Under the pieces are notes generated by a model. That model was given only the letters and a program-made list of their open reading frames with translations, was not told where the DNA came from and did no database searches. Both the position numbers and the translations under genes were made by a program. This document shows, in pieces, positions 1 through 64,000 of a stretch of 64,000 bases of DNA. Each line of letters begins with the position of its first letter. Within the stretch, counting starts at the first letter, position 1. The DNA is from Octopus vulgaris (lineage: Eukaryota), in NCBI GenBank assembly GCA_951406725.2, contig OX597831.1:54870001-54934000 (forward strand), written 5' to 3'.

Positions 1-1175
1 TTCGATTTTAACAGTTAATTTTTCAAAGCTATAATAGAAATGACAAAGGAGCATATTCGGTATATTTTGCTTTATGAGTTCAATAAAGGCAACAACACAA
101 TGGAAAGTGCAAGGAATATTAAAGCAGTATATAGGGATCAGACAATAAGCGCAATCTAGTGTCAACGGTGGTTCCAGAAATTCCGAGCCGGAAACTACAG
201 CCAAGGAGACGAGCGTCGTCTTGGAAGTTCCGTTGAGCTTAATGAGGACGTCCTGCAAACACTGGTGGAATAAAATCTCATCGTATCTGTTGAGGAACTA
301 GCAGAGAAACTTGGATTTGGTCATTCAACCATTCATCGATACCTGCGTGCCATCGGAAAAGTCAACAAATTGAGTCATTGGGTTCCTCACAAACTTTCTG
401 AGTCTAATCTCGTGCAGAGAGTGAATGTGTGCTCTTCTTTGCTATCATGTCTCACGACTGAACCTTTTTTAGGACGAATAGTGACTGGTGACGTAAATGG
501 GCTCTCTATAAAAATGTCAAGCGTCGAAGACAGTGGTTAGGGAAAGGAAAAATACCAGCACTCCAAGCTAAAGAAGGTCTTCACTCACGTAAGGTGCTGT
601 TGTCTGTTTGGTAGGATATGAAAGGTTTAGTCCACTTGGAACTTTTAAACCCAAACCAAACGATAACAAAGGAGATCTGCTGCGAGCAGCTTGAGCGGCT
701 TAAGTCAGTGATAGAAGAAAAACCACTATTTTTGGTTTCAAAATGAAAAGTGTACCCCCATCAGGAATGTCAGCGATAATGACATTCCAAAGGCTAGAGC
801 AGTTTGAAGGGAAAATGATGCCCCACCATATTCGCCGAACCCACCATATTCGCTGAACCCACCATATTTACCGAAACCACCATATTCGCCGGACAATGCC
901 GCATCTGATTATCATTTATTCCGTAGTCTTCAAAATCATTTGGACAGAAAAAATATGAATTCTGTAGACGAGGTAAGAACAGTACTGGAGGAGTATTTTT
1001 CGTCACGGGCAAGTGAATTTTGGAAGTGGGACCTTGCAAGTCTACCAGATAGATGGAAGAGCATTGTAGAAAATTAAGGAAAGCATATTTTAGATTAAGA
1101 AAGAATTTTGCTTATCTTATTTTGAAAAATAAAAGAAGTATAAAAAAAAACACACCATTTATGGGATGACCCAAT
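1..1175 (+). mobile_element. Mariner (Mos1/SETMAR-like) transposon, decayed; left end lies outside the window
   Basis: ATG at 40 gives MTKEHIRYILLYEFNKG; WVPH, IVTGD and PPYSPD...SDYHLFRSLQNHL motifs with stops and frameshifts; right TIR-like atttatgggatgacccaat ends about 1175. Confidence 0.88.
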
Positions 1176-2171
1176 GTGTGTGTGTGTGTGTGTGTGTGTG
1201 CGTGCGTACGAAATTATCATCAAAATAGAAAGTAATTAGTAATGAACTACCTCATTACGAATTTAATCTCCCAGGGACACCAACAAGAACAATAAAGCAA
1301 CAACGAAGCCACAACAGTAACAACAAAAGCTCTGCTCATATTTAAAATTCTTGGTAGGCTGACAAATGCCACTGTAATTTTGATGGCGAAACCCACGGAT
1401 TTACGAAAAACGTGTTTTTTCTGATGAACTTCATTTAAAAACAAGAATTCGAAATAATTATGAGCACAACGTGAGAGAAAAGTAACTGGCAGAGTAGTTA
1501 GATATTGTTGTGGTTTTTTTAGTTATTTTCGTTTATGTGTTAATGAATTGTCAATCAACATTTGTAGTCGAAATCCAGAAGGTGGGGTGTATAATGTGAT
1601 TTGGTGAGACCCAGAATGAATAATCAAGCAGAGTAATGCGAGTACAGAAGATAGACCAGACAGTTAGCATCTTCATAACAGAATCAGAAAAGAAGGAATA
1701 GTGTCTAGGTTCTCGCTGCTGCTCCTTCTTCTTTTGCTGCTATTTAACTCTGCTGCCAACTCCGATTTAGCAATTTTATGATGAAAGGCATCCCAGCCGT
1801 GACCATCTCATAGTTTTAGAGACATCTGAGATTACATTATCCAATGTGTCCTTAATTTGTTTTGTGATTCAAGAGAGGAACAGTGAATTGGAGAGAGTGA
1901 CAGAGAGATGGAGAGAGAGACAGGGAGATGGAGAGAGACAGAGAGAGATGGAGAGAGAGAGAAGGAGAGAGGGGAAAAAGAGAGAGATTTGGCTGCTATT
2001 TCTAGCTGGTCTAGGGCCGTATAATAGCTTCTTTGTTTTGGCTCATTGTCATTCGGCCCAAACGTGTTGCGACAAGCAGTAACTGCGTGTTAAATTGATT
2101 TTCTCAGAGAAGTGAACCTAGGAATCCTCTTGAATGAACACGTGCTAATGAGGAAGCCTCTAAATGGCCCC

Positions 2172-2803
2172 ATAGAATTTACAACTTCGTGGGTATTCAA
2201 GCAATATATTCGTAGATAGTAAATGGGTTGGATGTGGTATTGAAGAAGGTGCAATAATTTCTGAAATATGAATATATTATTTTTCTGTTTTCGGTCGCAT
2301 TCTTTACGTAGATTTATTCGTATACGAAACATCGTAACTTTCAGCGCTGGTACTAAATTAAAAAAAAAGAAGAAATCTACAAATACACTTAAAAATGAAA
2401 CAGCGTACTGTTAGCACAAAACTAGGATACGGCATTGACTTATGAGTCTTTGATATAATTGGTTGTATATTATGGTTACAAAACGAAATACGGTGTCCTA
2501 ACCAGTAATTAATATGTACGCAGCATTTTCCAGGAACGTGGTTAATATCTAATTTTGTCTATCCTATAGAATTATACCGCTGAACTTAGTGGATATTTCA
2601 GCAATGTATTCGTGGATAGTTAATGGGTTGGATGTGGCACTGAAGAAGAGGCAATGACTCCTGAAATATTCATATACATCAATTACCTATTTTTTCTATC
2701 TTCGATCACATTGTTTACATAGAGTATTCGCGTATGAAACGTTGTAACTTTCAGTGGTGACTCTAAATTTTATAGAAAATCTGAAGAGATAAATTTAAAT
2801 ATG
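2172..2803. repeat. Diverged direct duplication, period about 400 bp
   Basis: gcaatatattcgtagatagtaaatgggttggatgtgg at 2201 matches gcaatgtattcgtggatagttaatgggttggatgtgg at 2601; similarity extends over about 230 bp. Confidence 0.75.
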
Positions 2804-3483
2804 TGCGTTTGTGTTTGTCCCCACTATCGCTGAATCTATCTGTTGGTGTGTTTACGTAGCCGTAACGTAACGGTTCGGCAAAGGAGACCAATAGAATAAG
2901 TGCCGGGCTTTAAAAAAATGATAAGTACTGAGGACGATTCGTTCCATTACTGATTGAAACAAATAAAATATAAAAGAAGAAATGTGCTGTCACTATTATG
3001 TTATGATGAAGATGGTAAACAGTAGCATTAGGCATCTGAAGCAAGCATATTTGACGGGGTATCTGTCACCAGACCCAGTATTATACCTGTTCGTTGCTAC
3101 ATTTATACCCTCAGCCATCATTTCTATTCAGGATGTCTCATCTCACTGTTGGTATTCTCGTAATTCCACCAGTGGCAAAGAACACTAAATTTAAACAGAC
3201 ATTGGTCAGCTTGATTTGTGCCAGTATTTTATTATGATAGATCGCTAGTCACAGCCAAAAGAAGCATTTGACCCAGACTACCATCTTCCAACTGTTAAAC
3301 ATGGAGGAGAATCTGTGATGATCTGGGCCGGGGCTACATCTTGGATATCCGCCAGTCCAATGTTTTCCTTCGTTTATTTTCTCTCCTTGTTTCTTTCTGT
3401 GTTCCTTTCTGTGGAAGAGCGTAGGCTCGAAACGTTAAAGACTTTTTCACTTCCCGAGCGTTACTACACCACCTGTCTTCGTC

Positions 3484-3514
<31 letters not shown>

Positions 3515-3519
3515 CTCCA

Positions 3520-3910
3520 TATTTTATTATGAAGCAAGGTATGTTTATTTTAATGACAATGACATTCACTTCAATGTTTGGTCACTGGTGACTTCTTCAA
3601 ACCCCAAAACAAAACTAACACTGTGCAACACGACTTTTGTCTTTGGGTAGCAACTGTTATTTACTATTGGCATAACACTAGAAAGTAAGAAAAATGGCTA
3701 ATGTTTCCTTCAAATTTTGCTTTTGTTACATTTATTCACCCCCCCCCCCAAAGAATCTCTCTCAACATATGGTTATGCTGCTCCCCATTACTTCTGCTCA
3801 TGATCAGAAATGCACATATCGTCAGCTACTAAGGGACATGCTCAAGTAGTCAAGTGCAAGCAACTGGCAAGTAAATCTGTGGTACTGAGCAGGATATTTG
3901 CTATAATGAT
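3520..3910 (+). repeat. Interspersed repeat with a second copy in opposite orientation at about 25815-26215
   Basis: ttccttcaaattttgc...gatcagaaatgcacatatcgtcagctactaagggacat is the reverse complement of 26050-26190. Confidence 0.7.
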
Positions 3911-4543
3911 ATTTCTGTTTCAGCAACTCAGCGCTGAATCTATCAGAAATGTAATGGAAAATAAGTCAGTTTCAAAATATTGATGACCCGGTCACAAAAT
4001 AAAGTTTGATGGGAACAGTCGTCGTTTCCTTTGATTTCTAGATAGAAGCAAATAGGAAATAACACTTACTGATTAAAGACAAAAATAAAAATGTTCTTGT
4101 ATAGTGTAATATAAGTACCGCTGAAGGCTATCAAGGGAAGGGTGGAATGGAAAGTGATAAGATGGAAAGGACTGTGCGACGTGGTAGTTAAGCGAATAAC
4201 ATGTCAATTTCATCAGATGGAAAATGAGTTAGGAGTGTTCGTTTTTAATCCTATAATACACAATGGAATGAACATGTAGACTATAGCCAACACTTTGTCA
4301 CTAAATTGAAACTAGATAAGATTGGGCGGACATTTGTAGCTACCAATGTATTTAGTAAGTTCAATTAACACTCGTAGAGTAGGATGCAGTTAATAGGTTA
4401 AATATGTTGTACATTATATGGTCAGAACCGAATATTGCAAATGAATGCGTAGTACTTGCTCATGTATGTACATAGAGGTACTTGTTATCTGTGTGGTGGG
4501 CGCGCGCGTGTATGTGTAACTATACAGTTAAAAGGAGGAAGGA

Positions 4544-4574
<31 letters not shown>

Positions 4575-4691
4575 CGCATGCATGTATGTATATATGTATG
4601 TATGTATGCATGTATGTATGCATACACATATCAATTAAAGAATGACAGAAAATAGGATTTGCGTAATCAGCTTTACTAGCTTACAGCTGTA

Positions 4692-4756
<65 letters not shown>

Positions 4757-4761
<5 letters not shown>

Positions 4762-5141
4762 AAGCACTCCGTCGGTTACGACGATGAGGGTTCCGGTTGA
4801 TCCGAATCAACTGAACAGCCTGCTCGTGAAATTAACGTGTAAGTGGCTGAGCACTCCACAGACACGTGTACCCTTAACGTAGTTCTCGGGGATATTCAGC
4901 GTGACACAGAGAGTAACAAGGCCGGCCCCTTGAAATACAGGTACAACAGAAACAGGAAGTAAGAGTGAGAGAAAGTTGTGGTGAAAGAGTACAGCAGGGA
5001 TCACCACCATCCCCTGCCGGAGCGTCGTGGAGCTTTTAGGTGTTTTCGGTCAATAAACACTCACAACGCCCGGTCTGGGAATCGAAACCGCGATCCTATG
5101 ACCGCGAGTCCGCTGCCCTAACCACTGGGCCATTGCGCCTC

Positions 5142-5143
<2 letters not shown>
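4757..5143 (-). mobile_element. tRNA-head SINE, family C
   Basis: Minus-strand head ggcgcaatggcccagtggttagggcagcggactcgcggtc...ggtttcgattcc with A/B-box-like motifs. Related copies at about 6050-6365, 29060-29290, 51790-52066, 55190-55490, 58760-59060 and 61060-61377. Confidence 0.75.
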
Positions 5144-5208
<65 letters not shown>

Positions 5209-5214
5209 TAAATG

Positions 5215-5269
<55 letters not shown>

Positions 5270-5297
5270 ATATGTATGTATGTATGTATGTATAAAC

Positions 5298-5332
<35 letters not shown>

Positions 5333-5523
5333 TAAAAGGAATTCCAACCTTGTCTGATTTTCACGTTTTATTTACAGTCTTATAATGATATAGTATAAGA
5401 TAATATAATATAATGAAATAAAATAAAATAATAGAATGTTAAATTCTGATTGAACTAGTACTTTCATGCATTAAATTCTGCAATCTTCAGGTTCATGTAG
5501 TAGTGGTGACAGTCATGCTTCAC

Positions 5524-5617
<94 letters not shown>

Positions 5618-5969
5618 TTATAAATGATAGAGAATTTTTTTAGATAAACTTTTTTTAACAAAAGAAAAATTCCAAATATCACGACAAATTTGTTTCGTAA
5701 CTCAAAAACATGCAAATAACTTATATTATCATATTTGATCATAAATAAATTACTAACATATCTGCAAAAGGCAAAAAATTCATTCAAGATCAGGCAGAAT
5801 ATGAACTACGTCGCCAGTTGAAATTCTGCATTATTTTGAAGGAATTTTATTGCCATTGCATGGCATATTGGGCAAGTGTCTTCTATTATAGCCACAGGCC
5901 GACAAAAGCCTCGTCAATGGACTTGATAGGCCGAAACTGAAAGAAGCCCATCATATGTATTTGTGTGTG

Positions 5970-6004
<35 letters not shown>

Positions 6005-6551
6005 GTATGCATATGTATATAATGAAGAAATGTATATATATATAATGAATGACCATGGGATTGCACCTAGAAAGTTACCCTCCTAGACACAAGTCTGGGC
6101 AAGGTTGGTTTATGGAAGACCAGCAGTCGCCCATGCATACCGGCCTCCCCTCTCCACGTCACCGATGTTGTCCAAGGGAAAGGCAAGGGCCGATACAGCT
6201 TGGCACCTGTGACGTCGCAACTCATTTCTACAGCTGAGTGAACTCGAGCAACGTGAAATAAAGTGTCTTGCTCAAGAACACAACACGCAGCCCGGTCCGG
6301 GATTCGAGCTCACGACCTCACGATCGTAAGCTCGACGCTCTTACCACTGAGCCATGCGCCTTCACAGTTCACTCAGCTGTAGAAATGAGTTGCGACGTCA
6401 CTGGTGCCAAGCTGTATTGACCTTTGTCTTTCCCTTGGATAACACTGGTGGCGTGGAGAGGGGAGGCTGGTATGCATGGGCGACTGCTGTCTTCCATAAA
6501 CAACCTTGCCCGGACTTGTGTCAAGGAGGGTAACTTTCTAGGTGCAATCGG

Positions 6552-6587
<36 letters not shown>

Positions 6588-7192
6588 TGTATGTATGTAT
6601 GTATGTATATAGACGCACATATACGACGGGATGTTGAAAAGTATCGCAAAAGGCCTGGTTGGAGGCCCAACCTTCTGGTTTCTTTTACAGGGCTTAGTAA
6701 AACTGAAGGACCGGTGCAATAAGTATGTGAATCTGAGAAGGGAATATGTTGAATAAAATCCAGAAACTTTTCAGTACTTCCTCGAATGTGTGCATGCATA
6801 TTTGTGTGTGTATGTATATGTTAACACTTTTCCGTTTCTTACTTTATATTTACATTACTCTATTATTTACCACCAATCGCTAAGGTAACGATTATCTCAT
6901 ATCAAAATGAACATTAATGTTGGTGGATAAAATAGAGCAGCTTACGTAATTACATGATTACATGAGTGTATGCTTCATGTGAATATAAACTATACTGTTT
7001 TAGTAATTTGGTTGCATCCTGTTTTTACAGGATAGGAGAGATTGATTTTGATCAACCAAGCGATGTTGATCAACCAAGCGATTAGTATTTCTTTGCTTTC
7101 TTTGTCGGTCCACCATTTTCCAGCTTGCATTGACGATGGAAGCACATAAATGATTGAATAATTGCACCATTATATGCATGTGTATATATATA

Positions 7193-7240
<48 letters not shown>

Positions 7241-7302
7241 CTTGTGGTGTGTATTTGAGTGTCATTTATATAACATAAGTATTGCAGTTATATAATCTAT
7301 TA

Positions 7303-8922
7303 CACTGGGGAACAAATTTAAACGTTTTGCCTGGGTTCGCTCAGCACGAATTTTTATTCAGATTTGCTCTTTCAGGTACTGATTTTGACACCGCAATACG
7401 ACCTGTGCCACATTCGAATGAAATCCCCATTCCAATATTTAAGAATCTGCTACCTCAAGAATTATTTGAAGATATTCCAGAAAGTATTGTTGTACATTCT
7501 GAGGAGTCTGACATTGATTTTAACTCCTGTGTATTTGAAAGTCAAAATGATCTGCAAAAGTTTAACCAGGGTGAGTTGAATGATCTTGTAAAGGATCTTA
7601 ATTTACCAAAAAAAGGCTGCGGAAATTTTAGCTTCAACACTTAGAGAGTAAAACTTGCTTACTTCAAACACATACATTACATTTTAGAGAAAAAGAGAAC
7701 TTCTTAAATATTTTAGAACTGAGAATGATTTAGTATATTGTTGCGACATTCCTGGTTTGTTACAGGAGATGGGGATTGAATCTTACGCTTGTTTTTAGAC
7801 AGTTCGGAAAGAAGGTTTAAGTGTGTGTTGTTGCATAATAGCAACCTATATGGCTCGATATCGATTAGGCACTCAAAAAGGAAAGTATAAACATACAGTA
7901 AAGATTTTAAATCGTATCAGATATAGGGAGCACTAGTGGATCATAAGTGTAGACTTAAAACTGGTTAATTTTTCTGCTAGGACAACAAGCAGGGTATACT
8001 ATATATCCCTGTTTCCTTTACTTAACATTATCTCAGACAAATCTGGCCAATGTGAACTGCACTTACTGTCGGAGGAAAAAAAATGTAAATATCCACCTTT
8101 AGTGACCAGAGATAAAATCATATTTCCTCCTCTGCATATCAAACTAGGCTTTATTAAACAGTATGTAAAAGCTTGAGATATGTAACTTCAAAATTTCCAA
8201 GTTTAAGTTGTGAAAAAATTACAGCGGGAATTTTCAACTGTCCACAAATAAGAACATAAATTAAAGACTATGATTTTCCTAATGTCATATATGAACGCGA
8301 AAAAATGCCTGGTACTCATTCGTGAGATTAGTAGAAAGCTTTCTAGTCAGTTATGGGGCAGATAACTACGAAGAAATCGTTAAAAGTTTTTAAGAGGCAA
8401 CAAAAAGATAATTTGCAATATGAGCGTAAACATGCATTTTTTGAATAGCCCTCTTGACTAATTTCCAAGTAATTTAGGTGCTGTAAGGGATGAACAAGGG
8501 GAAAGATTCCACCAAGATATCAAAATTATGGAGGAACAGTACCAAGGACGCTGGGATTCCCTATGATGGCTGATTATTGTCGGTGCTTGAAAACAGACCT
8601 GTCATCAACAAGCAAATACGCTAGAAAGTTTTATAAAATAAAATTTTTGCCAGAGTGAAAGCTTCATATCTCTTTATTTTAAGTCATTTCTAATGATATA
8701 ATGTTATTTTACAGTTGTTTAAACTGCTTATATTCATGAAACTTGAAAATAAATTTAAACATATGGCTTAATTTTTTAGTCCTAATTTGAAAATTCTGGA
8801 AAATGGTATATAGGCTGTTGACAAGACAGGGTCAAACTGAGTTGAAATTCGAACTCAACATACCAAAATTACTTCGAATCAAGTGTCAGATATCATTGAA
8901 TGAAATATGTGTTCCCCCAATG
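7303..8922 (+). mobile_element. Chapaev3-like (CMC superfamily) DNA transposon, internally deleted and decayed
   Basis: TIRs CACTGGGGAACA / TGTTCCCCCAATG flanked by TTA on both sides (TWA target duplication). Transposase remnants FNQGELNDLVKDLNLPK, PPLHIKLG, GAVRDEQGERFHQDIKIMEEQYQGRWD and MADYC, with stops and frameshifts. Confidence 0.8.
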
Positions 8923-9220
8923 TTATTTAAATGACTGAGCTGAAAGTGGGTGTAATTACTTAATTATTTAACGAAGCAGTATTGCAGAATCTATTTTTCT
9001 CACATTAAAATGTGAACGTGATAAACGCGTTTCTGCACCAAACGTTTTTCTTTATTTCTGCTTCTTTTTTTTTTTTTGTCGGATAGGTGATGGGTGGTGG
9101 TGCGGTAAATTTTTTTTTAGTTGTTATTGTTAATTTTCATCATTATTATAATTCCTATTATTTAAAAACCATTTGAATATGTCCTTTGCAATAACCACTG
9201 AATTAGAAATTTTGTTAATA

Positions 9221-9334
9221 GCAGGAGTGGCTGTGTGGTAAGTAGCTTGCTTACCAACCATAAGATTCCGGGTTCAGTCCAACCAAAAGCCTTGTGAGTA
9301 GATTTGGAAGACGGAAATTGAAAGAAGCCCGTCG

Positions 9335-9421
<87 letters not shown>

Positions 9422-9617
9422 CCCCTCCCCAACATCGCTTGACAACCGATGCTGGTGTGTTTACGTCCTCGTCACTTAGCGGTTCGGCAAGGGAGACCGA
9501 TAGAATAAGTACTAGGCTTACAAAGAATAAGTCCTGGGGTCGATTTGGTCGACTAAAGGCGGTGCTCCAGCATGGCCGCAGTCAAATGACTGAAACAAAT
9601 AAAAGAATAAAAGAATA
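9221..9617 (+). mobile_element. tRNA-head SINE, family A, with an internal (TA)/(TG) microsatellite
   Basis: Head gcaggagtggctgtgtggtaagtagcttgcttaccaacc...gggttcagtcc; tail gtcaaatgactgaaacaa. Near-identical copies occur elsewhere in the window. Confidence 0.8.
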
Positions 9618-11386
9618 GCAACAGCAGGTACAGTAGAAACAGCATCAACATCAGTAGCAACAGCAGCAGGTGCCTTGCACGTATTTAAAATGCTAATTAA
9701 GTTGAAAGCTGTGAATCAACATTTAAGGTCGAAATACATGGTTTCGAAATCATGCGTATTATAATGAACTTCATTTTGGAACAGGAGTCAAGAGTAAAGA
9801 GACAGAACAACGTGAGAGACACAGACCAGTTAGTCTGCTGTTATAAATATCCTTCTCTACGGCTGGGACAGTGACGGGCATTGTCTAAGATGTGGTCGTT
9901 GTCATTGTTGTCATCGTCGTCGTTGATTTGTCCAGGTTAACCCTGATCACCCCGACATGCGATCGAAAGCAATTAAGTGGTGAATAGCAGTCCTTTTTAA
10001 GACATCTAAAGCTATATTATTCTATGTGTCCTTCATCTTATTTTTTTATCAGGTGGTTGGTTGTAATAAGAGGGGAGCGAGTTATTTGCTTGTTTACTTC
10101 TGGCAGGGCAAGGGCCTGTGTAAAAGCTGCCTAGTTGGCTCAATGTCATTTAGTAAGAAGTGTCGTGACTGTTAGAAATAGAAATCATGTGATTTATTTG
10201 CTTAGAATTGCGAGCCTGGGAGCTATCTAGGTTCAGTAATTCAAATTAGCCTTTTAAAATGCTTCAACTAGAAATGTCATTTAATGAAAACCAGACTTTT
10301 TAAATGTAATATTAAAATGGACAATATAAAAAATAGAAAGTAATTCAAAAGTACCCAAATGAACTCGATAACTTATTAACTCATACGTTTCTAATAAACA
10401 GGAAAGCACAAACATTCATACACGCCTTTGTTCCAAATAAACAGGAAAGGGTGTGTAGTTGGGTTATCCTCCTTTTCCTTTTCTCGTTCAAATTAAATTT
10501 GGTTATAGTTTTGCCGATACACGCATCCAGACAAACGTTTTTCATTAAAACCCCATTTTAGGGAGTGGTGATGTAACAGTCAGTAGAGGCTCCTTTACGT
10601 TCTCAGTTTGAATCTCACCAGAGACCTTATTTGGGGAGAGGGAGCTTTCTTTCAATCACTCAGCTTCCAGAAATTATAGTTGTCTTTTTTCTAGAAATAA
10701 TTATGAAATTAAAATATTATTTTTCGTGATTATTTTTCGTAATTATTAAAAGCAGACTGCAAATTGATAGTCATAGGAATGTCAGAGAGAAATTCACTGA
10801 GTTCAACTACCGCCGAGATCAACTTTGCCTTTCATCGTTTTGAGGTCAATAAATAAAGTATCGTTTCAGTCTTTGGATCTATTTCTCTCCCTCCCACCCT
10901 TTCTCACTACCACCACCACCACCACCACCACTACTTTTCATCTAGAAAAAAATATGCTGTGTCCAAATCTGGAAAGGATGGAGAAGGGTTCACCTGCTTT
11001 AAATAAATTGCCCAAGACACGATATATCTCACAAAGATGTCCTACCAACTTCACCAAAAGCTAAGAGTTCAATCTCGGCGGCAAAATAGCACGAATTCAA
11101 ATATCTAATCCCGTCAAATATTGTTTTCAAATTCTAGGACAAGAGCAACAATTTCAGAGAGGGAGACAAGTCGATTACATGGAGCCCAGTCCTCAACCGG
11201 TATTTATTTTATAAACCCCCAAAAGGATGAAAGGCAAAGACGACCTCGGTGGAATTTGATGTCAGAACTTAAAGACGGACGAAATGCATTTCGCCAGGCG
11301 AGCTAACAATTCTGCAAATTCATTGCCTTAATTCTGCTGGAGGAAACATACGTGTGTGCGTGTGTGTATGTATGTATATATATATG

Positions 11387-11459
<73 letters not shown>

Positions 11460-11544
11460 AAGTGTACGTGTTTGTGTATATATACATACATACATACATA
11501 CATACGTATGTATGTATATATGTACGTATACACAAACACATACA

Positions 11545-11588
<44 letters not shown>

Positions 11589-12204
11589 TGTGCTTATACG
11601 TATATGTATATGATAAATCGTTAGCCACTACACACATTTTTTTCTCGCCTTTTTTTTCTCCTTGTTTTTTCTGTGTCCCTTTCTGTAGAAGAGCGTAGGC
11701 TCGAAACGTAGAAAACTTTTTCTATTCCTGAGCGTTATGCTAATACATCTGTTTGTTTTGTACACCACCTGTCTTCGTCTTTTGTTTTCTTCGTAAACTC
11801 TCCCTATACATATGTGTGTGTGTGTGTGTGTGTGTATGAATGAATGTATGTATGTATGTATGTATGTATGTATGTATGTATGTATGTATGTATGTATGTA
11901 TGTATGTATGCATACATGTATGTATGTATACAATCAATATAACCAATTCAAACATGGACAAGCAAGGGAAAGCAATAACGCGAGGATGTGGAATAAGTAC
12001 AGTGATATTGGACGCTCAAGAAAGGAAAGAAAAGAAAAAGGATTTCACGTTTCGAGCGGAGCTCTTCATCAGAAATATAGCAAAAATCCAAAGAAGAGAA
12101 GACGGAGAAAGAAAATCGCCAACGTAACGATACACACGCGGTCACATATTGAAATACATATGCATATTCATACGCACACGCCCACACACACACACACATC
12201 TATG

Positions 12205-12294
<90 letters not shown>

Positions 12295-12297
<3 letters not shown>

Positions 12298-12700
12298 GGC
12301 CGGATTAAGATCCATCGAGGCCCTAAACACTTAAAAGATTTTGATGCCCCCATCAAAGATTATGTAATTCAAAATATAAACAATAACAAACCATAAGATA
12401 AATTTTTATTTTTCAAAACAGTAAAAGGGAAAATAATGTTGATTTTTGTATACTTCTACTTTATTTATATTTGAAAAGTTTCCTCCTACTTTTTTGAATT
12501 GCAAAGACTTTGATCAGATCCTCAAAATTCATCTTAGGTAACACATCTGTATCTATACTTAGTAGATATAAAGGCATCCTGAATATTTTTTAGCAAGTTT
12601 AAAGTGATTTCTTGTGTTGTAAACCACTTAACAATTCTGTGGTGCCACCTCCTTCCCTTGATGCCCTATGCACGTGCTTATTTTGCTTAATGGTTAATTC
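12295..12700 (-). mobile_element. Non-autonomous hAT (Tip100/ZMYM1-like) derivative
   Basis: Terminus CAGGGCCGGATTAA at 12295. Minus strand encodes LLSIDTDVLPKMNFEDLIKVFAIQKSRRK, resembling the hAT dimerisation-domain C-terminus. The other TIR is truncated at ttaatggttaatt. Confidence 0.65.
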
Positions 12701-13960
12701 CCGCCGTTTTTTAATTTAATTTTTTTTAAAGGTTTAATAAAAAATAACAACTAATTAATCATTAATGTATTCATCCTTGTTGTTTACAACTTCTCCCCAA
12801 CGTTCAACAAGATTTTCAATACCTCGTTGGTAGAAATCACCCGATTTCGACTCGAAAAATTGATCCAACCAAGCTCTCAATTCTGCGTCAGTATTGAACG
12901 AAACTCTGCGCATAGCATTTGAAAGAGATCAAAAGAGGTGGAAATCCGTTGCTGCCAAATCAAGAGAGTACGGCGGGTGTGGCAGCGCTTCCCAGCCATG
13001 CGTTTGAATGGCTTCCTTGGTGATATTGGTGATATGAGGGCGGGCGTTGTCGTGCAGCAGAAGAACTCCATGCTGCTGATTTGGTCTTTTCTCTTGAATA
13101 GCCATGTTAAGTCGTTCTATCTTGTGAATATAGAGTTCCGCATTGACCATTTGGTTCCGTTCAAGCAAATCGTAATGGATAATCCGTTCCCAGTCCCACC
13201 ATACGCACAACATCGTTTTACGCGGATGAAGATCTTGCTTCAAGCGCGGTATCGCTTGTTTACTGGGGCTAAGCCATTCCTTACGCTGCTTCATATTGAT
13301 GTACAGACACCATTTTTCGTCGCCAGTAACAATTCAGTAAAAAAATTCGTTGCTTGTGTCCATGAGTTGAGCGGTGACGAGCAAGCAAACCAGCAGAGAT
13401 TGTGGCTCGTTGATTTTTGCTGTTGTCACTTAAAGCATGCGGAACCCATGCTCCATACTTCTGAACCTTTCCCCTCGAGTGAAGATGCTTCTCTATAGTA
13501 GTGTGGGAGCATTCCATTTTCTCTGCCAGTCGTTTGACGAGAATGTTCGTGCAAAAGTTAGTTTAATCGCTCTTCATCGAACTCAACTGGACGGCCAGAA
13601 CGAGGTGTATCTTTGAGGTCAAAATTTCCGTTTTTGAACTTGGCATACCAATCACGAGCGGTTCTTTCAGCTATGGCACCCTCTCCATACACAGCACAAG
13701 TGTCGCGAGCAGCTTTTGCGGCCTTAGAACCTTGATTAAAAACAAAAAGAAGGAGGTGTCGAAAATGCTCGTTTTTCTTAACTTGACATTCCATTTTAAT
13801 GATCTGAAAATAAACAAAAATTAACTAAAATTAACTAGAAAAAAAAAGATTAAAAAATGATTCAAAAATAGAATTTTCGAAAAAAATAGATACCAAAATT
13901 TTAAAATGCAATAAATTCCTAAATTTAGAAAAACAGCGGGATTTTAGTTGCCAATCCAAT
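12700..13960 (-). mobile_element. Mariner transposon with a broken transposase (12755-13794)
   Basis: MECQVKKNEHFRHLLLF...PRSGRP, WVPHAL, LLHDNARPH and HPPYSLDLAATDFHLF are spread over three frames. TIR gcgggattttagttgccaatccaat then TA at 13960; the other TIR is partly lost. Confidence 0.92.
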
Positions 13961-14442
13961 ATATATATATATATATATTATTCCTTAGCTCATAAACGAG
14001 CAAAAAAATAACAGTCGTACTATATATATATATATATATATATCTGTTATTTTTTTGCTCGTTTATGAGCTAAGGAGTAATAAAAATTTGTAGAAGAAAA
14101 AAATTCCAGCTGTCAGCACTTTATATCCGCAAACGAAATCGTGCTTACAATGATTTATAAGACCTGGATGGGATACATGTTTATATTAAAAATTCAAAAT
14201 ATAATAAGTAATAAACGATAATAAGAAATATAATAAAAATAATAAGATATAAATTCTAAATGAAGTATGATATAAGAAGATGAAAACCGTGTATGCGTGT
14301 GTAGATATCATGTATTCGAGGGAGAATAAATGTATATAGTAAACAGAAAAAATAGAACTCAACACAAGTTTGTTAAGGGCCAATGCACAAAACTTTCCGC
14401 CTTTGAGTCACCTTGCTGCATCTGCTAAATATTCAGATAGAC

Positions 14443-14536
<94 letters not shown>

Positions 14537-14545
14537 GTAGGTAGG

Positions 14546-14617
<72 letters not shown>

Positions 14618-14831
14618 AAATTGTAAAGATATCCGTGGCCACCTGAAGTCCGGAGAGGGAGGTGAACCACAAAACATTCTGCTTTAGAATTTTTATTCAT
14701 TTGCCGCTTTCACCTTTGTGTTTCAGTGAAAATTAGTGGCTTGCTATAATTAGTAAGCCGGTACTGCTTATTAACACTCTTAATTATTAATATATATATT
14801 AATATTAATTATTAATATACATACATACATG

Positions 14832-14909
<78 letters not shown>

Positions 14910-15042
14910 TATAAGCTCCGGTTTAGTTTCTCGTTTGTTTTTACAAGTTGCTACTGACAATCACACTGTCTCGTTGTGTCGCCGTGTTAATTATTCTGTT
15001 TTCTTTTTGTTTAAGTTGAGATTCGGCAAACTGCACCTGTTT

Positions 15043-15141
<99 letters not shown>

Positions 15142-15201
15142 TATAGATATATATGCATGCATGTATGTATGTATATATATATATATATGCATGCATGTAT
15201 G

Positions 15202-15232
<31 letters not shown>

Positions 15233-15539
15233 ATATATATAGACATGCATACATACATATATGTATGTGTATCAAAATAAGCAACAAGAATATCCAGAGG
15301 TAATGCAGTACGATCATTTCATGCAGCTCCATTTAATTGGACAATGCAATTATTACATCAATTTAAAATGGAGACCAATCTTCAGCTGCACAAAGACATA
15401 GAATTTAATTAAATTAGAAGAGATGGACACGTTAGTATAATTATACCTAAAATCTCCAAGAAGTTAATGGGATAGACATAGAACATGCTGAGTATGTATG
15501 TATATTTAAATACGTATATATATGTATATACAAATATAA

Positions 15540-15636
<97 letters not shown>

Positions 15637-15717
15637 TTAGGGAATAAATCCAAATTTACAGGGAAAAAATCAGATTTAGGATTAAATCCAATTTTATAGT
15701 AAAATATTATAAAATTT

Positions 15718-15783
<66 letters not shown>

Positions 15784-16313
15784 TGTGTGTGTGTATAAAT
15801 AAATATATATATGTATACATACATATATACATATATAAGTATGTATATATACATATATACATTCAACGTAGAGTAGATGAAACCATGGCGACTGAAGAAG
15901 GGGTTTTTTCCTTGTGTTATTTGTCCTGTACTCTATTTTTTTTTGTTGTTTAAGAAAAATGTCCAGTTCCTTGTTTGTGTCTATGTCTTCGTTTCTCATT
16001 GTGTTCGACGTTTTTTTTTGGTATCCTGTACTCATATATGCGTGTATATATACATGTAGAGGTAGGTACGTACATATATGTATATATATATATATGCATA
16101 TGTTTTATTTATTAATATATATATATATATTCTCTTACTTGCTTCAGTCATTTGACTGCGGCCATGCTGGAGCACCGCTTTTAGTCGAGAAAATCGACCC
16201 CAGGACATTCTTTGTAAGCCTAGTTCTTATTCTATCAGTCCCTTTTGCTGAACTGCTAAGTTACGCGGACGTAAACACACCAGCATCAGTTGTCAAGCGA
16301 TGCTGGGGACAAG

Positions 16314-16366
<53 letters not shown>

Positions 16367-16369
16367 TTG

Positions 16370-18125
16370 AAATTTATAGAAAAAAACAAAAGACGAAGAC
16401 AGGTGGATGAATAACAAGCAGTTGTATTAGTTTGAGGCTCGGGAAATTGAGAAAATCCTTTACGTTTCGAGCCTACGCTCTTCAACAGAAAGGAATAAGA
16501 GAAAATAAACAGAGAATTAAAAAAAAATTGTCGATATAGCGATCAAGCATGGCGATCAGTTGGGGAAAAAAGTTTGACAGGGGAGAGGGAAAGAAGGGGA
16601 TATAATAAAGTATTGGTGATCCCAAAACGAAGGTCCGCGTGCGTGTATGTGTATATGAGAACGTGTAAGTTTGTGTCTAGATAGGGTTTAGTGACTCTGA
16701 TGTGTGGATGTGCGCGTCTGTAATAATGTGTGGGTGTGTAGGTGATGGTGTGTGAGTGCGTAGATGATGGTGTGTGGATGTGCAGATGATGGTGTGTGAT
16801 GTGGGAGCTGGGAAGTGGTCAGTGCTAGTGTGTCTGGAGTGGTGTGAGGTGGTGTGGGGGTGTGTGGTATGTGGGGGTTGTGAGGATCGTGAAGTGGGGT
16901 GTGGGGTGCTGATGTGGGGTATGGGATGGGTGGGGATGTAGGTGTGGGTGGGTAGGGATATGGGTGTGGGGTAGATGGGGATGTAGGAGTGGGATGGAGT
17001 ATGTGGGAGTGGGGTGTGTGGGTGTGGGGCATGGTGGAGGAGGTATCGATGAAGAGAGAAGGTGGGTAGAAGTGAAGAGAGGAAGTAGGTGTCAGATGAA
17101 GGGAGAAGTGGGAAGTGAGATGAGAGAGGAGGGGAGTTGAACCCATGTGGGGCAAAGGAGCGAAGAGAGAAGATTAATTTCTGTTCACGGCGAAGGCGGG
17201 AGTCTGGATGGCCCCTGTGCAAAGACAATCAGAACACAGACAAATGTTGTAGTGAATGACCAGTAGAGCGGAATGGCGCAAGACCGGGGTGTCATTGCCG
17301 AGTTTGATGTTTCTGAGATGCTCCGCGAATCGGTCAACCAAGCGGAGTCCCGTTTGAGCGATGTACAGGAAGGATAGCAAGAGCAGGAGATGCAGTAAAT
17401 GACGTTACTAGAAGTGTAGGTAAAGGAGTCGGTGATATGATAGGGACGATGAGATGGGTGCCAGTGAGTATGGTTGTGTTGGAGAGGTAGGGGCAAGTGC
17501 GGCAGCGTGGGCGGGTGCAGGGGAACAAGCCAGGTTAGGGGATGTTATTACGGAAGAAACTGTGGACCAGGAAGTCACGTAGGTTGTGGGCTCATTTGGA
17601 GGAGGGAAGGGGTAGTTTGGGGAAGGTGTACAAAGTGAAGAGTCGGACTGGAGTCGCCGGGTGACTTGGAGGAGCAGAGTAGAGGGGTGGTAAGAGAGCG
17701 GAAACGGGAAAGTATAGTTCGTGTGTGGGACCAGTGAATCGTGGGAATATTTGGACCTCAACGTAGCCATCGAACACGTTCGCATAGCAGGGGACCATTC
17801 TTGTTCCCATGGCACCTCCCGAGAACTGTTGGTAAAAACCACCCGCGAACTAGTTCGGACAGACGAAGAAATGTGGAGGTGTCAGGTTGGGTGTTGGGTC
17901 AAAGGTCTAAGATGTGTTTGAGTACAAGAAGTTCTTCGTTGTGTGGTATCACTATATATAGACTCTTGATATCAAGAGTGAAGAGAAGTTTAGAGGAGCC
18001 AGGAGGGAAGGAGAAAGTGTTGAAGAGAGGGAGAGCATGGTTAATGTCGTGAATGTGGGAGGAGAGGGAAACCACTAGGGTGCAAGGACCCGGTCGAGGT
18101 ATTTTGAGATCAATTCCGTGGGGTA
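16370..18125 (-). mobile_element. Penelope-like retroelement: RT and GIY-YIG remnants plus 3' terminal repeat
   Basis: RT motif MGTRMVPCYANVFDGYVE; Cys linker FPCTRPRCRTCPY; GIY-YIG SFTYTSSNVIYCISC / YIAQTGLRLVDRFAEHLR; hammerhead-like motif at about 16455-16495; frameshifted. Confidence 0.85.
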
Positions 18126-18466
18126 GTTACAGGCGGAGACGATGGGACGGCGGACTTCTTTCAGTTTCTGTCAAACAAATCCATTCACAAAGCTTTGGTC
18201 AGCCCAGGGTAAAAGTAGAAGACACTTGCCCAAGGTGCCACGCAGTGAGATTGAACCCGAAACCGTATTGTTGGTAAGCAAGCTACTTACCACACAGCCA
18301 TTCATATATATATATATGTATATATAGTATGTATATATATATATGTATACATACGTGTATATATATATATACACTCACACACGCATGCACACACGCACGC
18401 GTAAGCCCAACAACACTTATATATATACGTATATATATATATATGTATAATATATATACACACACA

Positions 18467-18519
<53 letters not shown>

Positions 18520-19244
18520 GCGCACACGCGCACACATAACTTCAGGATAAAATATCCACCTGTTTTAAATTTTATTTTGTTTCGATGTGATGCTCATTAA
18601 AATGTCATCAATGTAATAAAATTACCAAGTTTTCAGTTACTTCTTTTGTTTTTTGCTACCCTTGTTGTTATTGTTGATGTTATTATTGATGATGGTGATG
18701 TTGCTATTATTGTTATTCACACTCTTTGCTGTTTTCAGCTGTACAGGTATATGACGAAATATTTCATAACACGCTACTTTGTATTGAGATGATAATATTT
18801 TAAGAATGCCAATATTAATCACAATGATGATGATGATAAAGAGTATTTGACAAAAGACAGGAAAACGGATAAAACGTGAGAAAATGTGATTTAAAAACTA
18901 GACACGTTTATTTTGATCTCGTGAGCATTTTTTTTTTTTTTATTTCAATGTTCGAGATAACAGGAAGAATGTCAAGTTTAGTTTTTGATTAAGTGTAAAA
19001 CAAAACGGGTTGTATGAGAAATTTCTGGAATATTTCCCACAATGAAGCTGGAAGTGAAAAACCAATCGTAGGTGAAAGGAGTGAAAGAATGACTCAATAT
19101 CTTTTCAGTTTCATCCTTACAGTCCCTTCTTCCACTCCATAGCACATTAACCCTCGCCAAATAAATAATTGAAAAAAAAAAAAGAAAAACAACCTAAAAC
19201 GATGAATTAAGCTTGAAGATAGTCAAACCGAAATTTTATATTCT

Positions 19245-19640
19245 TTTCTACCCTAGGAGCAAGGCCCGAAATTTTGAGGTAAGGGGCCAGTCGATTAGAT
19301 CGACCCCAGTACGCAACTGGTACTTAATTTATCGACCCCGAAAGGATGAAAGGCAAAGTCGACCTCGGCGGAATTTGAGCTCAGAACGTAAAGACAGACG
19401 AAATACCTATTTCTTTACTAGCCACAAGGGGCTAAACATAGAGTGGACAGACAAGGACAGACAAACGGATTAAGTCGATTACATTGGTCCCTGTGCATAA
19501 CTGGTACTTAATTTATCGACCCCGAAATGATGAAAGGCAAAGTCGACCTCGGCGGAATTTGAGCTCAGAACGTAACGGCAGACGAAATACCGCTAAGCAT
19601 TTCGCCAGGTGTGCTGACGTTTCTGCCAGCTCGCCGCCTT
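19245..19640 (-). mobile_element. SINE family B with tandemly repeated body
   Basis: Head ggcggcgagctggcagaaacg...gttctgagctcaaattccgccgaggtcgactttgcctttcatc; body present twice. Many other copies (28376, 35170, 35730, 43449, 44780, 48440, 56878, 58240). Confidence 0.75.
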
Positions 19641-20021
19641 ACCAAAATTATATACTAACGAGACAAAGCTCTCATACTATTTCAAGCACTTTAGAATATT
19701 TGTGTTAAACTTAAATGCATAAAACGCATTGGTGGACATTTAAATTACTATATATGTGTATGTGAGTGCGTATGTAAGCACGCGCCATGTGTATATGTGT
19801 GTGGGGAGAGAGAGAGAGAGAGAGAGAGAGCGTGCGAAAGAGAGAGAGAGAGTAAGACAGATTGACAGACAGACAGAACAGACAGACAGAGAGGGGGAGA
19901 GATAGGTAGGTGTAGATATGTATTTCTGTATGTAATAAGTTATGGGCACAGAAAGAAGACAACACGGGAAGTGCAAAGTACAAATTTTAGCAAATGTTAT
20001 ATTGTGTGTGTGTGTGTGCGT

Positions 20022-20066
<45 letters not shown>

Positions 20067-20569
20067 TGTGTGTGTGTCTGTGTGTGTGTGTCTGTAGTTT
20101 TTAAACACATTTTATTTTGCGTAAAATGGAACATAATAATATTTCAGTGATACTTATTTTGGATCTTTTCCTTTTGAACGGCAGATGTCAACACAATTTC
20201 TAGTTAACTTTTAAACTTCGTATACTGGTAGAATGTGTTTATAAAACATCATTTTCTCTTGGTTTTATTGAGAAAATTCTATAGTTTGTAAGATATTTCG
20301 TCTGAAAATCAGAGCATTTCGGCAATTTTAACCAATCGATTACCTCCATTCAACTAAAATCATTTGGTGCGTCTAAAACTGAGACAACATCCTGTAACTA
20401 ACCCTAAACCTCCCCCCTAAACCTAAACCTCCCCCTAACCCTAACCCTAATTTTTTTTCTTAATTGTTAAATTAATTTAATTCCATTGCTTTAGTTTTTT
20501 TTACACGCGTAACAATTAAATTAATTTAACAATTAAGAAAAAAAAATTTAGGGTTAGGGTTAGGGTTGT

Positions 20570-20648
<79 letters not shown>

Positions 20649-20689
20649 GGTGGTGGTGGTGGTGGTGATGGGTGATGAATTTGCAGAGT

Positions 20690-22060
20690 CGATAGAGCAT
20701 CGGGCAAAATCCAATCTTAATGAAGGTGCGTGGGAAAGGGGAAAATAGGAATAGTAAAATTATCTGGTTCACACCACCTTACTCCTCCGAAGTGACCTTT
20801 AGTATAGGTAGATATTTCTTTTCACTTAATGATAGGCATTTTCCAATCAAAAATAATTATAGGAAGCTCTTTAATATGCATAACCTAAAAATTACTTTTA
20901 GTTCTACTACAAACTTTCAAAATATAATTGCAGACAACACACAAAAACAACAAAATGAAGTCGGCTGTTCCTGCAGAGTTAAAAATTTGTGTCCGCTAAA
21001 TGGAGCTTGTATGACCGAGGCCGTGATTTATGAAGCCACCGTAGACTCTACAACCACTAAGGACTTAGTTTCGTTAAAGAAATATGTGGGTCTCACAGAA
21101 GGAAATTTTAAAGTCAGGTTCAAAAATCATACCTTAAGCTTCAGACACTGGGATAAAAAGAAAACAACCAAATTATCCAGTTATATATAGTCCTTAAAAG
21201 AAAAAGGTGTCAGCTATAAGATTCACTGGAAGATCTTAACCGAAAGCCTTACACCAACGGTAGTGGAAAGTGCAGTCTTTGCGATAGGGAAAGATGGCTC
21301 ATCGGGAAAAGCAGCTTGGACCTCGCTACATGTCTAAATTCAAGAACTAAACTTTTTGGATCATGTCCACATATGGCAAAACATTTGTTACGTTTTTGCA
21401 CACCCCAAGATCACAGATAGAACCTGCTTTTTATATTATTTCCACGTACAAGCCTTTCATATGTCTGAACATTTCTTATATATTTCATATATATATTTTA
21501 TTGCTTTATATATCTTTTCTGTATATTATTTTTCACCCTTTATAATTGTCTAACTATATACGCGTGTAGTATATATCAACTCTGTATATGCCTGCATAAA
21601 TACATATGTACGAATGATTGTATATATACGAGTGTAAAACTTTACCTGTTGTACTTGTTTCCTTTCTTCATACATATATGCATGTATATACGTTTATATA
21701 TCTGCAGGTATAGATGTGTTTGACAGACAGGAGGGTGTATTTGTGTACATACATATATAACTCATATGTATATTCAAGTTTTGCGGCGAATGTGAATGTT
21801 TTACGGTTTATGTTTTTGCGTATGTGTTATTTGTATATACGTCTATATGCGTGTGTATGTGCATGTGCGTATAGACTACGTTTTGTATATCCGCGTATGT
21901 ATATGCATGCGCGTATAGAGATGTGTATATGAACATAATGATATGTGCATGGGTATATATACGTGTGTATGTGCGTGTATGCGTGTATTGTATGTATGTT
22001 TACATATGTATAGACATATATATATGTATGTTTGTATGTATATGTACAAGCGTGTGTGAG

Positions 22061-22098
<38 letters not shown>

Positions 22099-22400
22099 CA
22101 CGTGTGTGTGTGTGTGTGTGCGTACGTGTTTATATCTGTGTACATGTATGCATGTGCAGATGTTATGAACGAAGTTTTACTTCCCCACGCCTATTGGAGT
22201 AATTTCCCTTTATTCAACGTTTTTTTATGGCGTTTTTGCTTGTCTTAATAACTGATGAGATGCCGGAGCAGACTTCAGCCCCGGCATCCGAAGCTCTGAG
22301 TTTTATTATGACAACCAATTAATTGTCACATTATATTTATAGATAAATTCCTCTATTTACATAACATCGAGATCTCATTCATTTTTTTGTTGCCATATCA
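20690..22400 (+). mobile_element. Penelope-like retroelement 3' part: GIY-YIG endonuclease remnant, microsatellite-rich UTR and hammerhead-bearing end
   Basis: ORF 20720-21190 encodes IIWFTPPYS, CSCRVKNLCPLNGACMTEAVIYEATV and YVGLTEGNFKVRFKNHTLSFRH, ending at a premature stop; hammerhead fold at 22241-22313. Confidence 0.85.
22241..22313 (+). ncRNA. Type I hammerhead ribozyme motif (PLE-associated, core variant)
   Basis: Stem I tgtcttaataa/ttattatgaca; CTGATGA; stem II gatgccgg/ccggcatc; GAAG in place of GAAA; short stem III ctc/gag. A partial minus-strand sibling near 61730-61785 retains GAAA. Confidence 0.6.
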
Positions 22401-22904
22401 TTATTAATATATAAGGCATGCGCTTATATATATGTATATAATAAATTAATAAATAAAACATATGCATATATACAAACATATAAGTACGTACCAACCTCTA
22501 CATGTATATATACATGCATATATGGGTACAGGACACCAAAAAAAAAACGTCGAACACAATGAGAAACGAAAACATAAACACAAAACCAAGGAACTGGACA
22601 TTTTTCTTAAACAACGAAAAAATAGAGTACAGGACAAATAACACAAGGAAAATTCCCCTTCTTCAGTCGTCATTGTTTCATCTACTCTGCGTTTCGAAGG
22701 TGAAGGCGATACGCATCTCCGATAGAAACTTTCCTGCCCGCGAAAAGCACACATATATATACATATATATGTATATATATATACATATATATGTATATAT
22801 ATGCATATATATATGTGTGTGTGTGTGTGTGTGTATTTTATTAACTTGCCCGTACGTTTGCTACTAGAGATTGTATTTTGATAATACTCTCACTCTCATA
22901 TTTA

Positions 22905-22942
<38 letters not shown>

Positions 22943-23494
22943 CATATATTTCTCACATACACACACTCACACACAGTCACATACGACACATGTACACATA
23001 TACTCTTCCAGAACTCATACATAGAAAAACGACACTGCTACGTATATGCAAAGAAATGTAAATCCAAGCACACTTTCTCACATCCACATGTCCGGACAAA
23101 TGTAAATGCAAGTGAATTCATGAATATATGGACGATAACACTTAACTAAAATTCTCAATCTGTTTTTATTACTTGGTGGGAAACAACTGATGGCAATAAA
23201 AAAAAATCCCTGTAAACAGAATAGTTTTAATCTACTTAAAGACATGCAAAGGATTAGCTGGATTGATACAAATGTCTTATAAAATAAACTATGGGTCTGC
23301 TCTTTTCAAATAAAACTAATATGGATGCAATTCAAGTTGAGGAGATCTCGGGAGTTAACCGGTAAAAGAACTGTATGCGATCTTAAGATTCAGCATGGAG
23401 TATGCTCAACGTTTCTGTTAGGGTTAATACACTGTGTAATAAAATTTTTATTTTACACACATACGCACGCACGCACACGCATGCACACACACAC

Positions 23495-23563
<69 letters not shown>

Positions 23564-23571
<8 letters not shown>

Positions 23572-25037
23572 ATTAGGGTGTCTAAAAGACACCAACATGC
23601 CGAAATAGCAGTCGAAACACTGACTATAGTACCACGTTAAATGTTCATATCGCACCATGAGGTAAAGCGGAGGGACAAAACATACAAGCAAAAATTATTG
23701 AATAATTCAAGATCCAAGGATTTCTGGTTCTGCTTTAGATAAGCTTTACCGTCATCAATTGAATATATCAAGGGTACATAAATACAGATATATATATGCA
23801 CAGCAAACGATATACTTACATATACGAGCGCCGTACATACATACATATGCACGTATGGACACAGCCAGTATGAATCGCCCGCCAAATCACCGCATAAGTA
23901 CGATATGGTTAAAATAAGCACCGCAGTGAATATAATAACGTATTATATAAATTTATATATGAGGATAATATCGATATTTAAGTGTCGAAATTATCAAGTG
24001 GCCAGCATGAAAGAAATACCTTACAAAGGTAAAAAAATTTTTAACAATTAAAAATGAGGGTCTCTAAAAGACACCAACATGCCGAAATAGCAGTCGAAAC
24101 ACTGACTATAGTACCACGTTAAATGTTCATATCGCACCATGAGGTAAAGCGGAGGGACAAAACATACAAGCAAAAATTATTGAATAATTCAAGATCCAAG
24201 GATTTCTGGTTCTGCTTTAGATAAGCTTTACCGTCATCAATTGAATATATCAAGGGTACATAAATACGGTAAAGCTTATCTAAAGCAGAACCAGAAATCC
24301 TTGGATCTTGAATTATTCAATAATTTTTGCTTGTATGTTTTGTCCCTCCGCTTTACCCCATGGTGCGATATGAACATTTAACGTGGTACTATAGTCAGTG
24401 TTTCGACTGCTATTTCGGCATGTTGGTGTCTTTTAGACACCCTCATTTTTAATTGTTAAAAATTTTTTTACCTTTGTAAGGTATTTCTTTCATGCTGGCC
24501 ACTTGATAATTTCGACACTTAAATATCGATATTATCCTCATATATAAATTTATATAATTCGTTATTATATTCACTGCGGTGCTTATTTTAACCATATCGT
24601 ACTTATGCGGTGATTTGGCGGGCGATTCATACTGGCTGTGTCCATACGTGCATATGTATGTATGTACGGCGCTCGTATATGTAAGTATATCGTTTGCTGT
24701 GCATATATATATCTGTATTTATGTACCCTTGATATATTCAATTGATGACGGTAAAGCTTATCTAAAGCAGAACCAGAAATCCTTGGATCTTGAATTATTC
24801 AATAATTTTTGCTTGTATGTTTTGTCCCTCCGCTTTACCTCATGGTGCGATATGAACATTTAACGTGGTACTATAGTCAGTGTTTCGACTGCTATTTCGG
24901 CATGTTGGTGTCTTTTAGACACCCTCATTTTTAATTGTTAAAAATTTTTTTACCTTTGTAAGGTATTTCTTTCATGCTGGCCACTTGATAATTTCGACAC
25001 TTAAATATCGATATTATCCTCATATATAAATTTATAT
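23564..25037. repeat. Palindromic array of 482-bp hammerhead-containing units
   Basis: Left arm 23564-24234 and right arm 24266-24936 are near-perfect reverse complements around a 31-nt spacer. Each arm has an internal 482-bp period (23564/24046; 24266/24748). Confidence 0.93.
24736..24795 (+). ncRNA. Type I hammerhead-like motif; minus-strand copies at 23705-23764 and 24187-24246
   Basis: attcaa | TTGATGA | c ggt...acc a | GAAA | tcc tt gga | TC | ttgaat. Stem I is 6 bp, cleavage triplet AUC, and C3 is replaced by U. Confidence 0.55.
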
Positions 25038-25133
25038 ATATATATATATATATATATTAGACAAAATGAGATAACAAAGCCAAGGCTGTGAGGAGTTTTC
25101 AGGACATTTACAAGGAAAAAGATAATATTTATA

Positions 25134-25181
25134 GTCTAACAGCTGTTTCTGGGATATTATGGATATCCCTTCATCAGAGAC
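25134..25181 (-). ncRNA. Minimal type I hammerhead ribozyme motif in a PLE-like terminal repeat
   Basis: Minus strand: gtct CTGATGA a gggatat ccata atatccc a GAAA cagctg TT agac. Intact core and a palindromic stem III, as in dimer-acting PLE hammerheads. Confidence 0.7.
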
Positions 25182-25696
25182 GATGCGAGATGGTTAGATA
25201 GAGGTAAATATTTGAGCTCAAAATAAGGAATTATTATGGAAAAGAAGGAAATAGGGAATATAGAGGGAAATCAGAGAATGAAAGTACATATAAAATACAA
25301 GATACATAAAGATATTGTAGTTGCATTTCCATTATTCGAGGAAAGTGGAGTATAGAAGTGGTAATAAAGTTTCCTGAACATGGTATGTATGTTCCAATAG
25401 TAGTCCATGTTTAGTCATTTCAAAGTATGGAGTCGAGGATTCTGTGTTGTTCATTCATATTGTTCATATATATATATATATATATAATTGCAGCGTGGAA
25501 GGTGTTTGTAAGCCATTTAAAAAACACACAAAAGCCGTTCGATTCACTTCAACATTTGTTAACCGTAAATGTTGAAGTGAATCGAACGGCTTTTTGTGTG
25601 TTTCTTAAATGGCTTACAAACACATTCCACGCTGCAATTGTTTTCGTTTCAGCACACGATCTCAGATCAAATCACTTGCTATGCGAGTACATCTCC

Positions 25697-25764
<68 letters not shown>

Positions 25765-26269
25765 TTTGTCTTTAGTTGGTTGGTGTTATTTCTTATTTGC
25801 TTTTATCTAGAAATCAAAAGAAGTTACCACTATTCCCATTAAACTTTGCTTTTGTAACTTGGACATCAATGTTGTGAAACTGACCTATTTTTCGCCCCTT
25901 GTGGGTAATAAAAAATCAGAAACTGACATATTTTCCATTACATTTCAGACAGATTCAGCATTAACTTGCAGAACCAGAAATATCGTTATTACAAATAATT
26001 TTTTCAATACTATAAATTTGCTTGTCAGTTACTTAACCATAACCACTTGAGTATGTCCCTTAGTAGCTGACAATATGTGCATATCTGATCATCAGCAGGA
26101 GTAGTGGGGGAGCATCATAGCCATCTGTTAAAAGGGATTTTTGGGCGTTCGAATAAATGTAGCTAAAGCAAAATTTGAAGGAAATATTAAGCATTTTTCA
26201 TACTTTCTAGGACTAAGTAAATAAGAAATAGCAGTTGTTGTGTGTATGTACATGCAAATATATGTATGT

Positions 26270-27295
<1,026 letters not shown>

Positions 27296-27494
27296 TATTA
27301 TATCATAATAATCAGAATTTCTTGCATCGCAGGAATTCTGTACTATTGAACAGCACATATGCAGAAAGAAGGTCAGGCAAAGTATCACATCAATACCCTC
27401 TAGTGCTTGACTGAAATCGGATAACATAATTTAAGCAATGAAATCACTTCCCATCCCACTTTCCAGTAACTTCGCTTTCACTCACTGAAACGTA

Positions 27495-28649
27495 CGAGGT
27501 GCGTTCAAAAAGTATCCGATTATTTTTCCCACTAAAGTTAATGCCGCGACGGCAAAATCCTTTTGGCGAGAGGTGGCGGCACCTTTTCTGCGCATGTGTG
27601 AAACTTTTCGTGTCGGTAGGCCGCGTCAGTTTCCGGTTGTTACGCTTAGAGTACAGATGCGTAGTGTGCGCTCGTCGGATTTTCGTCTTCACATAAAGTG
27701 ACCGAACGCATCGAATAGAGATCATAAACCCATCTTTCATCACCAGTAATGATGGCCTTCATGAACTTTGTGTCGTGGTTTGTACAGTTCAGCATGTCCT
27801 GAACGATTTCCATGTGGAGTTCCTTCTGCTGTTCCATCAGCATCTTCGGGACGAATTTTGCCAATACTCTCCTCATGCACAAATCCTCTATTAAAATGGA
27901 ATGCACTGATTCTGTACTTATTCCCACTTCATGATCAATTTCCTGGATTGTTACACGACGGTCTTCAATAACTAACCGCCGAACCGTCTCAATCACCTCC
28001 TCGTTTCGGCTTGTGGATAGCCTGCCTGAGTGTGCTTCGCTCTCCACTGAAGCGCGGCCATGTTTGAAGCAGTTGTATCACTTCTTGATCTGAGTATTAC
28101 CCATGACATCATCGTTAAAAGCCTGCTGAATCTTCTGGACGGTCTAAGTTTGAGTATCACTAAGCTTTTGACAAAACTCGATGCAATATCTCCGTTCCAT
28201 CTGTTCAGTCATCTAGCGTGGAAACAAAAGTCCGACGAGTGCGCACTACATGTCTGTACACTAGGCGCAGCACCCTAGAACAGCTACGGCCTACCGGCGC
28301 GAAAATTTTCATGCATACGCAGGTAGGGTGGTGTCACCTCTCACTTAAAGGATTTTGCTCTCGCAGTATCAGTTTTGGCGAGCTGACAGAAACGTTAGCA
28401 CGCCGGGCGAAATGCGTAGCCGTATTTCGTCTGCCGTTACGTTCTGAATTCAAATTCCGCCGAGGTCGACTTTGCCCTTCATCCTTTCGGGGTCGATAAA
28501 TTAAGTACCAGTTGTGCACTGGGGTCGATATAATCGACTTAATCCGTTTGTTTGTCCTCCCTGTGTTTAGCCCCTTGTGGGTAGTAAAGAAATAGGTATT
28601 AGTTTTGGCGAGGAAAAAATAAAATCGGTTACTTTTTGAACGCACCCCG
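27495..28649 (-). mobile_element. Mariner element with both TIRs and TA duplication, internally deleted, carrying a nested SINE
   Basis: TA|CGAGGTGCGTTCAAAAAGTATCCGATT ... AATCGGTTACTTTTTGAACGCACCCCG|TA. Transposase remnant HSGRLSTS...DRRVTIQEI...KFVPKML...IITGDERWVY ends after the first catalytic Asp. Confidence 0.9.
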
Positions 28650-29364
28650 TATGCATATACATACACTCTGTCACATACACTTTTGCTAAGAAGTCAAATC
28701 AACCACAAAAATCTCCCTTAAAAATCCCACCCTATCATCTTAAAAAAGAGAAGGAAGGACACATTTGGCAATATATTCAAAATGACGGGTTAACTACAGA
28801 ACTACAGTGACATAGCTAGAGTACCACCCGGAGCAACCCTTAAGTTTGCTTCACCCTCCCTCAATTATACGGGTTTATACAGCTGAGCAAAAGTCGCGGC
28901 CTCCATAAAACGTTGCCCAGGGTGGACCATCCCTCGCGCTCGTCCCCTTAGCTACGGTTCTGGTTAACCACGGCTGCAAACTCTCCTCAATCATGATCGG
29001 CCTATGACCGACCAATAATAACAGCATTCATTGTATTGAACACATAAATCAATGGTTAGTCCGCAATACCCTTAAGAAGCATAGGGCCGGTTTCCTGATT
29101 TCTCTGGATATTCCTTCCTGGACGGGATACCAGTCTGTCACAGGATTACTCGTTATACTAGCTGAGTGGACAGGAGCAACGTAAAATGTAGTATTTTGCT
29201 CAAAAACATAACACATCACCTCGTCCAGGAATCGAAACCACAACGTTTCGATCATGAGTCCAGCACTCCAATCACTAAGCCATGCGCCTTCGTATACATA
29301 AATCAATACGTAACATGTGCATAAATCAATTACAGTTACACATAAATCAATGCGTAACAATAAT

Positions 29365-29940
29365 TGATTTATGCAGATGCGGGTTGGGAGGTTGGGTTAG
29401 GGAAGAAGCTGTGGACCAAGAAGTCTTGTACGTTGTGGGCTCGTTTGAAGGAGGGGAGGGGTCGGTTAAGGAAAATGCACGAAGTGGAGGAGTCGGACTG
29501 GAGTCGCCGAAAGGCTCGGAGAATGATGCGTGGGAGAGATGGGGTAGTGGGGTGGCAGGTGAAGGGAAACAGGAGGCGGGAGACGGCGGGGGCGGGAGAC
29601 GGCGGGGGCGGGAGATGGCGGGGCGGGTTCGGGGGGAGAGAGCAGATGAACGCGATACACGGAACGTGCTCTGGCAAGGGCGGTGTGGGCAGTGGTGAGG
29701 GGATATCCATGTAGGATGAAGTGGCGAGCCATGAGTTGAGACTGAGTCTCAAAGTCATGGTCGTCACTACCAGAGCCTGCGTAGACGGAGGAATTGGGAA
29801 TAGGGGATGGAAAGCTTGGTGTGTTTAGGGTGGGAGGAGGAGAAGTTGAGGTGTGAGTGTGAGTGTGTGTTTGTAGAGGATGGAGGTGGTGAGGGTGGAG
29901 TGATGAACTTATGGTCCAGCTTTGGGATTCGTTCGAGATC
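29365..29940 (-). mobile_element. Penelope-like RT/linker fragment, same family as 16370-18125
   Basis: RIILRAFRRLQSDSSTSCIF...PLPSFKRAHNVQDFLVHS parallels RRLQSDSS in the 17.6 kb copy. Confidence 0.7.
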
Positions 29941-30069
29941 TTATTTCTTTATTGCCCACAAGGGGCTAAACATGAAGGGACAAACAAGGAGAGACAAGGG
30001 GACTAAGTTGATTACATCGACCCCCCCCCAGTTCGTAACTGATACTTAATTTATCGACCCCGAAAGGAT

Positions 30070-31255
30070 GACTCTGTTGTTGTCCTCAACAACCTGCTGG
30101 AGAAGAATAGGGGAGCTGTTCACACGGTGATGACACAGCTGAATCTGCAGACCTTCATTAACTCTGATGTCGGCTTCCTGACGTCGTACGCCCAGGTGAT
30201 GTCTAATGTTGTCAAGGCCTTGGATAAAATCTAGGAGGAGGACCAGGCCTACCTCGGGACCTTTCTACCAACTGTAGCGGCTACCGCCATGAAGTTCAAA
30301 CATCTCTTGTACTCAGTCCTCTGCAGGCATCAAGAAAAGGTTTGGGCTCCTCCTAGAAGACCAGGACTGTCAGCTGGCCGCTGCTTTCCATCTCAAGTTT
30401 CGCCTGTTCTGGCTGAAGCAGCATAATAACAACAAGGTTAACTGAGTAACAAACGCCATGGAAACCGTCGTAGAGACAGCCCTAATGGAGACCAATGAGG
30501 AGGGCAGCACCACCACCATCAATGAGGATGAGAGCAAGATCCACAGGTCCAAGGCGTAGAAGTTTGTGAAAACCTGGCTGGAGGCCGTCTCGAAGGAGGA
30601 CCTGACTGAAGTCGCCTTTTTGGGTGAGCAGCTTTTGATCGACTTGTTCACCAAGTATAACACAGCCATGCCATCCAGTGCTGCAGCTGAGTGCCTATTC
30701 TCTATAGGCAAAGATATTTTGAGGGCCAAGAGAGCCACCCTGCCAGATGGTAACTTTGAGAGACTGATGTTTATGAAGGGCAACCAGTATCACGTCTAGG
30801 TGACGGAGAAGGCCCAGCCAGAGTAATACACCTTGGTCATCATCAGACCTTGGCATGATATCTATGCTATACTATACCCTTTTGATTCGTTTAATACCTT
30901 TTGTACAGTAAATAAAGTGGATGTTGACTGAAAAACTAATTTTTAATTTCAGGTGTTCATTCAATTATTTGCGCACACCTTAATCATCATTTGCTGTTGG
31001 CATGTGATACTGTATTGGAAAGCTCTATGTCTAAGCTACAACATGAAATGTTCAACTCTCAACATCTGTTTCTAAGGGTTTTAGAGCCAAATAAATCAAA
31101 GCGAGGCTAAGTTCATATGATAAAAGTTAGCGGTTACCAGTTAGCGTTAGCTTCTGCTAGTTTTTTTTACTTGTTAAGCGGTTTCGCGTTGGCGAACCTA
31201 ACTATTTTAGTTAGAGGATTAGCGCTAACTTTTTGGTTAGCAGTGCCCACCACTG
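30070..31255 (+). mobile_element. hAT transposon 3' remnant
   Basis: LFTKYNTAMPSSAAAECLFSIGKDILRAKRATLPDGNFERLMFMK (hAT dimerisation domain); subterminal gttagc repeats; TIR-like tgcccaccactg ending at 31255. Confidence 0.85.
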
Positions 31256-31324
31256 TATATATATGTGTGTGAGTGTATGTGTGCGTGCGCGCGTGTGTGT
31301 GAGAGAGAGAGTGTGTGTGTGTAA

Positions 31325-31375
<51 letters not shown>

Positions 31376-31590
31376 ATCCAAACATGAAAGCACAAAAAAC
31401 ACAACAACGCGAGGACGTGGAACAAATATAGTATTATTGGACGCTCCGGAAAGGAAGGAAAGAAGGAGGGTTTAACGTTTCGAGCGGAGCTCTTCGTCGG
31501 AAACATAGGAGAAGGAAAGATCCAGAGAAGGGAAGACAGAGGGAAAAAAATTGCCAACGGTACACACACGCGGTCACACATAAATATATG

Positions 31591-31665
<75 letters not shown>

Positions 31666-32796
31666 AGCTCTCAAAAGAAAAAAGGTTTTTTTTCTATGTG
31701 GTAAGAAGCTTGCTTCCCAACCACATGGCTCTGGGTTCAGTCCCACTGCGTTGCGTAGCACCTTGAGTGTCTTCTACTATAGCCTCGAGTCGACCAATGC
31801 CCTGTGAATAGATTTGGTAGACGAAAACTAAAAGAAGCCAGTCGTATTTATAAACATATATACATATGTGTATGTCTGTATTTGTGTGTCTGTGTTGTCC
31901 TCCTACCATCGCTTGACACCCGATGTTGGTGTGTTTACGACCCAGTAGCCTAGTAGCTCGACAAAAGAGACCGAAAAGATCCCCAACCTCTTGCATTTTA
32001 AGTTTTACGCGAATTAAACAGCTTATGGGGAATCCATTTTCATACGCAATAATTTTCCTCAATGGAAATGCTAACTACGCCCAAAGCCAACCACTTTTAA
32101 ACCGCTGAAGTTCAAGTTGAACGATGTAACCAGTGTGAAATGGCGTCACGAAGTTCATGGGCGCCGGCTTTTTACTTTCTTTAATTTTCTTGTTATTGTT
32201 GTTGTTACTGTTGTTGTTGTTGTTGTTGTTGTTCGCCTTCTTCTTACGCACCCCTCATTCCAAAATGAACCTCGAACAACAGGGTAATTAACATCGAAAT
32301 AAGTTCCCATATATAATATGATTGTCATCGCGTCTCGAACGTGTTAAAAACGTAAGAAGTTTAATTACTTCATTCATACTTTCATTATATAGACACGCAT
32401 TCATACATAGATATATATATATACATACATACATACACATACACACTTCCATCCATATACACTCTTACATACATAGAGACAGACAGACGGACGGACAGGT
32501 AGATATGCATACATACATACATACATACATACATACATACATACATACATACATACATACATACAACATACATACATACCAATTATGGGTGTACTTGTGA
32601 GTGGGTGTTTATATAAATTAACATATATTGAGTTATATATTTATTTGTGTAATGCATAGCATACGTGCATGCTTACATACGCGCGCATTCGCAAACACAC
32701 ACACACACACACACAAATAATGGGTTTGTGTATATAATACACACACACACACATAAATACATACAAGGGTACTTGGCTGTGTCCACACTCGCACAA

Positions 32797-32841
<45 letters not shown>

Positions 32842-32875
32842 TGTGTGTGTGTGTGTGTGTATGAATATATAAGTT

Positions 32876-32933
<58 letters not shown>

Positions 32934-33538
32934 TAAGGTTGAGTCAGTGTATGTGTACATATGTGTGTGCATGCGGCTCGACAGTCAAACATGTGCAAGC
33001 TACTCAGGCAAGAATATTACATTCGCTTAACGAATGTTTTCATGTGTACACACGTGTTTGTCATGTGTGTATATGTGTACAGAGTAACTGCCTGTCTGTC
33101 ACTGTGCGTCTATCCGTCTGTGTGTGTGTGTGTGTGTTGAAGATCATTGCCACCTGACTTCTCCACGCCCCGTTACTCTCTTTTCTTTTTTCTTCTTCTT
33201 CACCCCTCACCTCACCCCCCTCCCGACGCTTTTGATTTCCTCTCCACCCACCTTTTATTCTTAAAAAAAAAATCGTCTCGTGTCTTCATCAGCGACCGAC
33301 TGCCATTACGACGACGACGACGAGGAGGAGGAGGAGGAATAGGAGGAAGTAGACGACGAAGAAGCGAATAAATTTCATGAGAAACAACGGAGTAGGAGGC
33401 GACTCCAGGAACGAGTAAAAAAAAAAACACCCATAAAACATTTAAAAAAAAACAAAAAAAAACGCCTGACTTAAACGTTCTCGAAGGGAAGGTCCGTCAG
33501 TCAGCACGTGTAGTGGGAGTGATTTTTAAAAATGACAT

Positions 33539-33577
<39 letters not shown>

Positions 33578-34236
33578 GCACGCACGCACATACACACACG
33601 CACATACATAACAACCTGCCTATAAACACGCAGATATATATATATATATATATATATAATATAATATATAATACATATATATAAAATATATGTCCTATGT
33701 ATACGTATGGTAAACATACACCTTCACACTTAACGCGTGTCAGTACAAATAGCTGCTGTAAGTTAATGTAAAGCTTAATCTGGTATTGTCAGCCACAATT
33801 GTAACAAGTGTTAAGAATTATCTGCATCAGTTATAAGACGTTGCTATCATTTCTTTATAAGTAAATATATTTCATCGTTGTATCACATTCGACCAAGGAA
33901 ACACACGGACATTTTTTTCCCTCTACATTATTTATATACCCGTAATAAGGTACGTTGTTGACTCGCTTTTTCTGACTTGATTTAATTTTTTTTTTTTTTT
34001 TCCTTTTGTAATTATACTTTGTTATTTTTTGTTTTTGTTTTTTTGTTTTACTGCATTTATGTTCGGGTATGTGTGGGTACGTGGATATGTATGGGTATTT
34101 TGTAAGGGTTCCAAATCGATGTATAACAACAACGGCGGAGTTTAGAAATAGGTGCCCTTCGAAGTTCCGTACTTCACAGGAAAGGAAAAGGCTAGATAAG
34201 TTAGGTGGTGGGGTAAAAATGTAAAGGAAAAGAAAT

Positions 34237-34447
34237 GGCATTCTTTCGATATAACTCGACAAAATCAAAACATTTCACTTCTTGGAATTTCCGTGGAAGC
34301 AAATGACAGTTCGATTCTGTTTTCTGCTTGGAAATTTGCGGATTTTACAGACACACATGAAACAAGAATCATTTCGTTATTCCACAACCCACGGAAATAT
34401 CCGAAGTGAAATGTTCTGATTTTGTCGAGTTATATCGAAAGAATGCC
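34237..34447. mobile_element. MITE with GG termini and an 8-bp target duplication (Merlin-like)
   Basis: TIRs of about 45 bp, GGCATTCTTTCGATATAACTCGACAAAATC... / ...GATTTTGTCGAGTTATATCGAAAGAATGCC, flanked by AAAGAAAT at 34229-34236 and 34448-34455. Confidence 0.8.
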
Positions 34448-36171
34448 AAAGAAATTGAAATTTTTGGGGTAAAAAGGTTTTACAGGCATAAAAAGACCAA
34501 ATGAATGAAACCAACCTTCTCCTTTCTTATGAGGTAAGGGACTTTGAAGGAAGGCGATTCCAAAATTCCACTTACTTCTCAATACCTCTTTCTCACTCTC
34601 ATCATACATCTTTATCGAATTAATCGATTAATACACAGTTGTGATAAATACACGCGCGTGCACACACACCAGACACACCACATACACACACAAATACCCA
34701 CACACACACATACATACACACGCACACACAATGATTAATTAACTATATAACATACACCAGTGATGCACAAATCACGATCCGCGTACCAAATCCGGCCCGC
34801 CGATTTTATTGAGAGAACCTGATGTGGCTCTGGAAAATTTCTTGCTCTCCATATCTGTCTTTGCTTAGCGGAAACAAAATTCGGCATTGAGGAATAAATA
34901 TCTTACTTTTGTTATGACCTCGGGCCAATGAATGTTTCTTAACACTACAAACACTCCACCAAAAAAGACAAATGGGGATGCATAGGATTCCTTGACTTGG
35001 TAATATTTATAATTTTGGGTTTTTTTTTTTTTTTCCAGTGGCGTTAATTTGAGTAGTAAATGTTCTCATCATTCTAAATCAGCGGTTCTCAACCATTTTT
35101 TTCTTTTCATTTCTTTTCATTTCTTTTCATTTCTTTTTTGCCTATGGACCTATTTAATTCACATTTCACTCTCCTGCAATTTCGAGGGAGGGGATAAATC
35201 GACTACTTCGATCCCAGTATTCAACTGGTACTTATTTTATCGACTCGTCGGGACTTGAACTCAGAATGTAGAGACGGACGAAATGCCGCTAAGCATTTTG
35301 CCCGGCATGCTAACGATTCTGCCAGCTTGCTGCCTTAAGCTTCATATAATTAAGATATGGTTTTCTATTGTTTAAGCTTGCTCAATGCCTTGACAAAGAA
35401 ACGAGGATTATGAGGATGCAAGCTCTATATTGTCTTCTTTAACAGGCTAAAGGCCAGAAAATTAACTTAACTGTTACTTTATTTCATGGACTTTTGAACT
35501 ATGAAACGCAAAGTTGAACTCGGCGGAATTTGGATTTTAAACGTAAAGAGACGGAACAAATAACACAGGGTATTTTGTCTGGCTCGCTAACGATTCTGAT
35601 AATCCATAATACTGGTTTTCTCATTAATAAGTTTCAGAGGGAAAAATAGTTTCTCTAATATTTGGTGGTGGTGAAGGACTGTATTTTCATAGTCAGATTA
35701 AAGAGGAAAAAAGTTCCTTTTATAGGGTGGTGATTTGGTAGAATCGTTAGTACGACGGGCAAAATGCTTAGCGGCATTTCGTCTAACTTTACGTTCTGAG
35801 CTCAAATTCCTCCGATCTTACCTTTCCCTACTTTCGGGGTCGATAAAATAAATGGGGATCTATGTAGTCGACTTACGCTCGTCCCCGAAATTGCTGGCAT
35901 TGTACCGAAACCTGAAACCAATATGCGAGGTGACGAAAGACATTTAGTTTAAGAACCACTGCCATTATGGCGGTTAAGGCATATTAACTATAAATTTTGT
36001 GCATGTGTGTGTATATGGATGGATGTGTGCGCGCGCGCGCACGTGTGTATGTGTGTGTATACGTTTATCAGTTTCTGTTGCAAGATTCCTGATGTGAAAT
36101 CGTGTGTTGAAACAGATATTGTTGTATTTCGGTATGGTCATTTTCCTTTTCTTTCTTTTTTTTTTTTTTTT

Positions 36172-36670
36172 TGCCAACCAACATGCTCAGGAGGCTCGAT
36201 TAATAGCATAGAGGTTAAAGTATTATCGACGCATATGAGTGACACGACACTTAGACAGATCACAGAGGCTACACACATAACAGTAGACAGACCGGGCCTC
36301 AGTAGAAAACACGAATGCAACAGTAACACCCACCACTACACCACATGTCTAAAGACAGAAGGAAAGAGGGGAGGGAAAAATCGTAAATAATACGGACGCA
36401 TACAGGGTAATACACACACAATATACATATATGCACCTACATATGATACATATGAGAAATAGAGATAGATATATAAAAGCTAAAAATAACAAATAAATAA
36501 ATCCATATAAAGGACGCAAATGCATGCACACATAAGGATACACATCCTAGAAGAACAGAATAGAGTAATTGGAGCAAAAGCACACATAAAAAGGAAAAGT
36601 GTCGCTGAAGAGGTCACAGATGTGTGACGAAAGATTTCCAGACAATGAACATGAGATAAAATTTTTGTTT
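36172..36670 (+). mobile_element. Penelope-like 3' fragment: GIY-YIG C-terminus plus hammerhead-like motif
   Basis: IEVKVLSTHMSDTTLRQITEATHITVDRPGLSRKHE; CTGAAGA g gtcaca/tgtgac GAAA at 36605-36632. Confidence 0.65.
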
Positions 36671-36835
36671 TAAATGTAATAATGAGTGAAGAACAAATAT
36701 ATAGTGCATGTGTTTATTTGGTTAAAAAAATTACATCCCGAAATACAATATATATATATTTTTTTATGTATGTATGTATGTATGTATGTATGTATGTATG
36801 TATGTATGTATGTATGTATGTATGTATGTATCAAG

Positions 36836-37313
36836 TGCCTGAAGGAGGTAGTGCGGCCCCAGGTCAAGAGGGGGGCTGCTGGAAGACAATATTTTTGGCA
36901 ACAGCACTCTGCACCACGCCACACAAGCAGGAGAACGCAATCATAGCTGTCAGAAAATTTCTGCGACTACATCACCTCTAACATCTGGCCACCTAACTCC
37001 CCAGACTGAAACCCCCTTAATTATTATGTGTGGGGCGCAGTTGAGCGAGAGATCAACAGAACTCCTTGTAACACCAAAGATGAACTGAGGGCAAGGATTA
37101 TGACAGCATTTACCAACATAAGCAAGGAGAACGTCCAATAGAGCAGCAGGGGATTCTGAAGTCGCCTGGGGGCCGTGGTTGAAGCCAACGAAGATTTTAT
37201 TGAACAAATGTACTCTTTAGTATTTCAAGATATGCTTATGTAATTTTGGTAAATACATCTGTTAAAATGAGATGTCAGTGTTATTTTCATTTTTACGTAA
37301 TTTAGACAATTTA

Positions 37314-37318
<5 letters not shown>
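36836..37318 (+). mobile_element. Tc1/mariner (maT/DD37D-like) transposase 3' remnant
   Basis: WQQHSAPRHTSRRTQ...WPPNSPD*NPLNYYVWGAVER...TKDELRARI, with in-frame stops. Confidence 0.8.
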
Positions 37319-37376
<58 letters not shown>

Positions 37377-37665
37377 CATTATATGTTCCAAGATAAAACA
37401 ATGCGTCCTACATACATATTTAACATTAGGGCCCCTGGCGCACCGGATAACTGACCGGTGTTCTTATGCATTAAGATACCTATACTTCGGGTAAAATGCA
37501 GAAACAGCCAGTATACTTGGTTTCCTCATGTCAACAGTGAATGAGAAGCTGTTGGTTGTCGGCAATGTGGAAATATATATATATATACATACATACATAC
37601 ATACATATAAATAATATATATATGCATATATATATATTATTAATATATATGTATGTATATGTATG

Positions 37666-37699
<34 letters not shown>

Positions 37700-37705
37700 T
37701 GTATG

Positions 37706-37779
<74 letters not shown>

Positions 37780-38010
37780 CAGGGATTGAATAAAAAATAA
37801 TCGAAACACCTTAAAATTTCAAACCAACATATTTTAATATGGGGTAGGTCAGCCTTTCGCAGTAATTACAGCTTGAATTCTATGATGTATGGACTTGTAC
37901 AAAGTTTGAATTGTTTCCAAATGAATTTTGTTTATTCTTCAGCTAAAACAGTCTCCACTTCTTGTAGTGATGATGGTGGAGGATATCGACTCCTTACTTG
38001 TTATTCTAAA
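37780..38010 (-). mobile_element. Tc1-like 3' end remnant
   Basis: TA|CAGGG terminus; minus strand reads [27 protein letters not shown], a Tc1-type C-terminus. Confidence 0.7.
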
Positions 38011-39384
38011 ATGCACCATAAACGTAGTTTTGTTTTGACGAGGAGGTTTTTCCCTCTTTCACAAAGGTTGTCATTACTTTCGAGACAGTACTTCTTGATA
38101 CACCAAACATTTCGGCTGTTTTCATGAAACCCCCCAACTAGGACGTCTTTATCGAATGCTGTTTACAATCATACCCATGGTTTTGAGGTGTGTGGAACCA
38201 CCACTTAGCCACTATTATTCTCGGGTCTCCATAAGCGGGTTAATTGGCATATTGGGGCTTATCTAAGTGTGTATGTGTTATGACGTGGGTATACACGTCT
38301 GGTGTAAAACGGTATCACACAAATTAATAGTTGGCTTTGGTTATCTAAAAATAACCTATCGCAGAAATATATGTTAAAACAGAACGCTCTCCGTACTACT
38401 CGAACGTAAGTATTCACTGTTCAAATACCGACTATTAAACCAACACACGTCGATCACGGTCGAACAAACACTATCAACTACTCCCTTGACAGTTCCCTAA
38501 GTTCTTATTTATTGTAATCGGTTAGTCACCCTTCAGTCACGCGTGGGTGTTCAGGATTCTCCCATAACAGTATGTGATCCGGTGGAATCTGCGGAAGAAA
38601 GCTTCATGCTTCAACGAGGAAGGCGGCTTCAACAAGGAAGGCTGCAACGCATTGTGGAGGGCCGAGAATAAGGTGAGACAAGTCAGATGTCTTGATCATT
38701 CACAGCATCCGACTCCATCCCCAGTCATCTTGGCTTGATCTTGCCATTGGATTGAAGTTAGTCACGGAGGGGAAAGCGAGGTTGACGGTGCGCAGTCCTT
38801 CTTCACTTTCAACAAAGTTACTGCGCAATTCATCAATCATTCCTTGAAGATGGTTAGACGGTCCTCGTCGATCCGACGGCAGACATATTAATCTCTCCTG
38901 GTTTAGAGTCGCGACTCAAGAAACTACAAAGAGCCCTAAAGGCTTTGATCATTCGAATCAACTTGGTTATTTTCCGGTTGACTTAACGCTGCTTGCACTG
39001 AAGCTATTGTTTTCATTTCTCAAAAGTCTCAAGTTTCAGAAATGTCTACTAAACTATGTTGTATGACCAGCATGCAGTTGATCTTAGTTGTGGTTGTGGT
39101 TGCGGTGGTGTTTAGCCACAGGCAAAGCTTATCAACCTACGATCATCAGCGTTCTAATCTACGATCAACAGCGTTCCAATCTATGATCAGCAGCGTTCCA
39201 ACTGCGAACACCCGATGTTTTATTCAACCATAGTGTATCTAGGACTACGTTACTCAATGTCTCCTTCAAGATTTTCAGTGAAGAATTTTTTGATTCGTCA
39301 TTTTCCATGTTGGATAATCCTTTCAAATGTACATTCTTTTAGTAGAAAAAAAAAAGAATCATGATTCTGCAGTTTTGTAGAAAA

Positions 39385-39558
39385 TTGTGTGATAAGTAGC
39401 TTCCTTACGAACCACATGGTTCCGGGTTCAGTCCCACTGCGTGCCACCTTGGGCAAGTGTCTTCTACTATAGCCTCGGGCCGACCAAAGCCTTGTGAGTG
39501 GATTTGGTAGACGGAAACTGAAAGAAAGAAGCCCGTTGTATATATGTATATATATATA

Positions 39559-39641
<83 letters not shown>

Positions 39642-39890
39642 TGTATGTATGTATGTATGTATGTGTATACGTTTGTGTGTCTGTGTTTGTCTCCCCCAAC
39701 ATCGCTTGACAACCGATGCCGGTGTGTTTACGTCTCCGTAACTTAGCGGTTCGGCAAAAGAGACCGATAGAATAAGTACTAGGCTTACAGAGAATAAGTC
39801 CTGGGGTCGATTTGCTCGACTAAAAGCGGTGCTCCAGCATGGCCACAGTCAAATGACTGAAACAAGTAAAAGAGTAAAGAGTAAAGAGAG
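39385..39890 (+). mobile_element. SINE family A copy
   Basis: Same head, body and tail as 9221, with an expanded internal microsatellite. Confidence 0.8.
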
Positions 39891-40494
39891 AGATACACAC
39901 ACACATTTATTTATTTATTTATTTATTTATTTAGTTAGTTAGTTAGTTAGCTAATTAGTTAGTTAACTAATTAGTTAGTTAGCTAGTTAGTTATAGGCAG
40001 TAAATCCTCAATTCGTTGGTTGGGTATCTATGATTGATCTATGTCTGGGAATTCTTGACATTAAATAGTAACATGGATTCACATGTTATACAAGTGTAAT
40101 GTGTGTGTATATGTACAAATATGTATGCACGTGTGTATGTATATGTGCGTGTGCGTGCGTGTGTGTGTGTGTGTGTGTGCGTGTTAATTGGATCACGGAA
40201 GTGAGTCAGCAGTACCCAAATCATCTCCAGTCATACCGAGACGTATGATGTCATAACTCCAGCTTCTGTCAGTTGCTGCCTGTAGGGAAACTGTGCGACC
40301 TAATTGAAAGTGTGGAGCAGTTCTATTTAGAACGGAGTCAATGTGTTTAGGAGTCTGATGTTTTGCAACATTCTTGTAAATGATGTTGGATGAAGTGGCG
40401 ACTACGTGGGGGGTATACACAGCTTTGTAAGTTCAAGGAAGGAGCAAGTGTAGCTACGAAAGAAGAGACAGAATATCAGGGAGGGGAGAGAGAG

Positions 40495-40557
<63 letters not shown>

Positions 40558-42484
40558 CAGAGACAGAGACAGAGACAGACAGACAGACAGACAGACAGAC
40601 TGGCAGAAACAGACAAACTGAAACAGAAACAGACAGACAATCAAAAACAGGAAGAAAGAGATGAAGCAAAATGGACTTGGGCAAAACATTTTAGCGTATG
40701 TATGTATGTATGTATGTATGTATGTATGTATGTATGTATGTATGTATGGGGGAGTGTAAAATTTGATACGAATGACAACCAAAAAGAGGAAAACCTACGC
40801 TCAAATATATACAAATATATACGTGATGTATGTGTGACATTATGACATCCAAATATATCTATCTATCTATCGATCCATCTATCTATCCGTTCGAGCAGCT
40901 TGTCCAGTCCAGTGCAACTGTCTTCCACGCCATATATCCTCAACTTGATATCCAATAGCTAATATTTATCGCCATTTAGAACAATCTATACTGCGGTAGA
41001 TGTAAACAAGAGTGCATTTTGCACCAAAAGCCAATATGAAAGCCAAGCCAATATGAGAGTTTTTCTCGTGACAGCAACTGCAGTATAGTTTGTCCTAACA
41101 ACATCTACGTTTAAGTGGGAATAAATATCACCTCTCGTTATTAAAATTGCCTCTTTCACTAATATACATTTGATATCCAATGTCTTCCACAAGCTGTACG
41201 ACGTATGCTCTCCTTGGTCTGCTGATACTTGATATATTCTCTCTCAATCCCATCAGCTTTAATCTTCCTAGTCATAACTTCGAAAGCACCCTAGATTCGA
41301 TGTTAACTCTCCATGATATCCATTCATCCTGCTACATCGATTTATTCTTTTGCTAGACACGAAAGGTTAAGCCTATATTTTATCGAAAGAGATTATTGAG
41401 ATACGATGTGCATGCTTTTCTCCAGTTATATTAGAGCCGTTGGTGAAGTGAAAAGACTTAACGGAAAACTGAACTGAAGTTTACCTCTTGTTCTGTGGCA
41501 TTGACTGAACATGAAAACTTTAAAATATTCTTCACTGCATCAAAATAAACTTTTTGTGGTTGTCTATGGTTAGGAGGACATGTTTTGGGCTTCGTCTGTA
41601 GTTGTGGCTAACTTTTGCACGGATCCCGTCAAAGAGTTTGTTGGATTTATAGCTTGTTTGCGTAGATCTGGGTTCGTATCTTAATTTTTCTATGAAAAAG
41701 TTCGCTTTTAGGGCTTCGTTCTATAATGCTACGACTTGGTCGAGAATTGCTTAGTCGGTTGATATCTTAAGAGGTTCCCCAGTTCTTGTTGCTGGCTATA
41801 ACTGCACAAGAAACCAAAATTGCGTCGTTCAAATATGTTTGTTTAATGGAAGAAATATGATGATGTCATATCACAGACACCAGAAAAAAATCATTTTTAA
41901 AACTCAGCCCGAATTACAAATGGAGTAAGCATCTGATAACACAACATCGTTGAAAACATGCACAACAATGCCAACAACTATGGAGCAACAAAATAAATTA
42001 ACCATTATAAAAGAATGATAATTTAAAGACAATAGATATAGAATACATTCAGCTATCAGCTCCAGCTTCCCAGCATATCAAAAACAACTTTGATGACTTC
42101 ATATTTATATAAATAATTATAAATAAATATTTTTTGCATATAATAATCAACTGACATATACCGTAAAGTTGCTGAAACTATAAGTGAAAAATAAACTAAC
42201 AACTTCAGCAAAAACAAATAAACAACTCCAGCAAAAGAAACAAAAACGCAGAACACACCTTAGCAATTAGCATAAGTGATTATACAATTGACAAGCAATA
42301 GGAGAATGACTCCTGGATTAACCAGTCGGAAACAATATACTGGTGAAATAACTTCTGAAAAGCATTTTCTCATAAACGGGGTCTGAAAAACAATATACAG
42401 ACAAATAACATAGAAAATGACTAACGAAAAATAGAACAACGAAACGAATTTGCAAATGAAACGACAACAAATGAAACACTCTTT

Positions 42485-42884
42485 TGCTCTCTTTTACCCT
42501 TTTGCTTGTTTCAGTCATTTGACTGCGGCCATGCTGGAGCACCACCTCTAGTCGACCAAATCGACCCCAGGACTTATTATTTGTAAGCCTAGTACTTATT
42601 CTATCGGTCTCTTTTGCCGAACCGCTAAGTAATGGAGACGTAAACACACCAGCATCGGTTGTCAAGCGATGTTGGGGGGACAAACACAGACACACAAACA
42701 CACACACACATATACAATATACGACAAGCTTCTTTTAGTTTCCGTTTACCAAATCCACTCACAAGGCTTTGGTCGGCCCGAGGCTATAGTAGAAGACACT
42801 TGCCCAAGGTGTCACGTAGTGGGACTGAACCCGGAACCATGTGGTTGGTAAGCAAGCTACTTACCACACAGCCACTCCTGCGCC
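42485..42884 (-). mobile_element. SINE family A copy, full length
   Basis: Reverse complement of the family A consensus. Confidence 0.8.
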
Positions 42885-43448
42885 TATGATAACCATAGAT
42901 AATAAAAAATATCTGCATTAATGTATATAAACAATTCGAGATACTAAGAGAAGACAGTTTTAACCTAATGATAGAAGTTTCGTGAAACTCGAGTCATACA
43001 ACAGTGAATCATTCAACCACGGTAGTGGTTGAATATATTCTTAAGTCCACCATTTCGTCAATTGCAGCAGCTTCCAAGCTTCACCACTAATTCAGTTCTC
43101 AACTAAATTGCAAACTGTTAATAGTTTTAAAGAGGACACTTCCTCATCTACACTTTGGCATAAATAGTTTGAGATTTGGTTCAGTAGAAAAAAAAGTTAC
43201 ATCAAAATATGTCAGTTCTAAAAGTGGGCAGTATTGACCTTCAATTAACATAATTTTTTTTTAATTTTAAAATAAAAGTATACTTTTCTTGAGCTTAAAT
43301 GTTAGAGAAATGCATGCGGAATTCAGAATCGTTAGTCACATTGAACAAAAATTAGTAGTAAAAGAGTTATGAGGTGAAATGTTACAAAATTTCATGTCAG
43401 TAAGTAAGGCATTGGGGTGTAACGCCCTAGCAATAAGAATAAACCCTA

Positions 43449-43890
43449 GCAGAAACGTTAGCACGCCGGGCGAAATGCTTTGCGGTATTTCGACTGCCGT
43501 TACGTTCTGAGTTCAAATTCCGCCGAGGTCGACTTTGCCTTTCATTCTTTCGGGGTCGATTAAATAACTACCAGTTACGCACTGGGGTCGATGTAATCGA
43601 CTTAATTCGTTTGTCTGTCTTTGTTTGTCCCCTCTGTGTTTAGCCCCTTGTGGGAAGTAAAGAAATAGGTATTTCGTCTACCGCTACCTTCTGAGTTCAA
43701 ATTCCGCCGAGGTCGACTTTGCCTTTCATTCTTTCGGGGTCGATTAAATAAGTACCAGTGACGCACTGGGGTCGATATAATCTACTTGATCCGTTTGTCT
43801 TTCCTTGTTTGGCCCCTTGTGGGTAGTAAAGAAATAGGTATTTCGTCTTTCTTTAAGTTTTAAGCTCAAATTTCCCCGGGGTCGACTTTG
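43449..43890 (+). mobile_element. SINE family B with one head and about 2.5 tandem bodies
   Basis: ggtatttcg restarts at 43484, 43668 and 43837. Confidence 0.75.
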
Positions 43891-46403
43891 ATATACAGAT
43901 TATTTAATTAATTGTTTTTCAACTAAACTCTTTCAAACTTCCGATACTGGTAGAATATGTCACATAGAACAGGGTTTATTCTTAACGTTTTTGACAAAAT
44001 TTTGTATTTTAGAAGCGGTATTTCGTCTATCTTTACGTTCTGAGTTCAAATTCCGCCGAGGTCGACTTTCCCTTTCATCCATTTCGGATCTATTCAATTA
44101 GCTGTACAGATTAATTAATTAATTTTTTTTAACTAATTGTTTTTAACTAAACACTTTCGAACTTCCGATCTTGTAGAATGGGTTTATTCTTAACGTTTTT
44201 GACAAAATTTTGTATTTTAGGAGTTATTTCGTCTGAAGTTACAGAGTGACAATGGACAAATTCGTGTTTGATAAGTGCCAATAACGAAACTCTCAGCTTT
44301 TTACTTACTCCCTAACTTCTGCCGATGATATATATACATATTACATATATGAGTAAATAAATCTCATCACGCAATCGAACCAATGACAGAGCCTCTACCT
44401 GGTCGCTCGACACGCTAAAAATAGCAGTCAAAGTATCCCACTACCTAAATCACACGCCCATTGTATGTAATATCCTAGATTATCCCTAAAAAGACGGTTT
44501 GCTGAAGGCTGGAATGTCTTTGATGATAGGTTTGCAGTATCAGGGTTTATTTGAGGCTAAATAACAACATTAGGTCAATGTACGAAATTGTAATTTATAT
44601 ATTTTACTATATTTAGCTGAGTGTCTAATGTTCCTAAGTTCAAATTCCAAATGGGCTCAACTTTACTTTTAATTTCGTTGGAGATCTATAAATTCTAAAA
44701 ATATATCGTATTTTAATTTGATAGAATATATTCTCACCACAGAATGTGTAACGATTGCAGAATATAGTTACAATGTATAACTACGTTCTGGGTTCAAATT
44801 CCGCCGAGGTCGACTTTGCCTTCCATCTTTTTGGGGTCGATAAATTAAGTACCAATTGCGTACTGGGGTCGATTTAATCGACTGCCCCCTTTCCCCCAAA
44901 AGAGTAGAAAAGCATATTGAATAAAATGCTTTGCAGCATTTCTACCAACTTTACGTTCCGAGTTCAAATGCCACCGAGGTCGATTTTGCCTTTAATCCTT
45001 TTGGGGTCGATAAAATGAATACTAGTTGAACAGTGAGGTTATATAATTGACTAAACACCTCCTCCAAAATTTCTAGCCTTATGCCTGCAACAGAAAGAAT
45101 TATTTCGTATCAAAACAGCGAATTGGTTGAAACATCAGCACGCCGGACAAAATGCTTAACAACATTTCGTCCGTCTTTATATTCTGAGTTCAAATGCTGC
45201 AGCGGTCGACTTTGCCTTCCATCCTTGCAGAATCGATAAAATAAGTACCAGTTGGGCACTGGAATCGATGTAATCGACTTACCCCGTTCCCTAGAATTGC
45301 TGGCCTTGTGTCAAAGTTTGAAATCACTATTTTGTAGTGCGTCAGTAAACTGGTGTCCGTCGGTTTCAGTGATGAGTATTCAGTCAGTCAATGGAATCTT
45401 GTTAATTGTATTAGCATGTAAGGAGTAAATGACTCTTCCCCGGTGGAATCAACGGGACAAGACTGAACCTTTAAAAATTTCAAGTGACCCGATGCTACAT
45501 TTAAAAAAAAAAAGAAGAATAAATAAAGAATCACTTGTCCAACATCCCCCCCCCCAGTGGAATCGAACTTAAGACATCATGATTGCAGAATCAAATTTCA
45601 TAACTATTCGGTCATGCAGTTTATTTATACAACAGCGACAACAACTGGCTAGAGTTCCAGTTGATCTGATCAACGGAATAGCCTGCTCGTGAAATAAACA
45701 ACAACAATACAGTAAGCAATAATGCCAACATATTTGATCTTTGTACAATCGAAATAAGACACACATTTATCTACTTCCGTTTTCTATAGATAAAAATTCC
45801 AATTTACAACAGGTTTTTATTTATTTATTTATTTATTTATTTTCCTAATATCTGTTTTCTGTTTATTTTTAGTATTTTGTTTTCGCTTCTTTCTATGCTA
45901 TTTACGACCTTCCGTCAACCCAATTCACACTGGTCACACGGTCCACCACGTAACTGACTGCTTTGTCTCCACCTCTTCTGATTACACGTGTTTACCTGTA
46001 GTATCCTGTTTCTTCTCGCTACGTATGTTTAATTAGCTCACCTGGTTACACGTGTCTAATTTTTTTGTCTCCGCCCCTTCTAGCTACATGTGCAAAATTG
46101 TTGCTCCGCCTTTCCCGACAATGCGTAGAATACTTTTAATTGCAATTCAGTTGATGTAATAATGATAACACGTTTTCATAGAAATAATAGAAGTCTCGGA
46201 CTAAATGTTTCACAGAATTTAGTGTCGCCTCCTTCCACTTTTCACATTACTCAATTCGAATGATTCATTCGCAATGTTCTGATTCATCCTTTCGCTTTCC
46301 CATTCCAAAAGAAATCCTCAAATCTTTAAGGGCCAATCCCTTATTTTGAAGAAACAGCACATGGACAAAGACAAAGAAAAATGTGTATGTATTAGCGAAT
46401 GTG

Positions 46404-46404
<1 letters not shown>

Positions 46405-46456
<52 letters not shown>

Positions 46457-46968
46457 TGTTTCTTTATTAGCCACATAGGGCTGCACACAGATAGAACAAA
46501 TTACAAGGTAAAGCTTTTCTTTTGAAGGGTTAAAAAAAAAAAAAAAAATGAAGGGGGGAGTTTCGATCAAAAGGGATCGTAAAAGGAGAGAAAGAGGACA
46601 AAAAAGGGGGGGTTAAAAAAAAAGGGGGAGAGGAAAAAGAAATTGATCAATAGGGATCGTTATCACAGAAATGTCAATATGGAGTGTAAAGGGGAGGACA
46701 GGTGAGGTTTACCCGTGGAAAGAAAAGCCTACGGAAAAGACCACGGTAACCTCGGTCAATGAAGTCACATTTTATATTTCTTTTTTTTTTTTTTTTGCAA
46801 ATAAGCAACTCTCTGTTTTCGATTTCTGGGTTCATAGGACTATGCTCAAGGTGGCTTCGTCATTCATACGTGCCATTCTTGCTACATTCACCCATCTTTT
46901 TTTAAAACATTCGCTAGCCAAAACTTGCCTCTCTACTCTCACTTTCCTTTTCAAGTGGTACTAGATAT

Positions 46969-47027
<59 letters not shown>

Positions 47028-47300
47028 TGTTTCTTTATTAGCCACACAGGGCTGAACAAAGACGGGACAAATTACAAAGTAGAGCTTTTCTTTTGGGGGA
47101 GAGAAAAAAGTGGAGTAGGTTTTCGATCAAAAGGGATCGTAAAAAGGAAAGAAAAAAAAACGATCAATAGGGATCGTGTATCACAGAAATGTCATGGTGT
47201 AAAGGGGGAAGCAGATAAGGTTTATCCGTGGAAAGAAAAGCCTACGGAAAAGACCACGGCAACCTCGATCAATAATGTCACATGTTAACACATTTATTTG
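46405..47300 (-). mobile_element. Two adjacent 3' ends of a LINE-like element with (TATC)n tails; third copy at about 52880-53200 (+)
   Basis: Shared gtttctttattagccac...gaaaagcctacggaaaagaccacgg block next to (GATA)n. The first copy keeps an ORF end YHLKRKVRVERQVLASECFKKRWVNVARM (L1/Tx1-like by inference). Confidence 0.6.
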
Positions 47301-48839
47301 CACATACACACACACACACGTGAATAAAGAAAAATAGAGCGATAAAGAGAACCGATGTTGTTCAAAAGAAATTCATTTATTTAAATCAATGACATTACAA
47401 AACCGAATTTCATTACTGTTATTCTATTAAATGGTTCTTATCACGATTTAGGCAAATACGATGAGGTCTTTTTCACTAATAGAAAACTCATAAAGTTAAA
47501 CCCTTCATCGTTTCGTTTTACTGAATTTCGACAATGTTTCATAAATTGATATCACCGTAAATATATTGTCTGCCATTTTATTTCATCGCGAGTCAATACA
47601 TTATCATTGAAGTCATTGTGACGGTTAAAATTATTGTTATAGCTTTTTCCCTTTTATTTTATTAATTATCTTCTTTTTTTTTTTGTTATTTTTAAAGTAA
47701 AACCATTGCTTAACATTATTTAAAGCAGTGTTTCTCTATCATTTTTTAACTATGGATCCCTTTGATCCCTATTACTCGGATGAACCCTCCTAGCCTGAGG
47801 GTTCATCTATCGATCAATTTTGCCGAACCGCTAAAGCACGGGGACGTAAACACACCAATGCCGGTTGTCTTGTCAAGCGGTGGTAGGGGCAAAAACACAC
47901 ACGAAGACACTCCCCAGCATGGCCACACCTTAGGGCTGAAACATGTATAAAAGAATATATACACAACGGGTTTCCGTCTACCAAATAGACTCACGGGGCT
48001 ATATAGTAAAAGACATTTGGCGAAGGTGCCATGCAATGGTACTGAACTCGAAACCATGCAGTTGGGAAGCAAAATTCTTGCCACACAGCCACTCCTGTTT
48101 GCATTCCTCTTCAATATGCTAAATATGAATAAATATATCATATACTAGCCATTGATTGCCTGTGTATGCTTTTGTTCTGTTATACGTAAAGCATACTTTG
48201 ATTCTGTTTTGGCCGTTCAATCGAAGTGTGTTGAACTAAAGACAAGGAAAGTTTGTGTTTTGTTTGATTTAACATTTGCAAAAACATTGGTTCTTTTCAC
48301 TTGGTGAAAAGATCCGGTATTTTTGTAGAGTGATTGGTTCATACCCAGTATAGCTTGATTATTTCATCAAGCTCGAAAGTACAACTCGGAAACAGGGAGA
48401 AAGAGCAAAGCACTATAATGTAATATTTAATTCAATATTAAGGCGGTAAGCTGGCAGAATAGTTAGTACACCTGGTAAATGCTTAGCGGCATTTCGTCCG
48501 ACTTTAGGTACTGAGTTCAAATTCCGCTGAGGTAGTCTTTGCCTTTCGTCCTATCGGGGTCGACAGAATAAGCACCAGCTGAGCACTGGGGTCGATGTAA
48601 TCGACTTACCTCTTCCTTCAGAACTGCTGGCCTTGTGCCAAATTTTGAAACCAAGTTTTAATTCAGTAGTTGTTTAGCTCAGGACTGCCCTAAATGGAAG
48701 TCTGCTATAGCCTTTTTGCCCTTAGTGTATCCAGGACCACATCATCTTGGATAAAAAAAAATTTATTAGCTGTTTTTATACCACCAGAGCGAGTGGATGA
48801 AGGGACATTTGATTGCTATTTCTAGCAAGTAGAACGGCC

Positions 48840-48889
<50 letters not shown>

Positions 48890-49350
48890 CAGCGCTTTGG
48901 CAAGTTGGCATTTCTGCTAACTCAAAGGACAAGCAAAAAAAATGAAAAACAAACAAATAAAATGTTTCTAAATTATGATACACAGACCATCCGATTTGAA
49001 ATGAAACGGAAACAAAATGGCCATGTCCTTTTTTGTTCCTTGCAGATATGTGCTGACGTTATAAATTTATTTTTATGACAATTGTTGATAAGTTATGAGT
49101 AATGCAAAACTCCTTTTGTTTCATTTTTAATTCTTTATTGTGTACGTTAAGCATTTCCTGACCTTTCCTTAATTTCGACGATGGAAGAATAAGACATTTT
49201 ATTACATATTTGGGAATAAAAGCGCGAAAGAAATGAAGTAGTATGCAGACCGCCGCGCCCGGTTGTTTGGTTTTTTTTTTATTGTTTAGTTGTTTCAATT
49301 ACACAAAAGACAAAAGACCATTTTCGTCTACGCGCGCGCGCACACGTTTG

Positions 49351-49358
49351 TATATAAA
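49351..49358 (+). promoter_or_regulatory. Candidate TATA box for the LPMO gene
   Basis: TATATAAA in unique sequence, just after a CpG-rich patch (cgcgcgcgcg), about 180 bp before a cag|GTAACA donor at 49537. The acceptor at 52420 requires an upstream non-coding exon. Confidence 0.45.
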
Positions 49359-49380
49359 GTTAAGAATTCCAAATTATTCT

Positions 49381-49536
49381 GTAGTCTGCAGACGACCACA
49401 ACAGAACTATTTATTAATATTTTATATCTATACACATTCTTTTTTCACTCAGTTAACTTTTCTCATTTAATTCCATCTACCAATTAATTTTATCTCAACA
49501 CCAATCGTTTCGCAGCAGTCAGAGAAATCTTCTCAG
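49381..49536 (+). other. Candidate non-coding first exon of the LPMO gene
   Basis: Begins about 30 nt after the TATA motif and ends at a CAG|GTAA donor. Start coordinate is approximate. Confidence 0.4.
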
Positions 49537-49559
49537 GTAACAAGATAAACTTCTCTATC

Positions 49560-50480
<921 letters not shown>

Positions 50481-50725
50481 TACCAGCATATCTATCTTTC
50501 TACCAGCCTATATATATTATCATTTACTTCTTTCAGTTATTAGACTGATGACATAAAGAACCTTTAGCCGAATGAATTGACCCTAGTACTTTTTTTTTTA
50601 TTTTTAAGTCTTATACTTATTATATCGTTCTATCAGTTTCTTTTACCGACCGCTAAGTTACGGAGACGTAAACACGCCAACACTGGTTGTCAAGTGGTGA
50701 TGGGGGACAAACACACACGCACGCA

Positions 50726-50781
<56 letters not shown>

Positions 50782-51103
50782 TATAGTCAGGTTGATCACT
50801 CGCTAAAGTGGCACCTCTCTTTTTTCTACTCCTTTTTATCATCATCATCATCATTATCACCACTACCTCCACAATCACCACCACCATCACCATCATCATC
50901 ATCGCTGTCATTAACATCAACATCCCAATCATCATCATCCTCATCATTACTATCAAGATATATTTTTAATTTAAAAAAAAATTTTTCCGAATATTTTCAG
51001 TATCATTAAATGAAAGATAAAAATGTGATTTTTCTCTCTCAATTTTTGTAACGAAGATACCTTTATACTGACCCCTATTCTTGTGTGTGTGTGTGTGTGT
51101 GTA

Positions 51104-51159
<56 letters not shown>

Positions 51160-51225
51160 GTGTGTGTGTGTGTGTATGTATATGTATATATATATATATA
51201 TATACACACATACATATATATATAT

Positions 51226-51274
<49 letters not shown>

Positions 51275-51438
51275 GACATACACACACACATATATATATA
51301 TATAAATTTAAAATAATAAGGGTGAAAAATTAAATGTTAATTTGATCAATATCAATTTAAAACCAGTGGTCTAGCATATTAAAATATGAAGATTCAGAAA
51401 AATTATATTACATACATATAGTATGTAGGGTCATCCCT

Positions 51439-51487
<49 letters not shown>

Positions 51488-51721
51488 CTTGTTTCACCAA
51501 TATATTTTTGTGAGTTACTAGCCTGATGCGATGAAAACAACTCGGACTGTATTTTATAACCCGTCTGGTGTCTTCACGTAATCACCAAACGAGTTATAAA
51601 ATGCTTTTCTGGGCTGTTTTCATCGCATGAGACTAACCGTTTAGTAAATAATATTTATCTCTCACCAGATGGGTTATTTTTTTTTTTTTTTGTTGATCTT
51701 ACCATCACAAAACAGTGCACT

Positions 51722-51774
<53 letters not shown>

Positions 51775-52469
51775 ATCACGTGACCGACCAGGCTATCAGA
51801 TGTTGCTAAACATCGCTGGTCACAATGCGCTTCGCACTGTTTTAGCCTTCAAATGACGCCACCCCGCTGGTTAAGCGAGCAGGCCTACAGAAGAAAGAGT
51901 GAGAGAAAGTTGTGGCGAAAGAGTGCAGCAGGGATCGCCACCACCCCCTGTCGGGGCCTCGTGGAGCTTTAGGTGTTTTCGCTCAATAAACACTCACAAC
52001 GCCCGGTCTGGGAATCGAAACTGCGATCCTACGACCGTGAGTCCGCTGCCCTAACCACTGGGCCATATATAATGCATTTAAAATTACACTCTTAATGGGA
52101 AGGAAAATCATTAATATTGATATGCAAAGGGATAACTCAAAAATTTAAATTAAGAATTACATGGAGCCGTGTAATGAAGGCAGAGCCTGACCTTTAGTAA
52201 GTATGACAACTTTGGATATGTTTCGGTATTATTAGAACTTCTCAGCGAATTATCTTCTTTGTACTTAGCAGATCTTAGAATGACTCTAAAAAAATATAGC
52301 TTCTATGCACAAATTCTTTACTGATTATGTGATTTACCATAATGATATTAGAAAAATGTTCCTGTTAGTATAGCTTGTTTTTAGTGAATACTAAATTAAA
52401 CTATTTATTTTTTTCTTCAGATTTTCAACGAATAAACTGCATATTACGTTACGAAAACCGAACATAATA

Positions 52470-52658
52470 ATGTCGCGCACAAAGAATATGTCACCATATA
52501 CCCTACTACATTTATTACTTGTACTCGTCGTCGTGTACTACGTAGAAGGACATGCTCGTCTCCTGCGACCCCCATCGAGAGCTTCACTATGGCGTTTTGG
52601 CTATAATGTGAGAAACAACAATTACAATGACAACGAAGGTTACTGCGGTGGAAGAGAG
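52470..52658 (+). CDS. AA15-family LPMO (chitin-binding type-4 domain), coding exon 1: signal peptide plus His1
   Basis: ATG at 52470 (alternative in-frame ATG at 52488). Hydrophobic signal LLHLLLVLVVVYYVEG is followed directly by H-ARLLRPPSRASLWRFGY...YNDNEGYCGG, the AA15 N-terminal pattern (His codon 52551-52553). Acceptor ttttcttcAG ends at 52420; donor GTAAGT starts at 52659; 63 codons, phase 0. Confidence 0.92.
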
Positions 52659-52840
52659 GTAAGTAATTGCTAACAGTTTCCCTTTCTCTTGTTTGTTTGT
52701 TTGTTTCTCTTCCACTCCCTCTACCTCTGTCTGTCTATCTATCTATCTATCTATCTCCCCCACCCCAATAAAGGTGGGTGAATGTAGCAAAGATGGTGCG
52801 TGCGTGTGACGAAACCACTTTGAGCATGATCCTGTAAATC

Positions 52841-52882
<42 letters not shown>

Positions 52883-53169
52883 ACTTTACTCTCATGTGTT
52901 TTATTCCCCCCCCCCGCCTGGGGTTACCGTGGTCTTTTCTGTAGGCTTTTCTTTCCACGGATGAACCTAATCTTGTTTATTACTTTAAAAAAAAAATTTC
53001 TTTCTGTGATACACGATCCCTTTTGATCGCTTTTTTTCCGATCCCTTTTGATCGAAATTTTACATTTGTTTCCTATTATTTTTTATTTTCCTTTTCTATC
53101 TACGAAAAGAAAAGTTCTACATTTGTATTTGTCCCCTCTGTGTCCAGCCCTGTGTGGCCAATAAAGAAA

Positions 53170-53201
<32 letters not shown>

Positions 53202-53243
53202 CCCATCTCTTTCTCACTGTTCAATAACCCATTTATAGGTTAA

Positions 53244-53629
53244 CTAGCAGTATCGCCCGGCATTGCTCGGGTTTGTAAGGGAAATAACTATAAAGCATTG
53301 TTAGAGAGTTATAGCCAAAAAATAGCAAAAAAATGGAAAAAAAATAATGGTAAATTTTTTTCTGAGAGTAAAAAAGGTCGAGTTGCGTCCCCTAGACAGT
53401 CTGTGGTTTGTGTTTCTGATTCTCGACCCCATGTCGAATTTATCGATTGTTTTTCAGAACTGGGGGAACTTTTCAAAATTTTCGCTGCATTAGTTTTGAA
53501 TTATGACATTGGGCTATGTGTGTGTCAAGTTTCATCAGAATCAGTTGAAAGCCGTGGTCAGGGTGAGGGTACAACTTAACAGACACACAGACACGCACAC
53601 AGACAAACTGCCGTTTATATAGAGAGAGA
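53244..53629 (-). mobile_element. Non-autonomous Helitron in the LPMO intron
   Basis: Minus strand starts TC(TCTCTCTATATAAACGGCAG) and ends with hairpin cccgagcaatgccggg then CTAG; inserted between host A and T. Confidence 0.75.
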
Positions 53630-53754
53630 TTTATAGGTTACTGCGATGTTGTTTTAGGTCGCTTTACTGGCTTTTATTATTATGTAATAGAACCACACAT
53701 GTGATGGTATCCCACTGTTGTAATACAGTGAGTTGAAACAACTTCCATTACTCT

Positions 53755-53970
53755 CTCTTTTACTCTTTTACTTGTTTCAGTCATTTGACTGCGGCCATGC
53801 TGGAGCACCACCTTTAGCCGAGCAAATCGACCCCGGGACTTATTCTTTGTAAGCCCAGTACTTATTCTATTGATCTCTTTTTGCCGAACCGCTAAGTGAC
53901 GGGGACGTAAACATACCAGCATCGGTTGTCAAGCGATGGTGGGGGGACAAACACAGACACACAAACATAT

Positions 53971-54043
<73 letters not shown>

Positions 54044-54192
54044 CGACGGGCTTCTTTTCAGTTTCCGTTTACCAAATTGGTCGGCCCGAGGCTATAGCAG
54101 AAGACACTTGCCCAAGGTGCTTCGCAGTGGGACTGAACCCGGAACCATGTGGTTGGTAAGCAAGCTACTTACCACACAGCCACTCCTGCGCC
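53755..54192 (-). mobile_element. SINE family A copy in the LPMO intron
   Basis: Reverse complement of the family A consensus. Confidence 0.8.
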
Positions 54193-54667
54193 ATTAGCTG
54201 ATTTTATCCAAACAATTTGCAGGCAATAATTCCTTGTAAGATCAGTTAAAATCTAAAAACAACAAGCATGAGAGATTATTTTTAATAACAATCAAATAAG
54301 TGAACTTTTTGAAAAACATAGACAGTGCAAAATAAGTGGAATGACAACTAGTGAAACCAACGGACATGTTTCAATCTTATTAAACGTCTTCAGTTAACCA
54401 TACTCTACTCAGAGAAGCTTTGAAATTATCAGTATGTATATATAGAAATAGAGGGAAAGGGAAGCTGATTGTGCTGATTACGATTATCAGGAATGTGGCT
54501 GTGAGTCAGTAACTCAGAAAAGGGTTCTGTATTCTAAATACAAATATACTTGAGTCTCACATGTGTAGTATAGCGAGTTCAAAACCTTCAAGTAATTGAT
54601 GCAGTTAGTAGACAAAACCTGTCTCTCTTTCCTTTTCTCTTTCTTTCCCTTTCTCCCCTTTTCTTTC

Positions 54668-54708
<41 letters not shown>

Positions 54709-56063
54709 CCTCTTTCTCTCGTGAGTATATCTCATTTGATACCAACCCGCTTGAGACTGTTCTTAACCTCCTATGACACAAACTTCTTGTTTTGAAATGA
54801 TTTGATATACAATTTTCAAGATTTCAAAATAATTTATGTTCAAAACACCAGCTCACGATTATTTGAAATTTGGTTGGCGGGGACTAGTCGATTACATTGA
54901 CTCCAGTGTATCACTGGTACTTAATTTATCGATCACGAAAGGATGACAGGCAAAGTCGGCGGAATTTGAACTCAGAACGTAGCTACGGGCGAAATACTGC
55001 TAAGCATTTTGCTTGGCATGCTAAAGATTCTGTCACTTCATGATAGAGACAGGATCTCCGGGAGAAATTTTGCATGGCAAAACAAAACTGTTTTCCCCAT
55101 CCCAGTGACGGTTGTGGTGAGGGTGGACGTCTCTCAAAATTCAAGTGCGCTTGGAAATTTTAGCTGAGAGAAGGGCCTACCGTCAGTTACGCACATGGCC
55201 TAGTGGTTAGAGCAGCGGACTCGCGGTCGAGGGATCTCGAGTTCGAATCTCAGACCGGGCGATGTGTGTGTTTATGAGCGAAACACCTAAGCTCCACGCG
55301 GCTCAGGCAGAAGGTAATGTGGAACTTCTGCTGACTCTTTCGCCTCAACTTTCTCTCACTCTTTCCTCCTGCATCTTGCAGCTCACCTGCGACGGGCCGG
55401 CGTCCCGTCCAGGTGGGGAACCTATACGCCAAGGAAATCGGGAAACCGGCCCTGATGAGCCAGGCATGGCTCGAGAAGGAACAAACAATATAAAAACAAA
55501 CGCATGGGCTTTCTCCATGGCTCTCCGAGCTCTGGGTCCGATATACCCACTGTCTCGCGCCCTACTTGCATAGGTTTGTAGAGATAGAGAGAGATGGAGT
55601 TAAAGCGAGTAACATTGTACTTGCTACTGTCGTTGGGGATGATGATGAGGATGATGATGATGAGGATGATGATGATGAAAGTTGTAGGGGTCGTAGGTAT
55701 GACGGATAGGAAGTGCGTGGGTGGGGTTAGAAATTGGAAGGGCGCTAATGGCGGTGGCGATAGTAATATCTGTGGCTGTAGCAGCCAAGTTACGTGATGC
55801 AACCCTCTTCTAACTTTTAGCAAACAGCATATTTTTTTGTTGTTTTTGGTTTATTTTTAAATGTGTGTGTGTGTGTGTGATTCAGTAAAGACACAGTTTA
55901 AATATATGCGAGTTCATAGAGTCCGTTAGTGACGGTGGCATTCAAATATTTGGCTTTACGTTCGTGATGTTTCTAAAACTTATTCTTAAATTCGAGATCA
56001 GGTGTTGTCTTTGGTCCGGCTTCCTGCAACCGAAAGGGTAATCTATAAAAATAGTAGCACTTC

Positions 56064-56127
<64 letters not shown>

Positions 56128-57221
56128 GTGAGCGTGTGTGTGTGCGTGTGTGTGTGCGTGTGTTTGTGTGAACGCGTGTGTGTGTGTTATGTGTGTATAC
56201 ATATATGCAAATGTGTATACGTGCGTATGTATGTATGTATGTATGTATGTATGTATGTATGTGTGTATGTGTGTATGTATGTATGTATGTATGTATGTAT
56301 GTGTACATGCATTTTTGTTTGTATGTATGTATATCCGAAAGACCAAATGAAAACATCATGTACTTTAAATAGACATCTAAAATGATTTAACGACAAATCA
56401 TGCTTTTCTATTTCGAAAAGATGACAGATCTCCGTGGAGCATCCGCTGTTTGACATCCACACATTCCAAATATTTACCTCGTTCTTATCCAACCCGCATA
56501 CCTACCAATCTACCTATTTACCAGCCTTTCTATTAACCTATCTACCTATCAAACTACAAACCTACCTACCTACCTGCCTATACGAACCAACGGGGAGACC
56601 TGGCAGAATGTCTCCGTGCCGGGAAAATAGCAGCATTTATTCCGACTTTACGTTCTGATTTCAAATCGCTCCGGGGTCGACTTTGCTTTTCATCCTTTCG
56701 GAGTCGATAAAATAAACACTAGTTGAGCACTGGGGTTAATTAATTGACTTTGACACTCTTCTAAAACTGCTGTTCTTGTGCCAATATTTGGAACCAATAT
56801 AATCAGAAATCATTAATATGATATCTTATTATATAATATAGCTGGTTAGAAGTAAGTATAATATATAAAACTTTGAAGGCGGTGAGCTGGCAGAAACGTT
56901 AGCAAGCCGGGCAAAATGATTAGCGGTATTTCGTCTGTTTTTACGTTCTGAGTTCAAATTCTGCCGAGGTCAACTTTACCTTCCATCCTTTCAAGTTCGA
57001 TAAATTAAGTATCAGTTGCGTACTGAGATCGATCTAATCGACAGATCCCCTCCCAAAAAATGTCGGGCCTTGTACCTAGAGTAGAAAAGAAGACATAAAA
57101 CTTTGATTACATGTATCCATAGTCTTGGAAAACCTTGGCAATGATATAAGCAGAAAGATTTCCAATTTGTGTACTTCTCTTGCTTTTGGTTTCAGTTTCG
57201 TTTTTTTTTTTCTTTTTCCAG

Positions 57222-57639
57222 GCGCTTATTCACAAATACAATGGATTATGTGGCGTCTGTGGAGACCCGTGGGATCAAAATCCACGGGACCATGAAAGGG
57301 GTGGAAAATATTATGAAGGATTCATAACAGCAAATTATGAGGAAGGATCAACAATTACAGCTGCAGTACAAGTAACTGCTAATCACAAAGGTTATTTTGA
57401 ATTTCGAATCTGCCCTTACGATAACCCTAAAGCTGGTGATATTGAATATTCAAATGGAAGCGATTTTGTTGAAGTTAGTCAATCGTGTTTGAACAAACAT
57501 CTGTTAACCATCGGTGAAACTAATGACACCAAATATTACATCCCACACACATCACCAGTTATGCTTAATAATATCTCCCTCAAACTACCAAGTGGTGTGG
57601 TCTGCAACAAATGCTTATTCCAATGGACGTACATAACCG
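57222..57639 (+). CDS. AA15-family LPMO, coding exon 2 (second brace His)
   Basis: Polypyrimidine tract and cAG end at 57221; phase 0 matches exon 1. Encodes NGLCGVCGDPW, HERGGKY, TANHKGYFEFRIC (His codon 57384-57386) and LPSGVVCNKCLFQWTYITG. Donor GTAAGT at 57640, phase 1. Confidence 0.95.
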
Positions 57640-60600
57640 GTAAGTACAATTGTCTGTTACCATGCATTAAATAAAAGAAGGCAATAATATCGGTATATTA
57701 AATTAAAAATGGTTTTTAATTATAAGTAATACTGAATTTCTAAATCTCTCGTAGAGACATGTACGGTGGTGGGGCGATAGAATGGTTGAATACTGTCAAT
57801 CTAACACGAACGTGACAGTAGGGGAGTACACCACCGCTGTATAGCCCTAGGAAGCATCGAACGCCTCCTGATGGCTTTGACACATTTTTCCCTGTGTCCT
57901 TATATACATTTACGAAGGGGATACAAACACCCATGATCTAAAAAATCAACATAGCCCTATTTTATCAGGTTTTTGAAAAAGGTTGTTTTGTTTTGTTTTA
58001 CATTGTTATTTTCCTTAAAGGAAACTATATAAATAAGGCATGTTCTAAAAGTACTTTCAGCGTTAAAGGTTTCGTGGTGGTTGTGTCGTTGTCTCTTAAT
58101 CCATTCGATCTTTGAGATACTACTCATCGCTCTGTTAAGATTGCACGGAACTTGAAGCACAGACCAGAAAGCTAATGAAACACTTGTCAGTTGTATGTTA
58201 CTGTTATTGCAGGTATCAACTATGAAAGTGATGTAAAGCAGCGAATTGGCAAGTTCGTTAGCGCGCAGGGCATAATTCTCAGCATTATTTCGTTCGTCTT
58301 TACGTACTGAGTTTAAATTCCGCCGAGGTCGACTTTGCCTTTCATCACTTCATGGTAGATAAAATAAGTGCCAGTTGAGTACTGGCATCGATGTAATAGA
58401 CTAGCCCCTCCCTCGAAGTTACTGGCTTTGTGCCAAAATTTGAAACGAAATATATTTTCATGATATAAATTGGTGCTAAGATAGCTTTTTGTCCTCGGTT
58501 TGTAACTAAGCAAGAGATACAATACAAACTATAATGAATCCTGAGCGAGATATGAATGGATGCATAGATCTTCGTAGTTCGACCGTGAGTATTCAATTTT
58601 ACCTAGTCGTCAAATTAACGTGGATGACTATTCGTAGACATATGTATCTTTAAAGTAATTCTGAAGAAGAATCAGTGTAACACATTGTACAGGTACAATT
58701 AATCCGACAGACTTCTATGCAGTTCCCATCAACCCAATTTTCACTCAGAAGGTGACTGGGCACTCCGTCGGTTACGACGAAGAGTGTTCCCAGTCGATTC
58801 AATCAACGGAACAGCCTGCTCGTGAAATTAACTAACAAGTGGTTGAACACTCCACAGACACGCTTGCCCTTAACGTAGTTCTCATGGAGATTCACATGAC
58901 AAGGCTGGCCCACTGAATTACAGGTGCTACCCATATTTGCCATCTGAGAGGACTGGAACAACGCGAAATAAAGTATCTGACACAAGGGCACAACGCACTG
59001 CCTGGAAGCGAACTCACAACCTTATGATCATGAGCCGAATACACATACAACACCAGGCGCATTCACTTTCACAAGGTATTGGTCGAGCCGGAGCAAGAGA
59101 AAACGACAATTGATCACAACACTTGCAATAAGATTAAACCTGGGAACCCGAGGTTGCAAGAACAAGATAAAAACGCTAAATGCATGACACTGATTTTATT
59201 TTTAATGGTTTAGTTTGAGGAAGAAAGGTAGCGCTAGTAATTCCCTTCTGGGCCTTGGTAGTTGATGGGAAAAAAGGAGAAAAATATTTTCAGATCAGTG
59301 ACCAGGACCCATTGCTTGCAAAAGAAGGAGCTCTGCTAAAAAGGACTCAAGGGTCATTGGTGAAGTTATTGATACAAAGATATTGATACCAGTAACTTAA
59401 TCAAAACTGAGCCATAACTGTGCTTTCTAAGTTTCAAATTGCTGAGGTGGAAACACAGAAGCAGTCATGGTTGCGTGGTTAAGAAACCCGCTTTGCATCC
59501 ACACGGTTCCAAGTTTAATCTTGCTGTGCAGCACCTTGTGCATTTTACTATAAACGAACCAATACCTATTTCTTTACTACCCACAAGGGGCTACACACAG
59601 AGGAGACAAACAAGGACAGACAAACGGATTAAGTCGATTATATCGACCCCAGTGCGTAACTGGTACTTATTTCGCCCGGCGTGCTAACGTTTCTGCCAGC
59701 GAACCAATACCTTTTAAGTGAATTTGGTAGACAGAAACTGTGTGGAAGCCCGTCATATATGTGCATGTGTATGCGTATCTTTGACAACTGCTGTCGGTTT
59801 GGTTTAGGTCCCCGTACATTAGCGGTTCTGCAAAAGAGACAGGCTTAAAAATTAAGTACTGGAGTCAATGATTTGTTCGACTAAATTCTTCAAGGCTACA
59901 CCTTAATGTCTAGACGGACCTGAAGCAGACTTAGAGTAAAGAGGGCATGTCATTAATAGGATCTTAAATGACGGCGAAAAAACTTGGACAAACCTGATTG
60001 ATCGATTGCCCAAAAGATTAATCAAACAATCAATTAGTTAATTGGTTAAATGGTCTACCAATTAATAAATAAGTAATAAAAAAAGTAAAAAAAGAACTAG
60101 TGCATGAGTTTTAGTTGGTTTTGCCCTAGGTCAACGCTGACTGGGCAGATGCATGCCTAAAGATGTCTGCAAGCCGTGATCAACCCGTCCTTTAAACAAT
60201 GTAAGATTAGATTATCTTGTGTCCTTTCGTTATTTAAAACCCAGCCGAGAGTGATTTGAAGGTGATTTAGTCAATACATCCAGCAGGTCATTACGCTGTT
60301 TAAGAATTTGGACCTGGAGATCTCCATTTCCAGCGACTTCTAGGGCCACCTCCCAGTGGTGTCGGGCGTCAACGAAGAGCCCTCGACTACAACAAGACGA
60401 CCAAAGTGCTTTTTTTTTCCAAGGTCTGGGGTGTCCCGCCCCTAAGCCCTAGACCATCACCTAATCACCCTTACCTGTCTTGTTGCTTAACAACAACAAC
60501 AGCAGGTCATTACAAAGAAATATAGACGTCTGTGGGGAAGGGAGTTGTTCTTTTTTTGTTTTTTTGTGGGTTTTTTTTTTTTTTGTCTTTTTTGCAAAAT

Positions 60601-60692
60601 AGACCTTCGACGTGGTTTCTGATATTTCCTCTTTATGCCTTCATGAAAATAAAAAAATATTTACACTGTGTCCTATTTTATTTCCAATCCAG

Positions 60693-60944
60693 GTAATAGC
60701 TGGGGTCGGTTTCCAAACGGAACGGCTTGCATTGGATGTGGGCTACAAGAAACATTTAAAGCTTGCTCTGATGTTATCATCAACCCCAGATCGAACGGTA
60801 GCACGACGTCAACACCACCTGCATCCACACAGTCTACCACAAAGTCACCAAATACCGAACAGAGCACAGAACAGAGCACAGAACAGAGCACACAACTACT
60901 CAGCAATTCGCCGACAACTGAAGGAACAAAATGGAGAGCAACAG
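60693..60944 (+). CDS. AA15-family LPMO, coding exon 3 (end of catalytic domain plus Ser/Thr linker)
   Basis: Acceptor tttccaatccAG ends at 60692; phase 1 completes the Gly codon. Encodes NSWG...CIGCGLQETFKACSDV, then a S/T/P-rich linker. Probable donor GTTGGT at 60945 (phase 1); otherwise the frame reads to TAA at 60959-60961. Confidence 0.9.
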
Positions 60945-61654
60945 GTTGGTTTTTAATGTAAAACATTACATATTTACGTGCATACATAGATGCATGCATT
61001 CATACATACATAACACACACACAACGCACACAACCATACAGATTCTTAAAAAAAAAAAGACTCCGCCGGTTACGACGACGAGGGTCCCAGCTGATACGAT
61101 CAACGGAACAGCTTGCTCGTGAAATTAACGTGCAAATGGCTGAGCATTCCACAGACACGTGTACCCTAAACGTAGTTCTCGGGGATAATCAGCGTGACAC
61201 AGAGAGTGACAAGGCTGACCCTTTGAAATACAAGTACAACTCATTTTTGCCAGCTGAGTGGACTGGAGCAACGTGAAATAAAGTGTCTTGCTCAAGGACA
61301 CAACGCGTCGCCGGGAATCGAACTCACAACCTTACGATCATGAGCCGAATACCCTAACCACTAAGCCACGCGCCCTCACATACAGATTCTTACATGCATA
61401 CACACATACACACACACACTCAAACAGGCTCACACACATATATGTATGTTTGGATAAATGGGTGCATATTCTTTTATTCTTTTACTGGTTTCAAGTCATT
61501 TGACTGTGGCCATGCTCGAGCACCGCCTTTAGTCGAGCAAATCGATCCCAGGACTTTGTAAGCCTAATACTTATTATATCGGTCACTTATGCCGAACCGC
61601 TAAGTTACGGAGACGTAAACACACCAATATCGGTTGTCAAGTGATGTTGGGGGA

Positions 61655-61698
<44 letters not shown>

Positions 61699-61709
61699 AT
61701 CTGTAGTAT

Positions 61710-61783
61710 AATACGTGACAATTATTTGCTTGCCATAATAAAACTCCGAGTTTCGGATGTCGGGGCGGAAAACTGCTCTGGCA

Positions 61784-61853
<70 letters not shown>

Positions 61854-61879
61854 GCTAAATGGAGCTTGCATGTCCGAGA

Positions 61880-61885
<6 letters not shown>
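61710..61885. mobile_element. Rearranged Penelope-like remnant of the 20690-22400 family
   Basis: Inverted half of the 22241 hammerhead, then (TA)n, then ccgctaaatggagcttgcatg (PLNGACM) matching 20993. Confidence 0.65.
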
Positions 61886-61943
<58 letters not shown>

Positions 61944-64000
61944 GAGAGAGAGAAGAGTGAAAATAATTAATTATAAATTCACGAAACTTTTTTTCTTGAA
62001 AATTCATTGGAAAAGGAGTGGGTACATGAAACTTTAGGGAAAATACTTAAATACCATGTTTGCCATTTTTACTACTTTGAAGGATGAAGCAGACAGCAGG
62101 TCAAAGTTCAATAGTCGACAGAATGCAATTACGTCGAATAGCATTTAGTAGCGTTGTCAATAATAACAGAGCTCAGTCTTCTCTTATAACTTTACAATAT
62201 AGAATGACTAGAGAGTACAAGACAGTTCTCTAAACAAACAAACTGAATAATGTACGTTGCTTTCTGGAGGAAATTAAACTCGCATAACGAGTTGAAATTT
62301 GATCTACGAACGACGAACAAACAACGCATACGCATAAGTGAGTGGGACCCTAGCGAGCTGTAATGTGAACAACAAACCACGAAAACCACGAGAAAACTAT
62401 ACACACATGTAAGTTCTGAGAGTACATATATAAACGGTACCTCAAATGAACAAACTGTATAGCGAACAGTTTTTCTGGTGAAATTTATATTCAGCCAATG
62501 AGTTGAAATTTGAACAAACTACGGCTAGACTAAGCACGCATATAAGTGTCTGTGAGAGTGTATACAAATGTTTCGTTAACGTTCATGTACACATTTCATA
62601 TAGCTTGCAAATTTTCATATTTTATATCAAAAATAAAATTTCTCATTTCTGATTTAAATTTTCTTTTTAAACCATAACCATGATTCGACAGAATCAAGAC
62701 AAAAAGGGGGAAAATACGCCCATACGAGCAGATATATATGTATTTGCTATTGATGAACAACTAAAACATCCTTTCATGTCGTTATGTGGAGTTTAGCTGT
62801 ATCTTGGAACGGTTTACCTCTATTTATATGTATCTTGGAACGGTTTACCTCTATTTATATGTATTTCAGTTACTTATCTGACGAACAATCTGTTTAACGA
62901 ACAGGGCTCCGAAATGGATATGTTCGTAAATACTGTAATAAGTTACAAAACTAATTAGAGCAGAAAGAAACTAACACTAATTTGAATCTGACTGCATTAA
63001 AATGTTGGATGTTGGTGATGATGGTAAAGACGATGTCAATGGCAACAACTTCTAATGAAACTAATACCACATAATCGTAAGCAGTTACAAATCGTGACAA
63101 ATTTCTGATAAAGATATTCTATCAATGTGTTAAGTGTGTTGACACTCATTCCCGTGACAATATTGACAAGAGCAAAAACATTAGAGATATTGAAGTAAAG
63201 TATACATTAACTTGCTTAATACGTAATCATGGTAACTCTAAATAACCAAGACTACCACAAAGAGGTTAACATTTTTTATTCAAATTAACCGAAAGAAATA
63301 CACACAAAATTAAAAAATATATATTTTTGAACTGACTTAATGTATCAAAGTGTAAATTAAATATAAATCAGGAATCAGTAAGGATAATGAGAAAAAAGGC
63401 TAGTTTGAATCTTAGCTGGGAAGATAAAAGAAACTCTTTATGATGCAGTCTGTAATATGCTTCTGTAATATTTGTTCTTGATGAGAGCACTTCATTATCC
63501 CATCAAGTATTGACAAGTAGTAAATGTCACTACACAGTATTCATGGTCTCTGGGTCTTCCTGAATGGCACACCTCTTGAACAATTACCTTGAATTATTTT
63601 AGCAGTTATGATGATGCATGTTTTATGTGGCCCACTTCTCAGAGAAAGTTGCCCTTGCTGGTCTACAGCTCGCTCACCAGTTCCTTTTGTACCCTTATCG
63701 TTTCCTTTACCCACTTCTTGTCCAGTGTGGTATCTGGCTAGAGTTTCACACTGTTTGAGTTTTTGAAACGTAAACACAGTTGGCTCCAATGTTATTAGCT
63801 CAACTAATCATAAATGTTGTTGAATGTTATTGAGGGCGGAGATGTATTCTAGTTTGTTCATTATATCAAAAGCTATTAAAAACGTCAGTTTTATGTTGGC
63901 AGCATGTATCATCAAGTTTAATTTCATGATAAATAATACATGCAAATATACCACAATATCAAAAATTGCATTGATCAGAGAATAAATAATTCAATGACAC

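Follow-up and report, generated by a model that had tools for sequence, protein, structure and literature searches.

What kind of element builds a large palindrome out of tandem units that carry hammerhead-shaped motifs, and how do two inverted arms arise from one such unit? The question is raised by a stretch of 64,000 nt from the Octopus vulgaris genome (assembly GCA_951406725.2, contig OX597831.1, positions 54,870,001 to 54,934,000 of the forward strand), hereafter the window, in which a reading of the sequence alone had proposed a retrozyme-like system. We find that the palindrome belongs to a family of young insertions, more than 130 of them, of a non-coding 482-nt repeat. The inverted-plus-tail anatomy known from Penelope-like elements (PLEs) is here carried by a non-coding unit. 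Taking the evidence together, we consider it reasonably likely that the repeat is a young non-coding variant of the retrozymes, mobilised by the reverse transcriptase (RT) and endonuclease of a PLE from a template that is a circular, partly A-to-I-edited RNA of the ribozyme strand.

Architecture of the palindrome

The inverted arms described by the sequence-only reading, 23564-24234 and 24266-24936, are indeed 671 nt long, 99 % identical and 31 nt apart, and the 482-nt direct period is present in the window. Complete hammerhead-shaped motifs also lie where they had been placed, two on the minus strand 482 nt from each other and one on the plus strand, and the truncated hammerhead at the inversion point is a 5'-truncated motif (24266..24313, plus strand) that opens arm B. 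The 31 nt do not form a spacer, as had been thought: the full arms run from 23564 to 24267 on the minus strand and from 24266 to 25038 on the plus strand and overlap by 2 nt, and the right arm closes with a 102-nt unmirrored tail at 24937-25038.

If unit position 1 is defined as the first base 3' of the predicted cut (24308 or 24790), arm A on the minus strand reads from unit position 408 round to about 147 (704 nt) and arm B on the plus strand from unit position 441 round to about 249 (773 nt). The outer ends of both arms border (TA)n. The unit copies in the window vary at only 4 unit columns, GC content is about 37 % outside the AT-rich parts, and no ORF of at least 120 aa lies over the element. 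The features of the locus are, in window coordinates:

23530..23563, no strand: (TA)n target, left flank
23564..24267, minus: arm A, 704 nt; outer end A at about 147, inner end at unit position 408
23705..23764, minus: hammerhead-shaped motif, outer copy of arm A
23711..24192, minus: full 482-nt unit within arm A
24187..24246, minus: hammerhead-shaped motif, inner copy of arm A
24266..24267, no strand: head-to-head junction, where the arms overlap by 2 nt (microhomology)
24266..25038, plus: arm B, 773 nt; inner end at unit position 441, outer end B at about 249
24266..24313, plus: 5'-truncated hammerhead, start of arm B
24308..24789, plus: complete 482-nt unit, the predicted monomer or circle, with a predicted cut site on either side; fold z -7.6
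24355..24679, plus: span of the family's recurrent A>G sites
24417..24497, plus: predicted three-hairpin multiloop, limits approximate, with end A in a hairpin loop
24736..24795, plus: type I hammerhead-shaped motif with U3 core and C.A mismatch under stem II, predicted cut after 24789
24937..25038, plus: unmirrored tail, 102 nt
25039..25057, no strand: (TA)n target, right flank

Elsewhere in the window, two small elements in AT-rich microsatellite (22510-22740 and 25488-25698, the latter containing a hairpin of about 95 nt) look by eye like PLE stumps, and an open frame at 57150-57674 on the plus strand matches Pfam LPMO_10 (E 1e-11) and is probably a host exon.

A young family of insertions

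A DNA search of the 2.8-Gb assembly with the unit returned at least 168 matches, mostly 95-100 % identical, from 40 scored places out of 1681 candidates. Two subfamily marker patterns have 157 and 147 exact matches, and these 304 matches genome-wide identify the unit as a multicopy family. A hammerhead pattern gave 218 exact matches across the genome and a reversed control gave 0, so that chance is no explanation.

We studied 131 loci, consisting of a first set of 79 (100 fetched, with same-place repeats removed and two edge-cut) and 52 further loci. Two head-to-head arms are present at 86 of them, a single arm at 42 and another layout at 3; the two-arm share is no estimate for the genome, since the first 30 loci were the best-scoring and two-arm loci were picked first in the second set. 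Copies diverge from their own column majorities by 0.7, 1.1 and 1.7 % according to subfamily. The layout of the unit recurs in two older families, which are 64-78 % alike, and their ends, where these could be seen, are similar. One insertion junction was met twice, at L099 (C29:12109148) and L244 (C29:11901109), 208 kb apart and in opposite orientation; L099 adjoins a run of N, and the pair looks like a segmental or assembly duplicate.

Two fixed ends, a tail and a (TA)n target

The outer ends of the arms fall into two clusters, A at about 147 nt and B at about 249 nt beyond the hammerhead cut site, the second of them blurred by TA homology. Among the 72 two-arm loci with classifiable ends (14 of the 86 have an unclassifiable end and are left out), 71 pair A with B, one pairs B with B and none pairs A with A. 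The head-to-head inverted copy with a one-ended tail that characterises a PLE-mobilised insertion is thus found at 71 of 72 loci. Both flanks are TA-rich at 70 of the 86 two-arm loci, as is the 3' flank at 27 of 27 one-arm loci of the first set; inside such (TA)n flanks a target-site duplication is not readable.

Published PLE insertions (PMC8557442 and PMC3846280, in the sections available) contain an inverted copy, target (TA)n and have a tail of 30-40 nt on one side, so this insertion anatomy is already known for PLEs. Experiments in vitro place the PLE tail in the interval that separates two start sites of the RT, and they show cutting and extension of both target strands (PMC11167929). 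The octopus genome itself has an intact PLE, with a 717-aa frame, whose ends are A+B at 17 of 17 classifiable two-arm loci, out of 23 loci looked at of which ten had been chosen as inverted pairs. Counted from the hammerhead-like motif of this PLE, the ends lie about 35 and 105 nt further on and leave a tail of about 70 nt.

The two fixed ends, the tail, the (TA)n target and the anatomy shared with an intact PLE support the earlier suggestion of mobilisation by PLE machinery, and the description of the repeat as a non-coding tandem type I hammerhead repeat holds as well. We conclude that the repeat is very probably a PLE-mobilised non-autonomous element.

Contigs of four sequencing runs, out of 24 listed, were also compared with the unit, and in three of these runs, which may be RNA, it is covered in 29 of 29 bins. 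The contigs of the three runs have loose ends into (TA)n at both fixed ends, and the unit may be present in them as read-through of genomic copies, or as DNA.

A hammerhead-shaped motif with a U3 core

The cores at 24742 (plus), 24240 (minus) and 23758 (minus) each have a 6-bp stem I, the sequence UUGAUGA and a C.A mismatch under stem II, and the AUC triplet of the plus-strand motif ends at 24789. Every unit contains three stems and the GA.GA/GAAA/UH core in type I topology. The canonical core C3 U4 G5 A6 N7 G8 A9 is absent, with U3 found in 188 of 189 units. The caveat raised earlier about the core was therefore right in that U3 and the stem II mismatch are present, but U3 is not decay of the window copy. 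The young family has it fixed, it is frequent in the oldest, and most rows of the middle family have C3. A natural U3 is reported as paired with A8 in the accessible part of PMC3088659, whereas it stands opposite G8 in the octopus unit. An Rfam comparison, proposed as a check, gave 93 matches at E<=5 with no hammerhead family among them.

Two-sided changes are seen at 9 of 17 pairs of the hammerhead stems across 26 sequences of the three families, a count inflated by related rows and including one row shortened by coordinates. Relative to shuffled sequences, the unit folds with a z of -7.6 on the plus strand and -4.1 on the minus strand. Folding predictions place the active state about 3.5 kcal/mol higher than the minimum. 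Stem I disappears from the prediction when downstream sequence is included, and a hairpin just past the cut competes with it. Self-cleavage could proceed slowly, with the help of a protein as for the anole PLE, or not at all. For the anole PLE, uncleaved RNA is the main substrate in vitro (PMC11167929), and eight of nine Xenopus retrozyme dimers were uncleaved in vitro (10.64898/2026.07.22.740005). The predicted multiloop around end A (24417..24497) is largely kept in the older families; covariation of its hairpins, at 7 of 30 pairs with two helices poorly aligned, is weaker than that of the ribozyme.

A minor variant with C at core positions 3 and 4 (24742-24743) occurs in run contigs and in one genomic unit and resembles the core of the 717-aa PLE. 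Hammerhead-shaped motifs unrelated to the unit were seen at L074:3956 and 4452 (496 nt apart) and in L222, L214, L183, L186 and L065; they include one inverted pair and probably belong to additional families of retrozymes or PLEs.

A template continuous across the cut site

Over 199 arms we counted 191 crossings of the cut site and a single stop at it, 0.9 stops being expected, which indicates that the template is continuous there. An excess of stops at the cut site, which had been suspected from three arms, was not upheld by these counts. More than 490 nt are spanned by 78 arms, the longest of which measures 1686 nt, for up to 3.5 laps, and no tandem run exceeds 4 units among 200 listed of the 304 marker matches. 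A 50:50 subfamily marker is concordant between laps in all 48 multi-lap arms and between arms at 66 of 67 two-arm loci; at L224 each arm comes from a different subfamily.

The junction at the cut site hardly varies, which speaks for a ligated circle rather than for jumps from end to end, and we believe that the template is probably a covalent circle. The available part of PMC7229834 presents both the circular template and the PLE partner of animal retrozymes as hypotheses. Rolling-circle reverse transcription followed by fold-back had been suggested for the window; a template that is continuous across the cut site, and probably circular, agrees with the first of these steps but the second fails, as described below.

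A>G changes as probable traces of RNA editing

Each locus entered the counts of changes once. They were taken on the ribozyme strand after exclusion of 11 subfamily columns, of three stretches rich in AT and of 8 nt at the arm ends. The first set of 79 loci has 107 A>G changes compared to 49 T>C (p = 5e-15), with no bias between C>T (53) and G>A (52), and the second set of 52 loci has 56 compared to 41 (p = 4e-5). Both sets summed give 163 A>G and 90 T>C on the ribozyme strand, where A makes up 37.5 % of A+T. The A>G excess is concentrated at few columns, and of the 12 variants that each subfamily has at two or more loci, eight are A>G (recurrent sites at window 24355, 24370, 24596, 24630, 24666, 24669, 24677 and 24679, which are unit positions 48, 63, 289, 323, 359, 362, 370 and 372). 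The window insertion itself has G at 24669 and at the corresponding site of its other arm.

Since post-insertion mutation is strand-symmetric, the A>G bias points to a change in the plus-strand RNA. Within one subfamily all four combinations are seen in 11 of 21 site pairs, so the A>G variants arose more than once. Seven of the sites were checked in the circle predicted for a natural copy; four pair with U, and one lies opposite A in a helix. A 3' G neighbour is a known preference of ADAR, and the A>G sites are without one. Overall, an ADAR origin of these changes appears quite likely. The 717-aa PLE has a weaker bias (52 compared to 24, A being 55 % of A+T, p = 0.012), and none was found in 12 middle-family rows, for which the stretch compared includes just two of the eight sites.

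There are 22 cases in which a multi-lap arm has any G at one of these sites, and in 19 of them the G is present on every lap, where independent laps would give about 8 %; other change types are concordant in only 25 of 148 lap pairs. The uniformity of G over laps suggests that a single unit was read repeatedly at some step of the lineage. The sites of this test were chosen on the first set, and the 52 added loci contained no further multi-lap arms with G. Both arms share the G in 22 of 34 cases. At L096 and L020 every lap of one arm has G and the other arm has A, as two template molecules would give. The difference between within-arm and cross-arm agreement (19/22 vs 22/34) is not significant (p = 0.12), and some of the G's may have been inherited from edited source loci.

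Other sources of the A/G differences were considered and set aside. CpG decay does not apply, as A is the majority letter and unit positions 359, 362 and 370 are, by eye, not CpG. RT error on each lap is ruled out by the agreement of laps, and homogenisation of laps at the DNA level is unlikely with the other changes mostly discordant. Among the titles and abstract openings searched, few of them from subscription papers, none dealt with retrozyme editing or with a PLE circular-RNA template containing inosine.

A different template could be an uncleaved linear multimer transcribed from genomic tandems, on which PLE twin priming would take place with a weak or dead ribozyme and with no circle needed. 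Read-through of the cut site fits this template equally, the U3 core and the unfavourable active fold are in its favour, as is the chief use of uncleaved RNA by the anole PLE in vitro (PMC11167929), and the 104 marker matches beyond the 200 whose runs were assessed could hold a long master array. Unit-by-unit editing of a multimer would mix the laps, yet 19 of 22 cases are uniform, and the edited sites are nearly unlinked, so that heavy editing of single molecules is no explanation. In addition, 5' truncation would shorten arrays in each generation, with none of more than 4 units among the matches listed, and the hammerhead stems covary across three families. We therefore regard the linear multimer as unlikely and the circle as the preferred template.

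Search for a partner PLE

The unit might instead be the terminal repeat of an autonomous PLE, with the loci as its 5'-truncated stumps. Their anatomy is identical to that of the stumps of the 717-aa PLE, and the partner search covered few of the many PLE families in the genome. Against this reading, the arms re-enter the same 482-nt unit for up to 3.5 laps and not an ORF, 40 PLE-type proteins compared with 60 loci of the two older families gave one weak match, and the PLE-type protein P0001 has three matches in the first 100 loci, all of them outside the arms. No autonomous ORF with RT and GIY-YIG was found in the unit or continuing from the arms, and no sequence link to a partner PLE in the 717-aa family, the 781-aa family, the GIY-YIG loci or the flanks of the older families. 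We consider a terminal repeat highly improbable, and a non-autonomous element remains our reading of the unit.

P0001, which we take to be a PLE protein from its RT and GIY-YIG motifs, a label also supported by tandem and inverted anatomy, matched no Pfam family at E<=0.1 and gave no useful match to a solved structure; it has 848 homologues, and the 120 listed are unnamed. The 717-aa PLE-type family (L139-L158 and L219-L221; e.g. L140:2641-4794, minus) is very young, with 0.38 % departure among copies, and 50 of its 68 scored matches are 717-aa frames without a stop. It has an exact tandem period of 2590 nt and, in nearly all copies seen, a hammerhead-like core CCGAAGA or CCGAUGA (C at position 4). 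A second young PLE-type family (L304-L321) combines a 781-aa frame containing RT and GIY-YIG with an overlapping upstream frame of up to 479 codons; its 3' UTR of about 1 kb has short repeats, a motif scan of this UTR gave no hammerhead, and its two ends lie about 44 nt apart in (TA)n. The window also contains a PLE-type endonuclease fragment with about 69 % protein identity to the 717-aa family (20696-21190, plus) and a hammerhead-shaped motif like the end of a third PLE family represented by L315 and L318 (about 5400-5500, minus).

Joining of the two arms

The step that failed is the one in which a single cDNA folds back or self-primes to give the inverted arm; self-priming on an antisense template has been proposed for the inverted PLE arm in the available part of PMC3846280. 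An arm A copied from B cannot reach further upstream than B, and an arm B copied from A must lie inside A. Out of 64 simple A+B loci, 22 fit A copied from B, 9 fit B copied from A and 33, with the window among them, fit neither. In the window, the left arm extends 33 nt further upstream than the right arm and the two have different fixed end sites, so neither was copied from the other. Inner ends at most 35 nt apart are slightly above chance (10/39, p = 0.04), as fold-back would have it. The edited sites differ between arms in 12 of 34 cases, however, the subfamily differs once (L224), and the excess on the ribozyme strand is of A>G and not T>C, which argues for a sense template. For half of the loci fold-back is already largely refuted, and we judge it highly improbable.

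Two separately primed cDNAs joined by microhomology fit both these counts and the overlaps at the joins. An overlap of at least 2 nt is seen in 28 of 46 direct joins, compared to 17 % for random pairs, although some overlaps may be inflated by BLAST end extension. Twin priming is in our opinion quite likely. The 5' ends of arms also pile up at unit positions 41-70 (window 24348-24377), with 31 seen compared to 15 expected; the pile-up coincides with a long predicted helix, and locus selection may contribute to it.

Long palindromes beside (TA)n are a known class of assembly or library fold-back artefact to which the window palindrome would belong by its form, but 86 comparable loci with fixed, unequal outer ends and centres that differ from locus to locus, the 4 columns that differ between copies in the window, and opposite-strand joints in contigs of the public run X15 as well allow us to dismiss that origin.

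Relation to known elements

Like the metazoan non-LTR retrozymes (PMC7229834, in the part available; 10.64898/2026.07.22.740005), the octopus family has a non-coding, low-GC tandem unit with a type I hammerhead shape, strong self-pairing and co-occurrence with PLEs. Its unit length of 482 nt compares with 170-400 nt in the available part of the former and 51-972 in the latter. The family differs in its fixed U3 core, in that no homologous pLTR was found, and in its dispersed inserts of 1-3.5 laps where the non-LTR retrozymes, in the text available, form long arrays. A term search of both papers found head-to-head arms, a tail, fixed ends and a (TA)n target not described for retrozymes.

The family shares with EN+ PLEs the inverted arm, the one-ended tail, the partial tandems and the microsatellite target (PMC3846280 and PMC8557442, available sections). 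Unlike these it has no ORF, its tail is about 100 nt rather than the 30-40 nt given there, and the pairing of one end of each kind is counted across 72 loci, which sets it apart from the EN+ PLEs in those sections. The Chlamys element MRC1 is similarly a non-autonomous PLE derivative with multicopy head-to-tail insertions; in the same available text of PMC8557442, elements of this type resemble their autonomous partner at the 3' end, whereas no such partner was found for the octopus unit, and the PLE clades with an N-terminal EN are without canonical hammerheads. A repeat annotation of the octopus (PMC13282606) gives recent PLE families and, in its accessible part, does not mention ribozymes or retrozymes. 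Titles and abstract openings, with few subscription papers among them, yielded none on octopus hammerhead ribozymes or on tailed inverted non-autonomous Penelope/pLTR elements.

In short, the family inserts like a PLE and is built like a non-LTR retrozyme. We file it as a variant of the latter because the canonical-core test failed and no partner was found.

A model of insertion and its implications

We propose that a locus with two ribozymes in tandem would be transcribed, and that slow or protein-assisted cleavage followed by ligation would yield a rod-like circle of 482 nt, in whose helices ADAR would edit a few A's. The PLE enzyme would then nick both strands of a (TA)n run, after which one 3' end would prime at about 147 (site A) and its counterpart at about 249 (site B). 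In going round the template each cDNA would complete up to 3.5 laps, mostly with a single molecule or source in use and at times with two. Joining of the cDNA ends by microhomology would produce the head-to-head insert with a tail at one end, and a single primed nick would produce a one-arm insert.

Tentatively, we advance a broader claim, for which the odds are a little short of even: that the genomic copies record RNA editing and thereby show twin-primed reverse transcription by a PLE, from two fixed sites, of a closed sense-strand retrozyme circle. If true, this would be sequence-level evidence for a circular template that has so far only been proposed in animal retrozymes, and it would settle the question of a sense or antisense template for the inverted PLE arm. 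It might also extend to autonomous PLEs, the exact 2590-nt period and the weaker A>G bias being those found here. The fixation of U3 in the youngest family and its frequency in the oldest raise the question of whether a damped ribozyme is perhaps favoured as a protection of the circle.

The case for a link between animal retrozymes and PLEs by way of RNA circles has drawn on their co-occurrence, on similarity of pLTRs and on a model that had been proposed; insertion anatomy now connects the two. The class is a known one, and the traces make the questions of the circle and of the strand directly testable, for which the family offers coordinates: the two sites where the RT would start and eight candidate positions of inosine, along with two PLE proteins that are intact in the same genome. 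Edited bases that act as barcodes of molecules in DNA copies would be applicable to any young structured retroelement.

Follow-up and report, generated by a model that had tools for sequence, protein, structure and literature searches.

The locus considered here raises two linked questions: what is encoded by a set of phase-matched exons in Octopus vulgaris that a first-pass annotation read as a secreted AA15 copper LPMO, and upon which chitin might the product act? The window, i.e. the whole stretch of DNA analysed, comprises 64,000 nucleotides of contig OX597831.1, and all of the features described below lie on its forward strand.

Gene structure and prior record

The gene is intact, spliced as described here, and made up of at least five exons. 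A 5' non-coding exon (33709..33949), with an exact end and a start that is estimated from two runs in which 237-239 letters are left loose, is followed by intron 1 (33950..52420; 18,471 bp, GT..AG). This exon was matched through its last 30 letters, which gave one hit as against none in 100 shuffles, and is bordered by a donor GT at 33950. A TATAAA occurs at 33680, ~30 nt 5' of the inferred start; it sits within AT-rich repeats, with 0.9 such motifs per kb in the window, and given that setting was not used as a promoter element. Exon 2 (52421..52658) contains a 49 nt leader, the ATG at 52470 and coding sequence in phase 0 (52470-52658), including the predicted signal peptide of 27 residues (52470-52550), the His1 codon (52551-52553) and the codon for Tyr25. 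Beyond intron 2 (52659..57221; 4,563 bp, phase 0), exon 3 (57222..57639; phase 1) encodes the core of the AA15 domain, as indicated by domain and sequence matches as well as splicing, and holds the codons for Ala89 (57378-57380) and His91 (57384-57386) along with a 12-residue acidic insert, whose approximate position, counted from the Ala89 codon, is 57432..57467 (mature residues ~107-118). Intron 3 (57640..60692; 3,053 bp, phase 1) precedes exon 4 (60693..60944), which encodes the end of the domain, with Trp179 (60701-60703), Glu195 (60749-60751) and Phe197 (60755-60757), and the start of a Ser/Thr linker. Intron 4 opens with a donor GT at 60945 and occupies the rest of the window (60945..64000), the remaining linker and a six-cysteine module being encoded by one or more exons past its edge.

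The three coding exons (52470-52658, 57222-57639 and 60693-60944) have GT..AG borders and yield one open frame once spliced. Introns 2 and 3 are skipped exactly at GT..AG in contigs from 4/4 runs belonging to four studies, the RNA nature of which is guessed; around the first coding exon, contigs from three of the four runs break at both edges, and the fourth run, which is very large, is unspliced there. Contigs depart at 60944, just before the GT, and up to ~2.7 kb of what follows is absent from 51000-64000. These presumed RNA contigs bear out the splicing read in the first-pass annotation, and its three phase-matched exons, with His1, Ala89, His91, Trp179, Glu195 and Phe197, were all as claimed on recount. 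However, the three exons are not the whole gene, given the non-coding exon that ends at 33949 and the coding sequence for linker and six-cysteine tail that continues past 60944. A three-exon model with a stop at 60959-60961 was rejected, as contigs in all four runs cease matching at 60944 and the Octopus sinensis protein runs on. That the locus might be a dead gene or a chance arrangement could be argued from the 24 listed runs, all of which lack a record as RNA, but the spliced contigs largely refute such a reading, and the open spliced frame, the exact skipping of introns in all four runs, the unspliced contig in the very large run and the conservation of orthologues leave it next to no probability. 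Within the window, tblastn gave no match to the tail exon (O. sinensis residues 283-394), and tblastn of 86 homologues matched the three coding exons alone, with no neighbouring paralogue. An Rfam search returned 0 hits.

The O. sinensis protein, XP_029645797.1 (LOC115219724), is identical at 281/286 residues over the part within the window, which supports the cephalopod origin initially surmised; the mismatches are Lys 235, read as Arg in the window, and four further residues of the linker. By this comparison it is the same gene, from the same or a sibling species. XP_029645797.1 is annotated as uncharacterised only, with Pfam PF03067 already attached. Furthermore, five O. bimaculoides entries are present in Supplementary file 8 of Sabbadin 2018, the set that defined AA15, and so octopus AA15 genes are not new, the family having been reported from molluscs, Octopus entries included, in 2018. 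The newness implied by the first-pass annotation was accordingly overstated, although searches of open-access literature listed no characterized cephalopod enzyme of this kind.

AA15 identity and the copper site

The PF03067 scan that had been suggested gave the middle exon 45.2 bits, the cut-off being 23, and the full-length relative gave an E of 1.1e-15. The sole PDB sequence match was TdAA15A (5msz; E 1.6e-40), which, along with the PF03067 scores, argues that the AA15 identity is not due to chance. With the predicted model, Foldseek returned 5msz at E 1.8e-20 and its next match at 2.6e-6, and VIA aligned 193 residues to 5msz with Z 27.9, rmsd 2.1 A and 39% identity, as compared with Z 14.8 at most for other LPMO families (AA13/AA10). 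Membership in AA15, as first proposed, is therefore supported by domain, sequence match and predicted fold.

Counted from the His after Val-Glu-Gly, the mature chain displays H1, A89, H91, W179, E195 and F197, as well as ten domain cysteines (32, 46, 49, 100, 125, 164, 167, 188, 191 and 200), ten conserved cysteines being among the AA15 features given in PMC5823890. Upon alignment with TdAA15A, the histidine brace (His1/His91) and the Ala two before the second His coincide, W179 falls on the firebrat Tyr166, E195 on the Glu that precedes the axial position, and F197 on Tyr184. Across 301 aligned domains, these residues are the majority states (H1 in 266, A89 in 251, H91 in 295, W179 in 247, E195 in 288 and F197 in 277). 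The leader has a hydrophobic core and Val-x-Gly ahead of the His, and among the 233 homologues with a recognisable start, Gly occupies -1 in 190 and Val occupies -3 in 147. The residues of the copper site are complete, supporting the prediction that the protein binds copper.

The firebrat (Thermobia domestica) enzymes TdAA15A and TdAA15B (PDB 5MSZ, PMC5823890) share with the octopus protein the fold, His1/His91, Ala89, the ten cysteines and a leader (predicted in octopus) that ends ahead of His1, whereas they are without a Ser/Thr linker and six-cysteine tail, both of which the octopus protein adds, together with the 12-residue insert. TdAA15B, a chitin-only enzyme, has an axial Phe as does the octopus protein; TdAA15A, in contrast, has Tyr184 and Tyr166 where the octopus protein has Phe and Trp. 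The original comparison with TdAA15A holds for His1/His91 and Ala89, but not for the axial residue. The Phe/Trp pair is described as a chitin-only signature in PMC9156745, and enzymes bearing it oxidized chitin, not cellulose, in the experiments cited from PMC9156745 and PMC5823890. Judged by these residues, the fitting comparison is the chitin-only, axial-Phe type (TdAA15B, OfLPMO15-1) and not the Tyr-bearing TdAA15A, and the octopus protein is, on sequence and model, very probably a chitin-active enzyme.

In the mechanism envisioned, the 27-residue leader would be cut after Val-Glu-Gly, freeing His1, and His1, His91, Ala89, Glu195 and the axial Phe197 would form a site for one copper ion, with Tyr25 and Trp179 bordering a flat chitin-binding face. 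Given a reductant and O2 or H2O2, the enzyme would, by analogy with TdAA15B and OfLPMO15-1, carry out C1 oxidation of chitin but not cellulose, and the chains so opened may then be accessible to chitinases. The Ser/Thr linker and six-cysteine tail may keep the enzyme on chitin.

The six-cysteine tail

In the O. sinensis protein (394 aa), the C-terminus consists of the Ser/Thr linker and one six-cysteine module with spacing 15-3-4-4-3. This tail scores 35.3 bits against a profile of nine crustacean six-cysteine modules, a value matched by 0/500 fixed-Cys shuffles. The tail alone gave a confident predicted model (pLDDT 86.7) and no match in PDB sequences, Foldseek, VIA-align or ESM Atlas, although for a chain of 42 residues such blanks do not speak for a new fold; against Pfam there was no match either, apart from a weak, unrelated hit in 1/16 members. 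A resemblance of its CxxxC-helix/CxC pattern to defensin-type folds found no support. Insect group I LPMO15-1 (TcLPMO15-1, LmLPMO15-1 and OfLPMO15-1), described in PMC9156745 and PMC12955341, shares the Phe/Trp pair and a related six-cysteine module but has two tandem modules (15-3-(6-9)-4-1) versus the one in octopus, and a longer catalytic domain is also listed as a difference in the octopus-insect comparison. The strict double-module repeat, C-X15-C-X3-C-X6-9-C-X4-C-X1-C, had no match in the O. sinensis protein. That the gene is an orthologue of LPMO15-1, the moulting enzyme of insects, is not supported, based on the single module and on the grouping in a tree of catalytic domains that included no named LPMO15-1. 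Within that tree, two crustacean double-module proteins group with another gastropod clade (99/98) and not with octopus, deep nodes being weak; because the octopus protein stands apart from them, the insect moulting evidence is not directly transferable. The six-cysteine tail X473 of oomycetes is confined to Saprolegniales, according to the account in PMC8393829.

The octopus-gastropod branch and its possible substrates

What is new here, as judged from the sequences, is an octopus-gastropod branch marked by the 12-residue acidic insert, which is predicted to form a beta-hairpin. The branch is well supported, its named members being from octopus and gastropods only; among named proteins, the insert is carried by 6/49 from gastropods, 0/44 from bivalves and 0/2 from chitons. 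The complete insert-bearing domains (7/7, two further rows being incomplete) keep H1, A89, H91, W179, E195 and F197. This retention, along with the presence of all site residues in the octopus protein itself, argues against a binder of chitin or copper that does not cut and that the insert or glycosylation sites have made into a matrix protein, which is quite improbable even though the mature chain, as encoded by exons 2-4, carries five N-glycosylation sequons.

Patella, Haliotis, Elysia, Candidula and Nucella all retain the orthologue, and their diets differ widely. Because the carriers eat such different foods, a role on the animal's own chitin is favoured, and if the enzyme is indeed chitin-active, such a role is somewhat better than an even prospect. 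Of the roles first suggested for the gene (beak, radula, gut and prey), the spread of orthologues favours those on own chitin over prey. An AA15 enzyme that is secreted into saliva or the gut and breaks down crustacean shell alongside chitinases would fit the active-site evidence equally well, but its orthologues are retained in grazers and sap-feeding sea slugs, and there is one insert-bearing cluster per named species, though this is not a genome-complete count. Moreover, the AA15s that insects use in digestion form an expanded set of bare catalytic domains (PMC9156745 and PMC5823890), whereas the octopus protein is tailed, and AA15s encoded by the shipworm itself occur at low levels in its gut (PMC8561940). 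The firebrat AA15s are nevertheless digestive (PMC5823890), and chitinase is reported in octopus posterior salivary gland and saliva, digestive gland and stomach (PMC9501996); because of that chitinase, digestive use keeps some weight, but as the main role it is unlikely. Another own structure, e.g. the periodically shed chitin lining of suckers or the shell-gland remnant, might also be the site of action. This is improbable, since the branch takes in gastropods, which are suckerless, and the insert is missing from the named bivalve proteins even though bivalves make shell; octopod sucker surfaces are, however, chitinous with a renewed lining (PMC8688392), and insect Phe/Trp relatives are needed for cuticle shedding (PMC9156745).

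Overall, the gene is best explained as encoding an AA15 that is predicted to be secreted and to nick crystalline chitin oxidatively, probably in the animal's own linings, a reading that is probable but by no means assured. The target would be chitin of the feeding tract, i.e. radula, beak, and the cuticle of oesophagus and stomach, which is the weakest step of the mechanism; a cuticle lines the oesophagus, crop and stomach of octopus (PMC9501996). A bolder proposal, possible but doubtful, is that the branch represents a previously undescribed AA15 orthologue group that predates the cephalopod-gastropod split and bears an acidic beta-hairpin insert. Such a group would have been retained by molluscs equipped with a radula or jaws, would have disappeared from bivalves together with the radula, and would be specialised in oxidizing chitin as radula and beak are built or their material is recycled. 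As a clean candidate, the octopus gene is well suited to be the first cephalopod AA15 examined biochemically, as far as the open-access literature searched shows, and, if the branch is tied to radula or beak, it would offer a defined gene on which the turnover of these hard chitin tools in molluscs could be tested.

Gene structure and splicing

Within AT-rich, repeat-packed DNA of animal type, the joining of 52470-52658, 57222-57639 and 60693 onward on the forward strand yields a single open frame, with GT..AG at every border and matching phases, as the first-pass annotation had proposed for its three coding exons. The middle coding exon (window exon 3) carries a PF03067 match, and the third ends at 60944, where contig matches stop. 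Sequence words from the middle exon are present in 20 of the 24 listed sequencing runs (none on record as RNA), and contigs from four of those 20, drawn from four studies, were aligned to the window. In 4/4 runs, the contigs skip both introns at GT..AG, carry the listed exon pieces without differences and cease to match at 60944, just before a GT; hence, the proposed junctions are borne out. Two contigs run on for ~2.7 kb past 60944 with sequence absent from 51000-64000. P0001, the near-identical Octopus sinensis protein (LOC115219724, XP_029645797.1), runs on past this point with an Asp, the codon of which could begin with the G at 60944, and its remainder has no match anywhere in the window. 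In a second alignment, of four runs, three break off on either side of the first coding exon, with the same loose end upstream, and one very large run, likely a genomic control, reads unspliced across its two edges. The loose end has a single match in the window, at 33918-33947 (0/100 shuffles matched), with a donor at 33950 directly after this upstream non-coding exon. Given that match and the contigs continuing past 60944, the gene is made up of five exons or more, with a first intron of 18,471 bp; thus, the annotated three-exon gene holds for the coding exons in the window but not for the gene as a whole. An A>T change at 52466, four bases 5' of the start codon, occurs in two of four runs (organism labels B and C) and not in the two label-A runs.

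Besides long microsatellites, the introns within 51800-61650 hold numerous interspersed repeats, at which the summed contig depth is very high; we take these repeats to be probably octopus SINE-type elements. Elsewhere, a broken mariner/Mos1-type DNA transposon lies at 12929-13824 on the reverse strand, with HTH_48 (E 2.3e-20) in one frame and Transposase_1 (E 6.2e-21) in another, these being the two matches among 12 window frames tried against Pfam; pieces at 274-1077 and 27646-28077 that resemble it have no Pfam match. Frames at 17408-17881 (reverse), 20696-21190 (forward) and 29347-29824 (reverse), which resemble pieces of Penelope-type retroelements, have no Pfam match at E 0.001, and two of the three sit within 64 kb upstream of the AA15 gene.

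Catalytic domain, linker and tail

In the spliced translation, a 27-residue leader ending in Val-Glu-Gly precedes a mature chain that has the residues counted in the first-pass annotation (His1, Ala89, His91, Trp179, Glu195 and Phe197), together with Tyr25 and ten cysteines; every site residue is the majority state among 301 aligned domains. The middle exon alone scores 45.2 bits against PF03067 (cut-off 23), the profile suggested for the AA15 assignment, matches TdAA15A, the AA15 LPMO of the firebrat Thermobia domestica (PDB 5msz), at E 2.3e-22, and is 100% identical to P0001 (394 aa). Over the whole in-window part, 281/286 residues are identical to P0001, the differences being Arg for Lys once and four extra linker residues; the window thus comes from O. 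sinensis or a near sibling species. A short tandem repeat of EQST units lies in the linker at 60850-60900, the window having one unit more than P0001. The layout of P0001 is a leader, a catalytic domain, a 121-residue linker (45% Ser/Thr) and one six-cysteine module. TdAA15A is its sole PDB sequence match (E 1.6e-40), and an AlphaFold2 model, confident for domain and tail and of low confidence for the linker, matches 5msz by Foldseek (E 1.8e-20) and by VIA (Z 27.9, rmsd 2.1 Å over 193 residues; next family Z 14.8), which upholds the AA15 identity. The gene is real and intact, its active site is ordinary, and it adds one more member to an established family. The 2018 definition of AA15 took in molluscs, with, in the available text, five Octopus bimaculoides entries in the defining table (PMC5823890), and a survey including that species describes, in its accessible part, LPMO expansion across mollusc genomes (PMC7560691). 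No characterised cephalopod AA15 or other LPMO was found in the open-access literature searched, which lacks most subscription papers.

Against a crustacean six-cysteine module profile, the tail scores 35.3 bits, which 0/500 Cys-fixed shuffles equalled; judged by sequence, it is related to those modules. Foldseek, VIA-align and ESM Atlas gave no structural match for the tail, which says little for a module this small. The octopus tail is a single module with 15-3-4-4-3 spacing, whereas the moulting-linked insect group I enzymes have a double motif, according to the text available from PMC9156745 and PMC12955341. P0183, a protein of 1459 residues, has ~20 six-cysteine modules without an LPMO domain, and so the module also exists as a long array.

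An insert-bearing branch shared with gastropods

The Cys100-Cys125 loop of the octopus protein has 24 residues and contains an insert predicted by AlphaFold2 to be a beta-hairpin. Across 297 domains with both cysteines, the loop has 12 residues in 254 and 24-25 in 17, all 17 sharing an acidic pattern to which two further longer loops are unrelated. Since nine rows fall in one cluster, the 17 reduce to nine distinct clusters; named carriers are O. sinensis, Patella caerulea, three Haliotis species, Nucella lapillus, two Elysia species and Candidula unifasciata, and two clusters without a species name could come from any taxon. In trees built without the whole loop, the carriers make up one side of a branch, with support of 97 (FastTree; 293/301 rows, leaving out seven near-copies and one short row) and 100/96 (IQ-TREE; 64 hand-picked rows, rooted at the midpoint only). 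In the latter, six gastropod rows (100/99) have as their sister group the octopus protein plus the two clusters without names (100/94), the arrangement that orthologues would give; the open-access literature searched yielded no account of the branch. Among the named proteins listed, with class labels assigned by hand from species names, the insert occurs in 6/49 from gastropods, 0/44 from bivalves and 0/2 from chitons, the last having a radula and being represented by two rows only. The homologue set comes from searches seeded with the insert branch (best 120 and best 150 matches), in which clusters hide members; four rows of the best 150 were given names, and most lie outside the named-protein counts.

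In the IQ-TREE analysis, two crustacean double-module proteins (P0174 and P0177) cluster at 99/98 with a different gastropod clade, and the insect moulting result is therefore not directly transferable to the octopus protein. That clade includes the very long heterobranch snail AA15s P0006, P0010, P0090 and P0093, which are possible mollusc orthologues of the moulting enzyme LPMO15-1. Additionally, four members of the P0002 cluster (P0035, P0037, P0039 and P0040) are short forms that stop right after the match to window exon 3; they are probably intron-retaining or partial contigs, and suggest an intron position shared by the P0002 relative and the window gene.

Proposed substrate and role

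By alignment, Trp179 and Phe197 occupy the positions of TdAA15A Tyr166 and Tyr184, and a Trp/Phe pair is given, in the available parts of PMC9156745 and PMC5823890, as the mark of AA15 enzymes that oxidize chitin and not cellulose. The octopus protein is predicted to be secreted, cut before His1 and folded as an AA15 domain; by analogy with its relatives, it would bind copper and oxidize chitin at C1, aiding chitinases, with the tail serving as a putative anchor. The boldest reading, in which cephalopods and gastropods share an orthologue group tied to radula and beak, is rather unlikely. The carriers of the orthologue include grazers, sap-feeders, a land snail and predators. As octopus glands contain chitinase, by the accessible text of PMC9501996, the enzyme may serve the digestion of prey. 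Favoured as the target, in what is the weakest step of the proposal, is the animal's own feeding-tract chitin: the orthologue is kept across all of those diets, its insert-bearing form occurs in no named bivalve, and the octopus foregut is lined with cuticle (PMC9501996, same text).
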